From an uncultured virus (IMG/VR IMGVR_UViG_3300012000_000011) (Duplodnaviria; Heunggongvirae; Uroviricota; Caudoviricetes), in the IMG/VR virus record IMGVR_UViG_3300012000_000011: a DNA stretch of 64,000 nucleotides, one strand, 5' to 3'. The notes under the pieces were generated by a model that had not been told where the DNA came from, did no database searches, and saw only the letters and a program-made list of their open reading frames with translations. Positions 1-64,000 of the stretch are shown here, one piece after another; the stretch's first letter is position 1; every line of letters begins with the position of its first letter. The translations under genes and the position numbers were made by a program.

Positions 1-2905
1 AGCGAGCGTGGTTGGTGCGATACTTGGAGTTGATTTTGGTGGACTTAATCTTGGAAAAATAAAAGATATACTTGTTGGCAAAGACGGCATCATGATCATG
101 ATACAAAAAATGCTGCAAGGTGAAGCAGGTAAACCGGGATTGCTTCAAATCATAAATCAATTAGGCGATGATCCAGCACAGCTTAAAACTAAAGCAGATG
201 TGTTTACTTCTGTTGCAGCAGGTTTTGCGGCGATTATGAAGCCGATTGTTGATATCATTAAAGCTGTAACAGATGCCAGCGGAAACAGTCTTTTAGGAGT
301 TTTGTTTGGAGGAAACCCAGAAAACGAAATAAGACAAGTTATAAAGCTTCTTTTGGGAGAAGGAACTACAGGTATATTTACATTGCTTTTTGGTTCAACA
401 AACGGTTTGGTACCAAAAATTATTGAACAAATAAAGAACATTAATGTTGGTCAAGGTGACGCTCTTAAAGCAGGCGCAGAAGTTTTCAAGTCGGTCGCAA
501 CAGGTATTGCAGCAATAGTTCAAGTTGTTCCAAAAATGATTGGAGCCGTAACAGAACTCGCTGACGAAATACCAGATGAAAACGTAATACCAACGTTAGA
601 CAAGGTAAAAGATATTTTTACTAGCATTATTAGCCATACCTCTGGCATTATAACATCTGTTGGCACAGCCATAACAAACCTGTTAAAAGAAACAACGGTG
701 ACGCCAGAAAAACTAAAAGAAGCGGGGGCTATTGGAGAGATTTTCAAAGGAGTTGGAGAGGTGCTAAAAGCCGTCACACCTTCTCCCGCAACGTTGAAAG
801 CGTTTCAAGAAACTTCAAGTTCAAGTGGGGAATATAGTAGTTCGTCCAGTATTAATTCGGAAAAATTACGAAGTTATATAACGGATATGACCACTAACTT
901 ACGCAACATAGTTGGAAACAACGATTCTGGTATATTGGGAATGCTTCGATTGATTGTCAATATGCCTTTCTCTGTGGAAGATATTGATAAGCTTAAAGGT
1001 GTTGCTCCTATCATTTCAGCTATTGGAAACTTGATAACCAACATCGTTCCAAGTCAAAACATCTTGGATCGTATTACTCAAGACGTTTCTGGAAATGATT
1101 CTCAAGGCGGCAAAGCTGGTGATAACAGAAACCGTATAAAGTGGTTTATGGAAAACGTTACCAACAACATTAATGCAATTATACCAACAATCAAAACTTT
1201 CATTGTTGATGTAGCTCGTGCCATAAGCAACATCGATGCATCTAAAATTGAAGGTTTAAAGGTTATTTCACCAATAATCGCTGCTGTTGGTTCTTTGATT
1301 GGCAGCATTATGCCTGCAACCAACATTCTAGAACGGATAACAACAACTAGCGGTGCAGGTGGATTGTCCGAAGACCAAATGAAAAAAAACAAGGAAAAAA
1401 TTACGGATTTTTTCACTAGCATCAACGGGTATATAACCGCATTGATGTTTGGCGAACAAACATCTTCTGGTGGCACACAAGCAACAGGCGGCATTGTTTT
1501 GTTTATAAACAAAATGAAAGATATATTGAACGAAACTGGTTTGGACGAAACAAGAATAAAAGGTTTAACGGTTTTTTCAGAAATTATCAAAACGATTTCT
1601 TCTATGATTGTGCCTTTGATTGGAGCCGTTCATGAATTGACTTCTGGAGTAAGTTCGGCAGGAGACGCAGGAAGAATATATCAAGCTGGTACACAAATAA
1701 CCGCAGTTATTCAAGCGTTGTCATCATCAATTCAAAGTGTATTCAATCTCATTCCAACTTTGATTTCTGCTATCGCAGGTATGAACTTCGACACAAAAGC
1801 TATTGATTCCAAGATAAGAGCTGTTAAAGGAATATTTGAGCTTGTTGGTGTTATCGCTATGATGACAACTGGAATGAGCGAAGAAGTCACAGATGCGAGA
1901 GGTGTAAAAACCAAGAAAATACGAGACATATTGGAAATGATTAACCCTCCGCTAAACTTGATTATTGGCTTGTTTAGCAAACGAGACATTGGATCGGGGG
2001 CTGGAACGGTACGTGGCTATGGAGCCACAACCGAAGCTGCTTTTAACGCTCTTGCATCGTTTAGATTACCTGACGGTCTTGCATCAAAAGCAAAAGTAAT
2101 TAAAACTGTTTTCGAGGCTCTTAAAGCTCTTGTTGATGCAACCAAGTCTTTGAAAGAAATGGCAGATCAAAATCAGACAGTAATTCCTCAAACTATTTTG
2201 GATAAACCATTGCAAAGCATTAACAATATGCTTGCAAGTTTGACAAGCACAGGAACTTCTGGAGGAACTAACCCGTTGATGAATACGGATCGGGGCAATC
2301 CGTTTAGTAAGCTTGGTGGAATTGCCGATAGACTTAGAACTGCCGGTGTAAGATTTGGTGGCATATATGGTGGTTTGCGTGGTATGTTGGATGCAACTAA
2401 TTCTTTGTCAAGAATGCAATCAACTGGTTTATCATCTAACACGCTTAGTTTAAATCTTTCGAAGTTACTTGGCAACGACTCTGCTGCAACCGGAAATGAT
2501 AGATCGGTTCTTCAAGTTTTAGAATCGTATTTTGGTGCTAGTACCGCACAAGATACAGCCAATCGCTTCAGCAATCTCAAAGACAACATCTCACGAACAA
2601 TTCTTACTCCTGTAAGAGATATGATTCAATCTTACAACGATTTCTCTAGACAACTAAGAAATCTTGGTAGTGGCACGGCTCCTCTTCAAGTGACACTAGA
2701 CAATCTTGGCTCTAGATTGGGAGCCACTCGTAGAGTGACAATTAGCAACGCTGCTGTTAACGCTACAATCAACGTTAACGTTAGAATGGAAGTTGGAGAT
2801 GTTGTACAAGCACTTCATACTCACACATCTTCAACAAGAACACAAGCAAATCCACGAACGTTTAAACCCGATGTATTTACCAATGCATACCCAAACTCAC
2901 CATGA
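1..2905 (+). CDS. Tail tape-measure-like protein, 5'-truncated by window edge
   Basis: Long Ala/Gly/Ile-rich amphipathic helical ORF with imperfect internal repeats (LKGVAPIISAIGNLITNIVPSQNILDRIT / LKVISPIIAAVGSLIGSIMPATNILERIT); precedes tube-initiator/LysM/hub genes; frame open at window start. Confidence 0.65.
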   Translation, partial: ASVVGAILGVDFGGLNLGKIKDILVGKDGIMIMIQKMLQGEAGKPGLLQIINQLGDDPAQLKTKADVFTSVAAGFAAIMKPIVDIIKAVTDASGNSLLGVLFGGNPENEIRQVIKLLLGEGTTGIFTLLFGSTNGLVPKIIEQIKNINVGQGDALKAGAEVFKSVATGIAAIVQVVPKMIGAVTELADEIPDENVIPTLDKVKDIFTSIISHTSGIITSVGTAITNLLKETTVTPEKLKEAGAIGEIFKGVGEVLKAVTPSPATLKAFQETSSSSGEYSSSSSINSEKLRSYITDMTTNLRNIVGNNDSGILGMLRLIVNMPFSVEDIDKLKGVAPIISAIGNLITNIVPSQNILDRITQDVSGNDSQGGKAGDNRNRIKWFMENVTNNINAIIPTIKTFIVDVARAISNIDASKIEGLKVISPIIAAVGSLIGSIMPATNILERITTTSGAGGLSEDQMKKNKEKITDFFTSINGYITALMFGEQTSSGGTQATGGIVLFINKMKDILNETGLDETRIKGLTVFSEIIKTISSMIVPLIGAVHELTSGVSSAGDAGRIYQAGTQITAVIQALSSSIQSVFNLIPTLISAIAGMNFDTKAIDSKIRAVKGIFELVGVIAMMTTGMSEEVTDARGVKTKKIRDILEMINPPLNLIIGLFSKRDIGSGAGTVRGYGATTEAAFNALASFRLPDGLASKAKVIKTVFEALKALVDATKSLKEMADQNQTVIPQTILDKPLQSINNMLASLTSTGTSGGTNPLMNTDRGNPFSKLGGIADRLRTAGVRFGGIYGGLRGMLDATNSLSRMQSTGLSSNTLSLNLSKLLGNDSAATGNDRSVLQVLESYFGASTAQDTANRFSNLKDNISRTILTPVRDMIQSYNDFSRQLRNLGSGTAPLQVTLDNLGSRLGATRRVTISNAAVNATINVNVRMEVGDVVQALHTHTSSTRTQANPRTFKPDVFTNAYPNSP

Positions 2906-3096
2906 TACCTAAAAATATACACGAACAAATATTTGCGAATCCTGTTTTAAAAGGAATCTTAGAACAAATCGAAGATCCAAAAGAAAAGGAAAAAACAATA
3001 AAAGCCATTGAAGGCATGTTAAACGAAATGCAAGGCAAGTTTAATGGACTTGCTAGTGCTTATGAAGAAATATCCAAAAAACAAGGCAAAGAATAG
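2902..3096 (+). CDS. Small hypothetical helical protein
   Basis: 64 aa, ATGA overlap with previous stop. Confidence 0.6.
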   Translation: MIPKNIHEQIFANPVLKGILEQIEDPKEKEKTIKAIEGMLNEMQGKFNGLASAYEEISKKQGKE

Positions 3097-3115
3097 TTAT
3101 CTAACAAGGTAACGT

Positions 3116-6100
3116 ATGTCCCGAATTATACCACCAGATGAAAATCTTTTAAACGCTCCGAATGCTGAAGCACCAGCACAAGGAATCACACCAAATGGTG
3201 AAAGAATTCCAGTTGTTACATCACCACGGCGTTTATCAATTTTCTATCAAAGCGGGGACACATCACCAACAACACCAGTTCTTAACCAAGAAGTTGATAT
3301 AGCTCAACCAATAATTGAAAAACTAGTTGAATATACTTCTGAAAGATCGCAAGTTAACAACATTCCCATAACTGGATTGCCTGTTCAAAAAGTTGGTTTT
3401 CCAAACATCGAAGACGAAAATCAACCAAAGTATATCGATACAAGTAGAATCCCAAACGCTAACACAGAGTTTAACAGTAAACCTACGCAATTTGCAGTTG
3501 AACTCGTAACACCAGACCCATTTGGTGTTAACTATAAAAACGATAACGCTGAAGGTCCAAGAAACTTCAACCTCAATTTCTATCAAAAACAATTCATTAA
3601 TGCAAACAATGCTCTTGGTCACGGTATTATAGTTGACGAAACATTGTTGGCAACAAGAGGGCACAACAACGTTAACAAAACTATAACACCACAAATCTCT
3701 CAAAACAAAAACGATGGAAGAATAACTCTTGGTTCTTATTTTTATAAGAACATAGGAAATGGGGTTAACTATGTTTCTGGGAGTTATGTAAGAACAACAG
3801 GGGAAACACAAACCGATGCTCCTGCAATGACCATCGATCAAATGAAGGTTATTGGTCTTAACTTAATGTTTGAAGCTGTTCAAGGTGATGCAGGATTCGA
3901 TTATACTATAAGAGAAGAAAACGCAGGTTCTAAAATAGAAGCCGAAGCTAGAATGGCTTTCCCTTCGCCACAAAGAATTGGTAAGCGTGTAAGTCTTAAT
4001 AGATTCACTCCAGCGTATCAAATAAAAAAGCTAACTGGTGTTGAACAACCAGAAAACAATAACTTTTTCGACACAACCAAAGACGTTCAAACATATGGAT
4101 CGTTTTATAACGTTTACGCACAGTTTGATTCTCTTATTTCATTAGGTCAAATTGCTCTTGCGGTTGCAATGATTTTGGCATTTGTGTTGTTGTTAAACGT
4201 TCTTACTGCGCTTATAAACTTGCGAAAAGATCCTGATCCAAGTGCTGCAAAATCATTTGCGTACCTCGACAATAATGAAAAACAAAGATTGTTGGGCGCA
4301 TCTGTTTTGCAAAACTCTGGTGTGTATCCATTAGCCAATATTGATGGTGGAGATATCATTTCACAGTTTCTTGGCACTCAAGGTATATTTTCTTATACCC
4401 GTCACCAAACAGAAGATTGTTTAAATGCAGGCATCCAAGAGTTTTTTGGTTTTAGTTTTCTTTTTGGAGGAAGTCTCGCAACTACAGCAACAGCAGGACA
4501 ACAAGCTGCAAATGCATCTTTAAAGGTTCTAACAGAAAGCGGAAGATTAAATGTTATCCTTAGAGAGCTTTTAAGAAGCGGGATTACATTGATTGAAGAC
4601 ACTGCGGTAGACTTTAGCGGTGGTGTATCTATTGCTGGTATTGGAAACCTTATCCGCAAGATTCGTGATCTTAAGATTGTTCGCTTTATAAATGTTTTGT
4701 TGGGTATTGGTGACAAAATTAAGTTTGAAAATGACATTTCAATCGAAGCCGTAACAAATATAAATAGAAATGCATTTGGTGGAAGTCTATCATTAACAGG
4801 TAGTAACGTTTCGTATGTTGACAGTCTTCCAGACAATCGAAGCAATGCTATAGCAAAATCTCGTACAAGCGCAGGTGGTTTGATTTGGAATAACTCACAG
4901 GCAGGGATGCTTAGTCTTCCTTTGGTTGGTAGCGATGTTCGTGGCCCGAATGCAAACGCAGGTATATACAATCAAACTATCGCTTTTAGTACAATAGGCA
5001 AGGCACCATCGGGATCAGTGAGTCGTTGGCAAGAAATGGGTTTAAGTTCTGTAGAAAGAGGTATTGCCGTTGGGAATATGTCTGACTTTCTTGGATTCGA
5101 TGAAGAACAAGCTCTTCAAAATGGCAGGATTCCAAAAAGTGTTGTTGACGATGTGGAAAATAGATTAGAAGCAGATTATATGCCGTTTTACATTCATGAT
5201 CTTAGAACAAATGAAATCTTGTCATTCCATGCGTTTTTAGAAGATGCTAGCGAAGATTTTCAAATCGAATATAGTGCCCAAGACGGTTATGGGCGCATGG
5301 ACAAAGTACAAATCTATAAAGGAACATCAAGAAACATATCGGTAAACTTTAAAATGATTGCAACAAATGTAAACGATCATGATCTTATGTGGTATAAAAT
5401 CAACAAGTTGGCAATGATGATATATCCGCAATGGACACAAGGTAGAAAAATTGAAGTTGGAAACTTAAAGTTTACTCAGCCTTTTTCGCAGATTCCCGGC
5501 GCAACACCTGTGATACGTTTGCGTCTTGGTGATCTTTATAAAGCAAACTACAGCAAGATGGCTGTCGCAAGGTTGTTTGGTATAACAACCAACAGCGAAT
5601 ATAACGTTAACGGAAGCCGTGGTGCAACACAACAACGCACACCACCAGCCCCGCAGGCAGGAAATCCAGCGCAAACTTCGGCTCAAACATACCGAACAAA
5701 AGCAAATAATATGAGCAATATTGCTGCTGGCACCTATCGACTTGGTTTACAAAATGTGCAACCGGCTTCTTCAACAAGCGAAAGAACTAGGCGTTCTGGT
5801 TCTTCTGTTGGAACTTATGCGCTGGCTGATGTTTTTTCTCCAAATGATAAACTAGTTTTTAACAGTATTCCAAACCTTGATCGATATAAACTAGCAGGCG
5901 GGGCAACAGTAGGCACTATTCCAACAAATAGAAGCAATCCTTATGGCAGGATTATTGTTAGAGTCGATAGCGTGCAAACTTCTGGTCGTGACGCTGGTAT
6001 AAGAATTGTACCAGAAAAGTATATTTTTGATGCTGTTGCTCCGGGGTCAAGCCCCGCAGATATTCGATCTCGGCCTTCAATAAATATTGTTACAGCAAAC

Positions 6101-6700
6101 GGCCTCGAACCAACACCAATATTAATCAAACTTAATGAGCTCAATCAAACTAGAAACGGCATGTTTGACGATGATAACACGAGAGCTTTGTTTGCTTCGT
6201 TGGCAAGCAATGAACAATCCACACAAGCACAAGAAAGTGGGCAAGCTACAACTCCTGCGGCACAAGAAGCAGCTTTGAGTTCATTAACTCCGAATGTATT
6301 TTACGATGACACTAGAAACCCCATCATGAAAGCTTTTAACTCTTCTGGTGGCAAAGGTCTGGCAGGAGTTATAACAAGCTTTAAGGTTGACTATAGTGAA
6401 GCAAAAGCTAACTGGGGAACTGATGGTAGTGAGTTGTTGCGGGCTCCTATGTTTGTTACAATCCAGCTACAAATGGCTGTTATCCATGATATCACACCGG
6501 GTCTTGATGCAAATGGCATCATGAACGCACCAATTTGGCCGGTTGGTAAAGCTTCAAACTACTTTATTCAGAATCCATCCGACTCTTCTGTACAGACACA
6601 AACACCTAGAGCTGGCCAGCCAGCTACAAATCAAGTTGGAAACATTGATAAGTTTGCGGTTGACGGTACAGTTCCTTTGTATTATAACAGGAAAGATTGA
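3116..6700 (+). CDS. Baseplate/tail-tube-initiator-like structural protein (gp48/gp54-like domain in C-terminal half)
   Basis: Segment YMPFYIHDLRTNEILSFHAFLE...GYGRMDKVQIYKGTSRNISVNFKM...PVIRLRLGDL resembles tube-fold baseplate proteins; position after tape measure. Confidence 0.55.
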   Translation: MSRIIPPDENLLNAPNAEAPAQGITPNGERIPVVTSPRRLSIFYQSGDTSPTTPVLNQEVDIAQPIIEKLVEYTSERSQVNNIPITGLPVQKVGFPNIEDENQPKYIDTSRIPNANTEFNSKPTQFAVELVTPDPFGVNYKNDNAEGPRNFNLNFYQKQFINANNALGHGIIVDETLLATRGHNNVNKTITPQISQNKNDGRITLGSYFYKNIGNGVNYVSGSYVRTTGETQTDAPAMTIDQMKVIGLNLMFEAVQGDAGFDYTIREENAGSKIEAEARMAFPSPQRIGKRVSLNRFTPAYQIKKLTGVEQPENNNFFDTTKDVQTYGSFYNVYAQFDSLISLGQIALAVAMILAFVLLLNVLTALINLRKDPDPSAAKSFAYLDNNEKQRLLGASVLQNSGVYPLANIDGGDIISQFLGTQGIFSYTRHQTEDCLNAGIQEFFGFSFLFGGSLATTATAGQQAANASLKVLTESGRLNVILRELLRSGITLIEDTAVDFSGGVSIAGIGNLIRKIRDLKIVRFINVLLGIGDKIKFENDISIEAVTNINRNAFGGSLSLTGSNVSYVDSLPDNRSNAIAKSRTSAGGLIWNNSQAGMLSLPLVGSDVRGPNANAGIYNQTIAFSTIGKAPSGSVSRWQEMGLSSVERGIAVGNMSDFLGFDEEQALQNGRIPKSVVDDVENRLEADYMPFYIHDLRTNEILSFHAFLEDASEDFQIEYSAQDGYGRMDKVQIYKGTSRNISVNFKMIATNVNDHDLMWYKINKLAMMIYPQWTQGRKIEVGNLKFTQPFSQIPGATPVIRLRLGDLYKANYSKMAVARLFGITTNSEYNVNGSRGATQQRTPPAPQAGNPAQTSAQTYRTKANNMSNIAAGTYRLGLQNVQPASSTSERTRRSGSSVGTYALADVFSPNDKLVFNSIPNLDRYKLAGGATVGTIPTNRSNPYGRIIVRVDSVQTSGRDAGIRIVPEKYIFDAVAPGSSPADIRSRPSINIVTANGLEPTPILIKLNELNQTRNGMFDDDNTRALFASLASNEQSTQAQESGQATTPAAQEAALSSLTPNVFYDDTRNPIMKAFNSSGGKGLAGVITSFKVDYSEAKANWGTDGSELLRAPMFVTIQLQMAVIHDITPGLDANGIMNAPIWPVGKASNYFIQNPSDSSVQTQTPRAGQPATNQVGNIDKFAVDGTVPLYYNRKD

Positions 6701-6708
6701 GTTAAGAA

Positions 6709-7002
6709 ATGGCAACTAGCAGATATCTTTTAACTCCTAGAATCAATTTCAGTGCTCAGTATGGTACAAGCGATACTGTGTCTAAAATTCGAAATGCAAT
6801 TGCAAACAATCAAATTCAAGTTACAGTTATCTTCTTGAAAGAAGTTATACGTTTAGATGTATTAGCTGGACAATATTATGGTGATGGAAAATATTACTGG
6901 CTTATTGCCGCTGCAAGTAACATTGGTTGGTCAGTTCAAATTCCTCCCAACACAAGAATCGTGATTCCAAACCTCCAGCAAGCACTTCAGTTCTTAGGTT
7001 GA
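6709..7002 (+). CDS. LysM-like baseplate wedge protein (gp53/tail X-like)
   Basis: RLDVLAGQYYGDGKYYWLIAAASNI...IVIP is the typical LysM-like baseplate signature. Confidence 0.75.
   Translation: MATSRYLLTPRINFSAQYGTSDTVSKIRNAIANNQIQVTVIFLKEVIRLDVLAGQYYGDGKYYWLIAAASNIGWSVQIPPNTRIVIPNLQQALQFLG
6950..6998 (+). repeat. 49-nt direct repeat copy 1 (3' end of LysM-like gene)
   Basis: acacaagaatcgtgattccaaacctccagcaagcacttcagttcttagg; 48/49 identical to 7996-8044. Confidence 0.97.
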
Positions 7003-7006
7003 GAGA

Positions 7007-7038
7007 AACCTCCCCTCTCTACTATATATCATAGAGGT
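7007..7038 (+). promoter_or_regulatory. RBS-sequestering hairpin with putative late promoter (TATATA) in loop
   Basis: acctc/ctcta arm complementary to tagaggt (SD gaggtg of 7044 ORF); loop actatatatc. Confidence 0.6.
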
Positions 7039-7043
7039 GATAA

Positions 7044-8048
7044 ATGGAATACGATTACAATGGTTTTTCACTTAAATCTGGTGTTTATAAACTGACCAAC
7101 AAGCTTAATGGCAGAGTCTATATTGGTTCTGCTAGAGAATTCAAAGAACGTTGGAGAGAGCACACCAAACGTCTTAAGAGCGGCAATCACAGCAATAAGT
7201 TTTTGCAAGCTGATTACAACAAGTGTGGTGAAGATGTTTTTGTGTTCGAAGTTATTGAAGTGATTGATGGACCACAAGAGAACAGACTGTTAGTGGAACA
7301 AAGATATATCGATCAACATTATGATGACCAACAACAGTGTTATAACTTAACACGCTCTGTTAATAAGAGAGGTCCAAAGTGTCACTCATACAACCCAGAG
7401 AAGACAGCGGCAAAAAGAAAAGAAAATCCAAATAAACATCGATGGAGTGAAGAAGAAAAGAAGGTTATATCTGAAAAGTTGCGTGGGCATATTGTTTCAG
7501 AGGAGACAAGACAAAAGTTACGAGAACGAAATATAGGTAAAAAACACACCGAAGAGTCCAAGCATAAGTGTTCAAAGTCGAACAAAGGAAAACATAAAGA
7601 ACGTTTAATGAATCCAGAGATAAGGCAAAAAGCGATAGAAGCTTCGATTCTTTCTAAGAAAGGAAAACCAGCTTGGAACAAAGGTAAAGTATGCACAAAA
7701 GAAGAAGTCGAGAAGATGTCTCTGAGAGCGAAAGAGCAGTATGCAAATAATCCAGATATAAAAAGAAAACTCAGAGAAGCCAATCTTGGAAAAAAACAAT
7801 CAGAAGAAACCAAGCGTAAACGAATAGAGAAACTTCAGAAACCTATAAAAGCAATAAGTCTTGATACTGGTTTAGAGACTATCTACCCAAGTATAAAGAA
7901 AGCGTGTGAAGAGTTGGGAATATATGATTCATACATTTATCAATTTTTTAAAGGCAAAGTAAAATCGGTAAAAGGATATATTTTTGAGATGGTAGACACA
8001 AGAATCGTGATTCCAAACCTACAGCAAGCACTTCAGTTCTTAGGATAA
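7044..8048 (+). mobile_element. Free-standing GIY-YIG homing endonuclease (NUMOD3-like repeats, C-terminal HTH) ending in the duplicated host-gene C-terminus
   Basis: SGVYKLTNKLNGRVYIGS..R..H, conserved E and YN; repeats HxxSEETRQK; ends TRIVIPNLQQALQFLG identical to upstream protein end. Confidence 0.92.
7996..8044 (+). repeat. 49-nt direct repeat copy 2
   Basis: Matches 6950-6998 with one synonymous change (CTC/CTA). Confidence 0.97.
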
Positions 8049-8052
8049 AACA

Positions 8053-11000
8053 ATGTTGTACCTAGATACCGAGAACTCAGTTTTAAATCCCGCCGCCATT
8101 CGTGCAATCAAAAACACAAGATTAGGTGAATTAAAGAGAATCTTTGGTGTTTATTTTGGTTTCACAACAGCTACAGAATTAGCGAATTATTTTGCTTTGT
8201 CTCAAGCGATTGGTAACGCTGCTGCTGCTGAAACCAATCCAGAAACTAGAGGAGCTGCCGGATCAGCTTCAAGCGTTGCAGCTTCTAGAAGAGATTTAAA
8301 CGTTAGAGTTGATCCTTTGTTGGCACCTGTTTTTGCTATATTGTTAGACACAGGTGGTGGGTCAAAGAAAATATTGCCGAGCGACGGCGACAGTACAGCG
8401 ATAATGACTCAACTTAACGGATTACTGCAAGGTACCGGACAAAACCTTTCAAATATCAAACATTCAATTTCAAGATGTGTAAAAATTCACGTTGACCCAG
8501 AAGCAATAACAACAGTAACAGAATTAATTAACAGCAAGCCAGATAAAATTATATTTAACGACTTAGATCGAGCTTTGCCGGTAATGGCAAACGAAGACAC
8601 ACGTTTTAAAAAAAGAATTTCTGTTATTAGAGCAGAACATCCATTGTTGATACCGGGAGAAAAAAACGGAGAATTTCTCACTGTGTTTTTTAATGGTATG
8701 CCTGCGTTGGAAATGACAAGAGCAATACCAGTAATGAACGTAAAGTTTTATTCATCAAGACAAGTTTTTGAAGAAAACAAACTTGCTGCGATTACATTGC
8801 AAAAATTCGTTGAAGGAGCTAAAACAATAGCATCAACAATAGAAGACTTACCAATAAGAGCTATAGCTTTAGCTAGCCAAGTACCAACAGGTTCTATTCC
8901 CGGTCAACTAGCAACAGCTAGAGATTTTCCGAACTATACTGTAACAGGTCTTGAATTGTTTCGTGCGCCACAAACAATGATTAATCAAGAAACAGCAAGA
9001 AACAGAGAAAACTATCTTGCTCCAATAATCGATCCAATGCGTCCATTGGCTTCGATTAAATCGTTCAGTATGGATGTAAAAAGCGCATACGGCTTACAAG
9101 GAACTCGCACAGCAACGTTGGAAATAGTTCTGCATGACAGATCTAGAATGGGTGAGTTTGCAGATTTCATCAAACCAGATCGATATGGTGAATCTTTCAT
9201 AGAAGTAGAATATGGTTGGTCACATCCAGATCGTTTAGGCGAAAACCCTTATGCTGATCTTTTAAACCTTACAAGAGCAGTTGATCATTTCACTGTTGTA
9301 GGAAGCAACTTTAGCTTTGATGATGTTGGGCAAGTTAATCTCACTTTAAGTTTGATTGGCCGAGGTTCTTCTGAAATAACCGAACTTTCAATTATTGGAC
9401 AAGACGCAGCCGGACGCATACAAACTCAAATAAGACAAATCGAAAGACTTTCTGAAACCATTAACCAACTTTCTGGATTGGTGTTTCCTCCTCCACCAGA
9501 AAACCGTAACGGAAATACCAATCAACGAAGAACAGAAGTTCGTGGGGCTCAAGGATTAAGTGCAGCCAGTGATGCAACGAACAATTTACTTTTGTCAAAA
9601 GAAGTTTTGGATTCTTTGCGAAAACTGCAAACAGATTTAAATGGTTTAGCAAGCAGTTCAAACCGAAATATTGGAAGAAGACAAAACGCAATAGAATTAC
9701 AACGAGCACTACGTCAGCTTATATCTGGAACAACGAATCTTGGTGGTAGTGCCACTAGCCCATCTACAAACTCTGCAATTTCTGCCATTGCCAGAACACT
9801 CAACCAAGAGGTGCGAGAAATTCTAAATAAATTAAATCCAGTTCCTCAAGGAACAAGAAGAACAAGAGATAATTGGTACGGAGATACTTTTTTGTCAGAA
9901 ATGCCCGCCGAAGCTTGGGATAAATTGAAAACAAGAATCGATACCACACGAACAACTCGTGGTTTGCAACCAGAGATTTCAAACACTCAACTCCCTTCAA
10001 CCAACAATAATGCGGCCTCGGCTCGAACCGTAGCGGGTGAAAACCCAGTTGATCGATTTAATGGTGCGGCAGTTGTTTCTTTAGGAACTTTGATTTCTGC
10101 ATTTGTTGGAAAACCTTTAGCTGCTTTGAAAACAGGTGACAATCCAAAATTCGAAGAAGTACAGTTATATTTTTATAACTTTAACAATCGAGCTAGTATC
10201 ATGAGTCATTGTAACATATCTCAGTTTCCTGTGCAAACAGATTATTTCGTTAGAGAATATGGTAGACTACGCATGGAAAACGTTGGTAGATCCGTTAACT
10301 TAAGCGTTAGCGAGTTCATGAATTTCATATCAACAAAAATCGTTGACGATGTGTTAAATCCTGCATATGGAATAAATGACTTGTACAAATATGATAGAAA
10401 TGAATTGGTACCAAACAATCGTAATTTCGATAGTGAAATGTACGTTCGGATGCAACGAAACAACATTGGGCACCATACGGATTTTGTTCCGCCACAGTTA
10501 ACTTTTGAAATCGAAGCAACTGAAGCTGTTATTGATGGAAGAATACAACAAGGAAGAAGCATTCTCAAGATTCACATATATGACAAAGCTTGTTCCCCAA
10601 ACAGTAGCTATAGAGAAATTCTATCTCTTGGAACAAACAATGTTTTAAGTGTTTTAAGTTCTTATCCCGGCGACAATGCCCAACGTCAAGCTCTTGAAAC
10701 TCAAGCCAGAGAACGTAGAGAAGATATTGGAGTGTTAAGAGAAAACTGGCGGCAGCTACAAAGCGATATTGTGCAACGTTGTTCGGCACCACCAAGATTA
10801 ATCGAAAGAATACAACAAGCAACTGACGCTAATGGTAGAGCTGTTGAGCAATATCGATTTGTTGGAGGTGCTCAACAACTTAAAGAATTTGTTATGAGAG
10901 GAATTCCTCATATCATCTATGGTGCGATGGGAACAACTGTTCGTTCTTCTAACGTTGGCTCAATGAGCGATCCTAACTTAAACACAATCAACATGTTGCG

Positions 11001-11367
11001 TTCTCTTAATGCTTCACCTATTCAGCCTAATGGAGAGCAAGTTGGTGGTGTACCTTTAAGCGTGTATCCCGTTGAAGTAAATTTAACTTCTTTGGGTTGT
11101 CCTTTGTTGCGTTACGGTCAAGAATTGTTTATCGATTACAACACAAACACTTCAATTGATAACATTTATTACGTCACAGGCTTGCAACATAAAATCGAAG
11201 CTGGGTCATTTGAAACAACTATTAAATTCACAGCCGTTGATGCTTTTGGTCAATATCGTAACCTTATCGGTCAGATTAACTCTGCTGAAATAACTTTGAG
11301 CGAAATGCAAGGCGATCCAATCAACGGTCCTACAACACCAAGAAGCGCACCACAGCCTCGGGGCTAA
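8053..11367 (+). CDS. Baseplate hub-like protein (gp27/gpD-like)
   Basis: IEVEYGWS motif and C-terminal LTSLGCPLLRYGQELFID...IYYVTGLQHKIEAGSFETTIKF typical of hub proteins; synteny. Confidence 0.65.
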   Translation: MLYLDTENSVLNPAAIRAIKNTRLGELKRIFGVYFGFTTATELANYFALSQAIGNAAAAETNPETRGAAGSASSVAASRRDLNVRVDPLLAPVFAILLDTGGGSKKILPSDGDSTAIMTQLNGLLQGTGQNLSNIKHSISRCVKIHVDPEAITTVTELINSKPDKIIFNDLDRALPVMANEDTRFKKRISVIRAEHPLLIPGEKNGEFLTVFFNGMPALEMTRAIPVMNVKFYSSRQVFEENKLAAITLQKFVEGAKTIASTIEDLPIRAIALASQVPTGSIPGQLATARDFPNYTVTGLELFRAPQTMINQETARNRENYLAPIIDPMRPLASIKSFSMDVKSAYGLQGTRTATLEIVLHDRSRMGEFADFIKPDRYGESFIEVEYGWSHPDRLGENPYADLLNLTRAVDHFTVVGSNFSFDDVGQVNLTLSLIGRGSSEITELSIIGQDAAGRIQTQIRQIERLSETINQLSGLVFPPPPENRNGNTNQRRTEVRGAQGLSAASDATNNLLLSKEVLDSLRKLQTDLNGLASSSNRNIGRRQNAIELQRALRQLISGTTNLGGSATSPSTNSAISAIARTLNQEVREILNKLNPVPQGTRRTRDNWYGDTFLSEMPAEAWDKLKTRIDTTRTTRGLQPEISNTQLPSTNNNAASARTVAGENPVDRFNGAAVVSLGTLISAFVGKPLAALKTGDNPKFEEVQLYFYNFNNRASIMSHCNISQFPVQTDYFVREYGRLRMENVGRSVNLSVSEFMNFISTKIVDDVLNPAYGINDLYKYDRNELVPNNRNFDSEMYVRMQRNNIGHHTDFVPPQLTFEIEATEAVIDGRIQQGRSILKIHIYDKACSPNSSYREILSLGTNNVLSVLSSYPGDNAQRQALETQARERREDIGVLRENWRQLQSDIVQRCSAPPRLIERIQQATDANGRAVEQYRFVGGAQQLKEFVMRGIPHIIYGAMGTTVRSSNVGSMSDPNLNTINMLRSLNASPIQPNGEQVGGVPLSVYPVEVNLTSLGCPLLRYGQELFIDYNTNTSIDNIYYVTGLQHKIEAGSFETTIKFTAVDAFGQYRNLIGQINSAEITLSEMQGDPINGPTTPRSAPQPRG

Positions 11368-11406
11368 ATTTAATCCTTTTACATATCTCAAACTATATGG
11401 CAACAT

Positions 11407-12525
11407 ATGGTCATGGATGAAGTTGAGCAACTAGTATCACAACTGTACCTTGTCAAGCAACCACAACAAGCCCCAGAACGCTTTATACGGGCTTATAGAG
11501 GCTTGTCTCCAAAGCTTCAAGGCTCTGCTGTGCCTTGGCATTTAACCCTGCCAGAAAAGCTTTATAACGAGATTGAAAGGGATCAAAAAAGGTTTCAAGA
11601 CGAACTTAACAATTTAGATTTAAGCTATCTTGAAAACGTTTATATTCCAACGCAAAAAGTGTTTGAATATCTTCAACCAGCAAAGATTAACGTTGAGCGT
11701 TATGAACAATATTCAAAGCTTGATGCAACAAAGCATATTGCTTCATTTAAACCAAACAACGAAGGATATGCACAAGTTGTTGAATATGATCGTGTAAGCA
11801 ATGTAACTGGAAGGTTTAAAACCATTAACGGACCTACCTTGCTTCATCTTCCAAAGATTTATCGAAGTGTTTTAGAATCAAAACACAGCAACGGTGCAAT
11901 ATATTCTTTGGACTATAAATCATTGGAACCAAGAGTGTTGTTAGCTACTAGTGGAACACAACCAATAGAAGAGATAGAGAAAGACATATATGAACAAGTT
12001 CGTTGTTCATTGTTTGTGAATAACCCAGAAGTAACAAGAGATGTGGTTAAAAAAATTGTGTTGTCGGAGTTATATGGTGCAGGGTTAGAAACTCTACGCC
12101 AACGCATACCCAACGTTATGAATCTAGAAACCGTTGTTGATAACATTGCTGAATGGTTTGGATTAAAAGCTTTGCAACAAAAGCTTTTAAATGAATGGAA
12201 GCAAACCGGTTATAAGTTTATCACCAACTTTTATGGTAGAAGAGTTAAAACAGAATCAACACATACTCTTGTAAACCATTATGTTCAAAGCACTGCTGTT
12301 GATGTAGCAATGCTGGGATTCAAGAACATTCTTGATTATGTTAATGAGTTAGACAAGTTTGAAGATATTGTGCCTTTGTTTATCTTGCATGACGCATTGA
12401 TTTTGGATGTAAATGAAAATAGTTTTAGTTTGATTAATGGGTTGTGTAAGATAGGAAGTGTAGACATTATAAATTTAGAATCCACTACGTTTCATATGTC
12501 CACAGACAAAGGGTTTTCATTATGA
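11407..12525 (+). CDS. Family A DNA polymerase, polymerase domain only
   Basis: TGR motif, motif A SLDYKSLEPRVL, motif B RDVVKKIVLSELYG, NHYVQSTA, motif C ILHDALI; only 372 aa, no exonuclease motifs seen. Confidence 0.85.
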   Translation: MVMDEVEQLVSQLYLVKQPQQAPERFIRAYRGLSPKLQGSAVPWHLTLPEKLYNEIERDQKRFQDELNNLDLSYLENVYIPTQKVFEYLQPAKINVERYEQYSKLDATKHIASFKPNNEGYAQVVEYDRVSNVTGRFKTINGPTLLHLPKIYRSVLESKHSNGAIYSLDYKSLEPRVLLATSGTQPIEEIEKDIYEQVRCSLFVNNPEVTRDVVKKIVLSELYGAGLETLRQRIPNVMNLETVVDNIAEWFGLKALQQKLLNEWKQTGYKFITNFYGRRVKTESTHTLVNHYVQSTAVDVAMLGFKNILDYVNELDKFEDIVPLFILHDALILDVNENSFSLINGLCKIGSVDIINLESTTFHMSTDKGFSL

Positions 12526-13130
12526 ACCAAGAACAAATTATTATCAAGAACTTTGAGCTGTTTAAAACTCAAGCGGCAAAGCTTGGAAGCAAGGGAGGAA
12601 ACATTCTAAAATATGTGGACAACAACAGTGAACGAATCATGCTTGCTCCCGCTTCAACAAAGCGGGATTATACTTGCTGTCATCCCGGTGGACTTGTTGA
12701 ACATTCTCTACGTGTTCTTCAAAACGCTGCCAAACTACGTCAAGTATACAATCTTACTGACACGCTTGCGGCTCAAAGCATTATTCTTTGTAGTCTTTTT
12801 CATGACATTGGCAAAGTTGGAACAGAAAACAAAGAATTTTATGTAGACAACAACAGTGAGTGGCATCGTGATAAGCTTGGTGTTTATTACAACGTTGCAG
12901 ATCGGTTTCAACATATTCCAGTATCTCAACTAAGTCTTTATACTCTTTCCAAGAATAACGTTGAGATTGATATTGATGAATGGTATGCTGTGTCTATGGT
13001 AGGCAGTAAGGGACAAAAAGAAGACCTACCAACCCAAGGTGAACCTTGGATTTCAATTGTGCTTTCACAAGCAATTAAAGCGGCTTGTGTGCAAGGCAAA
13101 GGTAAAGAAAAAGCTGTTTCTGTACAATAA
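12522..13130 (+). CDS. HD-domain phosphohydrolase (YhaM/Cbf1-like)
   Basis: APAS...HPGGLVEHS...LFHDIGK. Confidence 0.8.
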   Translation: MNQEQIIIKNFELFKTQAAKLGSKGGNILKYVDNNSERIMLAPASTKRDYTCCHPGGLVEHSLRVLQNAAKLRQVYNLTDTLAAQSIILCSLFHDIGKVGTENKEFYVDNNSEWHRDKLGVYYNVADRFQHIPVSQLSLYTLSKNNVEIDIDEWYAVSMVGSKGQKEDLPTQGEPWISIVLSQAIKAACVQGKGKEKAVSVQ

Positions 13131-13228
13131 ACTTAATGTTCGGTATAATACTTAGTAGATAGACCACCCTACTAGGTGTTATTTTACACAACAAACAATT
13201 GTGGTCAAGAAAGAAAAGAGCAATTATC

Positions 13229-14053
13229 ATGGCAAGTTATAATCTAGATGCAATCAAAGCTGCGCTATCAAAAAACGACAAAACCTCAACAACAAAAGGT
13301 ACACAACAAAAAAACGTTTACTGGAAGCCTGCCTTGGGCGAGCACGACATTCGTTTTCTTCCAATTCAAAACTCTTCGAATGAACCATTCCAAACCGTTG
13401 CGTATTACAACGAACCATTGTCATCACAACGTATGGTTGCACCATATTCATTCGGTCTTCCCGATCCCATCAAGGAACAATTCGAAGAGCTTCGTAATAG
13501 CAAAAAGCATCCCGATGGATGGACTATTGCAAAAAACCTTCGTGCCAAAGAGCGTTATTACGCTGTAATCATGGTTCGTGGTGAAGAAGACAAGGGTCCA
13601 CAAATCTGGGAGTTCTCAAAGGAAACCCGTGACCAAGTTTATGGTATCCTTACTCACAAGGATAACATTGACGAGGACATGCTATCTCCAGATGTAGGAT
13701 ATGATTTTACTTGTTCAGTAACGCAAGTTATTGAAAATGGTAAGCCCCGTCTTTTCAAGGGTTCACCAGTTAAGCAAATCAATCTTCAAGCTCGCAAGAA
13801 GCCTTCTCCGCTATCAAAGGATAAGGCTCAAGCAAAGAAGTGGCTTGATGCTGTACCCAACCTTGAAGAAATGTTCAAGCGTCAATGTAAAGCTCCAGAA
13901 GAACTTGTTGAAGTGCTAGAACAATTTGTTTCAAATCTCACTGGTGGTTTTACTGCTAGTGCATCTGGAACAGATCATACCGAAACCAGAACTGGAAAGG
14001 CTTTGCCTAGTCCAGCCGCTGACAAGCTTGAAGATGCCTTCGCTGATTTCTGA
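13229..14053 (+). CDS. Single-stranded DNA-binding protein (T4 gp32-like)
   Basis: YWKP..G.HDIRFLP, RYYA.I..RGEE..GPQIW.F, G.DF, acidic tail LEDAFADF; ATG at 13229 preferred over TTG 13199. Confidence 0.8.
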   Translation: MASYNLDAIKAALSKNDKTSTTKGTQQKNVYWKPALGEHDIRFLPIQNSSNEPFQTVAYYNEPLSSQRMVAPYSFGLPDPIKEQFEELRNSKKHPDGWTIAKNLRAKERYYAVIMVRGEEDKGPQIWEFSKETRDQVYGILTHKDNIDEDMLSPDVGYDFTCSVTQVIENGKPRLFKGSPVKQINLQARKKPSPLSKDKAQAKKWLDAVPNLEEMFKRQCKAPEELVEVLEQFVSNLTGGFTASASGTDHTETRTGKALPSPAADKLEDAFADF

Positions 14054-14085
14054 TTAATGTAGTCTGACCTTCTTCCTCAAAAAAA

Positions 14086-14128
14086 GAAAACCCCGGCAGG
14101 ATTTGTTTCCTCCGGGGTTTTCGGTTTT
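14086..14128. terminator. Intrinsic terminator, probably bidirectional
   Basis: gaaaaccccgg...ccggggttttc stem with A-run before and T-rich run after, between convergent genes. Confidence 0.8.
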
Positions 14129-14168
14129 ATAATATATTAGGATTTATAAGGATGCCCTCGGACTTGAT

Positions 14169-14243
14169 TATCAATAATTCCTTGTAAGGGTCTATAGTTT
14201 TCCCAATACAAATATATAGTGTTTTACCCTCCCATTTTTTCTT
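14169..14243 (-). repeat. Degenerate copy of the promoter/RBS region of the 14252-14632 gene
   Basis: tatcaataa(t)tccttgta(a)ggg...ttttcccaatac(a)aata(t)atagtgtttt...ccc.tttttt aligns with 14632-14707. Confidence 0.8.
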
Positions 14244-14251
14244 ACATAGAA

Positions 14252-14632
14252 TCACAGTGCCATAGGATCATATACCCTGATCCCATCATCCTCGATATGG
14301 TTAGTATACGTCCAGCTATCTAAATACCCACCTACAAGGGTTCGTGATTCAGGGCCGTCACCGCTATAAGTGTCAATGAAATCGATGATTTCATCTTCTG
14401 TAGTTTTCACTCCTTTGCTCCTAGCGTGGGCTACCACATCTGACCAAGGGACCAAAGTACCCTCTTCTTCTACAAGATCATGAACGTCACTGATAGCGTC
14501 AAATATTTCATTTGCTCTTTTCTCGGACATACGTTTCATTGCCGCTTCTCTGACTACACGTTTCCGACCTTTACGACCATTCATTACCGCTTCTTTGATT
14601 ACACGTTTTAGCTGTTTTATTGTTAATCTCAT
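14252..14632 (-). CDS. Hypothetical protein with MRLTIKQLKRVIKE N-terminal motif (putative head-internal protein)
   Basis: 126 aa ORF, AAGGAG RBS on minus strand, TAnnTA motif upstream. Confidence 0.75.
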   Translation of the reverse strand: MRLTIKQLKRVIKEAVMNGRKGRKRVVREAAMKRMSEKRANEIFDAISDVHDLVEEEGTLVPWSDVVAHARSKGVKTTEDEIIDFIDTYSGDGPESRTLVGGYLDSWTYTNHIEDDGIRVYDPMAL

Positions 14633-14707
14633 ATCAATAACTCCTTGTATGGGAATTTAATTTTCCCTAATACGAATAGATAGTGTTTTCCTTCCCCTTT
14701 TTTTCTT
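14632..14707 (-). promoter_or_regulatory. Promoter/RBS region of 14252-14632 gene (second repeat copy)
   Basis: Minus strand reads actatctattcg...acaaggagttattgatATG. Confidence 0.6.
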
Positions 14708-14786
14708 TTTCAAGAAAAGCTTTTATTACCTTTACCCATGCTTTGTTATGTGTTACCTTGTTTGAAGAAGGAGAGCAAACCTATAT

Positions 14787-16049
14787 ATGGCAATCAAGTC
14801 AACTAAAAAGCCTTTATTAGATGAACCAGCAGCAAACGAAGACACAGACTTCTCTGCTGAACTAATCAAGCAAATCAACAAAGAAGCAGGAAACAAAATC
14901 GCATTCAACCTTGGAACAGACGAAGCACCAACATCTGTTAAACGCTGGATTTCTACAGGTTCTAAACAACTTGACTATATCATCTCTAATCGCCGCAATG
15001 GTGGTGTAGCAGAAGGACGTATTGTAGAAATTCAAGGTCCACCATCCAGCGGTAAATCTCACATCGCATATGAGATTGCTAAATCAACTCAACGTATGAA
15101 TGGTATCGTTGTGTATATCGATACTGAAAACGCTACATCAGTTGAAAACCTTGAAGGTCTTGGTATTGACATTCGCAAACGCTTTGTCTTTATCCAAGAA
15201 ACCTGTATTGAAGACATTTTCAAGGTTATTGAATCAACCATTGAAAAGGCTCGTAACCTTAAAGCAGATGTTCCTGTAACGGTTATTTGGGACTCTGTAG
15301 CTGCATCTGCGCCAAAAGCAGAAATCGAAGGTGATTATGACCAAAACACCATTGGTCTAGCTGCTAGGGTGCTTTCTAAAGGCTTCCGTAAAATCACAGA
15401 TGTAATCGGTGATAAAAACGTTTGTTTGGTTCTTTTAAATCAGCAACGTCAAAAGATTGGCGTGATGTACGGTGATCCAAACACTACTCCCGGTGGTATG
15501 GCTATTCCATATCATGCTTCAACACGTATCAAGCTTACAGGTGGTCAACAAATCAAGCAAAGCATTAACGGTAAAGAAGCTGTTATCGGTATCAATGTTA
15601 CTTGTAAAACCATTAAGAACAAGGTTGCAAGACCTTGGAGAGAAGTTAGTTTTGAAATTCATTTTGGTAAGGGAGTTAGAGAAGATGAAAACGTTTTCGA
15701 TGAGCTACGGGAATTTTGTGAAAAGTGCAAAGACCCAGTAATCGTTGATGGTCACCGTGTTAAGCTTGAAGGATCGTCACAATGGAAATATTTCCAAGTT
15801 AGCGACCAAAAAACTGGAGAACTTGTTGTTGATGAGAAATTCTACAAAAGCGAGTTTGGATCAAAGATTCTAAGAAATCCAGAATATACAACATACGTTG
15901 AAGCTCTTATGGATGCAGCATTCATTATGAAGAACAACGATGACAGTCACAAAACAGTTGCTAGCATTGATCTTAACTCTGCCGTTGAAGTTGAAGCAGC
16001 CAAAGCTGAACGTACTGCCAAAACAGGCAAAAGCGTTTTCTCCGACTGA
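14787..16049 (+). CDS. recA: RecA/UvsX recombinase
   Basis: ISTGS..LD, GRIVEIQGPPSSGKS (Walker A), YIDTENA, IWDSVAA, LNQ, PGG.AI..HASTRI, KNKVA.P. Confidence 0.95.
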   Translation: MAIKSTKKPLLDEPAANEDTDFSAELIKQINKEAGNKIAFNLGTDEAPTSVKRWISTGSKQLDYIISNRRNGGVAEGRIVEIQGPPSSGKSHIAYEIAKSTQRMNGIVVYIDTENATSVENLEGLGIDIRKRFVFIQETCIEDIFKVIESTIEKARNLKADVPVTVIWDSVAASAPKAEIEGDYDQNTIGLAARVLSKGFRKITDVIGDKNVCLVLLNQQRQKIGVMYGDPNTTPGGMAIPYHASTRIKLTGGQQIKQSINGKEAVIGINVTCKTIKNKVARPWREVSFEIHFGKGVREDENVFDELREFCEKCKDPVIVDGHRVKLEGSSQWKYFQVSDQKTGELVVDEKFYKSEFGSKILRNPEYTTYVEALMDAAFIMKNNDDSHKTVASIDLNSAVEVEAAKAERTAKTGKSVFSD

Positions 16050-16138
16050 TTCCTACTTCAAAAAACCCTTTGTTTTCAAGGGGTTATAAAAAATAAAATA
16101 ATCTTGAGATTACAAGCTTCGTATGGTATCCTATATGT

Positions 16139-16324
16139 ATGAAGCGAATCGACGGCATCTACGATCACAACGTATTCCTCATTTTTCAGTGTGGTGAATG
16201 CGATCACGAGGTTAACATCAATCCAAGCGAGCTTGTGTCTGTTGGTGTTCCTATGTGCCATAATGATGGTCATGGTGAAATGGAATACAACGGTGTGACT
16301 GTTATTGTGCGGGAGGATGCGTGA
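16139..16324 (+). CDS. Small zinc-ribbon-like protein
   Basis: CGEC...PMC..DGH; upstream tggtatcct -10-like element. Confidence 0.55.
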   Translation: MKRIDGIYDHNVFLIFQCGECDHEVNINPSELVSVGVPMCHNDGHGEMEYNGVTVIVREDA

Positions 16325-16893
16325 TGAACGAATCTGAACACGATAAGAATATGGCAGAGCTAGCCAACGATTCAGAATATCAGAAATGGTGTGATGAACG
16401 TGAAGCCGAGACGAATGAATCTTTGGTCAACATGACTGATGCCGAGATCGAAGCAAACTTTGGTTTGCAGTCTACGGTTATGACGAAAGTTTTTGTTTAC
16501 GGTAGCTTGAAGCGAGGTTTTGGTAATCATAGCCTTTTGGAACATGCCAAGTATCTTGGCAACACCGAAACGGTGAATTGCGCTTATAAGATGCATCCTT
16601 TGTTTGGTTCTTTTCCTGCTGTGACTGCTTGCACCAACGATGGATATTCCATCATCGGTGAATTGTACGAAGTTGACGAGCGGACGTTGCAATCACTGGA
16701 TATGCTTGAAGGTAATGGATCGATGTATACCCGTTATCTCACTCAGGTATATGACGGTCCACAGGTTGTTGAAGCTTGGATGTATATGATGCCAGTGACT
16801 AGTCAGCTTATTGTTGGCAGCGAGGTACATCGTACCGACAGGTATGTGTATACCGATTCTCGACATAACACTCAAGAGTGGTTCAAAGTCTAA
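16321..16893 (+). CDS. Gamma-glutamylcyclotransferase (AIG2-like) with acidic N-terminal extension
   Basis: VFVYGSLKRGFGNH, GELYEV...LDMLEG, AWMY. Confidence 0.85.
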   Translation: MMNESEHDKNMAELANDSEYQKWCDEREAETNESLVNMTDAEIEANFGLQSTVMTKVFVYGSLKRGFGNHSLLEHAKYLGNTETVNCAYKMHPLFGSFPAVTACTNDGYSIIGELYEVDERTLQSLDMLEGNGSMYTRYLTQVYDGPQVVEAWMYMMPVTSQLIVGSEVHRTDRYVYTDSRHNTQEWFKV

Positions 16894-16952
16894 TCCTTAT
16901 AAATCTCAATCAACAAGCTAATTAATCACAACAACTAAAAAGGAACAAGATT

Positions 16953-18212
16953 ATGGGACAGCTCCGAGACAAGATTCGCACGATGGTTCGTAATGAATTC
17001 GCTATTCGTATGGTAGAAGAAGCAAAGAAGTACAATGCGAAGACGGTTTACCGTTCTTCAAAGTATATCGATGTTTGGAACGATCTGCCCACTGGCAGGG
17101 CCAAGTCTGGCATTTCTCGTGATGCTACTAAACACGATTTCGTGCGACGTATGATGGTGCTGCTTAATAAGGCAGATCAAGAGCGTTCTACTTCTCCGAT
17201 TTATCTTGAGCCTGAGCAGAAGGAAGAAGCTTTGGCTCTTCTTGCACCGCTCGTTGGTGAGCCGGACGAGTTTGTTGAAACCATGAACAAGGAACGTGGT
17301 CTTGTTTTTGGTCAGGCTTATGGTGAAGTTGTTGGCGGTAAGTTGCGAAGCCACAATGATCCTGTGTCATATCTGCTCACACAGTATATTTCCGACAAGG
17401 ATATTCTTCGTTCTTTGGACGCTGTTGAGCCTGACGCTCCTGCTGCTGTAGCTGCCAAGGCAGATGTAGAAGGGGAATATGACATTATTCCCGGCACTAC
17501 CAGCAAGGCTGATATTGCTCGTTCTTTGTCTTCCGATCCAACGGAAACCACCACTGAAATGAGTGTGCTTAACCGTCTTAAGAAGGCGATGAAGCATCTC
17601 ACCAACGAACAGAACCTTGAGATTCTTGACTTTATCAAAGATCCTGCTGTTGAAAAGTCTGAGAAGGTTAAGCTTATGTCTGATTTGGAAAAGATCATGA
17701 GCAGCACTAAGACTGCTGCTGGCAAGTATACTACCATGTTCGTTGATAGCATGATTAGTGCGATGAAGTCCGTCAAGGATGTTAACGACGATGCTCAAAT
17801 TGACAAGGCTGTGCTGGCGGGCCGTAAGAAGTTCGTTGAAGCACTCAAGGCTGCTGATGTGTTTTCTCCTGCTGTGAACAAGGGTGAGCTTAACCCCTTC
17901 GAATTCAATGTGTTTGCCGATGTTCTTGATCGTCAAGAAGGTCGTTGGACTGTTTTGGATATGATTGTGATTTCTGCAAAGAAGCCAAATCAAGCCGAGC
18001 TTTTCCGTGACGAAGCGATTGCTGCTGCCAAGGAAGGCTTCTTGGAAGAAATGGAGAAGCAAACCAACTTCAACTCTTTGGGTGATTTTACTGATACCTT
18101 GCCCGAGGTTAAGGAGCTTCGTGCAAACATCTTCAAGACGCTTGAAAAGCGTGGCCGCAAGAAGGGTTCCACAAAGGAAGTTCTTGCAGCGAAGAAGGCC
18201 GGTAAGAAGTGA
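16953..18212 (+). CDS. Hypothetical, probably abundant protein with basic C-terminal tail (KRGRKKGS...)
   Basis: 419 aa, strongly biased codons, AAGGA RBS, TAATTA upstream, hairpins downstream. Confidence 0.8.
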   Translation: MGQLRDKIRTMVRNEFAIRMVEEAKKYNAKTVYRSSKYIDVWNDLPTGRAKSGISRDATKHDFVRRMMVLLNKADQERSTSPIYLEPEQKEEALALLAPLVGEPDEFVETMNKERGLVFGQAYGEVVGGKLRSHNDPVSYLLTQYISDKDILRSLDAVEPDAPAAVAAKADVEGEYDIIPGTTSKADIARSLSSDPTETTTEMSVLNRLKKAMKHLTNEQNLEILDFIKDPAVEKSEKVKLMSDLEKIMSSTKTAAGKYTTMFVDSMISAMKSVKDVNDDAQIDKAVLAGRKKFVEALKAADVFSPAVNKGELNPFEFNVFADVLDRQEGRWTVLDMIVISAKKPNQAELFRDEAIAAAKEGFLEEMEKQTNFNSLGDFTDTLPEVKELRANIFKTLEKRGRKKGSTKEVLAAKKAGKK

Positions 18213-18241
18213 TTTAGCTCCCACAGCTAAGTCACTCCGTA

Positions 18242-18556
18242 ATGTTTAATCTACTAACAAAACTATTTCATTCATCTAGCTTGGATGAATCAAATGCCCT
18301 TCGGGATTATTCTTCCGAAGGGCATTTTGTCAATTTTGCTATTGACTTTGAGAACAAAACCGACGCCAACACAATGATGTTTTCTGTATTGGAAATGCAA
18401 CATGAAAAAACAATTCATGCAATAATGCGAATAGAACAAGCAACATTGTTTGTGTCAATACAACATTCCAACATAGAAGATCAAAACTCTGTTATGACAT
18501 TGATTAGCGAAATCAATCGAAAGGCGATAAAAATCAAAAATGGCAAAGATTATTGA
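18242..18556 (+). CDS. Hypothetical protein (start uncertain; 5' part overlaps hairpins)
   Basis: ORF overlapping next gene; true start may lie downstream of 18330. Confidence 0.45.
   Translation: MFNLLTKLFHSSSLDESNALRDYSSEGHFVNFAIDFENKTDANTMMFSVLEMQHEKTIHAIMRIEQATLFVSIQHSNIEDQNSVMTLISEINRKAIKIKNGKDY
18292..18330 (+). terminator. Strong hairpin/intrinsic terminator
   Basis: aaatgcccttcgg-loop-ccgaagggcattt, 13-bp perfect stem followed by T-rich tail. Confidence 0.75.
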
Positions 18557-18962
18557 AACATCAGATGGAATTCGAATGCTTGTAAGCGATGATGCTCCAG
18601 ATGATATCATAAGCGATAAATGGAACAATACGTCGGTTGCAACATCAGAACCTTTTATGCCAACTATTGATCCATTAAGCATACTTTTATGCTTTGTGGA
18701 AGAAACGTTTCCTATTGTGCCTGTACAAGCAAACAAGTTTCTTGTGCAAAACAACAAGTTCAATCTAACTGGCACAATGTTGATATTTGATTATGCATGG
18801 TTGTTGGCGAACATTGCAACCAAGGTTAGTCATTTCGAAATCAGAATGGAAGAAAGAATATACAAAATTGCTGTTGGCCCATTTTCGATTACACGCTTTC
18901 TTGGAAAAGATATCAATGCATCAACAGTTGATGTGAATGTTTCGTTTAAACGTGATATTTAG
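18540..18962 (+). CDS. Hypothetical protein
   Basis: 140 aa ORF in operon-like run. Confidence 0.6.
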   Translation: MAKIIETSDGIRMLVSDDAPDDIISDKWNNTSVATSEPFMPTIDPLSILLCFVEETFPIVPVQANKFLVQNNKFNLTGTMLIFDYAWLLANIATKVSHFEIRMEERIYKIAVGPFSITRFLGKDINASTVDVNVSFKRDI

Positions 18963-18982
18963 TCAATGGAGAATAACTTAAA

Positions 18983-19408
18983 ATGTCAATGAGAAAAAAC
19001 ATTCTTGCGCTTTCTTTGTTTGAAGCCGCAAAAGCTTTAAAAGAACAAGCTGAAGCTCCAGCCCCCGCAGGGGAAGCAGGAGTGCCCACCGACGAAGAAA
19101 CCGGTGAAGCAATTACATTAGATCATATCTTGGATCGATTTAACACGGTTCGTTCCGGTAAAAGCTTTCAAGACCCAGAAGTATATGGCAAGCTTACAAC
19201 CATTTTTAAAAATATGTCGTCAGAGGAAAAGCTTAAGCTTAACCAACAACTTCGCAACATTGGTGCAGTTGTACAAAATCAAACACCTGTAGGTATGGAA
19301 GCAGGTGCAACACCATCAGCACCAGAAGCTGCGCCTCCTGCTGCTCCAACACCGGAAGCGGCTCCAACCCCACCGCCTCCTGCTGCTACCCCTGCCCCAA
19401 CAGCATAA
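18983..19408 (+). CDS. Hypothetical protein with Pro/Ala-rich tail (putative head-associated)
   Basis: GGAG RBS, TATTTA upstream, LFE/LKE motifs, segment FNTVRSGKSFQD. Confidence 0.75.
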   Translation: MSMRKNILALSLFEAAKALKEQAEAPAPAGEAGVPTDEETGEAITLDHILDRFNTVRSGKSFQDPEVYGKLTTIFKNMSSEEKLKLNQQLRNIGAVVQNQTPVGMEAGATPSAPEAAPPAAPTPEAAPTPPPPAATPAPTA

Positions 19409-19493
19409 AAACGCTTAATTTAAGCGTTAAAAAAAACTTTGAGAATTCCTTTACTTTCTGATATACTATAGCAGTAAAGGATCAAAAGGAAAT

Positions 19494-19763
19494 ATGGCAA
19501 TCAAAGAACCCGTTTTCGTGTATCGAAAGTATCGAGTAACATCAAACATCGAATGGATTCCTTGTTTGCCTGTTAAGGATCAAAATTTTCCTACCGCAAC
19601 AAGGATACCAAAGGGTGCTGAAGTTACGTTTTTGTCCAAGTACGATAACGACTTGGTAAAAATTCAGTTTAAGAAGGAAGACGGTATCGACGAATTTGTT
19701 GTTTTGGCTATGCGTGAGTTTGTGTGTGACTACTTGTTGCCCATTTACAAACGTAACGGCTAA
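19494..19763 (+). CDS. Small SH3-like beta protein
   Basis: RIPKGAEVTFLSKYDNDLVKIQF pattern; AAGGA RBS; tgatatact upstream. Confidence 0.6.
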   Translation: MAIKEPVFVYRKYRVTSNIEWIPCLPVKDQNFPTATRIPKGAEVTFLSKYDNDLVKIQFKKEDGIDEFVVLAMREFVCDYLLPIYKRNG

Positions 19764-19766
19764 TAG

Positions 19767-20150
19767 CTACTCAAACAAATAACCAACAAACGCTTTAACC
19801 GATATAAAAGATTCTTTTACTGGTTGTGCAGCGGGAGCTGCTGGAGCTGGTGCTGCTGATTTTCCTGCTGCGGGTGCTGCTGCTTGTTGCGCTTGTGGTG
19901 CTTGTGGTTTCTTTTGTTCGGGTTCTTTTTCCTTTGCAGAAGCAAGTTCAAGCGCACCTTTCAATATTTTCGAACCAGCAATTTTGTCCCCGCCAAGTTT
20001 TTCAGCCATAGCGGCTAATATGTCTGCTGCATCATCACGTTTTGTAACGTTTTGCATAAGAGCTTCTAAACCGGGAATCTTGGCTAGGCGATCATTTAGT
20101 TTTTTTGCTGCGGCAGATTGTTGTGCGTCTTCTTTCACATATTTTTTCAT
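19767..20150 (-). CDS. Hypothetical protein with Ala/Pro/Gln linker
   Basis: 127 aa, AAGGT RBS, TATATA upstream on minus strand, VKE/LFE motifs. Confidence 0.7.
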   Translation of the reverse strand: MKKYVKEDAQQSAAAKKLNDRLAKIPGLEALMQNVTKRDDAADILAAMAEKLGGDKIAGSKILKGALELASAKEKEPEQKKPQAPQAQQAAAPAAGKSAAPAPAAPAAQPVKESFISVKAFVGYLFE

Positions 20151-20235
20151 ATCAACCTTGTGATATATATGCTTTACTTATGCATAAAGTTTTGACATAC
20201 TTACTGATGACCCTAACGGTCGAAAAGGAGATATT

Positions 20236-20571
20236 ATGAGTATTCGTTCATTCGTTTTTGTATTGGCTTTCGGTATTGCTGGTTGCAATGGGTGTACCTC
20301 ACCAGCTAGCTCTGATGCCGCCGTTGATGTAGCAGTGGAAGTTGCTTCTGATGTTACATCCTCTGATGTACCTTCTGATGTTGTTGTATCCTCAGATGTG
20401 GTTTCTGACGTAGCTGTAGAAGCTTCTGTGGCTGACGATGTTGTAGTTTCGGATGCTGTTGTGGCTAGCGACGTTACAACGTTGGATGTACGTTCGGATG
20501 TTGCAACCTCCGATGTTGTTGCAGACGCAGCTACAGCCGTAAGCGATGCATCACGGGATGCTCGTGATTGA
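20236..20571 (+). CDS. Putative lipoprotein, low-complexity Asp/Val/Ser/Ala
   Basis: AAGGAG RBS; signal MSIRSFVFVLAFG + lipobox IAGC; repeated SDV/DAA. Confidence 0.7.
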   Translation: MSIRSFVFVLAFGIAGCNGCTSPASSDAAVDVAVEVASDVTSSDVPSDVVVSSDVVSDVAVEASVADDVVVSDAVVASDVTTLDVRSDVATSDVVADAATAVSDASRDARD

Positions 20572-20816
20572 AAGCTATGGATGAAATAGCATTTGGGGTA
20601 GTAAGAGCGCATATACTACCGCATGGGGCTACGTTTGAATTGTTTCCTTTAACAGTTAAAGGAAATTATTTAGGAGTTATAACCCATCCATCGCTAGCTA
20701 ACAAGATTGAAGAAACAATTAACACGGCTGGATTGCCGCAAGCACTAGCAGAAGAATATATGCATTGTAGAATGCATTCTTTGGCTGGTAGGCTTATTTC
20801 CAAGCTTTATCCATAG
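20568..20816 (+). CDS. Hypothetical protein
   Basis: 82 aa ORF overlapping previous stop. Confidence 0.5.
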   Translation: MKAMDEIAFGVVRAHILPHGATFELFPLTVKGNYLGVITHPSLANKIEETINTAGLPQALAEEYMHCRMHSLAGRLISKLYP

Positions 20817-20875
20817 AAATATTTTCTTTATATTTCTTTAAGCTTATGATATCCTTGTTTTACAAGGAGTAGGTT

Positions 20876-21055
20876 ATGAAGTTTCTAGCGGTTATGGTTT
20901 CGTTGTTCATTGTTGGTTGTTCTCCTCGTTGGGGAGATTATTGGTCATTGGACGCAGAAGTGCTTGACAGCGCACGGGAAACGTCAATGTCAGAACCAGA
21001 ATCACCATATATCTTTGATGATGTTGTTACTGCTGATGCTGTAATTTCAGACTGA
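20876..21055 (+). CDS. Small putative lipoprotein (59 aa, not in ORF track)
   Basis: AAGGAG RBS; MKFLAVMVSLF-IVGC-SPRWGDYWSLDAE...DAVISD*; tgatatcct -10-like upstream. Confidence 0.7.
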   Translation: MKFLAVMVSLFIVGCSPRWGDYWSLDAEVLDSARETSMSEPESPYIFDDVVTADAVISD

Positions 21056-21066
21056 AAGGTATTATC

Positions 21067-22095
21067 ATGGCAAAGGTTCTTGTAGGTTTGTCCGGTGGTG
21101 TTGACTCTGCTGTTGTTGCTGCGCTTCTAAAGCAACAAGGGCATGAAGTTTACGGTTACACTCTTAAGCTACTTGAAACCCTTGACAGCGATGAAGGTGA
21201 AGGTTGCTGTACCTTTAAGGATATTCGTGATGCTCGTATGGTTTGCGACAAGATGGGTATTGAATATCTTGTAACAAACTGGAAGCAAGTCTTTAAGAAG
21301 AATGTAATTGATCGATATGTTGATGGTGCAAAGCAAGGCATTGCATATAATCCTTGTGTAACTTGTAATAGTACCATTAAGCTTCCAGTTCTTGCTGCTG
21401 TTGCAAACCATTTTAATTGTGAGTATATTGCTACAGGGCATTATGCTAGGGTTAGCAACGGACGAATCACAAGGGCAAAGAATCTAAAGAAGGATCAAAG
21501 CTATTTCCTTTGGGAGACTCCAGCTTCTGTTGTATCTCGGCTTATGTTTCCCCTTGGTGAGTTTGATAGCAAGGATGATACAAGAGCTATTGCCCGTGAA
21601 TTCGGGTTGCACGTTGCTGATAAAAAGGATAGTACCGATCTATGCTTTCTCGCTGGAGGAACAAAGAATGAGTTTTTGGAACGAAACGGTGTGGTATCTA
21701 ACGCTGGTAACATCATTGATGTTGATGGACAGGTGCTAGGCAAGCATGACGGCTACACAAAGTATGTAGCAGGACAACGTATTGGAGGTAGCTCCGAGCG
21801 TAGATACGTTCTTAATGTTATTCCTTCTAATGGTGATGTTGTGGTTGGAACAAGACAACAAGCAAACACAAACACTCTTAAGCTTGTTAATGCCAGAATC
21901 GATTTTAATGGCGATCTAACAAACGTTGCAGCAGTTACCCGTTACCATTCATCTCCTGTCACTGTTAAGGCTATTACGAGCGTTAACGATGAAGTTAACG
22001 TCTCACTTAATGACTCAGTGTTTGGAGTAGCCAAGGGACAAAGCTGTGTGTTTTATCGTGGCGATGAAGTTGTAGGTGGAGGAATCATTGCTTAA
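21067..22095 (+). CDS. mnmA: tRNA U34 2-thiouridylase MnmA
   Basis: PP-loop LSGGVDS, NPCVTCN, ATGHYA, KDQSYFL, K.DS.DLCF, GQSCVFY...GGG.I. Confidence 0.95.
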   Translation: MAKVLVGLSGGVDSAVVAALLKQQGHEVYGYTLKLLETLDSDEGEGCCTFKDIRDARMVCDKMGIEYLVTNWKQVFKKNVIDRYVDGAKQGIAYNPCVTCNSTIKLPVLAAVANHFNCEYIATGHYARVSNGRITRAKNLKKDQSYFLWETPASVVSRLMFPLGEFDSKDDTRAIAREFGLHVADKKDSTDLCFLAGGTKNEFLERNGVVSNAGNIIDVDGQVLGKHDGYTKYVAGQRIGGSSERRYVLNVIPSNGDVVVGTRQQANTNTLKLVNARIDFNGDLTNVAAVTRYHSSPVTVKAITSVNDEVNVSLNDSVFGVAKGQSCVFYRGDEVVGGGIIA

Positions 22096-22321
22096 CATTA
22101 AACGTGGTGGTTTGTATGTTGCACCTTGGAAATATACTTTTATGGAATATTTCATAGAAAAAGGTGATTTGATTGTGATACTAGAAGTTAAGAAACTAGA
22201 TTTTGAATACACAAACATTGACGCCGCTCATTATATGGTAAAAGCATTGTTGTCAACAGGCGATGTTGTAAAATTTCGTGCTTCAGAATCAGCACTTAAA
22301 AATCATTGGAAGCGTGTATGA
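22076..22321 (+). CDS. Small beta-barrel paralogue 1
   Basis: IKRGGLY...KALLSTGDVVKF. Confidence 0.6.
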   Translation: MEESLLNIKRGGLYVAPWKYTFMEYFIEKGDLIVILEVKKLDFEYTNIDAAHYMVKALLSTGDVVKFRASESALKNHWKRV

Positions 22322-22593
22322 ATACAGAAAGTATCACTATTGGTGCGCTTTATACGGTGCAGCTCCTCCCCGATAGCCACTCAACCAGCTTTATGGTTTC
22401 GGTGTATGGTGAGGGTTGGAAGTTTTGCAATGTGCATACATCGATGTTGATGGTTCTAGACAAAAACGTTGACGTTAACGTTGAAAATTCCGACTTGATT
22501 AATGTTCGTGTTTTGTTGAATGATGGAACTGTTGGTGTGTATTGGGCACCAGAAAGATTACGTTTGATTGATGGAAAAACTTGTAATAGGTAA
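22306..22593 (+). CDS. Small beta-barrel paralogue 2
   Basis: ITIGALY...RVLLNDGTVGVY. Confidence 0.6.
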   Translation: MEACMNTESITIGALYTVQLLPDSHSTSFMVSVYGEGWKFCNVHTSMLMVLDKNVDVNVENSDLINVRVLLNDGTVGVYWAPERLRLIDGKTCNR

Positions 22594-22798
22594 GATATAT
22601 TACATCGCTCCCGCCAGCGGATCGAAAACTTTCATGGTAAGAATTCAACCAAAAAAATGGGTTAACTATCCATGTAGTGAACCTATTGTGCTTTTAAGCA
22701 TATCTTCAAGTTTCTACAAAGCTTTGATGTATGACGGATTAATCGGTGAATTTTACGTTTCTTATCAACACTTTGTTGAAAAAGAAAAAAACGTTTAG
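22568..22798 (+). CDS. Small beta-barrel paralogue 3
   Basis: LVIGKIY...KALMYDGLIGEF. Confidence 0.6.
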   Translation: MMEKLVIGKIYYIAPASGSKTFMVRIQPKKWVNYPCSEPIVLLSISSSFYKALMYDGLIGEFYVSYQHFVEKEKNV

Positions 22799-22828
22799 AT
22801 AATCTTAAACACATGATAGTATAAAACT

Positions 22829-23017
22829 ATGAAATACAAAGTTCGTAACTGGATTGCTGTTAATGCTTGGAACCGTAAGGGTGGTGTTCACACTCGCTCG
22901 CTGAATGAGCCCCGTGGTGGTCAGCGCAACGTTCAACGTGAATACATCGATGATTATGAGAACGAGCTAGACGTTGAAGATGCTTGCAACGATGATCTCA
23001 ATGATTGTTGGGATTGA
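22829..23017 (+). CDS. Small hypothetical protein (basic N-terminus, acidic C-terminus)
   Basis: RN..A..AW.RKGG.H; -10-like tgatagtat upstream. Confidence 0.6.
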   Translation: MKYKVRNWIAVNAWNRKGGVHTRSLNEPRGGQRNVQREYIDDYENELDVEDACNDDLNDCWD

Positions 23018-23188
23018 AAAGTTGCAAACTCTTTGTTTTTAAAGGAAAAATGAATTCGATCACACTATATATGCATACGTTTTAAATGTTTGTTATCGGC
23101 TGGTAACATAAAAACATAAACGACAAACAAACAACTACTTGACGAGACATAGCTATAATGTGTATAGCTTTGAAAGTCAGGAAAACTA

Positions 23189-23497
23189 ATGTGGTTTAGG
23201 AACAAGAAGATGACAGGAAAGCATCAGTTTAAGACGGGTGATGTTGTTGTTATTTATGGTCGCACAAACTTTGATCGTGAAGTAATTACATATACCGACG
23301 CAAAGGATCTTGTGGCTTATATCCGCAACAAGGATTATCCAGATAACAAAAGCATGAACAATGAAGAGTACATGAGAACCATTGTGCAAAACATTCAAGA
23401 ATACAACGAAGGCTTTACTCTGCCGATTCATGATGAAGAAGCGTTTGTGTCTGCTTTGATTCGGTTGGGGCTATGTGACAAAACTCAATTAAACTAA
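23189..23497 (+). CDS. Hypothetical protein
   Basis: 102 aa ORF, TTGACG and tgtgtatagct upstream. Confidence 0.65.
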   Translation: MWFRNKKMTGKHQFKTGDVVVIYGRTNFDREVITYTDAKDLVAYIRNKDYPDNKSMNNEEYMRTIVQNIQEYNEGFTLPIHDEEAFVSALIRLGLCDKTQLN

Positions 23498-23498
23498 A

Positions 23499-23771
23499 AT
23501 GCATATCGAAGTTGGTAAAATCTACGAATTAATTCACTCCAACGTTGTTGAAACGGTGGTCTTCAATCTTGAATTTGAAGAAATTGCAAGGTTGTCGTTG
23601 GGGCAAACGTTCGTAGCTTTAGAGCTAATTGGTGAGTTTGAAACAACAGCCGAATACCAATCGATATATCCAAAAAACAACAAAATATTCAAAGTGAAAA
23701 TCCTTACATCCGAAGGAAAAGTGGGTTTTTGCTCGTTTTGGGCCAGCGAAATAAAAATCGTAGAAAATTGA
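23499..23771 (+). CDS. Small beta-barrel paralogue 4
   Basis: IEVGKIY...KILTSEGKVGFC. Confidence 0.65.
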   Translation: MHIEVGKIYELIHSNVVETVVFNLEFEEIARLSLGQTFVALELIGEFETTAEYQSIYPKNNKIFKVKILTSEGKVGFCSFWASEIKIVEN

Positions 23772-23827
23772 TTTAGATATTCCAAACCATGTGATATTCT
23801 CTTTTAGAAAGAGAGACAGAAAGACAA

Positions 23828-24079
23828 ATGGCTCGCATCCGTTCAAATGAGTTTGTGACGTTCGTTAACACTGGCAAGAGCTTTAAGTTTGGTGCTCTTA
23901 CCATGAATGGTAACGAGGTTCGCAGTTATAACACAGTGATTGCTACGGTTGATCGTGATAACAAGGTTGTTACGATTAATCCTCGCAAGTATAGCGTTAC
24001 CACTACCATTCATCAGCGTGCAGCCGAGGTTGGTATGCACTATCTTCACGACTACACCGTTTCTTACATTCCGGTTTGA
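23828..24079 (+). CDS. Small hypothetical phage protein
   Basis: SYNTVIA...KYSVTTTIHQ, a common phage early-protein pattern; tgtgatattct upstream. Confidence 0.7.
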   Translation: MARIRSNEFVTFVNTGKSFKFGALTMNGNEVRSYNTVIATVDRDNKVVTINPRKYSVTTTIHQRAAEVGMHYLHDYTVSYIPV

Positions 24080-24099
24080 TAGAGTAAAAAGAAAAGACA

Positions 24100-24282
24100 A
24101 TGGCTAATCACAACAAGAACAAGCGGTTCAGCGGCGAGAATTTTCAACGTGTGCGAAAGGCTCGTGTTGTCGGGCAAGATGCGCTAGAGCGTGAACAACG
24201 CCGTCGAGAAGAGCGTGGATTTGTTCGTCCAATTGTAGAAACCGAAGAAGATTTTTATTTGGAATACTACAATGACGAGTGA
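24100..24282 (+). CDS. Small hypothetical protein (basic then acidic)
   Basis: 60 aa; purine-rich leader similar to 23828 gene. Confidence 0.55.
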   Translation: MANHNKNKRFSGENFQRVRKARVVGQDALEREQRRREERGFVRPIVETEEDFYLEYYNDE

Positions 24283-24704
24283 TTCATATGAATCGGCTGA
24301 TTGAAGCTACGTTGAGTTTTGCCCGTGCTCATAGGCATGATCCTGATATTCCTGCGTGGGTAACCGCAATGATCGTTTCTGGTGGCAGGGTTTTGTCCGT
24401 GGGATATAATTCCCGTGCAAGCTCTGGATTGCAGGAACGTTATAAGACCAATCCTCATTGCAACAGCATTCATGCCGAGGTTGATTCTGTTTTGAACGTT
24501 CGGCGTAAGGTTGATCTGCGAGGCAGCAAGATTGTTGTTGTTCGACGGCTTCGTACTGACAATGAGAATAATATGGCTTTGGCGATGGCAAAGCCTTGTC
24601 CAATGTGTCAAGAAGTTTTGTACGCTTATGGTATCAAGAAGGCACTATATACTATTAGCACTAATGAATATGGTGTTATGAAAATTGTTGACCCAAGAGT
24701 TTGA
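24279..24704 (+). CDS. Zn-dependent cytidine/dCMP deaminase-fold protein
   Basis: G.N, HAE, KPCPMC. Confidence 0.85.
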   Translation: MIHMNRLIEATLSFARAHRHDPDIPAWVTAMIVSGGRVLSVGYNSRASSGLQERYKTNPHCNSIHAEVDSVLNVRRKVDLRGSKIVVVRRLRTDNENNMALAMAKPCPMCQEVLYAYGIKKALYTISTNEYGVMKIVDPRV

Positions 24705-24707
24705 GGT

Positions 24708-24965
24708 ATGCTAATAATAGGTAAATTATATCGTACAGAAAGAACTGCATCTCTTTACGATAGAATTTACAAAGACAACAACAACGTTGTCAACGGTTAT
24801 AAGCATATTGGAATCGTAGAAGAAAATACGTTGTGTGTGGTGTTAGCGATAAACGAATCTAAGGAATGGCACACAAAGAACTATATAGCAAAGGTGTTAA
24901 CAGGTAATGGCATCGTTGGATGGTTGATACTATCATGTGCAGCTCCAACACTGGCACTCGTATAA
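24708..24965 (+). CDS. Small beta-barrel paralogue 5
   Basis: LIIGKLY...KVLTGNGIVGWL. Confidence 0.65.
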   Translation: MLIIGKLYRTERTASLYDRIYKDNNNVVNGYKHIGIVEENTLCVVLAINESKEWHTKNYIAKVLTGNGIVGWLILSCAAPTLALV

Positions 24966-25023
24966 CCTATTAACAATCGAATATAAAGGTGTTATGCTGT
25001 CATCTAACAAGGAGTAACGATCA

Positions 25024-25434
25024 ATGTCAAAGGTAACAACACAAGAAGTCACAGTTAAGGTTAAGAACCATCCCAGAGAAATGTTTTATGCAGGAAAGCA
25101 AACCCGAGATCATTTGAACGGCATCATGAAATATATGTCGTACAAGAAAACGTTTCCAGACCTTGAATGTGTAGCAAACTTTCTAAACACCGTTAATGTT
25201 GGTGATTATGTAGGCGTGGAACATAACCAATATAAAGTAGAAGAAGTATCAGAACACAGTTTTATTGGAACAAATATTCATACCAAAAGGTTGCGAACAG
25301 TTAGTGCAGAAGATTTAACGATGGGACTTGGTTCGGGATATTGCGAAATTCTATATCGGGATGGTAAGCCGTATGGAATTGAAACCGAAAAGAAAGTTAC
25401 AGTAAAAATCGTAGATCATACAAAGGATCAATGA
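25024..25434 (+). CDS. Hypothetical protein
   Basis: AAGGAG RBS, tgttatgct upstream. Confidence 0.7.
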   Translation: MSKVTTQEVTVKVKNHPREMFYAGKQTRDHLNGIMKYMSYKKTFPDLECVANFLNTVNVGDYVGVEHNQYKVEEVSEHSFIGTNIHTKRLRTVSAEDLTMGLGSGYCEILYRDGKPYGIETEKKVTVKIVDHTKDQ

Positions 25435-25435
25435 T

Positions 25436-26275
25436 ATGAATGTGCTTAGTTTGTTTGACGGTATGAGTTGTGGGCAGCTTGCATTAAATCGTGCTGGAGT
25501 AAAGTACAACAAATACTACGCATCAGAGATTGAGAAGAATGCAATCAAGATCACGCAAACAAACTATCCAGCCACAATCCAACTTGGACCGATTCAATCG
25601 GTTACTGCTTCTCAACTTGAACCTATCGATCTTTTGATTGGTGGAAGTCCCTGCCAAGGATTTAGTACCGCAGGAAAGATGCAATCTTTCAACGACCCCC
25701 GCAGCCGTTTGTTTTTTGAATATGTGCGGGTATATAAAGAATGCAATCCCAAGTATTTTCTTCTTGAAAACGTAGTAATGAAAAAGCAAGATCAAGCAGT
25801 TATTACCAAACTGCTTGGTGTTGAGCCTGTTAACATTAACAGTGCGCTTGTGTCTGCTCAAAACAGACGCCGACTATATTGGACTAACATTCCATTTAAG
25901 GGATTGCCGCAGGATAAGAACATTACGTTGGATAGTATTTTGGAGAGCGATCCTTTGCCGAAATACTATCTTTCCGAGTTAGCGATCGCTACACTTGAAC
26001 GAACGAAATGGGTTAAGCCGTGGTGTACGTCAGCTACACCAAAAACAGGAACAATTATTGCGGGTTATAGTAAAAATCCCGGTGGTGCTTATTACTTTGA
26101 TGACGGAACCAGAAAAAGAAAGTTCACACCACTAGAGTTTGAAAGGTTGCAAACCGTTCCAGATAATTACACTGCTTGCGTTGCCAACACACATCGATAT
26201 CATGCTTTGGGTAATGGTTGGACCGTTGATGTGATCGCTCATATCTTTAATGGTTTAATCACCACAAATGAATAA
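25436..26275 (+). CDS. C5 cytosine DNA methyltransferase (orphan)
   Basis: LSLFDG, GGSPCQ, ENV, QNRRRLY, RLQT, LGNGW. Confidence 0.93.
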   Translation: MNVLSLFDGMSCGQLALNRAGVKYNKYYASEIEKNAIKITQTNYPATIQLGPIQSVTASQLEPIDLLIGGSPCQGFSTAGKMQSFNDPRSRLFFEYVRVYKECNPKYFLLENVVMKKQDQAVITKLLGVEPVNINSALVSAQNRRRLYWTNIPFKGLPQDKNITLDSILESDPLPKYYLSELAIATLERTKWVKPWCTSATPKTGTIIAGYSKNPGGAYYFDDGTRKRKFTPLEFERLQTVPDNYTACVANTHRYHALGNGWTVDVIAHIFNGLITTNE

Positions 26276-26296
26276 AGTTGTTGTAGACTATGGCTC

Positions 26297-27214
26297 ATGC
26301 TATCAAGTCTACCTAAAGAATTCTATATTCCTGCCAAAGCGCAAGTTATTTTCGTTCAAGATTTTTTCGCTACAGAAATTCTTGGTGGTGCTGAGTTAAC
26401 CTCAGACGCTATCATTAAAGCTTGCCCTAAACAATTGTTTCAAATGCACTCTCACAGTGTAACAGAAACAATGGTTAAAAAGCATCATGACAAGATATGG
26501 GTGATTGGCAATCAAACAATGATTCCTCCCCATGTCTTGCAAGCTTTTATCGATCACAAGGTTCGATACTATTTCTTTGAGTATGACTTTAAACCTTGTG
26601 TGTTACGTTCTACCAAAAAGCATGAGCTTCAAGCTGGTAGTTGCGGTTGTGAAAAAACTCCACACGGCAAATATATGGCTCATTGGATGACTTGCGCCAA
26701 GGTTTTGTTTTGGTGCAGCGACGGACAAAGAGACAAGTTTTATAGATTGTATCCAGAACTTAAAGGCAAAACAAAAGACTTTACTCAAAGCTCTACGTTC
26801 TACCCAGAAACTATTCTAAACATTAGAAAGGTAAGAGAACGTAAAGAAGCTGGTGAGCTTGTGCCAGAAGATAGATGGGCTATTCTTGATTCAGATAGCT
26901 GGATTAAAGGCACAGAAGATGCGGTGAAATACTGCAAAGAAAAGAATATGCCTTATGTTCTTCTTAAGGGATTAACCAATGAAAGATTCTTGGAAGAACT
27001 AGCGAAGAGTAAGGGGTTGGTATTCTTTCCAAGAGATATGGATGTAGGCTCCAGAATAACAACAGAAACAAAACTGTTGGGAGGAACACCTATTGTTAAC
27101 GATCAAGTTCTTCATGCCACAGAAGAATGGTTCAACAAAAGCATTCCAGAGATTGAAGAATATTTGATTGACGGACCTTCAAGATTTTGGAGGATTGTAG
27201 AGGAAACCCTTTAA
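26297..27214 (+). CDS. Glycosyltransferase-like (GT-B) protein
   Basis: N-terminal GGAE, KG...A, SKGLVFFP...SRITTETKLLG resemble GT-B fold. Confidence 0.55.
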   Translation: MLSSLPKEFYIPAKAQVIFVQDFFATEILGGAELTSDAIIKACPKQLFQMHSHSVTETMVKKHHDKIWVIGNQTMIPPHVLQAFIDHKVRYYFFEYDFKPCVLRSTKKHELQAGSCGCEKTPHGKYMAHWMTCAKVLFWCSDGQRDKFYRLYPELKGKTKDFTQSSTFYPETILNIRKVRERKEAGELVPEDRWAILDSDSWIKGTEDAVKYCKEKNMPYVLLKGLTNERFLEELAKSKGLVFFPRDMDVGSRITTETKLLGGTPIVNDQVLHATEEWFNKSIPEIEEYLIDGPSRFWRIVEETL

Positions 27215-27586
27215 TCCTTCTGAAATTAAGTCTGCGTATATGTCACGGTTTTTTCTTCCGTAAAATCTTACAAGTCTTCCGCTCATAGTATTAGCTTCAT
27301 CTTCAAGGGGTTGAAGACCTTCATCATCCATAGGAAACAACGTTCCTTGTTGTTGTTGGCGGCAGTGAGTTAGCTCATGAGCCATTGTACGCATAATATC
27401 TGCTATAGCACGATTATGCACAGCAACAAACACCTCACAGTTATTAGGGTCAAAGTATCCTGCGGTTGGCATACCTGTTTGATGCTTGGACAAAGTTATT
27501 CTTACTGGCCCTTTAAGACCAAGTTCTTTAATGCAATGAGCCGCAAACTGTTTAATCATTGCGATGTTTTGCTTTGTGAGTTTCAT
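27179..27586 (-). CDS. Zn metallopeptidase-like protein (HExxH)
   Basis: RTMAHELTH..Q...EDEAN..SGR. Confidence 0.75.
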   Translation of the reverse strand: MKLTKQNIAMIKQFAAHCIKELGLKGPVRITLSKHQTGMPTAGYFDPNNCEVFVAVHNRAIADIMRTMAHELTHCRQQQQGTLFPMDDEGLQPLEDEANTMSGRLVRFYGRKNRDIYADLISEGLKGFLYNPPKS

Positions 27587-27647
27587 GCAGTTATAACTAG
27601 ACTTTGTTTTTAATATCTGCTAACATCGATAAGAAAGGTAACGAAAT

Positions 27648-28646
27648 ATGATTTTTCACGAATATGACGATGTGTTTATTTTCCCTGATTTCTCAGATAT
27701 TCTGAGTAGATCAGAAGTGAATACATCTGTTGTGCTTGAGAGTGTTGATAGCGACCATAGCCTAACACTAAAAGTACCTGTAATTTCTGCCAACATGGAT
27801 ACGATTACAGAAGGCGATATGGCCAGAGTGCTTTCTCATGCTGGAGCTTGTGGTGCAATTCATCGATTTATGACAATCGAAGACAATGTTTTGTCTTATG
27901 CTCAAGCAACAGCTCAAAGAGATACCGAATGTTTTGTTTCTATTGGCACCAATAGAGATTGGCAAGAACGAGCAGAAGCTCTTCACAAAGCTGGTGCTCG
28001 ATTCTTTGTGGTTGATATTGCTCACGGTCACACTCAAATGATGAAAAACACAATTGAGTGGTTGCGTAAACGTTTTGGTAGAGATATTTTCATCATGGCA
28101 GGAAACGTTGGAACACCAGAAGCCGTCCATGATCTTGACTCATGGGGTGCTGATGCTATTAAGGTTGGTATTGGTGGTGGGTTTGTATGTGAGACAAAGA
28201 ATGTAACAGGTGTTAATACACCTATGTTTACAACAGTTATGCGTTGTGCAAGAAACACTGACAAGCCTGTTATTGCTGATGGTGGTGCAAGAGCTTATGG
28301 AGACGTTGCCAAGGCTATTGGTGCTGGAGCATCAGCGGTTATGAGCGGATATTTCTTTGCAGGTTGCCCAGAGAATCCAGATAGGTCAAGAGTATATGAC
28401 CCAATCACTCATACATACAAGCCAATTTATCGTGGTATGGCATCAAGGGATGCAATGGCCGTGATTAGAGAAGCTGATAAAGGTTTGCCAACACCAGAAG
28501 GTAGAAGCACAACAACTAACTTGAAGGCAAGTGCTAAAGTTGTTGTTGAAGAAATTGCTGGTGGATTGCGTTCAGCGTTTTCTTATGTTGGAGCACGCAA
28601 TTTTTGCGAATTCCAAAGCAGAGTTAAGTTTGGATATCGTCGCTAG
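27648..28646 (+). CDS. IMP dehydrogenase / GMP reductase family protein (no CBS domain)
   Basis: YDDV, P..SANMDT, IHRF, VDIAHGH, AGNV, KVGIGGG.VC.T, IADGG, YRGMAS, EG, GGLRSAFSY.GA. Confidence 0.92.
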   Translation: MIFHEYDDVFIFPDFSDILSRSEVNTSVVLESVDSDHSLTLKVPVISANMDTITEGDMARVLSHAGACGAIHRFMTIEDNVLSYAQATAQRDTECFVSIGTNRDWQERAEALHKAGARFFVVDIAHGHTQMMKNTIEWLRKRFGRDIFIMAGNVGTPEAVHDLDSWGADAIKVGIGGGFVCETKNVTGVNTPMFTTVMRCARNTDKPVIADGGARAYGDVAKAIGAGASAVMSGYFFAGCPENPDRSRVYDPITHTYKPIYRGMASRDAMAVIREADKGLPTPEGRSTTTNLKASAKVVVEEIAGGLRSAFSYVGARNFCEFQSRVKFGYRR

Positions 28647-28664
28647 TTAACAACAGGAGTATAT

Positions 28665-29048
28665 ATGCAAAAAGTAAATCATCCTCTTAAAGCAAGAATG
28701 TACATTGGTGGTTTGAAATCGCTACTTGTTGATGTAGCTTCTTCAATTGAAGAAATTGAAAAAACAGGTGGTGTTCCTCAAAGCTTTCTAGAAAATTTAA
28801 CTGATCTCAAAGAAGCAATCGATTTAACTGTAAGCGAGTTTAAAAAGGTTGTTGTTAAGTGTTGTGAGCACGGTGATGGACACGATACCTGTGACGAGGA
28901 TTGTGATGATGATGCTGCGGAAGAATATGAAGAATATTGCGAAACCTGCGAACTTTTGATTGATGAATGCGAATGCGACGTAGAAGAAGAAGCTCCACCA
29001 CCACCACCTCGCAAGCTTCCGGCTAAGAAACTTCCTGCTCGAAAGTAG
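28665..29048 (+). CDS. Hypothetical protein with Cys/Asp/Glu-rich region and basic tail
   Basis: AGGAG RBS; CCEH..HDTCDEDC...CETC..DECEC; PPPPP; KLPAKKLPARK. Confidence 0.7.
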   Translation: MQKVNHPLKARMYIGGLKSLLVDVASSIEEIEKTGGVPQSFLENLTDLKEAIDLTVSEFKKVVVKCCEHGDGHDTCDEDCDDDAAEEYEEYCETCELLIDECECDVEEEAPPPPPRKLPAKKLPARK

Positions 29049-29074
29049 TTAAAGTGGATTGAAAGGATTTAAAG

Positions 29075-29458
29075 ATGTTTAAATGGCTTAAGAGTTTATT
29101 CAGTAGCAACAAAAGGTCATGGGGCGGCTCAAAGGTATTATGGGATACTCCATATGTTAGAGTTACTTGGATTTGGGTTGAAGCTGGCAAAGCAACAGAA
29201 CTTTATACTTCACAAGATTTCACTGTTAAGGATTGGTTGTTTTTGAAAGGTAGTGGTGATTATACCGTTGGAGCTATGAAGAAGAAAATTCTTCCCGGCA
29301 CACATCCTATTATCACTGCTGGAACAAAGCATTCAATTCAAGCAAGTAACGAACGTGTAGAGGTTCTAGAGATTCTTTCCGGTCCTCCAGTTATCGAGAG
29401 TTCCAAGCAACTTCCCGCACCAGTACAAACCGTGGTACCACCACCCGAAAACTCATAA
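29075..29458 (+). CDS. Cupin-fold protein (degenerate)
   Basis: W.FLKGSG...I.AGTKHSI...VEVLEI.SG. Confidence 0.6.
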   Translation: MFKWLKSLFSSNKRSWGGSKVLWDTPYVRVTWIWVEAGKATELYTSQDFTVKDWLFLKGSGDYTVGAMKKKILPGTHPIITAGTKHSIQASNERVEVLEILSGPPVIESSKQLPAPVQTVVPPPENS

Positions 29459-29542
29459 TATTTAGCTTTCCAAAACGGTGAGTTATATACTTTACTCTAT
29501 GAGTAAAGACCAAACAATAACAAAAAAACATTTAAAAATACT

Positions 29543-29572
29543 TGAGATTGCTAAAAAGGATGTGCTATACTC
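29543..29572 (+). promoter_or_regulatory. Sigma70-like promoter with extended -10
   Basis: TTGAGA-N18-TATACT preceded by TG; similar TGnTAnnnT boxes precede many accessory genes. Confidence 0.5.
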
Positions 29573-29603
29573 TAATAGTATAGACAACCTTTTAGATAGC
29601 AAA

Positions 29604-30434
29604 ATGACAATCTCAACAGACATTGATTTTTCTTCACCTACCAACGTAGAATATATTCAACTTCGTAAGCATGTCTCTTATTCAGAGATCGCTACTTGGA
29701 TGGATTGTTCGTTTAAACACAAGCTCAAGTATCTTGATGAAGTCAAGACCGAGAATGACGGTCCCTCCGAGCATACAGAGTTCGGTCAAGTTATTCACGA
29801 TGCACTAGAACAATACCTAACAACCAAGGTAATGCCACCTATCGAGCAAGTAAGAGCAAACCTTACCGAGATGTTCAGTAAGCTTCCAAATGCTAGCGAG
29901 CTAAAGGAAAGCGAATGGCACGATACCATTGAACCTATTCTTTCAGAGGTACCAGCCTTTATGGAAAATACTTTTGGTGATTGGAAGTTTGTTGCTGCCG
30001 AGCTACCTTTGATGGAATCAATCGATAATCACAATCATATGTTCAAGGGATTTATCGATGGAGTAATTGAAGGTGTAAACAAAAAGGGTGAGCGAGTTGT
30101 TTGGATTATTGATTGGAAGACTTGTTCGTTCTTTTGGCCGCTAGCCAAGCGTATCGACCCCAAGAAAACGATGCAGCTTGCCTTTTATAAACATTTCTAT
30201 GCCAGAAAGCATAACTTGTCTCTCAAGGATATCAAGTGTGGCTTTATTCTCTTGCGTAGAAGCAAGAAGGCTAATAACTGTGAACTTGTTACAGTAAGTG
30301 TTGGTGACAAGGCAGTAGAAAAAGCTATGAGCACGATTGATACTATGCTGGGTTATATTCAAAAGCGTATGTTTCCAAAGAACAGAGAATCATGTAAGTA
30401 TTGTCCATATGCCGGAACGGAGCATTGTCCATGA
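29604..30434 (+). CDS. PD-(D/E)XK nuclease, RecB/Cas4-like with 4-Cys motif
   Basis: SYS...C, G..IH.ALE, E, GFID, IIDWKT, QLAFY, CKYC......C; ATG 29604 preferred. Confidence 0.85.
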   Translation: MTISTDIDFSSPTNVEYIQLRKHVSYSEIATWMDCSFKHKLKYLDEVKTENDGPSEHTEFGQVIHDALEQYLTTKVMPPIEQVRANLTEMFSKLPNASELKESEWHDTIEPILSEVPAFMENTFGDWKFVAAELPLMESIDNHNHMFKGFIDGVIEGVNKKGERVVWIIDWKTCSFFWPLAKRIDPKKTMQLAFYKHFYARKHNLSLKDIKCGFILLRRSKKANNCELVTVSVGDKAVEKAMSTIDTMLGYIQKRMFPKNRESCKYCPYAGTEHCP

Positions 30435-31375
30435 AGAATGTGCTAGTAACTGGGGGGCTTGGTTTTATTGGTAGTCACGTTGTAGATTTACTACTAGAAC
30501 AAGATTACAACGTAACGGTTGTAGACAACTTAGACACCGGGAAACAAGCCAATCTTCAACATTTGAAACCTTATGAAAATTCTCGGCTTAAAATTTACAA
30601 ATTTGAGTTTGATGATTTTGGTATTTTATCAAACATAAGGGATGGTAAGTACGATTACGTTTTGCATCTTGCGGCAAAAGCGAGCGTTCCTTATTCGGTT
30701 GACAATCCTATGCTGTCAAACGACGTTAATGTGTCGAAAACTTTAGCATTGCTAGACGCTTGTAGGTCTGGTAAAGTCAAAAAGTTTGTGTTTTCTTCTT
30801 CGTCTGCTGTATACGGTGACTCTGATATGTTTCCTACAAAAGAATCGTGCAGCAAAAACCCATTGTCTCCGTATGCTTTACAGAAAAGCGTTATCGAAGA
30901 TTATTGCAAGATGTTTTATAACCTTTATGGTGTAGAAAGCGTTTGTTTGCGATATTTCAATGTTTTTGGTCCAAGGCAAGCAGGTTCGGGACCATATGCT
31001 AATGTTATTTCTTCATGGTGCGAAAACGGTATCAAACACAAGAAGATTCGGTTGGATGGTAAAGGTGAATCGTCACGAGATTTTGTTTATGTGAAAGACG
31101 TTGCAAAAGCAAATTTGCTAGCAATGACTAGTCATATGAAACACGCATGTATTAATATCGGTGGTGGTAACTCTATTCCTATTAAAGATGTGCTTCTTAC
31201 TTTTGAAGAATGTTTTGATGTACAAGTTACGAATGCACCAGCAAGACTAGGTGATCCACTTCGTACATTGGCTGATGTTAGTTTGGCAAAAACGTTGCTT
31301 GGATTCGAACCAACAAAAGTTACACCTGACTTGTTTCGTGAAACCTTTGTTTGGTACAAGGAGAACGTTAAATGA
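30431..31375 (+). CDS. NAD-dependent nucleotide-sugar epimerase/dehydratase
   Basis: VTGGLGFIGSH, SSSAVYG, SPYALQK, LRYFNVFGPRQ, RDFVYV.D. Confidence 0.92.
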   Translation: MKNVLVTGGLGFIGSHVVDLLLEQDYNVTVVDNLDTGKQANLQHLKPYENSRLKIYKFEFDDFGILSNIRDGKYDYVLHLAAKASVPYSVDNPMLSNDVNVSKTLALLDACRSGKVKKFVFSSSSAVYGDSDMFPTKESCSKNPLSPYALQKSVIEDYCKMFYNLYGVESVCLRYFNVFGPRQAGSGPYANVISSWCENGIKHKKIRLDGKGESSRDFVYVKDVAKANLLAMTSHMKHACINIGGGNSIPIKDVLLTFEECFDVQVTNAPARLGDPLRTLADVSLAKTLLGFEPTKVTPDLFRETFVWYKENVK

Positions 31376-33375
31376 ACACAAAAATGAAAATCGTTGTTCC
31401 AGTTTATAATGCCCAAGAATGGATTAAAAAATGTTTGGAATCTATTGCAACACAACAACACAAGAACTTTGAATGTGTTGTTATCAACGATGCGTCAAAA
31501 GACAATACAAAGGAAGCGATAAACAGCCTACAACTTGATGAACGATTTCATGTAATACACAACGAAGTCAATCAAGGTGCGTTGTATAACATCGTTAACG
31601 GTTTTAAGTATCTTCAAGCAGAAAAAGAACCAGAAAGCGTATTGATGGCTATTGATGGTGATGATTGGTTGTTTAGTCCAACATCGTTAACAGTTATCAA
31701 CAAGGTATATACCAAAATGCCTAGTTGTCTTTTGACATATGGCAGCTACAACGATTGGCCCACGGGAGCCAAAGGTATTTGTGAAGCATTTCCACAAGAA
31801 GTTATCAACGCTCGCTCTTATCGAGCTTATCCAAAGTTTGTTACTTCACATCTAAGAACCTTTAAAAGCAAGCTTTGGTATTCGCTACAAGAACAAGATT
31901 TAATCGATCCAAGAACAAACAAGCATTACTCCGTTGCTTGGGATTTAGCGTTTATGATGCCCATGCTAGAAATGGCTGGGAAGCATTTTGTGTTCATCGA
32001 TCAGCCATTGTACTCATATAATCGTAACAACCCAATCAGTGATGGTTATATTCGTCAAAAACAACAATGGGAAACCGATCAATTTATTCGTAAGCTTCCA
32101 AGAAAAGAAGTGATTGATTTTAATTCCAAGGTAACCGATGGGATTGATGCAAAACAGTTATTGACTCCTTACAGATTTGATGTGGCCGTAAAATATATGT
32201 ACGCCAAATCGATTGTAGAGGGTTTTAAAACCGATTACTTCAAAGATGCGTACAAAGAGCATCTCAAGGTTTGGAACGGCTTTAAAGAGTATGACAACCC
32301 CAACAAAACAACCTTTGAAGCGTTTGACAACGAATTCAAATCAATCATTAAATCGATTGAAAACAAAGGTTTTGATGCAACAGTTTCCAAGGTACCTATT
32401 CAAGATTCAAAATATATTTTGAATGGAGCGCATCGTGTTGCCGCTGCAATGGCATTAAACAAACAAGTTGTATGCAAACAAGGTGTTGACGGTAATGATG
32501 GGCAGATGTATTGCGGTTGGCCTATGTTTCAAAAGCTTGGCTTGTCCCACGTTTATGCAGATCAAGCAGCTATAGAATATGCCAAGCTAAAACCAAACAC
32601 TTTTATCGCTACTTTGTTTCCAGCGGCAAAAGGAAATGGACAACTAGCTGTTGATGTACTTAACAAGCATGGCAAGGTTGTTTATTACAAAAGTGTCAAG
32701 TTAATCAAAAACGGTCCATTGAATCTAATGGCAGAGTTTTATGAAAACGAAGCATGGGCTGGCGGGCCACATAACAACTATGCAGGTTATCGAGAAAAGG
32801 CTAACTTGTGTTTTACATCAGATCATCCAACGGTGTTCTTTTTGGTTGAGTTCGACAGTTTGCAAAACTCTGTTGCGGCCAAACGTGAGATAAGAGAAGC
32901 ATTTAACCTTGGCAACCACACCATTCATATCAACGATACACACGAACAAACCATTAGACTAGCTAACGTTGTGTTTAACAACAACAGCTTGCATCATTTG
33001 GTTTATGCCAAAAAGGTTTCGTTTCCAAAGTTCGATCAACTTCTTGCTAAGTTTAAGCAACTAGTTCCTAATGTAGACGACTATGCTGTTACTGTAAGCT
33101 CTGTGTTGTCTGCGTATGGTTTAAGAGAAGGTAAGGATTTAGATTACGTTACAAGAAGCAATGTGATTGTTAAAGATGATTTGATTGATTGCCATAATCA
33201 ATATCTGGAAACGTTGTATGGTACAACCGCTGATGAAATTGTACTAAACCCTAGAAACTACTTTTATACCAAAGGTGTTAAGTTTGTATCGCTTGCCTTT
33301 ATTCGTGATTTGAAAGCAAAACGAAACGAACCAAAAGACATAGAAGATATTAAACTGATAGATTCGTTAGCATGA
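31372..33375 (+). CDS. GT2 glycosyltransferase fused to an uncharacterised C-terminal region
   Basis: IVVPVYNA...CLESI, NDAS.D, IDGDDW, SHLRTF; C-terminal NGAHR and DLDY motifs. Confidence 0.85.
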   Translation: MNTKMKIVVPVYNAQEWIKKCLESIATQQHKNFECVVINDASKDNTKEAINSLQLDERFHVIHNEVNQGALYNIVNGFKYLQAEKEPESVLMAIDGDDWLFSPTSLTVINKVYTKMPSCLLTYGSYNDWPTGAKGICEAFPQEVINARSYRAYPKFVTSHLRTFKSKLWYSLQEQDLIDPRTNKHYSVAWDLAFMMPMLEMAGKHFVFIDQPLYSYNRNNPISDGYIRQKQQWETDQFIRKLPRKEVIDFNSKVTDGIDAKQLLTPYRFDVAVKYMYAKSIVEGFKTDYFKDAYKEHLKVWNGFKEYDNPNKTTFEAFDNEFKSIIKSIENKGFDATVSKVPIQDSKYILNGAHRVAAAMALNKQVVCKQGVDGNDGQMYCGWPMFQKLGLSHVYADQAAIEYAKLKPNTFIATLFPAAKGNGQLAVDVLNKHGKVVYYKSVKLIKNGPLNLMAEFYENEAWAGGPHNNYAGYREKANLCFTSDHPTVFFLVEFDSLQNSVAAKREIREAFNLGNHTIHINDTHEQTIRLANVVFNNNSLHHLVYAKKVSFPKFDQLLAKFKQLVPNVDDYAVTVSSVLSAYGLREGKDLDYVTRSNVIVKDDLIDCHNQYLETLYGTTADEIVLNPRNYFYTKGVKFVSLAFIRDLKAKRNEPKDIEDIKLIDSLA

Positions 33376-34184
33376 GAAAACTCAACATGTTCATCCCAAT
33401 AAGGGATGAAACCAATCATATGATAAAAATCTACCAATACTTGTATAACAAATATTGGGGCGATATGAATGTGTATTTCCTTGGCTATTCAAAACCAACA
33501 TTTGAGTTAGAAAAGAACATACATTTTGTTTCGCTAGCTGAAAAAAGAGATCCAAAACCAACAGCGTGGTCAAATGACTTGATTAAGTTCTTTAAACAAC
33601 TTCCAGATCAGTATTTTTACTTTAGCTTGGAAGATTTGTTGGTTATTAGACCTGTTGATTTTGAGCTTTTGGATATATGTGAAGAAATGATGAATCCTTC
33701 TATTGGAAGGATTGATTTATGGAATTCTGTGCAATATGATATAGGGCGCAGAGGTTGGTTGCAACCATACAAAACGCATCGAGGTGTAACGTTTGTGAAA
33801 GAGCATTCGAACGCTCCACCTTCCGTTTACAAGATTTCTTGTTCGAACTCTATTTGGAATCGTGCATGGTTTTTAAAAACCTTGTTTCCGAATTGGTCAA
33901 CATATGATTGGGAAACAAAAGGAAACGATGGTAGAAACAACGACGGATTTGAAGTAATATCTCCTATAAATCGTTGGACTCCATCTGTTGTTCATGCTTT
34001 GAGTCGGAACCATTGGGGCGATGCGATTAATTTGGATGGTATGCTCCCAGATGATAAACAAAAGGTGGCTCAACTGTTAAAAGATATCAACGTTGATAAA
34101 CAATTGATCGAGTTTACATCGATGAATCAAGTTATAAACTTGCGAGGTTTTCAACCAACAGATTCTGACGTATCTAATTTTTAG
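33372..34184 (+). CDS. Putative glycosyltransferase-like protein
   Basis: WS..L..., YFSLEDL, IWNR..., W..E pattern seen in GT-A-like proteins of glycan loci; context. Confidence 0.5.
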   Translation: MRKLNMFIPIRDETNHMIKIYQYLYNKYWGDMNVYFLGYSKPTFELEKNIHFVSLAEKRDPKPTAWSNDLIKFFKQLPDQYFYFSLEDLLVIRPVDFELLDICEEMMNPSIGRIDLWNSVQYDIGRRGWLQPYKTHRGVTFVKEHSNAPPSVYKISCSNSIWNRAWFLKTLFPNWSTYDWETKGNDGRNNDGFEVISPINRWTPSVVHALSRNHWGDAINLDGMLPDDKQKVAQLLKDINVDKQLIEFTSMNQVINLRGFQPTDSDVSNF

Positions 34185-34198
34185 AAAGAGTAAATAAA

Positions 34199-34540
34199 AT
34201 GGAAATAACTACAAAACCTTGGGGATACTATCTCCCTATTTTAGAAGAAGATTACTGCAAAGTTAAAAAGCTGCTCATCAAAGCTGGAGAAGCTCCAAGT
34301 TATCAATATCATTTTAAGCGTAGCGAAGTTTGGGTTGTTGTTAAAGGTCAAGGTGAAGTGAGAATAGACGGAGAAGTTACTACCTGCGGCGTTGGTAGCG
34401 TTATTACTGTTCCTGTCGAAGCAAAACACCAAATTAAAAACACTGGCACCGACGATCTTATTTTTATCGAAGTACAACTTGGAGAATCTTTTGAAGAATC
34501 TGATATCGTAAGAGTTGAAGACAAATATGGCCGACTATAA
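34199..34540 (+). CDS. Mannose-6-phosphate isomerase type II-like cupin
   Basis: KPWGYY, SYQYHFKRSEVW.VV.G, H.I.N, IEVQLG...E.DIVR.ED.YGR. Confidence 0.9.
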   Translation: MEITTKPWGYYLPILEEDYCKVKKLLIKAGEAPSYQYHFKRSEVWVVVKGQGEVRIDGEVTTCGVGSVITVPVEAKHQIKNTGTDDLIFIEVQLGESFEESDIVRVEDKYGRL

Positions 34541-36089
34541 GGTATTGATAACAACCAGTGGTACTGGTTCACGATTAGGAGAACTAACAAAGTACACAAA
34601 CAAAAGTTTGGTACGTGTTGGGGATAAACCTACCATAGCTCACATCATCGATCAGTATTCAAAAGATACCGAGTTCGTGGTTACTCTTGGCTATTATGGT
34701 AGCCATGTTAAACAGTTTTTAGAGCTTTGTTATCCAGATCGTAGCTTTACTTTTGTAGAAGTAGATCATTACACTGGACCAAAAAGCAGCTTGCTATATT
34801 CTATCTCGCTTTGTGAATCAGTATTGCAAAAACCTTTTGTGTTTCATGCTTGCGATACTGTGCTAGGCCCAGAATATCATAAAAACTTAACACTTACTTC
34901 TAACTGGATTGTTGGTTGTGTAAGTGAAGCAAGTCATCACTATCGTACCTTTAACGTTCACCTAGACAAGATTGTTACAATCAATGAAAAAGGTGAACAA
35001 AATTACAACTTTGCCTACGTTGGCGTAGCGGGTATATACGATTATAAAGAGTTTTGGAACGCAACCCGAGAGATTTTGCAGCAACCATCAAACGAACTTT
35101 CCGACTGTCACACAATAAACAAAATGATTGAAAAAGGTTTTAAGTTTTCTTGTAACCAAATCAAATCATGGTTGGACGTAGGAAACGTTGACTCGTTAAA
35201 AATAGCTCGAACAAAAATACCATCTTCGTTTCATGTTTTAGACAAAGACGATGAAAACATATTCATTTTTGATGGGTACGTTTACAAGTTTTTTCACGAC
35301 GAAAAGATTTGTTCGAATCGTGTTGCTAGGTTTGAGCACTTGAAGGATATGGTACCAAAGCTTGTTGCTCATACAACCAACTTTTACAAGTACGAATATG
35401 TAGAAGGCGATTTGTTAGCTGACTGCGTGAATATTTCAAAGTTCAAAGAGCTTTTGAAATGGGCAAACACAAACCTTTGGATTGAAAAACCAAACGCAAA
35501 TCACAAAAGCAACTGTCTTGCGTTCTATAAACAAAAAACTTTTGATCGTGTAAATCGCTTTCTTAAGAAATACAACATAAAAGACGCAGAAAACACAATA
35601 AACGGATTCAAGGTTCCATCGATGGTTGATTTGTTATCGATGGTTGATTTTGATAGTTTGTCTGGAAAGCAATCAACCGGCTATCATGGAGATTTTATCT
35701 TGGATAATGTGTTGATGACAAGCCAAGGAATCAAATTGATTGATTGGAGGCAAGACTTTAACGGAGACATAAAGCATGGTGATATGTTTTATGACTTAGC
35801 CAAACTCAATCACAACTTGATTGTGAATCACGGTATGATTAAAGACAATCAGTTTAAAATCGATTTCTGTGGCAACGAAACAGTTGAGTGTGATATAAAC
35901 GTCAAGAAGTCTTTGATCGACTGTAGACAGGTTATAATCGATTTCTGCGGTCAAAAAAACATCGATTACAAAAACATAGACATACTAACTTCTATTATAT
36001 GGATCAACATGGCTCCGTTGCATGAGCATCCGTTGGATATCTTTTTATACTACTTTGGGAAATACAACCTATTTTTGAAACTACAATGA
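34527..36089 (+). CDS. Nucleotidyltransferase fused to APH/choline-kinase-like domain
   Basis: SGTGSRL..LT...NKSL (NTP_transferase); C-terminal HGDF.LDN, LIDWR, YDLAK. Confidence 0.85.
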   Translation: MADYKVLITTSGTGSRLGELTKYTNKSLVRVGDKPTIAHIIDQYSKDTEFVVTLGYYGSHVKQFLELCYPDRSFTFVEVDHYTGPKSSLLYSISLCESVLQKPFVFHACDTVLGPEYHKNLTLTSNWIVGCVSEASHHYRTFNVHLDKIVTINEKGEQNYNFAYVGVAGIYDYKEFWNATREILQQPSNELSDCHTINKMIEKGFKFSCNQIKSWLDVGNVDSLKIARTKIPSSFHVLDKDDENIFIFDGYVYKFFHDEKICSNRVARFEHLKDMVPKLVAHTTNFYKYEYVEGDLLADCVNISKFKELLKWANTNLWIEKPNANHKSNCLAFYKQKTFDRVNRFLKKYNIKDAENTINGFKVPSMVDLLSMVDFDSLSGKQSTGYHGDFILDNVLMTSQGIKLIDWRQDFNGDIKHGDMFYDLAKLNHNLIVNHGMIKDNQFKIDFCGNETVECDINVKKSLIDCRQVIIDFCGQKNIDYKNIDILTSIIWINMAPLHEHPLDIFLYYFGKYNLFLKLQ

Positions 36090-37090
36090 AAAACGCAAGA
36101 TATTACATTGGACCAATGAGCTTGAACGTTGTTGATGCTGTTATCGATCACAGCAGCAAAGCACCTATTGGATTGATTCCTTCCAGAAGGCAAGTTGATT
36201 ATAGCTCTGGATATGTTAACAACTGGAATACTGCAAATTTCGCTGATTATGTACGTTCTCGCAGTTTAAACGTTTCTCTTTGTCGAGATCATGGAGGGCC
36301 ACTCCAAGGTAGCACGGAAGACGATGGGCTGGTTTCAATTCTTCACGACGCTGAAAGCTTGGATCTTATTCATATCGATCCTTTCAAACAAGAAAAAGAT
36401 ATGCAAAAAGCTGCTTTGGTTACGGTCGAGCTTATACAGCAAGCGTACAAAAGAAACCCAAACGTTTTCTATGAAGTTGGAACCGAAGAAGCTATTAGAA
36501 AGTACGAACCAGAAGACTTACAACGGTTTTTGTCTATTGTTAGATCAAACCTTAAAGATCACGAATATCAACAAATCAAATATGCTGTTGTGCAATCGGG
36601 TACGGGTTTAGATTTAGCCGCTCGTAGAAACACAGGTGAGTTCAATCAAAAGCGTTTAGAAGCATTTGTCATGACTTGCAAGCCGTTTGGACTTTTAAGT
36701 AAAGAACACAACGGAGATTATTTGATTGAGCATCGCCAGCTAGCTCCCAGATTTGATGTTGGATTAGATGCGATCAACATTGCTCCTGAGTTTGGTCAAA
36801 TCGAAACCGAATGGTATATCAACACTTGCAAGAAAGACGAACAAACATATGAAACGTTGTTTGGCATTTGTTATCATTCTGGCAAATGGAAGAAATGGGT
36901 CAATCAACACAATGAAAAACAATTGACAAAGGACAGTTATGTATGGATGACTGTTCACTATCTTTTGTCGGACCCAAAGTTTACTCAACATATCAAACGT
37001 TTGTTTCCAAATGCCGACAGCGAAATAAAACAAATGGTGAATCATAGATTAGATTCACTTTATGAGCAGACAAAAAACTATAGCTTTTGA
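36086..37090 (+). CDS. GatZ/KbaZ-like (ketose-phosphate epimerase) TIM-barrel protein
   Basis: SRRQVD...GY, RDHGGP, IHIDP, EVGTEE, KEHN.DY, NIAPE. Confidence 0.7.
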   Translation: MKNARYYIGPMSLNVVDAVIDHSSKAPIGLIPSRRQVDYSSGYVNNWNTANFADYVRSRSLNVSLCRDHGGPLQGSTEDDGLVSILHDAESLDLIHIDPFKQEKDMQKAALVTVELIQQAYKRNPNVFYEVGTEEAIRKYEPEDLQRFLSIVRSNLKDHEYQQIKYAVVQSGTGLDLAARRNTGEFNQKRLEAFVMTCKPFGLLSKEHNGDYLIEHRQLAPRFDVGLDAINIAPEFGQIETEWYINTCKKDEQTYETLFGICYHSGKWKKWVNQHNEKQLTKDSYVWMTVHYLLSDPKFTQHIKRLFPNADSEIKQMVNHRLDSLYEQTKNYSF

Positions 37091-37439
37091 TTTAGACGAC
37101 GTTCTTTGTGAACGAGACAGTAAGTTTGAATCGTTAGGAGCTTTAAAATATCATCATTGTGTTCCAAAAATGGAATACATCAATATGGCTAACAGCTTAT
37201 ACGAAGCTGGTTACAAGATTATTGTGTACACAGCAAGAGGCATGACTCATTTCGCTGGTGACGTTAAAGCTATTGAAGAAAACCTTAGATCGATAACAGA
37301 ACAACAGTTAAACGATTGGGGTGTTCGTTATCATGAGCTGGTGTTTGGGAAAAAACACTACGAACTTTTAATCGATGATAAGGCATTAAACTCTGTTGGA
37401 CTTACACTTGATCAAATCAAAGGGTTTTTAAACACATGA
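37062..37439 (+). CDS. HAD-superfamily (capsule-type) phosphatase
   Basis: FDLDDVL, YTARG, L.FGK, IDDKA. Confidence 0.85.
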   Translation: MSRQKTIAFDLDDVLCERDSKFESLGALKYHHCVPKMEYINMANSLYEAGYKIIVYTARGMTHFAGDVKAIEENLRSITEQQLNDWGVRYHELVFGKKHYELLIDDKALNSVGLTLDQIKGFLNT

Positions 37440-38572
37440 AACTGATACAACGAAACAAAGATATAATCCTTGATAAAGAGGATTTAGAACACATTTATAC
37501 CTTTAAGGATTTTCCTGTTTTTATGGGATGCGTAGATCAAGATCCAAGCAAAGATCTTGTTGCTGATATGTCTTGGCATATAAGCAAGAAATCTGGCATG
37601 GTTCAACTTAATCCATTGCTTCCATTAGACGTAGTATACAATGTGTCTCATGGTTCTGGAACAACAGGAAAGCTTTGGGAACAGCATCACGAAGCTTTTT
37701 CTAGGTTTATAGAACGGTTCAAAGTAAAAACTGTGCTAGAGATTGGTGGAGGGCACGGACAGCTTGCCAAAAAGTACATTAAAAGAAACCAAGAAACGTT
37801 TTGGGTTATTGTAGAACCCAATCCTTCGGTGGATGAATCTGTTCCAGTTGAAGTTGTTAAAGGTTTTTTCGACAACAACTTCAAACATAGCAAGCGGTTT
37901 GATGCTTTGATTCATTCTCATGTATTAGAGCACGTTTACAACGTTGATGAGTTTTTGTCACATCAATCAAGCTTTATGCAAGAATCTAGTTTGTTGTTGT
38001 TTTCCGTTCCAAATATGCAGGTTATGATCGACAACAACTATACCAACTGCGTTAACTTTGAGCACACCATGTTGCTCACCGAACCTTATATCGAATATTT
38101 GTTGGCAAAACATGGATATGCTTTAGTAGACAAAGAATATTTTATGACAGACCACAGCATATTCTACTGTGCAAGAAAATCTTTGAATGTAGAGAAAATC
38201 GAGTTATCGACCAGCTTGTATGATAAGAATCTTAAAAGCTTTTGCAGCTACATTCAGTTTCATTTGGACGAAGTTCAAAGATTAAACAAGATTATCGACA
38301 AGGCTAGTTCGCCAGTATACTTGTTTGGAGCGCACGTTTTTTCTCAATACTTGATATCGTTTGGTTTGGACACAACAAAGATTGTGTGCTTGTTAGACAA
38401 CGATTTGAAAAAAGAAAACAAACGCTTGTATGGAACAACGTTAATATCAAAAACACCCAAAATTCTAGGGAACGGAGAAAAATGTCTTGTTATTTTGAGG
38501 GCCGGGGTATATAATGAAGAAATCAAGAATGACATTCTTGACAACATAAACAAAAGCGTGGAGTTTATCTGA
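37436..38572 (+). CDS. SAM-dependent methyltransferase (sugar C/O-methyltransferase-like)
   Basis: VLEIGGGHG, HSHVLEH, VPN, EH; C-terminal FGA...LDND..K. Confidence 0.8.
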   Translation: MKLIQRNKDIILDKEDLEHIYTFKDFPVFMGCVDQDPSKDLVADMSWHISKKSGMVQLNPLLPLDVVYNVSHGSGTTGKLWEQHHEAFSRFIERFKVKTVLEIGGGHGQLAKKYIKRNQETFWVIVEPNPSVDESVPVEVVKGFFDNNFKHSKRFDALIHSHVLEHVYNVDEFLSHQSSFMQESSLLLFSVPNMQVMIDNNYTNCVNFEHTMLLTEPYIEYLLAKHGYALVDKEYFMTDHSIFYCARKSLNVEKIELSTSLYDKNLKSFCSYIQFHLDEVQRLNKIIDKASSPVYLFGAHVFSQYLISFGLDTTKIVCLLDNDLKKENKRLYGTTLISKTPKILGNGEKCLVILRAGVYNEEIKNDILDNINKSVEFI

Positions 38573-39459
38573 TGAGAAAAATATATTTCGCTGCGACTCC
38601 TTGGGCATCAAGCGAGCAGATTCTAGAAGATTATAGACATCAGACTCCTAAGAGCGAAGGGGTTTGGGAAGATGTTGTTGCTGTAAAAGATCCGAAACAA
38701 GCCGAATTCATCGTTATACAAGACGAAGTTGCTGGACCGAGTTTGCTTAACATGTTTAAACCAGAAAAACGACTTTACTTTAACAGAGAAGCGTTATCTT
38801 TGCATTTAAAAAACCAATATCCAGTTGGTGAGTTCAAGCGATTTTCTTTTTGGGATGGTACTGGGTATCTTCCAATTCGATGGTGGTATGGTACTAATGT
38901 GCAAGCTTCTGCTCAAGGTTATAGCGGAATCGCAAAAACATACGATGAACTTATGGCTGAAAAGCCATATCCCAAAACAAAGCATATAACAAGCATTGTT
39001 TCTAACAAGGTGATGAACGAAGGTCATCAATTAAGAAAACTGTTTTCAAAACGTTTTCTAAAAGAATATCCAAGATTGGATTTGTACGGCTCAATAGAGT
39101 TTCATAACAAATCGATTCCAAACAACGATAAAGTTCAAGCTTTACAAGATTATAAATATTGCCTTGGTTATGACAACCAAGATTTCATCAAAGACTTTTT
39201 TGGTACACAATTAAGCGATTCTTTGCTTTGTTGGTGCGTTCCAATATTTTGGTGCGGAACAAACCTTTCAAGATATCTCCCAGAAGGTTCGTTTATTCAG
39301 TTTGATGCAAGGAAGCCAGCAACTGAAATACCAAGGTTGATTGAATTAATCGAAAACGATGACTATGAAAAAAGATTGCCAGCAATAACAGAAGCTAGAA
39401 ATCTTATCTTAAACAAATACAACTTTTGGCCTACCATCAAACATGTAATAGAGCTATAA
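38572..39459 (+). CDS. GT10 (fucosyltransferase-like) glycosyltransferase
   Basis: S.K...GH.LR, K...L.DYKY.L..DN, ...D.LL...PIFW.G; GT10 E..Y.TEK motif is degenerate. Confidence 0.65.
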   Translation: MRKIYFAATPWASSEQILEDYRHQTPKSEGVWEDVVAVKDPKQAEFIVIQDEVAGPSLLNMFKPEKRLYFNREALSLHLKNQYPVGEFKRFSFWDGTGYLPIRWWYGTNVQASAQGYSGIAKTYDELMAEKPYPKTKHITSIVSNKVMNEGHQLRKLFSKRFLKEYPRLDLYGSIEFHNKSIPNNDKVQALQDYKYCLGYDNQDFIKDFFGTQLSDSLLCWCVPIFWCGTNLSRYLPEGSFIQFDARKPATEIPRLIELIENDDYEKRLPAITEARNLILNKYNFWPTIKHVIEL

Positions 39460-39461
39460 TC

Positions 39462-40565
39462 ATGGAAAAAATCCCACAGTTTCAACCATATTTCGATGAC
39501 AGAGAATACGCAGCAATCAAACAATGCTTTGATTCAAACTGGATTACAGAGGGTCCAAAATCCAAAGAGTTCGTTGAAAAGTTATGCAAGCTTATGAATG
39601 TCAGATATGGAGTGCTGGCTCCCAATGGCACTCTATCGCTTTATATGGCATTAAGAGCCTTGGGCATTGGTCGTGGTGACGAAGTATTAGTACCGAACTT
39701 TACGTTTATTGCCAGTGCCAATGCAGTGGAAATGTGCGGTGCGACACCTGTCTTCGTTGATATTGACGATGATTTGCATATCAATATCAGTATGGCAGAA
39801 AAACTAGTTGGTAAAAAAACAAAAGCAGTTATGCCTGTTCATGTATATGGTATGGCTTGCAATATGGAAGCAATCATGTCTTTTGCAGAAAAACATGGAT
39901 TAAAGGTGGTTGAAGATGCTGCTCAAGGAGTTGGAATCACATGGAATAACAAACATGTTGGTACCTACGGTGACATTGGCAGTTTTTCTTTTTTTGCTGA
40001 CAAAACTATTACAACAGGCGAAGGTGGTTTGTTAGTTACAAACAATGAAGAAACATATAAAAAGCTTCTTTATGTTCGCAACCAAGGTAGAATCGACCGT
40101 GGAAGCTTCATTCATCCAGAAATCGGTTATAACTTTCGTATGACAGATATTCAATCTGCAATCGGTTTGGTGCAACTAGAAAAACTACCAGATATCATAA
40201 GTAAAAAAGCTACGATATTAAAAACATATCAACAAAACCTAGACAGCAGATATGAAATCATCGTTCCAAAAAGCGATAAATCAAACCATATACCATTTCG
40301 AGTTTGTACAACAGTTGCAGATGGTTCCGAACAGTTAATGCAACATCTTAAAGAAAACAACATCGAAACCAGAACGTTTTTTTATCCTCTACATATGCAG
40401 CCATGTTTTTCTAACTTGAAAAAGAAAAAGAAAACATCGTATGAGATATCGATTAAAAAATACAAAGAAGGTGTTTGTCTACCATCATTTGTTGGGATAA
40501 CAAACGAACAAATCTTATACGTTTGTGAGAAAATGAATGAGTACGTACAACGACAAACTGGCTAA
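39462..40565 (+). CDS. DegT/DnrJ PLP aminotransferase (perosamine synthase-like)
   Basis: NGT..L, TFIASAN, PVHVYG, EDAAQ, SFFADKTITTGEGG, GYNFRMTD. Confidence 0.92.
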   Translation: MEKIPQFQPYFDDREYAAIKQCFDSNWITEGPKSKEFVEKLCKLMNVRYGVLAPNGTLSLYMALRALGIGRGDEVLVPNFTFIASANAVEMCGATPVFVDIDDDLHINISMAEKLVGKKTKAVMPVHVYGMACNMEAIMSFAEKHGLKVVEDAAQGVGITWNNKHVGTYGDIGSFSFFADKTITTGEGGLLVTNNEETYKKLLYVRNQGRIDRGSFIHPEIGYNFRMTDIQSAIGLVQLEKLPDIISKKATILKTYQQNLDSRYEIIVPKSDKSNHIPFRVCTTVADGSEQLMQHLKENNIETRTFFYPLHMQPCFSNLKKKKKTSYEISIKKYKEGVCLPSFVGITNEQILYVCEKMNEYVQRQTG

Positions 40566-41295
40566 CTGCTACGACGACCTTTATCTAGATAAAGACTATT
40601 CAAAAGAAGCCGAGTACATAACGAGAACCGCTGATAGTCATAACGTTCTACTTGACATTGGTTGCGGTACAATGTCTCACACGATCTTGTTAGCTCCAAA
40701 GTTCAAGCAAGTTATTGCTGTTGACTTATCTAAACCAATGATTGATATTGGTTTGTTGAAGCTTAAAAACCTTGGCATAAAAAATGTGTCAGGTTTTTGT
40801 TGTGATGTTGCTGATTTAAAGATCTCCGAGCAAGTTGATTGTGCAATATCAATGTTTAATGTTGTCAACCACATTGAAAGCATAAAAGACTTGCAAACGT
40901 TTTTTGATGCTATTAATAACCGTTTAAAGCCAAATGGAGTGTTTGTGTTTGACTGTTGGAACGGTGTTGCTTGTACTATCGAGCAGCCAACAGAACATTC
41001 ATTTAAGACAAAAACCGCAAGCAGTAAAACGTTTGAAATATCAACATCAACGAAAACTAACTTATTCGATTCTATTTCGATTATGGAAAATAATGTTGTT
41101 GTAAAAGAAAACAACACGATTGTTGATGTTTTTTCATATGAGTTGCGACATATACTTTGGTCGAACCATACGTTAAAAGATTTGTTAAAAAATGCTGGTT
41201 TCGTTTTAGAAACGATTACACCGAATGTTACGGTGAAGACGCCAGCGACTATCAAGGATTATCGTTTGGTTTACACATGTAGGAAAAAAGTATGA
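40537..41295 (+). CDS. Class I SAM methyltransferase
   Basis: YD..Y..KDY..E, LLDIGCGT, VDLS..M, LKPNGVFVFD. Confidence 0.88.
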   Translation: MSTYNDKLANCYDDLYLDKDYSKEAEYITRTADSHNVLLDIGCGTMSHTILLAPKFKQVIAVDLSKPMIDIGLLKLKNLGIKNVSGFCCDVADLKISEQVDCAISMFNVVNHIESIKDLQTFFDAINNRLKPNGVFVFDCWNGVACTIEQPTEHSFKTKTASSKTFEISTSTKTNLFDSISIMENNVVVKENNTIVDVFSYELRHILWSNHTLKDLLKNAGFVLETITPNVTVKTPATIKDYRLVYTCRKKV

Positions 41296-41714
41296 AAAAA
41301 GTTTATTCAAAAATAGAAAAAAATAAACTGCTGTTTGTGATGTATGATTTGAATAACGTTACGGACAGAGTTGATTTGGTTGATGAAAATGAGTTCTTGC
41401 AATGCGCTGTGATAAAAAAACCAAAGAACACCAAGTTTCGTCCACATAAGCACATATCAAAACCTATCAAGGTTTCTGAACAAATAGCGCAAGAATCTTG
41501 GTTTGTTTTCAAAGGTAAGATCAGAGTTTTTCATTATGATATTGATGATTCATTTATGGGAACGCATGATCTTTCAGAAGGCGAGATACACATAACTTTA
41601 GAAGGTGGTCATAGTCTTGAATGCTTAGAAGATAATACGATCATCTGCGAGCATAAAAATGGGCCGTACTACGGTCAAAAATTGGATAAAACATTCATTG
41701 AGGAAAACATATGA
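41292..41714 (+). CDS. WbuC-like cupin
   Basis: PHKH, QE...V.KG, GGH, E.K.GPY.G. Confidence 0.7.
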   Translation: MKKVYSKIEKNKLLFVMYDLNNVTDRVDLVDENEFLQCAVIKKPKNTKFRPHKHISKPIKVSEQIAQESWFVFKGKIRVFHYDIDDSFMGTHDLSEGEIHITLEGGHSLECLEDNTIICEHKNGPYYGQKLDKTFIEENI

Positions 41715-42682
41715 GTAAAAAAGCATTTATCACTGGAATCAATGGTCAAGACGGAAGCTATCTAGCTGAATATCTTTTGTCTTTGGGTTATGAAGTTCAT
41801 GGTATGGTTCGTAGAAATTCTATGGCCGAGAATCAAGATATTCGAATCGGTCATATTACTAAAAACATAGTAACCCACTATGGCGACTTACTGGATGAAA
41901 GTTCTATTGACCGACTTTTGTTCGATCTTAAGCCAGATGAAATCTATAACATTGGAGCGCAAAGCCACGTTAAAATCAGCTTTGAAATCCCACAATTTAC
42001 CGTGAAAACTAATGCTCTTGGTGTTATGAATATGCTAGAGGCTTATCGTAGATTTTGTCCTAACGCAAAGTTTTATCAAGCTAGTTCATCAGAAATGTTT
42101 GGAAACAGCCAAGACTCAGATGGATTCCAAAGAGAAACAACACCAATGCATCCAGTAAGTCCATATGGTTGCTCTAAGTTGTTTGGATATTCTATTGTTA
42201 GAAACTATCGCAAAGCTTATGGTTTGCACGCTGTTAACGGAATATTGTTTAACCACGAATCTCCACGTAGAGGCTCTAACTTTGTTACCAACAAGGTGGT
42301 TAAAACAGCCGTACAAATCTACCGTGGAGTGACTGATAAACTTGAACTTGGCAATCTAGACTCATATCGTGATTGGGGTCACTCAAAAGATTATGTAAAA
42401 GCCATGCACAAAATCATCAACCATGAAACACCAGATGATTTTGTTGTTTCAACCGGTGAAACGCATTCAGTTAGAGAAATGGTTGATTATGTTTTTCGTA
42501 GGCTTGATATGAATTATCAAGATTACGTTGTGCAAAATCCTGCGTTCATGCGTCCAGAAGAGCTTAAGTACCTTAAGGGAGACTCAACAAAAGCAAGAAC
42601 CGTGTTGGGTTGGAAACCAGAATATACGTTTGAAACATTGCTCGATGAAATGATTGAGTATTGGAAAGAAAAGATTAGATAA
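41711..42682 (+). CDS. gmd: GDP-mannose 4,6-dehydratase
   Basis: ITGINGQDGSYL, AQSHV, YQASSSE, SPYGCSK, LFNHESPRRG..FVT.K, RDWGH. Confidence 0.95.
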   Translation: MSKKAFITGINGQDGSYLAEYLLSLGYEVHGMVRRNSMAENQDIRIGHITKNIVTHYGDLLDESSIDRLLFDLKPDEIYNIGAQSHVKISFEIPQFTVKTNALGVMNMLEAYRRFCPNAKFYQASSSEMFGNSQDSDGFQRETTPMHPVSPYGCSKLFGYSIVRNYRKAYGLHAVNGILFNHESPRRGSNFVTNKVVKTAVQIYRGVTDKLELGNLDSYRDWGHSKDYVKAMHKIINHETPDDFVVSTGETHSVREMVDYVFRRLDMNYQDYVVQNPAFMRPEELKYLKGDSTKARTVLGWKPEYTFETLLDEMIEYWKEKIR

Positions 42683-42740
42683 GTAAAAACATAACCTTGT
42701 GTTTGTGCTACGATATCTGGTTACTAAGGAGAACCTTTAA

Positions 42741-44033
42741 ATGAGTTCAAATGACGTAGCCGTTGTTGTTCCACAACGCAAACACAAGATTTTGATGTTG
42801 AGTGACCATCCACTATGCACAAGTGGTGTTGGTGTTCAAGCAAGATTCCTTATTCAAGGCTTGTTGAATACAGGCAAGTATAGCTTTCGTTGTCTCGGTG
42901 GAGCAATCAAGCATCCAAACTATGACACAGTTATGCTTAATCCAGACTTTGTTATCAAACCTGTTGATGGTTTCGGAAACCCCGAAATCATTCGCAACAT
43001 CTTGATTAACGAACGACCTGACGCTGTGCTTCTTTTCACAGACCCAAGACAGTTTTTTTGGCTTTGGGATATCGAAGACGAAATTCATCAAATCTGTCCA
43101 ATAACCTATTGGCATGTATGGGACAATGACCCATATCCAGATTACAACGATGTATGGTACAAGTCTACAGACCTCATCAATTGCCTTTCATATAAAACAT
43201 ATGAAATGGTGAATTCAAAGTTCCCAGAACGTACAAACTACATTCCTCACGCTTTTCCAAAAGAAGTATATTTCCCTCTTCCAGAACAAGCAAGAATAGA
43301 ACTTCGCAAGAAGAACTTTGGAGAACGAGCTGATTGGTTTGTTGGCACATGGGTTAACCGTAATGCAACCCGTAAAATGCCAAACGATGTTCTTAATGCT
43401 TGGCGGGTGTTTCTCGACCGTCTACAAGCTGAAGAAGGGCATCGCAAGGCTGTGCTAATCATGCACACAGACCCAAACGATGTTGAGGGTCCAAACCTTA
43501 TCGCTGTCACAGAAAAGCTTGGTATTAATGAACACGTTATGTTTTCAACTCAAAAAGTTGATTTCAATGATATGAACGCTCTTTATAACATCACAGACTT
43601 TACTGTTAACGTTGCAAAGGCCGAAGGATTTGGTTTAGCCACTCTGTCAGCCATGATGGCTGGTAAGCCTATTATCGCTCTTAAAACAGGTGGATTAACT
43701 CGTCAAGTTGTAGATCACCGTGATGGGTCGGAGAATGGAGTGGCTATTGAACCAGCAGCACGAACCTTGGTTGGGTCACAAGCTGTTCCTTACATTTACG
43801 ACGATCACGTTAACTATCTTGACGTTGCCGAAGCTTATTGGAAGGTTTATAAGATGACACCAGAGGAACGAAAAGCTTTGTCTGAAAAGAACATTGATTA
43901 TTGCAACTTTGAGTTTTCATATGAAAATATGATTAAACAATGGGACGAAACGTTGGATAAATGCATTACCGGTTTTAAAACGAACAAACCAAAAAGCTGG
44001 ACTTGTGAACAACTTCGTCCGTTTGGTAAATGA
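42741..44033 (+). CDS. GT4-like glycosyltransferase
   Basis: SG.G, NRN..RK, EGFGL...AM..GKP. Confidence 0.85.
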   Translation: MSSNDVAVVVPQRKHKILMLSDHPLCTSGVGVQARFLIQGLLNTGKYSFRCLGGAIKHPNYDTVMLNPDFVIKPVDGFGNPEIIRNILINERPDAVLLFTDPRQFFWLWDIEDEIHQICPITYWHVWDNDPYPDYNDVWYKSTDLINCLSYKTYEMVNSKFPERTNYIPHAFPKEVYFPLPEQARIELRKKNFGERADWFVGTWVNRNATRKMPNDVLNAWRVFLDRLQAEEGHRKAVLIMHTDPNDVEGPNLIAVTEKLGINEHVMFSTQKVDFNDMNALYNITDFTVNVAKAEGFGLATLSAMMAGKPIIALKTGGLTRQVVDHRDGSENGVAIEPAARTLVGSQAVPYIYDDHVNYLDVAEAYWKVYKMTPEERKALSEKNIDYCNFEFSYENMIKQWDETLDKCITGFKTNKPKSWTCEQLRPFGK

Positions 44034-44050
44034 TAGGAAGACTATAAACA

Positions 44051-45235
44051 ATGAAATCTGTACTACTTCGTGCTCCACTACTTACTCATTCTGGCTACGG
44101 TGTTCATGCTCGGCAAATCGCTCGCTGGCTTTTTCGTGTGGCAACAGAAACACACCAACTAGACATTACAACTGAACCTCTTGGTTGGGGTAAAACTCAT
44201 ATGATTGTTGATACTGAAGCAGAAGATGGTCTTATTGGACAAATTCTTCAAGCAGCAGGAAACAAAAAGAACTTCTATGATGTAACCATTCAACTTCAAC
44301 TTCCAAATGAATGGAATCCTTTTCTTGGAACGTTTAACGTTGGGGTAACAGCAGGTGTAGAAACCGATAAGTGCAATCCAGCTTGGATTGAATGCATTAA
44401 TCGTATGGATATGATTATTGTTCCAAGCGAGTTCACAAAGCAAACTTTCCTAAACACAGGAGAAGTAACAGTTCCAATTATCGTTGTGCCAGAAAGCTTT
44501 CCAGATGGTTTGCTATCCGAAGCTATTAGTGTAGACCTTGGCTTATCAACCAAGTTTAACTTTCTTGTTGTTGGTCAACTCACTGGTAACAACACAGAAA
44601 ATGATCGTAAAAACCTTCCTTATACAATGAAGTGGCTGGCTGACGCATTCGTAGATTGTCCTGACGTTGGTATCGTTGTTAAAACAAACTCTGGCGCACA
44701 AACACAACTCGACAAGCAAAACATTAGGAATATCTTTTCTAAGTTGGTTGGAGAAATTGTTGGACCAAAGAACAAAGGGCCAAAGTTTTATCTACTTCAT
44801 GGTCATATGACAGATGAAGAAATGCATGGACTTTATACACATCCAGACATCAAGGCTCTTGTAACTTTTACCCACGGCGAAGGATATGGTTTACCTATTG
44901 TAGAAGCTGCTGCTTGTGATCTACCCATTATTGCAACAAATTGGAGCGGTCATTTAGAGTTCCTTAAGCATGGAAGATTTATTCCTGTAGACTATAATTT
45001 GATGACAATTCCTGCATCTAGAGTTGACAATCAAATTTTTATGAAGGATGTAAAGTGGGCTAATCCTGTTGAACTTGATGCCAAACAACGATTAAAGAAG
45101 TTTTATTCTGGCTCACAGATTCCAAAGCAATGGGCAACCGAGCTTGGAACAAAAATCCGAGAACATTATTGTTTTGATGCTGTAGCTCGTATTTATTCAG
45201 AAGTGTTGAATGAGCATTTGAAAGAAGAACAATGA
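44051..45235 (+). CDS. GT4-like glycosyltransferase
   Basis: SGYG, RKN, GEGYGLP..EA, WSGHLEF. Confidence 0.85.
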   Translation: MKSVLLRAPLLTHSGYGVHARQIARWLFRVATETHQLDITTEPLGWGKTHMIVDTEAEDGLIGQILQAAGNKKNFYDVTIQLQLPNEWNPFLGTFNVGVTAGVETDKCNPAWIECINRMDMIIVPSEFTKQTFLNTGEVTVPIIVVPESFPDGLLSEAISVDLGLSTKFNFLVVGQLTGNNTENDRKNLPYTMKWLADAFVDCPDVGIVVKTNSGAQTQLDKQNIRNIFSKLVGEIVGPKNKGPKFYLLHGHMTDEEMHGLYTHPDIKALVTFTHGEGYGLPIVEAAACDLPIIATNWSGHLEFLKHGRFIPVDYNLMTIPASRVDNQIFMKDVKWANPVELDAKQRLKKFYSGSQIPKQWATELGTKIREHYCFDAVARIYSEVLNEHLKEEQ

Positions 45236-45555
45236 TAGGTTATTTTTTAGCGTTCTTACTTGCAATCGCTTTAGGTTTTGTAATTTACCACGCCTTTAGA
45301 TGGGCTAAAATCATTTTCATTTTAGAAGATGATCTTGCCGATGCGATTGAGATTCATGAAAGAACATTAGAAACATTGGAAGCTATCGTTAAAACTCCTA
45401 TGTTTTTTGACAATCCACAAACAAAAGCAGCGGTTGATGAAGCAATGGAAAATGTAAAAATGTGTCAAACCGCAACGCACAAGCTTATTCAAAACTTTAC
45501 ACAACGAAGCAAGCAACGCTATATTCGGCTTGTAGATGAAGACGAGGGCGAATGA
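45232..45555 (+). CDS. Membrane-anchored hypothetical protein
   Basis: N-terminal hydrophobic helix then coiled segment. Confidence 0.65.
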   Translation: MIGYFLAFLLAIALGFVIYHAFRWAKIIFILEDDLADAIEIHERTLETLEAIVKTPMFFDNPQTKAAVDEAMENVKMCQTATHKLIQNFTQRSKQRYIRLVDEDEGE

Positions 45556-46289
45556 TTCCAACAGGTAAAAAGCTAATCAAACGCAAGCCAAAAGGCGGGG
45601 CAGCTCCACAAGAGTTTTATTTCAATGCTAACACTCAACAAGCTATTGTTGATTACAAAGCTGAAACAATACCTTCCAAACGCAACGACATATACGTTCG
45701 TGAAATACTTCCAGCTTTTAACAAGCTTGTGGAAAACTTGATTAACGTTTATGGTTTTCAAATTCAATATGAAAGCAAAGCAGATTTGCAAAATGAATGC
45801 ATCGAGTTTTTGTATGGTGTAATTACAAAGTTTGATGCAAGTAAAGGCACCAAAGCATTCTCATACTTCAATGTTGTTGCAAAACATTGGTTAATCATTA
45901 AAAGCAAACAAAGTGTTCGTAATGTTCATGTGTTTACTTCTATTGATGATACTGAAGCCTTGTCTCAACATGACTTGGAAACAATAGAAAATCATAGTGT
46001 TTCACCGTCTCCAGAAGAAAGTTTGGTAGAAGAATGCGATCACCAAAAAATCAAAACAATATTGGAGTTTATTTCTTCAAAAGCCATAACTGATAACGAA
46101 CTTGAATGTCTTAAGGGAATTAACTTGTTGTTTAGCAACGTTAACGAACTTGATTTTCTTAACAAACGTGCTGTAATGCTTTATTTAAGAGAAATAACCA
46201 ACCTTTCGCCCAAGCAACTTAGTGTTGTGCTTTCTCTTATGAAACGTCATTACAAAGCAGCCAAAGAAGAATATGAACGAATTGATTGA
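45552..46289 (+). CDS. Phage late sigma factor (T4 gp55-like)
   Basis: YF...TQQAIV.Y, KFDASKGTKAFSYFNVVAK resembles sigma region 2 of gp55-like proteins; no clear region 4. Confidence 0.7.
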   Translation: MIPTGKKLIKRKPKGGAAPQEFYFNANTQQAIVDYKAETIPSKRNDIYVREILPAFNKLVENLINVYGFQIQYESKADLQNECIEFLYGVITKFDASKGTKAFSYFNVVAKHWLIIKSKQSVRNVHVFTSIDDTEALSQHDLETIENHSVSPSPEESLVEECDHQKIKTILEFISSKAITDNELECLKGINLLFSNVNELDFLNKRAVMLYLREITNLSPKQLSVVLSLMKRHYKAAKEEYERID

Positions 46290-46698
46290 TGACATGACAA
46301 ACTTTGAAGACATAGAAAAAGACAACCCAGCAGGGCGAGAATTGATCAAAAAAACCGATCAAGATCTTGCCGTGTTTTCAGAGTTGTTGGATTCAATTAC
46401 AACAATAGACGAACGTTTAAAGCTTTTGTGGAAACAAATCTACGAAAACGCTTTGATCGATAGAAGAAACGCTTATATGATTTGGACCGACTTATACGTT
46501 CAAGTTCATGGTAATGCTGAACAACATGTTATTCATGGCGATCATATGGCAAAATATATGGAACGTATGGAAAAAGCCAACACTCAACTTTTGAAGTTAG
46601 CTGAGTTGGTTTATAAGGCCAAGGACAAACAAGAAGCCGAAGAAATCCCAGATAGTCGTTCTTTGTTCGACAGAATAAAACGTAGTAGCAAGGATTGA
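46273..46698 (+). CDS. Hypothetical helical protein
   Basis: 141 aa, coupled to sigma gene. Confidence 0.7.
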   Translation: MNELIDDMTNFEDIEKDNPAGRELIKKTDQDLAVFSELLDSITTIDERLKLLWKQIYENALIDRRNAYMIWTDLYVQVHGNAEQHVIHGDHMAKYMERMEKANTQLLKLAELVYKAKDKQEAEEIPDSRSLFDRIKRSSKD

Positions 46699-46701
46699 TC
46701 G

Positions 46702-48486
46702 ATGCCTAATGAAAACATTAACGTAGGAAGAGTTTTAGCTGGAGCTACTTCTCCTACATTAGACATGTCTAAATTGGTGTTAAACAGCCAAGTGGCTGGT
46801 TCACCACCGATATTTCAACGTGCAACCGTTGAAGAAGTTATCTATAATCCAAAAGAATTAACAGTTGAAGATCGTGATCGTATAAAACGTTTGGTTGTTA
46901 ATCCAGAAGAAGTAGAACAAGCTCCTGCTAACAGCGTTATTGCTACTGCAATCTCTGATGGTGTAAGCGACTCTACTCCAATCAAGATTCTTATTGCTCC
47001 TTTTTTTCAAAGCCATTTCATGCTTCCCATACAAGTTGGAGAGCAAATAACAATTGTTTTTGAAGACTTTCAAAAATACGGTTGGAAAGGTTCAAAATGG
47101 CTTACACGAACACCAGAAGGTTTGCCTGTAGAAGATCCAAACTTTACACACAACGATAGAAGATTCAATCAAGAATATTTTGAGTCTCGTCGTGTTAGCC
47201 AATCATTAAACAGAAGCAGCAGCTTATATGTTCCGTATTTTCCAAACGGAGGAAATGAAAGCAACACAACAACGTTGCCGCAAGATGGTGCAACAAATCC
47301 ATATGATACCATATATCAACTATCACGTTCTGGTAGCTTGCAACACGCTTATGAAGTAGTTCCTCGTTGGACAAAAAGACCACAAGAGTTTGTTATTCAA
47401 GGCATGAATAACTCATTAATCATGCTTGGCAGAGATCGTGTTGGGTATGTTACAAGCTCTGCTATAGAACAAAAAAACTATGCTGGTGCAATTGATATCG
47501 TTACTGGTAGAAGTCGTTATATATTAGATCCATCAGATCGTTCTATTCCTTCTGCTCAAGCTTCTCATAAAGGTACAAGCCCTTTTGTTGTTACAAACTC
47601 TCGTGGATTAAAAGAAGTAGATAAAACTCCTAGATTGAATGGTAGGGTAGAACAACTCAAAGAAGGTGATCCAGATTTTGTTCATGATGCTGCAAGAATA
47701 TATGTCAGCATGAAAACTCTTGGCGACACCAATTTCAAAACAGCAAAAACAACACAAGGAGCAGTTAACGACGCATTAAAACCAGAAGGCATCAACTATA
47801 GTCCCAATGGTTTATACCCAGTTCAGTTTTCTTCTTCTAGTGCTAATGTTGGTAGTTCTTACATCGTTAACAAAGCCGATCATATTCGATTGATCGCAAG
47901 ACGATCTGTACCAAACGAAGATAGTTTGGGTGATGTTATTTCTGGTTCTGTGTTGATTTTGAAAGAAGGTAAAAACAGAACACCAGAAGATTTAGATGCA
48001 CAAGCTGCTGGAACAGATCATTTAGCTTTTATGTATATGTCTCCAGAAGGCAGAATCCAAATCGATGGAATGCAAATCTTTCTTGGTGGAGCAGCATTAA
48101 GTGGATCGAATCCAACTCAACAACCTGTTCCTGATCGTCCCAGAAACAAACAAGGTGCCACAGGCGAACTAAATGTTGGGGACGCAAATGAATTTGCTGG
48201 GACCGAGCCTTATATCAAATGGAGCGAGTTTAAACGAGTTGTTGAAGGCTTACAAAGGCAAATAAGCGCATTGCAAACAGCTTATAGTCAGTTGGTTGAT
48301 AATTTCGGACGATGCGCCACTTCAACTAGTATATGCACTCACGGCGGACCAGATTTAGCGTGGGGAACATTGAAATCAGATTGCGAAGGCAATCGATCAG
48401 CATTAAACAACAAAGTAGAAGATGCTAGACAAAAAACAAACGAAGCTGTTTATAAGTCTCGAAGTTCTAAAATCTTTGGTCAATAG
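46702..48486 (+). CDS. Baseplate spike/gp5-like structural protein
   Basis: P..GEQI.I (OB-fold-like), IQG.NNSLI.LGRDR, G.IDIV.GR, KADHIRLIAR; precedes gp25/gp6-like genes. Confidence 0.55.
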   Translation: MPNENINVGRVLAGATSPTLDMSKLVLNSQVAGSPPIFQRATVEEVIYNPKELTVEDRDRIKRLVVNPEEVEQAPANSVIATAISDGVSDSTPIKILIAPFFQSHFMLPIQVGEQITIVFEDFQKYGWKGSKWLTRTPEGLPVEDPNFTHNDRRFNQEYFESRRVSQSLNRSSSLYVPYFPNGGNESNTTTLPQDGATNPYDTIYQLSRSGSLQHAYEVVPRWTKRPQEFVIQGMNNSLIMLGRDRVGYVTSSAIEQKNYAGAIDIVTGRSRYILDPSDRSIPSAQASHKGTSPFVVTNSRGLKEVDKTPRLNGRVEQLKEGDPDFVHDAARIYVSMKTLGDTNFKTAKTTQGAVNDALKPEGINYSPNGLYPVQFSSSSANVGSSYIVNKADHIRLIARRSVPNEDSLGDVISGSVLILKEGKNRTPEDLDAQAAGTDHLAFMYMSPEGRIQIDGMQIFLGGAALSGSNPTQQPVPDRPRNKQGATGELNVGDANEFAGTEPYIKWSEFKRVVEGLQRQISALQTAYSQLVDNFGRCATSTSICTHGGPDLAWGTLKSDCEGNRSALNNKVEDARQKTNEAVYKSRSSKIFGQ

Positions 48487-48504
48487 TTTAAACTAGTTAA
48501 CGTT

Positions 48505-49299
48505 ATGCCAAACCGAGACGACTTAGCAAGAACGCAAGAAACAACTGCTGCGGCTACACGAGCTCAAATAGAAAATCAAACAAACAAGTTAATAGCACAA
48601 GCTCAAATAACCATTATCGAGCAAGCTATCAACGCATTGCCTCCACCTGTGAATGCAGGAGCAAGAACTTTGGGCGAAGGCATATACGCAGCGTTTAAAA
48701 CACCTTTATCTGCTGTTAGTAATCCTAGCCCTAATCAAGACCCAATAAAACTTATGGCTTTTGCAATTGCGTTCGCAATATTAAAAGCTCTTTGGTGCTT
48801 TATAAAAAGCTTGCTTAATCCTATTCCGATTGTTGGTATATTTTTCCCTCTTTGCAACGATGATCCACAACTTACTGGAAACGATGTTGCAACAAACAAT
48901 GCTAGAAATGCAGCCAACATTGATGCATCTAACTTAGCTGCAAACAACGCTACCAATCAATTTCGAAGCGGAGTAAGTGAAAACGCTGCTAACGAAGCAA
49001 AAAAACAAGCAATACAACAAATACCGCAAATCTCAGGCACTGTTTCTGCTTTAAGTTCAGATATGAACAGTGGAAGCGAAGGAATGACGTTTGACGATTT
49101 CGTTGCGAAAACAGTTGTTCCTGCTTCGGTAACAACAGATGAAACCAATCCAACGAACGCATTAAGAGGAGAAACAAACCAAAACGAAACTTCGGCTAAT
49201 ATTCCGGTGCAACCAGTTTCTGAACCTAAATGGCAAGCAACAGACGAATTAACTGAACGTACTTCGTATGAAGCTTATCGTAGATTGTTTGGTTTATAG
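48505..49299 (+). CDS. Hypothetical structural-region protein with one hydrophobic segment
   Basis: LMAFAIAFAILKALWCFI; synteny. Confidence 0.65.
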   Translation: MPNRDDLARTQETTAAATRAQIENQTNKLIAQAQITIIEQAINALPPPVNAGARTLGEGIYAAFKTPLSAVSNPSPNQDPIKLMAFAIAFAILKALWCFIKSLLNPIPIVGIFFPLCNDDPQLTGNDVATNNARNAANIDASNLAANNATNQFRSGVSENAANEAKKQAIQQIPQISGTVSALSSDMNSGSEGMTFDDFVAKTVVPASVTTDETNPTNALRGETNQNETSANIPVQPVSEPKWQATDELTERTSYEAYRRLFGL

Positions 49300-49308
49300 T
49301 TATAGAAC

Positions 49309-49785
49309 ATGAGAAGCTTTAAAAGTGTTGGTATTACTTCTGCTGAACTAACAACTCAGGAATCATCTGTAGCTCCCACACCAAAACCAATTGGTATCAT
49401 AACTCCGTTGCGTTTGGGACAAAACAACGATGGTTTACTGGGTATGCATTACACCGTTGGTGAAACCATGAAAAACAATCTTCGTGATTTGATTATGACC
49501 AACTGGGGTGAAAGATTGGCTTTGTACGATTATGGGGCAAACATTGCGCCTTTGGTAACTGAATACGAGTTAGGTAAAGGTGCATTTGATGATGCAGCAA
49601 TGCAAAGAATATCTGATGCGGTTGGTAAATGGATGCCTTATGTTGAATTGGAAAGCTTTGATAGTTCTCAACAAACGTTTGCAAGCAGCCCCGGTTTAGG
49701 TGTTGTTGTTATAACGTTAGATTATAGCATACCAAGAGCATCGATACCAACATCACGTTTGCAAATAACATTTGCGGTGAGTTAA
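49309..49785 (+). CDS. Baseplate wedge protein gp25/GPW-like
   Basis: NLRDLIMTNWGERL...YGA, I..AV.KWMPYVEL. Confidence 0.85.
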   Translation: MRSFKSVGITSAELTTQESSVAPTPKPIGIITPLRLGQNNDGLLGMHYTVGETMKNNLRDLIMTNWGERLALYDYGANIAPLVTEYELGKGAFDDAAMQRISDAVGKWMPYVELESFDSSQQTFASSPGLGVVVITLDYSIPRASIPTSRLQITFAVS

Positions 49786-49818
49786 ACTGTTTCATATCTA
49801 ACATAAGGTGACAATACA

Positions 49819-51681
49819 ATGCCAATCGATACCAGACGATCAATCACACAAATCATTAAAGAAAGAAAATATCTTAACAAAGACTTTGATAGTTTTCGTG
49901 CTGATTTAGAAGAATACGCACGCATATACTTTCCAGATCGAATTCAAGATTTTTCTGCAAACGGATTTGGTGGTTTGCTTTTAGAGCTAGCGTCTTATGT
50001 TGGTGACGTTCAAAGCTTTTATCTCGATCACCAATTTGGTGAACTTAATGCTGAAACAGCCGTTGAATCAAAGAACCTTGAAAAGCTTTTAAGAGAAGCT
50101 GGAGTTCAAATTGTTGGAGCCGCACCAGCAGTTCTACCTGTTACATTTTACGTTCGTATCCCTGTTGATACTGATGGTTCGTATAACAAAACAGCTCTTC
50201 CTATAATAAAAGAAGGCACAACTGTTAACTCCAACTTATCAGTTCAATTTCAACTAATCGATGATTTAGATTTCACTGTTACAAAAAGCGACGGAACACC
50301 GGGTATAGGTATAAGCTATGTTATTGGTGACGTTGACAACAACAACAATCCTGCAAACTTTATTTTTTCGGCAACTGGAAATTGTTTGAGTAGCGTTACA
50401 ACCACTGAATCATTTCCTGTTAATGGATTTGAACCGTTTAAAAGATACACACTTCAAAACCGAGACGTAACTGACATTATATCAGTTATTGATAGTGACG
50501 GCAACAACTACTACGAAGTTGATTATCTAACACAAGATACTGTTTTTAAATCTGTAAGAAATAGAAATCCTGCTTCAACCGCTGCGCCAACCGAACAATA
50601 TGTTGAAGCTAATTTAGAGATTCAACCAGCACCATTTAGATTTTATCGTACAACAGCACTTGCAACACGTTTAACAACATTAACCTTTGGTGGCGGTTCT
50701 GGGCAAACAATGAATGACGATCTTGTACCAGATCCTTCTGAAGCGGCTTTGCCTTTGTATGGCCGTAAGAACTTTTCTAGGTTTACGATTGACCCAAACA
50801 ATCTTTTAAGAACATCAACATTGGGAGCTATAGCTCCAAACGTAACAATCACAGTAACATATCGTGCAGGTGGAGGTTTAAGTCATAATGTACCTCCACA
50901 AAGCATTGTAGATATAGCAACGTTGCTAACAGAGTTTCCAAACAATCCATCATCAGCAATTGCCGCAGATGTTAGAGCTTCTGCTGATGCAAACAACAAC
51001 GTGTCTGGTGCGGGTGGTGCAGATGCACCAACTTTAGATGAACTTCGTATTCAAATCCCAAGTGCTAGAGCAGCACAATCACGCATTGTAAGCAAAGAAG
51101 ATTTAATGGCAAGAATATATTCATTGCCAGCAAACTTTGGCCGTGTATATCGTGCTTCGATAAAAAACAATCCTGACAACCCGAACAGTGCTTTGCTTTA
51201 TATCTTGTGTCGTAACAATTTAAACCAACTAATACTAGCTCCAGACCTTCTTAAAAAGAACATAGCAGTATATCTCAATCAATATCGTATGATTTCTGAT
51301 GCTATCGATATACTAGATGGACGTATTGTTAACTTACAAATCAACTATGACATAACAGTTGACCCCACATATAGCCGTCAACTAGTGTTGCAAAACGTAC
51401 AAAGCAAACTTATTCAATACTTCAATGTTGGAAACTTTCAAATGGATCAACCATTGATTTTAGACGACATAAGAAACATTATCTATAACAACGTTGGTGT
51501 GTTGAGCGTTAGAGGAATAACAGCAACAAACGTTACAGGCACTGTTGGTGATCGTGTGTATAGCGATGTTCGCTATGATATCACAACAAACTTAATCAAC
51601 AACTCAATTCTTATTCCACCACCGGGAGGAATGTTTGAAATCAAATATGTAGATTTTGATTTAGTTGGTAGAGCGGCTTAG
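49819..51681 (+). CDS. Baseplate wedge protein gp6/baseplate J-like
   Basis: YL.KDFDS.R..L, SYVGD..SFYLD, L.FG.G, GG.DA....ELR, Q.RIV..ED. Confidence 0.85.
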   Translation: MPIDTRRSITQIIKERKYLNKDFDSFRADLEEYARIYFPDRIQDFSANGFGGLLLELASYVGDVQSFYLDHQFGELNAETAVESKNLEKLLREAGVQIVGAAPAVLPVTFYVRIPVDTDGSYNKTALPIIKEGTTVNSNLSVQFQLIDDLDFTVTKSDGTPGIGISYVIGDVDNNNNPANFIFSATGNCLSSVTTTESFPVNGFEPFKRYTLQNRDVTDIISVIDSDGNNYYEVDYLTQDTVFKSVRNRNPASTAAPTEQYVEANLEIQPAPFRFYRTTALATRLTTLTFGGGSGQTMNDDLVPDPSEAALPLYGRKNFSRFTIDPNNLLRTSTLGAIAPNVTITVTYRAGGGLSHNVPPQSIVDIATLLTEFPNNPSSAIAADVRASADANNNVSGAGGADAPTLDELRIQIPSARAAQSRIVSKEDLMARIYSLPANFGRVYRASIKNNPDNPNSALLYILCRNNLNQLILAPDLLKKNIAVYLNQYRMISDAIDILDGRIVNLQINYDITVDPTYSRQLVLQNVQSKLIQYFNVGNFQMDQPLILDDIRNIIYNNVGVLSVRGITATNVTGTVGDRVYSDVRYDITTNLINNSILIPPPGGMFEIKYVDFDLVGRAA

Positions 51682-51684
51682 TTT

Positions 51685-51705
51685 GTAAAACGTTACCTCC
51701 TTACT
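51685..51705 (+). repeat. 21-nt imperfect direct repeat copy 1 flanking GIY-YIG gene
   Basis: gtaaaacgttacctccttact vs gtaaaacctgccctccttact (52761-52781), 18/21. Confidence 0.6.
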
Positions 51706-51726
51706 ATATAGTAATAGGAGAGGTAA
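51693..51726 (+). promoter_or_regulatory. RBS-sequestering hairpin with TATATA at apex
   Basis: ttacctc...gaggtaa outer stem and ttact...agtaa inner stem; covers SD ggagaggt. Confidence 0.75.
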
Positions 51727-51732
51727 AGTTTT

Positions 51733-52764
51733 ATGGAATACAAGTACGAAGGTCATTCTCTTAAGTCTGGAATTTATAAGATCACAAATAAACTAAATGG
51801 AAGAATCTATATTGGTTCTGCGAAACTTTTCAAAGTTCGCTGGAATCAGCATTCATCTTCTCTTCGTAATCAAAAGCATCAAAACAAGTTTCTTCAAGCA
51901 GATTTTAACAAATGTGGTGAAGATGCATTTCTATTTGAAGTTATTGAAGTAACTGAAGACAAATCAAAAGAAGAGCGTTTAATGATTGAAGAAGGTTATA
52001 TTAACCAATATTATGATAAAGGAAACAACTGCTACAATCTTTGTGACAGGGCGATTTCAAGGGAGGGGAATCCTAGCAAAGATCCAGAAGCAACAAGGAA
52101 TAAGCTTAAAGGAAAGACTCCTTGGAACAAGGGCAAACAAACTGGTATCGAACCGTGGAACAAAGGCAAGACTAATGTATTTGCAGAAGAAACTTTAGAA
52201 AAGATTAGGCAAGCGAGAGCGGAGCAAGTTTTTTCTGAAGAATCGAATAGAAAAAGGGCTGATAGTTTGCGTGGCAGAACTTTTTCTGACGAAGCAAAAG
52301 CGAAAATAGGTGCAGCAAACAGTGTTCTTATGAAGGAGAAGTGGGAAGATCCAGAATATCGTGAATCTCAAATAGAAAAACTAAGGTCGGTAGAACGTGT
52401 ATATACTGATGAAATGCGAGCTAGAGCGAGTGAAGCACGCAAAGGAAAGACTCACAGTGTAGAAACGATTGAAAAACTTCAAGAAACAAGGAAGAAACAG
52501 TGGGAAGACCCAGAGTTTAGAGAGAAAGTTGTAAATTCGATGAATAGCCCAGAAGCTATCGAAAACTATAGCAAAGCATCTTCAGCAAGATGGCAGGATG
52601 AAGAGTATCGCAAACGCATGATTGAATCGATACGAAATTCGATTGACAAAACGCAGAGAGCCGAAACATCAAAAAAACGGTGGGAAGATCCCGAGTATAA
52701 AGCAAAAGTTTCTGCTAAAATAAAAGCTTCATGGGAAAGACGCAAGGCACAAAAGAGTTCGTAA
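51733..52764 (+). mobile_element. Free-standing GIY-YIG homing endonuclease (NUMOD3-like and WEDPEYR repeats)
   Basis: SGIYKITNKLNGRIYIGS..R..H; PWNKG x2; WEDPEY/F x3 plus WQDEEY. Confidence 0.92.
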
Positions 52765-52781
52765 AACCTGCCCTCCTTACT
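52761..52781 (+). repeat. 21-nt imperfect direct repeat copy 2
   Basis: Matches 51685-51705 at 18/21. Confidence 0.6.
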
Positions 52782-52828
52782 TCTCTAGATTTATATAAAG
52801 CAGCTATTTACATCATAGTGGAAAAACT

Positions 52829-54418
52829 ATGTATCGTATTCTTAAAGCTGACAAAGATAGCTACGTTACCAACAAAATAATTAATAGCACACGCCCAACT
52901 ACTTCAGCTTCTACGGATGCAAACGTAGGCCAAGCTGGTACCATTGATTTGTTCAAGCTATACAACGCTACCACCGTGCCAAGCGGTACTTCTGGTGTAG
53001 AACTATCTCGTGGCCTTATTCATTTTGATTTAAATGAACTTCGTGCTCTTACTGGTTCTATTCTTAACATCAATGATTCAAGCTTTAAATGCTATGTGTC
53101 GATAAAAAATGTGTATGGTGGGCAAACTGTTCCATCAAATTATACGCTTATTCTATATCCGCTAGCAAAAGATTGGGAAGAAGGTCGTGGTAACGACGTT
53201 ATTGGTTATCGTGACTTAGATGCTGTCAACTGGTTTACTGCTTCAATTAATCCAACAGTTGTAACATGGACAAGTGGTGGAATAGGTTATGGATCAGATG
53301 TAACAGATGTTAATGCAGACTATTATCTTTCTTCTTCTCTTATTGGTAATGTTCCACTAGGCTTCTCTCAAAGCTTTGCCAGAGGTGATGAAGACTTGCT
53401 AATCGATGTAACTACAGCAGTTTCTGCTACACTTAATGGTGACATACCTGATTATGGATTTAGATTAAGTTTTTCTGGGTCACAAGAAACTGATACAGTT
53501 ACAAGATTTGTTAAACGTTTTTCTTCAAGACAAAGTAGAAACACTAATATTCATCCAGCACTTGTTGTAAAATACAACGATAGCTTTTTCGACAATCAAG
53601 CAAGTTCGTTTTTTGATTACAACAACAAAATAGGCTACTATTATTCGCCATTTGGTGTTGAATCAAACTTTATGTCTGGCAGCACTGAAGTATCTGGTTC
53701 TGGTAGCATTATTCTAGAACTAATTGCCAGCAAAAGCGTATATGTTACCGCAACAACATATAGTTTCAGTCATTCAATGTCGATAAACTATACGTCAGCA
53801 AGTTGGAATTATTTTTCTCAAAGCTTTACAGGTTCTCAAATAAGTTTTGGTGGAATATTTCAAACAGGAAGTTATTATGCTGATGTGTTTATTCCCTTGA
53901 ATACAACAGGATTATCTGGGGTTCTTAAATCAGACAAAAGCGTTGAGTTCGAAAGTGTTTGGAAGTCGCCGGATAATACCGTTATATTCGCTACAGGGTC
54001 ATCTATAACCTTCAATCAGCTTCGTGGACGTAACACCATAGTCAACACTCAAAACTACGGTATTAACATCACCAACCTAGAAGAAAACTACCCAAACAAT
54101 CAATCAACAACCTTGCAAGTTTTTGTGTACGATTTTGATCCAACTCTTAAAAGTTTTTATTTGCCTTATAAGGCTCAACCAAAAGTGTTTCCAAAGATGT
54201 ATTGGAGATTGATTGATCCATTTACAAAAGAAGTGTTGATTCCTTTTGATGACGTTGGAACAAAGCTTTCAGCGGACGGTGGTGGTATGTATTTTACTTT
54301 GTATATGCAAGACTTACCAATCAACAAACCTTTGGAAATTCAATTTTTGATCAAAGAAAACAACGAAACATATTTGATTGAAAATCAAGGGTTTAAGTTT
54401 AAGGTTATCGCATCATGA
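52829..54418 (+). CDS. Virion structural protein (baseplate/tail)
   Basis: KD.Y..., SRGLIHFDL, PL.KDW.EG.G, TKLS.D..GMYF; Ser/Thr/Gly-rich; synteny. Confidence 0.65.
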   Translation: MYRILKADKDSYVTNKIINSTRPTTSASTDANVGQAGTIDLFKLYNATTVPSGTSGVELSRGLIHFDLNELRALTGSILNINDSSFKCYVSIKNVYGGQTVPSNYTLILYPLAKDWEEGRGNDVIGYRDLDAVNWFTASINPTVVTWTSGGIGYGSDVTDVNADYYLSSSLIGNVPLGFSQSFARGDEDLLIDVTTAVSATLNGDIPDYGFRLSFSGSQETDTVTRFVKRFSSRQSRNTNIHPALVVKYNDSFFDNQASSFFDYNNKIGYYYSPFGVESNFMSGSTEVSGSGSIILELIASKSVYVTATTYSFSHSMSINYTSASWNYFSQSFTGSQISFGGIFQTGSYYADVFIPLNTTGLSGVLKSDKSVEFESVWKSPDNTVIFATGSSITFNQLRGRNTIVNTQNYGINITNLEENYPNNQSTTLQVFVYDFDPTLKSFYLPYKAQPKVFPKMYWRLIDPFTKEVLIPFDDVGTKLSADGGGMYFTLYMQDLPINKPLEIQFLIKENNETYLIENQGFKFKVIAS

Positions 54419-57400
54419 CAACATTACCAACATCAATTCAAAGATTGGTTGCTTTACGTCCCGGTGTTTTCAGTCCATCATTGGTTCGTGGAGTTATTGA
54501 TCCAGATGGAGGATTGTCAACCTTTTCTTCAGAAAACGGAGCGTTCTTAACTCAAGCACCTGTTGGAGAAACAGGATCGTTTCGTTATGATCCAATAGGT
54601 TCTGGTATTAAATCAACTCAACAACTAAATGTTGATTGGAGTTTGTTTGAAAACCATGTGTTTTTCAACAGTGCTCAAGTAAAAGTTAACGCAGCTTTTA
54701 ACAAAATCTTTGATCGTTATCCTTTTGACGGAACTCAAAAAGAAACCGAACTTTTCTACGATCAAATGACAGGTTATGAAAACTATGTGTTTACAAATCT
54801 TCCAAAGCACAAAGGTTATCTTTTCTTTTCTGGCAGTAACATTGGCGATACACCAGTAAGAGGTACGTGGATTACCGTAAAAGATAGCGCAGGCACATCG
54901 TTTCCTTTTCTTACAAAGAATCCAAACGGTGCTAGCAGGCTTGATCCAACATCGGGTTCAGTCTCGTTTCAGTTTCAAATCTATGCTGCATCAGGTTCTA
55001 ACTCAAACCAAATGGTTTTCCAAAAACTCGAAACTTTAAGCGCAACCGAACAACATGGTTTTGGTTGCTTTCTTTCGAGTTCTACGGCCCCTACAGCGAG
55101 CTTAACATTCTTTGTTGCCTCTGGGTCAACAAACGTTATGTCTGCCACTGTTGAGCTTGTTAAAGAGTCTTGGACGCCTATTACATTTACTTGGAACAGA
55201 ACAAGTGGTATCAATCAATTGTTTGGTTATGTAAGTGGTTCATTGGTTGCAACAAGCAGTCAAGTTACAATTCGTAACTTGAATTTTCCAACAGCCAGTT
55301 TGCTTATTGGGACAGGAAGTAACATTCTTGCACCATTGTTTACACCAGCAACAACATTCTCTGGAGCTATAGACGAGTTTCGTTATTTCAAGCGTGTTGT
55401 TTCTACCGATGAAATGATATCGTATCAAAGCAGCAGCATATATGCTGAACCAGAACTTGCTTTGTACTTTAAGTTTAATGAGCCAAGTGGATCAACTACA
55501 AACCTTGTTTTAGATTCTTCTGGTAAAGGTATGCATGGCACATTAAATGGCTATGCGTTAAACATCTTAAAAGTAAGAGATATCAACACAGGTTCTTATA
55601 TGGGCGAAAGCCCAATGATTTATGAAGACATAAGAAAATGTCCGATATTGTTTCCAGATCAACCAGAAGTTGTAACATATCGTGAGAACCTTATTTCTGA
55701 TGGAGCTTCATACGATTCTTACAACCCAAACATCATAACAAAGCTTGTACCAAAGCAATATTTCACATATGGACAAGAACAAGCTGCGTTGGAAACCGAA
55801 GAAGGTGAAATCAATGAGTTGCAATATGGTTCTGAACCAAACACAGCAGCTCTTGGCAGCACACAAACTTTGTTAAGTTTGCTTTATCTTTGGGCAGGAT
55901 TCTTTGACGAAATCAAATTGTTTCTTGATGCGTTTTCAACATTAAGACACGTTGATTATGACCAAAATGACACAGCCCCAGATGCGTTTTTAAAACAACT
56001 TGCTGATTTTTACGGCTTGGATCTTCCACCTTTGTTTATTGGTTCAGATGTTAATCAGTTCATTAACGGAACCAACGTTACACCAACCATTGTTAACAGC
56101 GAATATACCCTTCAATATCTACAAAATCAAATCTGGCGTAGGATATTGATTAATGCCAACGACATTCTTAAAAGCAAAGGTACAATACACAGCATCAAAG
56201 CTTTTTTAAGAGCGGTTGGTATTGATGGAGACAACATTTTTAGATTCAAAGAATATGGTGGACCAACACAACGTACACTTGATTCTTTGCGTGAGTCAAG
56301 AAATGAAATCGGAACAACGTTAAACTTTAAAGCTGGTGGTTATGTAAAAACACCATATCTTTCTGGGAGCAGAGTTGAACCGGGATATCCAACACCTGTT
56401 GGATCATTTGTTGTCGATCCTAATACTGGACATAACATAGGAACAACAAACGTTAACGACGGTTTGTTTACAAGTGGTTCATGGACATACGAAGGTATTT
56501 ACAACTATTCTGGTACACCTAGTACCAGTTCTGTTCAAAGCCTTGTACGCATTATGTCTACAGGTTCTAGCAACGTAGAAAATGTGTTAGCTAACTTGTA
56601 TGCAACAACTGGGTCAGGTGTTACGTTGTACGTCAACCCAAACTCAACTGTTGGAGCAACTGCTTTAACAATGAGCATAACAACACCCGACATTATGAAC
56701 GGTCAAGCTTGGAACATAAGCTTTGGTAGAGTTCGTGGTGATTCTATTAACCAAGTATCTTCGTCTTACTTTTTGCGTGTTGGTAGAAACAACCTTGGAA
56801 GTATTGTAGAAGAGTACACAACAAGTTCTTATTACGATGATAACTTTGGGTCTAACTCTGCTAACAATATGTGGCAAGTTATCAATGGAACATATAATGG
56901 TTCTGGTTCTTTTCTAGCGTTTGGTAGCGGTAGCACAACAATTGCCACAACCAATCGATTTGTTAACGAACATCCGTTACAAACGTTTGATGGTAAGATA
57001 ACGCAAATGCGTTGGTGGAGCGAAGGATTAACTCTTGACGAATGGAGAGAACACGTAAGAGACTATAAGAGCCTTGGTGTACAAGATCCGTTGGTTAACT
57101 TCAACTTTGAAAACTTTAGAAGCGGATCATTCCAAAAACTTCGTGGTGATTGGAACACAGATCAAATTGAGTTGATGACAGACTCAACAGGTTCAATTCA
57201 AATCTTTGACTTTTCTCAGCATTATCTACATGCTAGCGGTACTGGATTCCCTGTAACGTCTTCTGTTATCATCCCAGAACGATTTTACTATTCGTTTATT
57301 TCTCCAAACTTTGATGAAGCTGTAACAGATCAAAAGGTTCGTGTAAGAAGCTATCAAAGCTTGGATTATGTCGATCAAGACGTTGGTTCGTATTCTCAAG

Positions 57401-57870
57401 CAGCTCCTATATACGAGATTCAACAAGAACAAATACCCGAAGACAATGCTAAGTTCAGCATTGATTTTTCTATCGTTGACTCACTAAACCAAGACATGAT
57501 TGGAATGTTTTCTTCGTTGGATATATTCAACAACATTCTTGGAGCCCCAGATATGATGTTTTCTCCAGATTACCCAGATCTAGAATCATTGCGAGACATA
57601 TACTTTAACCGACTAACAACTCAGTTAAACATTCGTGGCTTCTTTGAGTTTTATCAATGGTTTAATACCAACATGGGTAAGTTTATTGAACAACTACTGC
57701 CAAGAAAAACAAAGTTTAAAGGCATCAACTATGTGATTCAATCTCACATGCTTGAACGTCCAAAACTTGAATACCACTTCGAAGATATCTACGTGGGCGT
57801 CAATAACAGAAATCGTCAAAAAGAAGTGCTTTTACTGCAACTTTTCACCGGTACGTTAAAAAAATATTAG
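54415..57870 (+). CDS. Large baseplate wedge protein (gp7/P2-I-like segment) with LamG-like domains
   Basis: FFNSA..KV, FSGAIDEFR, L.YFKFNE, IWRRIL.N...I.KSKGT..SIKAFLR..G, SHMLERPK. Confidence 0.7.
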   Translation: MTTLPTSIQRLVALRPGVFSPSLVRGVIDPDGGLSTFSSENGAFLTQAPVGETGSFRYDPIGSGIKSTQQLNVDWSLFENHVFFNSAQVKVNAAFNKIFDRYPFDGTQKETELFYDQMTGYENYVFTNLPKHKGYLFFSGSNIGDTPVRGTWITVKDSAGTSFPFLTKNPNGASRLDPTSGSVSFQFQIYAASGSNSNQMVFQKLETLSATEQHGFGCFLSSSTAPTASLTFFVASGSTNVMSATVELVKESWTPITFTWNRTSGINQLFGYVSGSLVATSSQVTIRNLNFPTASLLIGTGSNILAPLFTPATTFSGAIDEFRYFKRVVSTDEMISYQSSSIYAEPELALYFKFNEPSGSTTNLVLDSSGKGMHGTLNGYALNILKVRDINTGSYMGESPMIYEDIRKCPILFPDQPEVVTYRENLISDGASYDSYNPNIITKLVPKQYFTYGQEQAALETEEGEINELQYGSEPNTAALGSTQTLLSLLYLWAGFFDEIKLFLDAFSTLRHVDYDQNDTAPDAFLKQLADFYGLDLPPLFIGSDVNQFINGTNVTPTIVNSEYTLQYLQNQIWRRILINANDILKSKGTIHSIKAFLRAVGIDGDNIFRFKEYGGPTQRTLDSLRESRNEIGTTLNFKAGGYVKTPYLSGSRVEPGYPTPVGSFVVDPNTGHNIGTTNVNDGLFTSGSWTYEGIYNYSGTPSTSSVQSLVRIMSTGSSNVENVLANLYATTGSGVTLYVNPNSTVGATALTMSITTPDIMNGQAWNISFGRVRGDSINQVSSSYFLRVGRNNLGSIVEEYTTSSYYDDNFGSNSANNMWQVINGTYNGSGSFLAFGSGSTTIATTNRFVNEHPLQTFDGKITQMRWWSEGLTLDEWREHVRDYKSLGVQDPLVNFNFENFRSGSFQKLRGDWNTDQIELMTDSTGSIQIFDFSQHYLHASGTGFPVTSSVIIPERFYYSFISPNFDEAVTDQKVRVRSYQSLDYVDQDVGSYSQAAPIYEIQQEQIPEDNAKFSIDFSIVDSLNQDMIGMFSSLDIFNNILGAPDMMFSPDYPDLESLRDIYFNRLTTQLNIRGFFEFYQWFNTNMGKFIEQLLPRKTKFKGINYVIQSHMLERPKLEYHFEDIYVGVNNRNRQKEVLLLQLFTGTLKKY
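57805..57870 (+). repeat. 66-nt direct repeat copy 1 (last 21 codons + stop of 54415-57870)
   Basis: 53/66 identical to 58661-58726; encodes NRNRQKEVLLLQLFTGTLKKY*. Confidence 0.95.
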
Positions 57871-57873
57871 CAA

Positions 57874-57909
57874 AAACCTCCCCCACGATATACCTATATT
57901 TGGGAGTTT
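57874..57909 (+). promoter_or_regulatory. RBS-sequestering hairpin with TAnnTA loop
   Basis: aaac(c)tccc pairs with gggagttt; loop contains gatatacctata. Confidence 0.6.
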
Positions 57910-57911
57910 AT

Positions 57912-58661
57912 ATGATTTTTTTGTATGAAGGGAAGAGTAAATCAAGCGGCATCTACCATATCCATAACAAACATACTAATCGGTATTATATCGGGCAGTC
58001 AAAAGAGTTCAAAGAACGTTGGAAAAATCATTCTTGGAGCTTGTTACAGCAAAAACAACAAAACAAATATTTTCAGTCCGATTTTAATCTGTGTTTTTCA
58101 GAGCTTGGACATACCGATTTCCTAGAATTTAAGATTATTGAACTACTTCCTGATTCTAAAAAGGAAGACCGAAACAAACGAGAAGATTGGTGGATATCAG
58201 AATATAAGCGGCAAGGTAAACAACTATATAACTTCGTAACGAACAACTGTTCGACCGAACATGTCCATTCACATGACCCAGAAACCACAAAACGAAAATT
58301 GTCTGATGCCGCTAAAAAAAGATGGCAAAAGCCGGAATACCGTGACAAAGTTTTGGAGGTATTAAAAAATCGTCCAGCGGAAGGTTATAGACATACCGAT
58401 GAGGCTAAAGAACGTATAAAAAAAGCTATGTCAACACCAGAAAACAAAAAAAGATTATCTGAGTTGTGCCAAACAAAAAAACCACACACAAAAACTCATG
58501 ATGTAAGATTGGTTTCGCCAGATGGTACAATTTATGGCCCTATAACAAACATGGCGGAGTTTTGCAGAACCCACGGCATTCATCCACGATCTATGCGACT
58601 GCTTCGTAATGGTACGCTTTTGGAAACAAAAGGCTGGAAACTTTTAAAAGAATATATATGA
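57912..58661 (+). mobile_element. Free-standing GIY-YIG homing endonuclease
   Basis: SGIYHIHNKHTNRYYIGQS.EF.ERW; C-terminal L.SPDG..Y...NMAEFCR.HG...KGW; ATG 57912 follows GGGAG. Confidence 0.9.
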
Positions 58662-58726
58662 ATAGAAATCGTCAAAAAGAAGTGATTTTGTTGCAACTAT
58701 TCACTGGTATACTTAAGAAATACTAA
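58658..58726 (+). repeat. 66-nt repeat copy 2, forming 22-aa mini-ORF MNRNRQKEVILLQLFTGILKKY
   Basis: ATG overlaps endonuclease stop (ATGA); its TAA overlaps the AAGGA RBS of the 58739 gene. Confidence 0.9.
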
Positions 58727-58738
58727 GGAAAACCAAAC

Positions 58739-59776
58739 ATGCCATACTGGGTTACTGATACATCTTTTAAACCGTTTGTTGATATAGCAGATTACTACGG
58801 TAGAACAAATCGGTATCTTACTGTATCTGGTGGTATGCCAACCAAAGAAATCGACATATATCGTGAAGGTGTTAACCTACGCACAATACAAGACGTTTAC
58901 AGTTCAAATCAACCAAAGATTATTTTTCAAGATGGTACGCAAGATCGGTTAACTGAACCAAACGGAGAAATGTTGCATCAATCTCCGTTTGCAACATATG
59001 GTCAAGCTGGAGACTATATCCAATATACTTCCAACACTTTGTTTAATGATTCTCATGTTGGTATTGAAGGAACCTTGTTGGTTGGTGGAAAAAGAATAAG
59101 CAAAACAACAAATTATTTGATTGAATCTGGTCTTATTGTTGAAGGATATTTGAACGCTGATGACGTTTATCCGATTTATATGAACGGTGGACCACAGTTT
59201 TATGAAGAATCGATTATAGAACCGTTTCCTATGCCTTTTCGTCTTGCAACCAACGAAAGTCCGCAAGAACAAATACGAGGCGTATACGCTTTTCTAGAAG
59301 CTGGCAACATTGGTGATGAACGTAGATTCGGTACCGATGTTGTTGAACAAATGGTTTATCGTGAAGAACCTAAAATGGTTCGTTCGTTCTTGGAATATGG
59401 TGCCGGATATATACTTGTTACAGCAAGCAACGGAACCGTTATTGGTGTAATCGATACAAGACCTAATGCGATTATGGATCAAACTGTTCAACCAAGAATC
59501 GAACCTTGGGTCGATCAGCCTAATGGTGCGTTCTTTCCAGAACTAACCAACACAACAAATTTGTTAAGCGTTCAAGTTACTTCTAGCGTTGTTAACTTGA
59601 ATGGTGAAGTTGTTGGTTCAATTGTTCAACCATTTTTTAGTGAAAATTATGAGATAAGTGATTCAAACTTACAAACGAGAGATCAAAAAAGTGCAACAGC
59701 AGGATTCACATATGGTAACGTTGCTTTGTATGGTACGGACTCAGTTGCATTTGGTGGATATTATCGTGGAGCATAA
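58739..59776 (+). CDS. Putative virion structural protein
   Basis: C-terminal SATAGF.Y...GTDSVAFGG; synteny in tail operon. Confidence 0.6.
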   Translation: MPYWVTDTSFKPFVDIADYYGRTNRYLTVSGGMPTKEIDIYREGVNLRTIQDVYSSNQPKIIFQDGTQDRLTEPNGEMLHQSPFATYGQAGDYIQYTSNTLFNDSHVGIEGTLLVGGKRISKTTNYLIESGLIVEGYLNADDVYPIYMNGGPQFYEESIIEPFPMPFRLATNESPQEQIRGVYAFLEAGNIGDERRFGTDVVEQMVYREEPKMVRSFLEYGAGYILVTASNGTVIGVIDTRPNAIMDQTVQPRIEPWVDQPNGAFFPELTNTTNLLSVQVTSSVVNLNGEVVGSIVQPFFSENYEISDSNLQTRDQKSATAGFTYGNVALYGTDSVAFGGYYRGA

Positions 59777-59784
59777 CTAACAAC

Positions 59785-62106
59785 ATGGCAAGAACTCTTA
59801 AAGGAACAAGAGCGAGAGGATTACCACCCAAAGTATTATTGTCTCAAAGACAAGATACCACTGGTAGCTTTCCAACAATTTGGAGAACATCAAGCGACAA
59901 CCGCACCGGACGCTATCCTGTTTTCTTTAATGACAACAAAGTTGTTACATTCAATCAACCTGTAACAAACGTCGGAATAACAGTAGAAGCAACATATCCA
60001 GAATACGAGGAAAAAGTCGTTACAATCGGTTCTCCCGGCAATCCAGTAAATCAATCAAATCCTATTATATTTGATTATTCATTTTCTGGAACTCCTTTTG
60101 TTGTATTAACAGAGTTAACTCCTAACGCAAACACTCCTATTGTTAATGCGTTTATCGATCCGTTATTCGTTGGAGGGATGACGATTAAGTTCTCTGCACC
60201 ATTTGAAGGAACAATCGTTTACCGAGCGTTATATCAATCTTCACCGGGAAATCCTGTTAACGTTTTAAGATCGCCAAGGTTTGTAAATCAATATTCTTTA
60301 GCTGTTGTAAATAATGCAGAGTTCGATACCAATAATATTCTTGGCAATCCAAACACTGCCGATATTACTTTTTCTGATTTTGGTTCTGTTCCAACAGAAA
60401 ACTATGTAACTTTTTATGATTTTTACACAAACAATCAAGCAAACATATCTTCTAGTATTTCAGTTGTAACAAATACATCTGCTCAAGTAACTGGAAGTGC
60501 TGCTGGTGATGTTGTTTTGTATTACATGGGTGTTGGTACTTCAACCGCTTCTATCGATGTAAGTGGTATTGTATATCCTTTAGTAATGACTCCGCAAGCT
60601 ATTAATGCCGATCTATCTCCAGAAGCTAAATCAGATTTATACAAGCAACCATTCTTTTCTGGTTCTGAGATTGTTAATCAACCTATTGTTGCTTCTGGGA
60701 GTATGAAGAAAAACGTATCAGATATCTTTGTTACGTTTACACCGGGACAAGATATCGAACCTTTTCAAGACTTTGCAAATCCAGAAGTTGATGCAAAAAT
60801 ATCGAACGTAACAAGTTCGAATTATCGGTTTTTTGCAACAGGTAGCTTGGTTGAAACAACAGGTTTAGGTTTTCAACAACCTGTTTGGAGCAAAAACAAG
60901 ATAGAAATTGATATAACTCCAGCAGCCGATCAAACAATAACGATGTATCAAAGCGCAAGCGTTGGAAGTTATCCAATGTATTATTGGAACTTTGCTACGA
61001 AACAATACGAAGGCAAAGGAAACGGTAAAGGGATACAAAGCGTACCAAACACATTGAACGGTCTTAAAACGTTTTTAGAGGAACAAACGTTTGGTTTCGC
61101 TTCAAGTATGGATGTTGGAGGTTTACCAACAGGATTTTCGGAAGGAATATTTAACGTCAAGGGAAGACAAATAAGCGACTTTGGTTTTCCATATCATCCA
61201 AAATTTAAACCAACAACAAATCAACAACTCAATATCGGAAACCATATATCAGAGCCATTTTTACTTGAAAAAGTCGTGATTGAGTTTTATGGTAAACTTA
61301 AACCGCTAGCATCAGGTTCATTTGGAACCACCGCAATATGGACTTTTTTTCTTTTAAACAATCGTCCATCTTTGAGTGGATCTATTTCACCTTCACAGAC
61401 TATTGTTTATCAAACCAATCCCGGTGCGATCACCCCGCCGCTTTCCTTCACAACTAGCTCTTTATTAGATTCAACCGTGTTAGATGTTGTGGATCATATG
61501 CAAATATGCGTATCAAACAGCTTTGATACCAAAGGATATTTGCAAAGAGAGCTTTTGCTTAATTCTGGGGAGTTGGTTGGTCCAATGAACGGTCCACGAC
61601 AATTTGTTTTATCCTCTAGCGTTAAAACCAGTATAGCTTATGAAGCGGGAGCTTATACAGCATATTCCGGTAGTTTTGGTAATGAGTCGGGATTCGTTGA
61701 AAGCTTAGATTATTCTGGAAGAAATCAATTAAATCAAGCAAACGGTAGAGATTGGTCTTCTACCTTTTCAAGTCCTGTTGTCGCAGGAACCGCTTCGTAT
61801 TTTATAGCCAGTTACAACTATACCATTAACGTGAACGAAACATATACAAAACAAAATCCTTATGTTTTGCTACCAACGGATAAGTTGGTTTTCGGCGTAC
61901 AACTTCCTTGGGCCACGGGACTTGGTGGTACGCAATGGAACGATGATTCAACATCAGTTGATTTTTCTCAGTACGGCATCAACAAAATCATTCTTTACGG
62001 TTCAACATTAAGAGTTAATCCAGAAACAAATCAACTTGAAGAATATCATGATACGTTAAATCAGCTTCTTTCTTCAAACAGTATTCATGAAGTGATTGGA
62101 GAATAG
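59785..62106 (+). CDS. Putative virion structural protein
   Basis: Ser/Thr/Gly-rich, FGFPYHPKF, ISEPFLLEKV, PYVLLP.DKL.FG; synteny. Confidence 0.6.
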   Translation: MARTLKGTRARGLPPKVLLSQRQDTTGSFPTIWRTSSDNRTGRYPVFFNDNKVVTFNQPVTNVGITVEATYPEYEEKVVTIGSPGNPVNQSNPIIFDYSFSGTPFVVLTELTPNANTPIVNAFIDPLFVGGMTIKFSAPFEGTIVYRALYQSSPGNPVNVLRSPRFVNQYSLAVVNNAEFDTNNILGNPNTADITFSDFGSVPTENYVTFYDFYTNNQANISSSISVVTNTSAQVTGSAAGDVVLYYMGVGTSTASIDVSGIVYPLVMTPQAINADLSPEAKSDLYKQPFFSGSEIVNQPIVASGSMKKNVSDIFVTFTPGQDIEPFQDFANPEVDAKISNVTSSNYRFFATGSLVETTGLGFQQPVWSKNKIEIDITPAADQTITMYQSASVGSYPMYYWNFATKQYEGKGNGKGIQSVPNTLNGLKTFLEEQTFGFASSMDVGGLPTGFSEGIFNVKGRQISDFGFPYHPKFKPTTNQQLNIGNHISEPFLLEKVVIEFYGKLKPLASGSFGTTAIWTFFLLNNRPSLSGSISPSQTIVYQTNPGAITPPLSFTTSSLLDSTVLDVVDHMQICVSNSFDTKGYLQRELLLNSGELVGPMNGPRQFVLSSSVKTSIAYEAGAYTAYSGSFGNESGFVESLDYSGRNQLNQANGRDWSSTFSSPVVAGTASYFIASYNYTINVNETYTKQNPYVLLPTDKLVFGVQLPWATGLGGTQWNDDSTSVDFSQYGINKIILYGSTLRVNPETNQLEEYHDTLNQLLSSNSIHEVIGE

Positions 62107-62114
62107 TTACCATC

Positions 62115-63320
62115 ATGCCAATCTACGATGTAGAAAATAGATTCTCCTACTACAAAAGCTATTCAGATAACATTCTTGTTGGGCCGCCAAAACCAAAAAT
62201 AGGTGATACAACATGGCTTAGAGCAGTTTCTGGAAGCGTTGTAAGTGGTTCAGAAGAATATAAAGCCGCAACATTTCTTTCGGATTATGTGTTTGAATTT
62301 AACAACAAATTTTTTAGATCTGGTGAAGTTAGATATTTGAAGTTATCATCTATAAACCAACAAATAGAAGATTCGATTGCTCCTTCTCCATTGCAATTGT
62401 GTACAACTGGCACATATGCTTCTGGTGTTTTGGGCCAAAAAAATGGATCATTTACTCCCGAACTTTCAAAAGCAGCAACGTTGTTGTTTGCGATTGATAG
62501 AAAAGTTATAACGGGATCAAATGGCGTTTACTCAGGAAAAAGAGTTAATAATCTTGAATGGTTGGACAGTTATCCTTATGAGAAAAAATATTCGTATGTT
62601 GATCGGGGTATCATTACTTTTATCCCAGTAACCACACGTTATGAGATATATCCAAAGGGTCAGACTCCGGGTTTAGATGAACTTTTATGGTTCGATGCGG
62701 CGGGTGTAGGGGAAAGCTTCACCACATCGAGTCTTCCATATGTTATATATTTTACATCGATAGCTACAACTGGCATAAAATATTACAACGAATTCGCTGA
62801 AAGAACCGGAATAAACGGAACATTTTCTGATGCCGACTCTTCGCTTTCGTTTACTAGCAACAATATATCGTTAACAGCGAAAACGGTTTTTGGAATTAAT
62901 CCACAAGCGATAGAAACACCAAATTCTTTGAGCGTGGTAGGTTCGGTTATAAACTTTTGCAGTGGTGTTTATATTGAAGGTTGGAAATATGGATTATACA
63001 ACGGACTACCAACCAACTTTTCTTGTGTGTTCAGACAAAACCATTACGGTCAACCAATGGATATGCTTGAAGGTAGACCATATACAAAAACATACAACAA
63101 CCCTTTGATTGGCGGGCCTATGGACGAAGGTGGAGGTATTAACTTTATCTCTGGTAGTGCTTTGTCCGGTGAAAGCAATAACTGGTTAACTGCATCGATA
63201 TATCAATCTAAAAACGTTGCAGCGGCTTATGTAGTTAATCCATATGGGTCTGGAATATTCGATAAAGAATACCGTGCTTCTCAACCGTGGCATGATGACG
63301 ATCCAAGAGTAGGAACATAA
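62115..63320 (+). CDS. Putative virion structural protein
   Basis: GWKYGL, FRQNHYGQ..DMLE.R; synteny. Confidence 0.6.
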   Translation: MPIYDVENRFSYYKSYSDNILVGPPKPKIGDTTWLRAVSGSVVSGSEEYKAATFLSDYVFEFNNKFFRSGEVRYLKLSSINQQIEDSIAPSPLQLCTTGTYASGVLGQKNGSFTPELSKAATLLFAIDRKVITGSNGVYSGKRVNNLEWLDSYPYEKKYSYVDRGIITFIPVTTRYEIYPKGQTPGLDELLWFDAAGVGESFTTSSLPYVIYFTSIATTGIKYYNEFAERTGINGTFSDADSSLSFTSNNISLTAKTVFGINPQAIETPNSLSVVGSVINFCSGVYIEGWKYGLYNGLPTNFSCVFRQNHYGQPMDMLEGRPYTKTYNNPLIGGPMDEGGGINFISGSALSGESNNWLTASIYQSKNVAAAYVVNPYGSGIFDKEYRASQPWHDDDPRVGT

Positions 63321-63321
63321 C

Positions 63322-63387
63322 ATGGGTTTACTTGATCCGAAAACACGTAAGAAAATACTTGACGATCATATATATTCATCGAGATGA
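63322..63387 (+). pseudogene. 21-aa mini-ORF MGLLDPKTRKKILDDHIYSSR, probably an interrupted/orphaned gene 5' end
   Basis: ATG begins 1 nt after previous stop with AGGA RBS; stop overlaps endonuclease ATG (ATGA). Confidence 0.5.
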
Positions 63388-64000
63388 AACAGAGTGGAAT
63401 ATATAAGATAGTCAACAATATTAATGGCCGTTGCTATATTGGATCTGCTAAAAATATAAAGCGGCGGTGGCAACATCACATTTGTAGTCTTAAAAAACAA
63501 AGACATTCTACCCCATTTTTACAAGCCGATTACAACAAGTGCGGTCAAAACTGCTTAAATTTTTTGATTTTAGAAGAGTGCGTTGAAGAAGCGATCATCG
63601 AAAGAGAGCAATATTGGTTGAACATATACTATGATGATCAAAACCAGTGTTATAATCTTAGAAAGATTGCCGAATCAAATAGAGGCTACAAAGCTTCTGA
63701 TGCAACAAGGCAAAAGATGAGAGAAGCCAAAAAAGGGTTCAGACCATCTCCTGCAACCATAGAAGGATGCATAAAATACCATTCTGGTAGAAAAAAAGAT
63801 GAAAACGAAAGAAAAGCTATGAGCGATGGCTGGATCAAAAAGTTATCCAGTTTAACAGATGAAGAACGAAAATCACATTCGAATATTTGTAGCGAGAGAA
63901 GTAAAAGAGCATGGACAGATCCAGTCATAAGACAAAAATTGCTAGAAGCTAGGGCGAAAGAGCGGCCTTATAGAAGAAAAGCAGTCATCCAATATGATCT
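63384..64000 (+). mobile_element. GIY-YIG homing endonuclease, 3'-truncated by window edge (not in ORF track)
   Basis: Own translation: MKQSGIYKIVNNINGRCYIGSAKNIKRRWQHH...FLQADYNKCG...EREQYW...CYNL; frame open to 64000. Confidence 0.9.

Follow-up and report, generated by a model that had tools for sequence, protein, structure and literature searches.

Endonuclease genes housed in group I introns or inteins occupy conserved coding sequence and the host gene survives, and the same holds for mobE in phage Aeh1, the insertion of which splits nrdA into two genes. In fungal mitochondria, a mORF hybrid gene was reportedly described in atp6 of Allomyces macrogynus by Paquin et al. in 1994. Such hybrid genes have been characterized for atp6, atp9, cox2 and nad3 in Glomus sp. 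mitochondria (Beaudet et al. 2013, PMC3630166), and C-terminal duplications of atp6 and cob lie beside GIY-YIG and LAGLIDADG ORFs in Endoconidiophora (PMC6279837). In such mitochondrial genes, the 3' part of the host gene houses the endonuclease ORF, which comes after a foreign in-phase C-terminal segment; downstream lies the displaced native C-terminus, identical or nearly identical to that of a close relative without the element, and the two copies diverge much more in DNA than in protein. Among phages, the T4 seg genes (“intronless homing”) are presented in a T4 review (PMC2988022) as free-standing GIY-YIG genes with NUMOD-type DNA-binding modules, located beside or between conserved phage genes, present or absent among close relatives and accompanied by flank co-conversion. 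The same text describes masking of the ribosome-binding site (RBS) by an RNA hairpin for I-TevI, segB and mobE, names “genes-in-pieces” once and makes no mention of duplication.

Here we describe a locus from uncultured freshwater phages in a 64,000-nt stretch of viral DNA (IMG/VR IMGVR_UViG_3300012000_000011; referred to as the window) that resembles the fungal mORFs in all of the above respects. The window is phage-like, with a baseplate wedge gene, phage-type glycosyltransferases and four endonuclease genes, and its relatives are viral contigs. The host is a double-stranded DNA phage and not a mitochondrion; the locus works like a mORF but does not belong to the fungal lineages. In addition, the duplicated piece is much shorter in phages (10–30 codons), the endonuclease gene has its own RBS-masking leader, and the displaced tail stays translatable, whereas the native C-terminus of Glomus atp6 and cox2 was not found in mRNA (PMC3630166). 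Most Glomus cases involve LAGLIDADG enzymes, while the phage enzyme belongs to the GIY-YIG type. With the T4 seg genes the locus shares the free-standing GIY-YIG gene, possibly with NUMOD-type modules, its neighborhood, presence or absence among close relatives, co-converted flank and RBS-masking hairpin. However, seg genes are described in the review as lying between genes and cutting away from the insertion point, whereas the cassette reported here lies inside coding sequence and brings a replacement tail, so that insertion point and presumed cut site coincide. Unlike introns and inteins, it involves no RNA or protein splicing, and a stop codon follows the first tail copy; unlike mobE in Aeh1 nrdA, it leaves the host protein unsplit, the gene being completed by the carried duplicate. 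No phage case of a carried gene tail was found in the literature searched, which comprised accessible parts of the T4 review, a phage endonuclease survey and other papers, largely outside subscription journals.

A probable homing endonuclease cassette near the end of a structural gene

The host gene, designated geneX (54415–57870, + strand, 1151 aa in the ORF list), is a structural gene located downstream of a baseplate-wedge-like gene (49819–51681; phrog_219, baseplate wedge), and Laminin_G_3 was its only Pfam match. Neither blastn with 56800–59800 nor tblastn with the last 400 aa of geneX returned an isolated-phage match; the geneX lineage has no cultured relative in the isolated-phage collection searched. 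It is followed on the same strand by a leader (57871–57911), in which CUCCC (57878–57882) pairs with the RBS GGGAG (57902–57906), by an intact GIY-YIG homing endonuclease gene, HEG1 (57912–58661, 249 aa, assigned by Pfam and phrog_314), and by the next structural gene, geneY (58739–59776, + strand, 345 aa). No terminator was found 3' of geneX, and promoter-like sites were no more common than in shuffled sequences (6 versus 5.6).

HEG1 is flanked by the longest direct repeat in 54000–62500, where 43 direct-repeat families were found: 57805–57878 and 58661–58734 are 80% identical over 74 nt, and the runner-up among two-copy families extends over 33 nt with 73% identity. Copy 1 (57805–57878, + strand) forms the present 3' end of geneX and consists of 21 codons in geneX phase, TAG and 8 nt past the stop. 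Copy 2 lies within a 22-codon ORF on the same strand (58658–58726; the repeat itself occupies 58661–58734), and the AAGGA of geneY (58725–58729) overlaps its stop. We consider it very probable that the 856 nt of 57808–58663 are a homing-endonuclease cassette, which entered geneX recently and at a point 22 codons ahead of the geneX stop; these boundaries are one placement, as the exact point slides across a 21-nt block identical in both copies. With similarly high confidence, the cassette can be described as a foreign, synonymously diverged geneX tail (copy 1), an RBS-masking leader and a GIY-YIG endonuclease gene. In all likelihood, geneX was kept intact by the in-phase copy 1, and copy 2, the tail native to the recipient, was shifted downstream, where it still abuts geneY.

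Divergence and origin of the two tails

The original prediction, made from the window alone, held that the 66-nt copies differ at 13 positions, mostly without consequence for the protein. A recount confirmed this, as well as the predicted location of the repeat: 10 of the 13 differences, TAG/TAA included, are in synonymous codons, and the remaining 3 fall in two residue-changing codons (CTT/ATT, L/I, and ACG/ATA, T/I) out of 21. When 12 substitutions were placed on the 63 sense nt with the observed 9 transitions and 3 transversions kept, two or fewer residue changes occurred in 0.0135% of 200,000 simulated trials (P=1.35e-4), a pattern consistent with purifying selection having acted on each of the tails. 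The 21-nt block in which the copies are identical (AGAAATCGTCAAAAAGAAGTG), also noted previously, is present at 57808–57828 and 58664–58684. It ranks in the lowest 4% for variability within the last 900 nt of geneX, yet it is not unique, since 36 of 880 windows of 21 nt in this region were equally invariant among 6 alleles.

Comparison with relatives identified which tail is foreign. The endonuclease gene was absent at the geneX site in all eight viral-contig relatives, and in each of them geneY came straight after the geneX end. One of them, a single cassette-free, near-isogenic contig (L008/L020, hereafter L008), has 2 differences from the window in the 6587 nt of 50329–56915 and, outside 57779–57804, only 4 scattered ones in ~9.4 kb. 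Within 2800 nt to the left of the 21-nt block, scattered differences were seen only at 56367 and 57039. Just left of the duplication, 8 substitutions are clustered (57779, 57780, 57793, 57795, 57798, 57800, 57801 and 57804), marking a short co-converted tract (57779–57804, + strand), and from 58664 through 58790 the two sequences are identical (127 nt, 0 differences). Thus, the contrast between L008 and the window combines presence or absence of the cassette in close relatives with a conversion tract at its boundary. The L008 gene tail matches copy 2 at 65/66 positions and copy 1 at 54/66; copy 2 is therefore the displaced resident tail. The earlier suggestions that both copies come from functional alleles and that the element imported a diverged gene end are borne out: copy 1 is the end in use, copy 2 is nearly identical to a working cassette-free end, and the imported one, which the prediction had left unspecified, is copy 1. 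The proposed comparison with orthologue ends gave, besides the L008 match to copy 2, at most 58/66 for copy 1 in 8 alleles. In this best match (L003), the tail looks chimeric, its left part resembling copy 1 and its right part copy 2. None of the 8 sampled alleles matched the final portion of copy 1, and the donor lineage was not found among them.

The cassette in other metagenomes

Positions 57680–58790 recur without any difference in a separate metagenome contig of 1111 nt (L013), and contigs of other runs bridge the junctions (X4, 57753–58558; X6, 58552–58738; X9, 58127–58720). Since independent contigs span both junctions, the duplicated arrangement is not an assembly artefact. The cassette-free state was also recovered in another study, where a contig of run X11 joins 57807 to 58664 and skips 856 nt. 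Contigs of X4 break at 57774–57782 and 58558–58669, as expected if both forms coexist, but such breaks prove nothing. In the part of the X9 contigs available, the cassette has 1 listed difference in 58127–58663, but the opening 30 nt of copy 2 show 4; X9, a second cassette-bearing haplotype, carries the cassette of the window set in another resident background. Besides X9, the cassette-bearing sequences at the geneX site represent one haplotype (L009/L014 and L013). The X6 contigs come from an RNA library and extend over the endonuclease gene and copy 2, but transcription, starts and strand cannot be read from contigs, and X6 was given no weight as evidence.

Tail duplication at other loci

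A coding tail was duplicated across the endonuclease gene in 4 of 33 complete loci of the HEG1 family: HEG1 itself, HEG3 of the window, and two loci in which the endonuclease follows a Cpn60 gene (L015) or a PhoH gene (L127). Tail duplication is therefore not a constant trait of this endonuclease family. In the second instance within the window (6950–8048, + strand), a 49-nt repeat is 98% identical (E 2.8e-20). Copy 1 (6950–6998) is the tail of a 97-aa gene with its stop at 7000–7002, followed by a leader and HEG3 (7044–8048), and HEG3 ends in 17 codons that constitute the displaced tail (copy 2, 7996–8044), fused in frame. In-frame fusion of the displaced tail to the endonuclease was likewise seen at L015 and L127. 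HEG3 has GIY-YIG, NUMOD3 and I-HmuI_NUMOD-like domains, the latter two both passing their cut-offs. A different arrangement was observed at the HEG2 locus (51680–52781, + strand), where HEG2 (51733–52764) lies between genes and has its leader arm directly repeated on either side over 26 nt (51680–51705 and 52756–52781); no coding-tail duplicate was found there (z 0.1), and the leader hairpin folds at -21.6 kcal/mol (z -3.39).

The host genes at the tail-duplicating loci differ, and their endonucleases are 31–40% identical in an alignment with 6 relatives; the junctions formed independently. Footprints of loss were also detected. Relative L007 keeps 15 nt of leader past the stop codon, and at the HEG3 site L162–L164 likewise keep a leader remnant. 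At the PhoH site, the gene end in relative L139 is followed by a decayed endonuclease start, and the same sequence follows copy 2 in L127, which points to re-invasion; the decayed state at this site is an endonuclease-gene remnant. A scan with the downstream gene of the chaperonin locus L015 yielded no relatives. Across four sites, the contigs display naive (HEG1 and HEG2), invaded (all four) and decayed or deleted (all four) stages of a life cycle.

Fate of the displaced tail

As predicted originally, copy 2 opens with an ATG that overlaps the endonuclease stop as ATGA (58658–58661), and the mini-ORF ends on the RBS of the next gene, its TAA (58724–58726) overlapping AAGGA 9 nt before the ATG at 58739. 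We lean slightly towards the view that copy 2 is a neutral, function-free relic whose intact look reflects recent invasion, and that the ATG and the in-frame fusions elsewhere are by-products of where illegitimate joining spares the endonuclease gene. With 4 scattered differences in ~9.4 kb from the cassette-free contig, there was no time for decay, and in compact phage genomes a tiny gap from endonuclease stop to next gene would make the end of the endonuclease ORF the place of a viable aberrant junction. Moreover, L007 and L162–L164, which have leader footprints and no endonuclease, have lost most of copy 2, and hence the tail is dispensable once the endonuclease gene is gone. What a neutral relic does not predict is the bias towards the native frame, yet this frame is kept in all 3 fusions, and at the fourth locus an in-frame ATG is found at the stop.

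This bias is an argument for an addition to the cassette reading that takes up the ribosome relay of the original prediction and that we hold only tentatively, namely that selection keeps the displaced tail translated, ribosomes either restarting at the overlapping ATG or reading on. By the same doubtful idea, they would terminate at the native stop on the geneY RBS, leaving expression of the downstream structural gene undisturbed. Native-frame reading is possible in 4 of 4 displaced tails (3 in-frame fusions and 1 ATGA), although the loci are few and the test was chosen post hoc; a rough estimate, also post hoc, puts the chance of such frames at ~0.004 ((1/3)^3 x ~0.1). The independence of the junctions, with their different host genes and diverged endonucleases, adds weight to this count. 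Furthermore, the ATG of the downstream gene in L015 overlaps the native stop (ATGGCTGA), and the next ATG after HEG3 is 4 nt past it. At both window sites, copy 1 has lost the RBS of the downstream gene (TAGCAAAAA versus TAAGGAAAA; GGTTGA versus GGATAA), and RBS function stays with copy 2.

Several observations weigh against such coupling. Copy 2 is the recipient's DNA, recreated at each invasion, and selection is not required to explain why it is intact; here it has aged by no more than a few substitutions. The mini-ORF ATG has no Shine-Dalgarno sequence upstream, few ribosomes would arrive because the endonuclease RBS is masked, and geneY has its own AAGGA. The region 58640–58760 has no unusual structure (z +0.47) and hence nothing to melt. 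Coupling is also no general need, given the 64-nt untranslated gap between HEG2 and the next gene, and the ATG belongs to the cassette, so its occurrence in X9 reflects shared descent. We regard as rather unlikely the fuller proposal that a portable replacement tail gives phage homing endonucleases, in addition to introns and inteins, a third means of residing exactly at their cut site within conserved genes, with selection keeping the displaced tail translated in its native frame by fusion or ATGA restart, so that invasion is phenotypically silent for the downstream gene.

Proposed mechanism and polarity of the insertion

The arrangement suggests how the cassette could home. The enzyme would cut alleles that lack the cassette, its putative site being at the conserved 21-nt block or just to the left of it. 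The left break end would then invade the geneX body of the donor and copy the foreign tail, the leader and the endonuclease gene, and the right break end would pair with the tail 3' of the donor endonuclease gene. By this scheme, copy 1 moves along with the cassette, and the recipient supplies copy 2 every time. The carried tail would thereby let the element insert at the point of cleavage while the host gene survives, an outcome that an intron or an intein reaches by splicing. The invaded allele may be immune, as had been proposed, and the 8 clustered substitutions in 57779–57804 would be compatible with this; because the junction of geneX with copy 1 restores the presumed target as a homologue of full length, with the 21-nt block in it, putative immunity must rest on flanking substitutions. 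As to the first such cassette, our guess is that the 3' end of a between-gene endonuclease gene was illegitimately joined to an unresected break end.

Direct repeats can recombine, and the cassette-free contigs could in principle have lost the endonuclease by recombination between copies, the window being ancestral. The chimeric-looking tail of L003 hints that such losses may occur in some lineages, yet as an account of the locus this polarity is very improbable. A deletion would keep window sequence in 57779–57804, where L008 differs at 8 positions; the L008 tail resembles copy 2 throughout (65/66) and is no chimera, and none of the 8 relatives carries an endonuclease gene at the site. For L008 itself, the differences in the converted tract and the copy 2-like tail contradict a loss. 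That a self-splicing intron separates the copies, or that the repeat arose in assembly, is close to excluded, as we found no support for either: no group I/II model matched, no Rfam family had E <=1 in 57000–59500 save a chance microRNA (E 0.98), copy 1 carries a full tail and stop, unlike an exon-intron boundary, and independent contigs cross both junctions.

The invasion model set out above implies that a free-standing endonuclease gene can unite insertion and cut site without an intron or intein, which bears on the persistence of endonuclease genes in compact phage genomes. The principle has been known from fungal mitochondria for 30 years, so the advance lies in scope and detail, not in kind. 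For annotation, short “orphan” ORFs and odd C-terminal extensions of endonucleases can be explained as displaced tails of host genes, and mosaic gene ends can be flagged as homing products. The native-frame bias of displaced tails raises a small, testable question on translational coupling in phage operons.

The HEG1 endonuclease and its leader

HEG1 contains a GIY-YIG domain (PF01541, 30 bits against a cut-off of 22.6) and matches the phrog_314 homing endonuclease family (E 2.1e-16); NUMOD3 scored 17.2 bits, under its cut-off of 20.4. A profile scan of bacterial and archaeal genomes with the endonuclease gave no relatives. The leader folds at -10.9 kcal/mol (z -2.04), with 8 of 200 shuffles folding as well, and its first 15 nt are those retained after the stop codon in the endonuclease-free L007. 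The leader motif AAAACNTCCCC, with 1 mismatch allowed, had 3 matches in the window against 4.1 expected by chance, all beside endonuclease genes of the HEG1 family, and was rejected as a general between-gene signal. A scan of viral contigs with a 15-mer leader pattern, too short to be of use, returned 58 stretches, among which the relatives recognised were L050 (window-like) and L076 (the contig of L007). The start of HEG1 was set by alignment with 6 relatives, in which Y5, G13, Y15, Y26-I27-G28, R36, E91 and N107 are invariant. Its C-terminal segment ...IYGPITNMAEFC...GWKLL is common to L017 and, in part, to L010.

Duplicated end of a structural gene

The structural gene geneX (54415-57870, plus strand; 1151 aa, C-terminal end ...NNRNRQKEVLLLQLFTGTLKKY) is followed on the same strand, after a 41-nt gap, by the 249-codon endonuclease ORF HEG1 (57912-58661), by a mini-ORF of 22 codons (58658-58726; product MNRNRQKEVILLQLFTGILKKY) and, 3' of the latter, by the next structural gene, geneY (start at 58739). 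A repeat finder aligned 57805-57878 with 58661-58734 as a direct repeat of 74 nt with 80% identity, the longest among 43 direct-repeat families in 54000-62500. The tail now ending geneX is referred to as copy 1, and the downstream tail, read as the mini-ORF, as copy 2. As stated in the original prediction, the copies differed at 13 of 66 coding nt; 10 differences were in synonymous codons (TAG/TAA counted among them), 3 were in two residue-changing codons (L/I and T/I), and a 21-nt block showed no difference. When 12 substitutions were placed randomly on the 63 sense nt, with 9 transitions and 3 transversions kept as observed, two or fewer residue changes occurred in 0.0135% of 200,000 trials. 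Residue changes were far fewer than under random placement and, therefore, both tails evolved as working gene ends, in agreement with the proposed origin from functional alleles. The predicted overlap between the copy 2 ATG and the endonuclease stop was also found, with the HEG1 TGA and the mini-ORF start forming ATGA.

The 249-aa HEG1 product matched the Pfam GIY-YIG domain with 30 bits (cut-off 22.6) and PHROG 314, 'homing endonuclease' (E 2.1e-16); a Pfam NUMOD3 match was below threshold (17.2 bits, cut-off 20.4). Alignment with six relatives settled the start as the ATG at 57912 and revealed that the GIY...YIG tyrosines were kept and that R36, E91 and N107 were invariant. The leader folds such that CUCCC (57878-57882) and GGGAG (57902-57906), the latter 5 nt 5' of the ATG, are paired (-10.9 kcal/mol, z -2.0). 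Such masking of ribosome-binding sites is described for I-TevI, segB and mobE in passages of a T4 review (PMC2988022). All three window matches of the leader motif were beside endonuclease genes, and the motif is therefore part of the element and not ordinary phage intergenic DNA. Between the copies, no intron model matched and no terminator-like site was present. HEG1 has the sequence and population characteristics of a putative seg-like GIY-YIG homing endonuclease.

Resident and imported copies

A scan with geneY identified eight viral-contig relatives, and in all eight the geneX end directly adjoined geneY, without an endonuclease gene. One contig, which carries loci L008, L020 and L113, was near-isogenic to the window: 2 of 6587 nt were mismatched across 50329-56915. 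Left of the 21-nt block, 2800 nt contained 2 scattered differences (56367 and 57039), 8 further differences were clustered in 57779-57804, and from 58664 on there were 0 differences in 127 nt. Its geneX tail was identical to copy 2 at 65 of 66 positions, with the sole difference (AAC/AAT) at the junction, versus 54 of 66 for copy 1. Therefore, the window corresponds to such a contig plus an 856-nt insert (copy 1, leader and HEG1; 57808-58663) and a conversion tract of ~26 nt. Judged from these alignments, the tail native to the recipient is copy 2, and copy 1 arrived with the endonuclease gene. The core of the original prediction, import of a diverged gene end, was right, with copy 1 imported and copy 2 resident. 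When both copies were compared with orthologue ends in relatives, the check it had suggested, copy 1 reached at most 58/66, with L003, and its last part (..ACCGGTACGTTAAAAAAATATTAG) was unmatched in the sampled alleles, so the donor lineage is outside them.

The window stretch or parts of it occurred in runs of 11 studies, mostly labelled freshwater or lake-water metagenomes, and four runs were compared over 57400-59100. In run X11, a 1645-nt contig joined 57807 to 58664, skipping 856 nt; the joint could be placed anywhere within 21 nt, as the identical block predicts. The cassette was also present in run X9, where one difference was listed for 58127-58663 and four for the initial 30 nt of copy 2 (58669, 58684, 58685, 58690). 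This pattern is what a model in which copy 1 travels and copy 2 stays predicts, and by sequence X9 has this very cassette in a resident background other than that of the window. Besides, a 1111-nt metagenome contig (L013) was fully identical to 57680-58790. In one lake-water run (X4), contigs broke exactly at both edges of the imported segment (57774-57782 and 58558-58669), with a 38-nt piece at the break having a depth ~2x that of its neighbours. Coexistence of invaded and naive forms in the sample would account for this pattern, but contig breaks prove nothing.

Naive, invaded and footprint alleles

At the HEG1 site the window is invaded, and L008 and others are naive. L007 (2960-3003) lacks an endonuclease gene, but its stop is immediately followed by the initial 15 nt of the leader, a remnant that formed no hairpin there. 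HEG2 (51733-52764, 343 aa) is located between a baseplate-wedge-like gene and the next gene, with its leader arm present on both sides as a 26-nt direct repeat (region 51680-52781); both its start codon and its ribosome-binding site are masked by a strong hairpin (-21.6 kcal/mol, z -3.4). At this site L025, L026 and L028 were naive, L020, L021 and L027 were invaded, and L022-L024 were endonuclease-free footprint alleles, with a spacer carrying the leader motif upstream of position 2501. At the site of HEG3 (7044-8048), 3 of 3 endonuclease-free relatives (L162-L164:2440-2503) keep the copy 1-type stop and the leader arm, and of copy 2 no more than the final few nt are left. These remnants, with the left arm of the leader immediately 3' of the host gene stop, are probably scars of endonuclease gene loss, and alleles carrying them may resist re-invasion. 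An endonuclease life cycle of naive, invaded and footprint alleles is visible across the sites.

Recurrence at other genes

Pfam and PHROGs identified four endonuclease genes of this family in the window (7044-8048, 51733-52764, 57912-58661 and 63384 to the window end); the fourth, also GIY-YIG, is cut by the window end (63384-63998). HEG3 (GIY-YIG and NUMOD domains; cassette region 6709-8052) repeats the displaced-tail pattern. The gene upstream of it codes for 97 aa ending in ...NTRIVIPNLQQALQFLG, and its last 17 codons are duplicated (repeat of 49 nt, 98% identity, E 2.8e-20) and joined in frame to the HEG3 end, such that the product ends in ...GYIFEMV followed by DTRIVIPNLQQALQFLG; the next gene's ATG is 4 nt 3' of the native stop.

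A profile scan with the endonuclease yielded 44 viral loci. The endonuclease ORF was complete in 35 of 43 scripted loci, and in 7 of these 35 the endonuclease stop was accompanied by a flanking direct repeat (E <0.01). When 32 complete loci (duplicates dropped, the window's two genes included) were tested at the protein level, a duplicated coding tail was detected in three, HEG1 (z 17.7), L015 (z 21) and L127 (z 6.8), or 4 of 33 once HEG3 was added. The host gene of L015 codes for a Cpn60 chaperonin (repeat of 70 nt, 73% identity), and its displaced tail extends the endonuclease in frame (...GWNIK followed by YALEHASSVVGLMLTCNSVVLNERTESDG). PhoH is the corresponding gene of L127 (48 nt, 94% identity), where the fusion, also in frame, reads ...KGWK followed by LATLASEILT. 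A decayed endonuclease start (MEYKFEGNIF and a stop; L127:2852-2935) lies 3' of copy 2 in L127, and a similar one (MEYRFEGNANK...; L139:2404-2500) directly follows PhoH in a relative. In L127 a fresh cassette is inserted upstream of the decayed start, suggesting that a scarred site was invaded again. Repeats of L105/L106, L109, HEG2 and its variant L123, and likewise L119 (E 0.015), consisted of the leader arm between genes only, with no coding tail.

Possible translation of the displaced tail and other explanations

Selection for translation of the displaced tail, which would relay ribosomes to geneY, is possible but on balance doubtful. The idea has some comparative support, as the displaced tail was readable in its native frame at 4 of 4 independent loci (rough post-hoc chance estimate 0.004), and at geneX the mini-ORF start overlaps the HEG1 stop and the native stop of copy 2 sits on geneY's AAGGA, which is gone from copy 1. 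However, copy 2 is recreated at each invasion and is very young at this site, its ATG has no preceding Shine-Dalgarno sequence, HEG1 is probably poorly translated, and geneY has its own ribosome-binding site with no structure to be melted ahead of it. In addition, an untranslated gap is left 3' of HEG2, and footprint alleles discarded copy 2.

The geneX tail of L003 (2900-3000) looks chimeric, being copy 1-like up to ...CTGCAACTTTT and copy 2-like beyond. Such a tail would result from loss of the endonuclease gene via recombination between the two copies; shared polymorphism is a possible alternative. Loss of HEG1 in the L008 contig was ruled out by its 8 differences in 57779-57804, because recombination between the copies would have left the window's sequence there in place.

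Known systems and proposed mechanism

The closest known match of the cassette is the mitochondrial mORF. According to passages of a study of Glomus sp. (PMC3630166), an endonuclease ORF accompanies a foreign C-terminal segment in atp6, atp9, cox2 and nad3, and the native C-terminus, nearest to that of an element-free relative, is found downstream. The C-terminal copies differ synonymously, and Allomyces atp6 is named by the authors as the origin of the first case. Comparable C-terminal duplications are described in part of a paper on Endoconidiophora (PMC6279837). The geneX cassette agrees with the mORF in every mechanistic criterion and differs in residing in a phage, not a mitochondrion, in tail length, in its masking leader and in the predicted translated state of the displaced tail. 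Full-text literature searches (incomplete coverage, main texts only) found no phage description of such a cassette, nor did term searches of the T4 review and an ICP1 survey find a phage case.

From the observed resident copy, run support, recurrence and life cycle, we infer the steps of cutting, repair and protection. The enzyme would cut naive alleles at the 21-nt block or just left of it, the side on which the 26-nt conversion tract lies. I-TevI cuts ~23-25 nt upstream of its own insertion site. Repair off the donor would then copy copy 1, the leader and the endonuclease gene, and the right end of the break would pair with the tail 3' of the endonuclease gene. The invaded genome would be protected because both rebuilt sites would be unlike the naive site, one by 8 substitutions and the other by endonuclease sequence on its left. 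[quoted passage not shown] The first cassette probably originated from an endonuclease gene between genes, an arrangement found in L111/L140 after the same PhoH gene as in L127. Speculatively, a tail-keeping break end was joined illegitimately to the endonuclease gene's 3' end.

Elsewhere in the window, a run of same-strand ORFs (30401-45235) includes a GtrB-like gene (31372-33375, phrog_841) and two glycosyltransferase-like genes (42741-44033 and 44051-45235, phrog_2170), and may be a surface-sugar or DNA-modification module of the phage.
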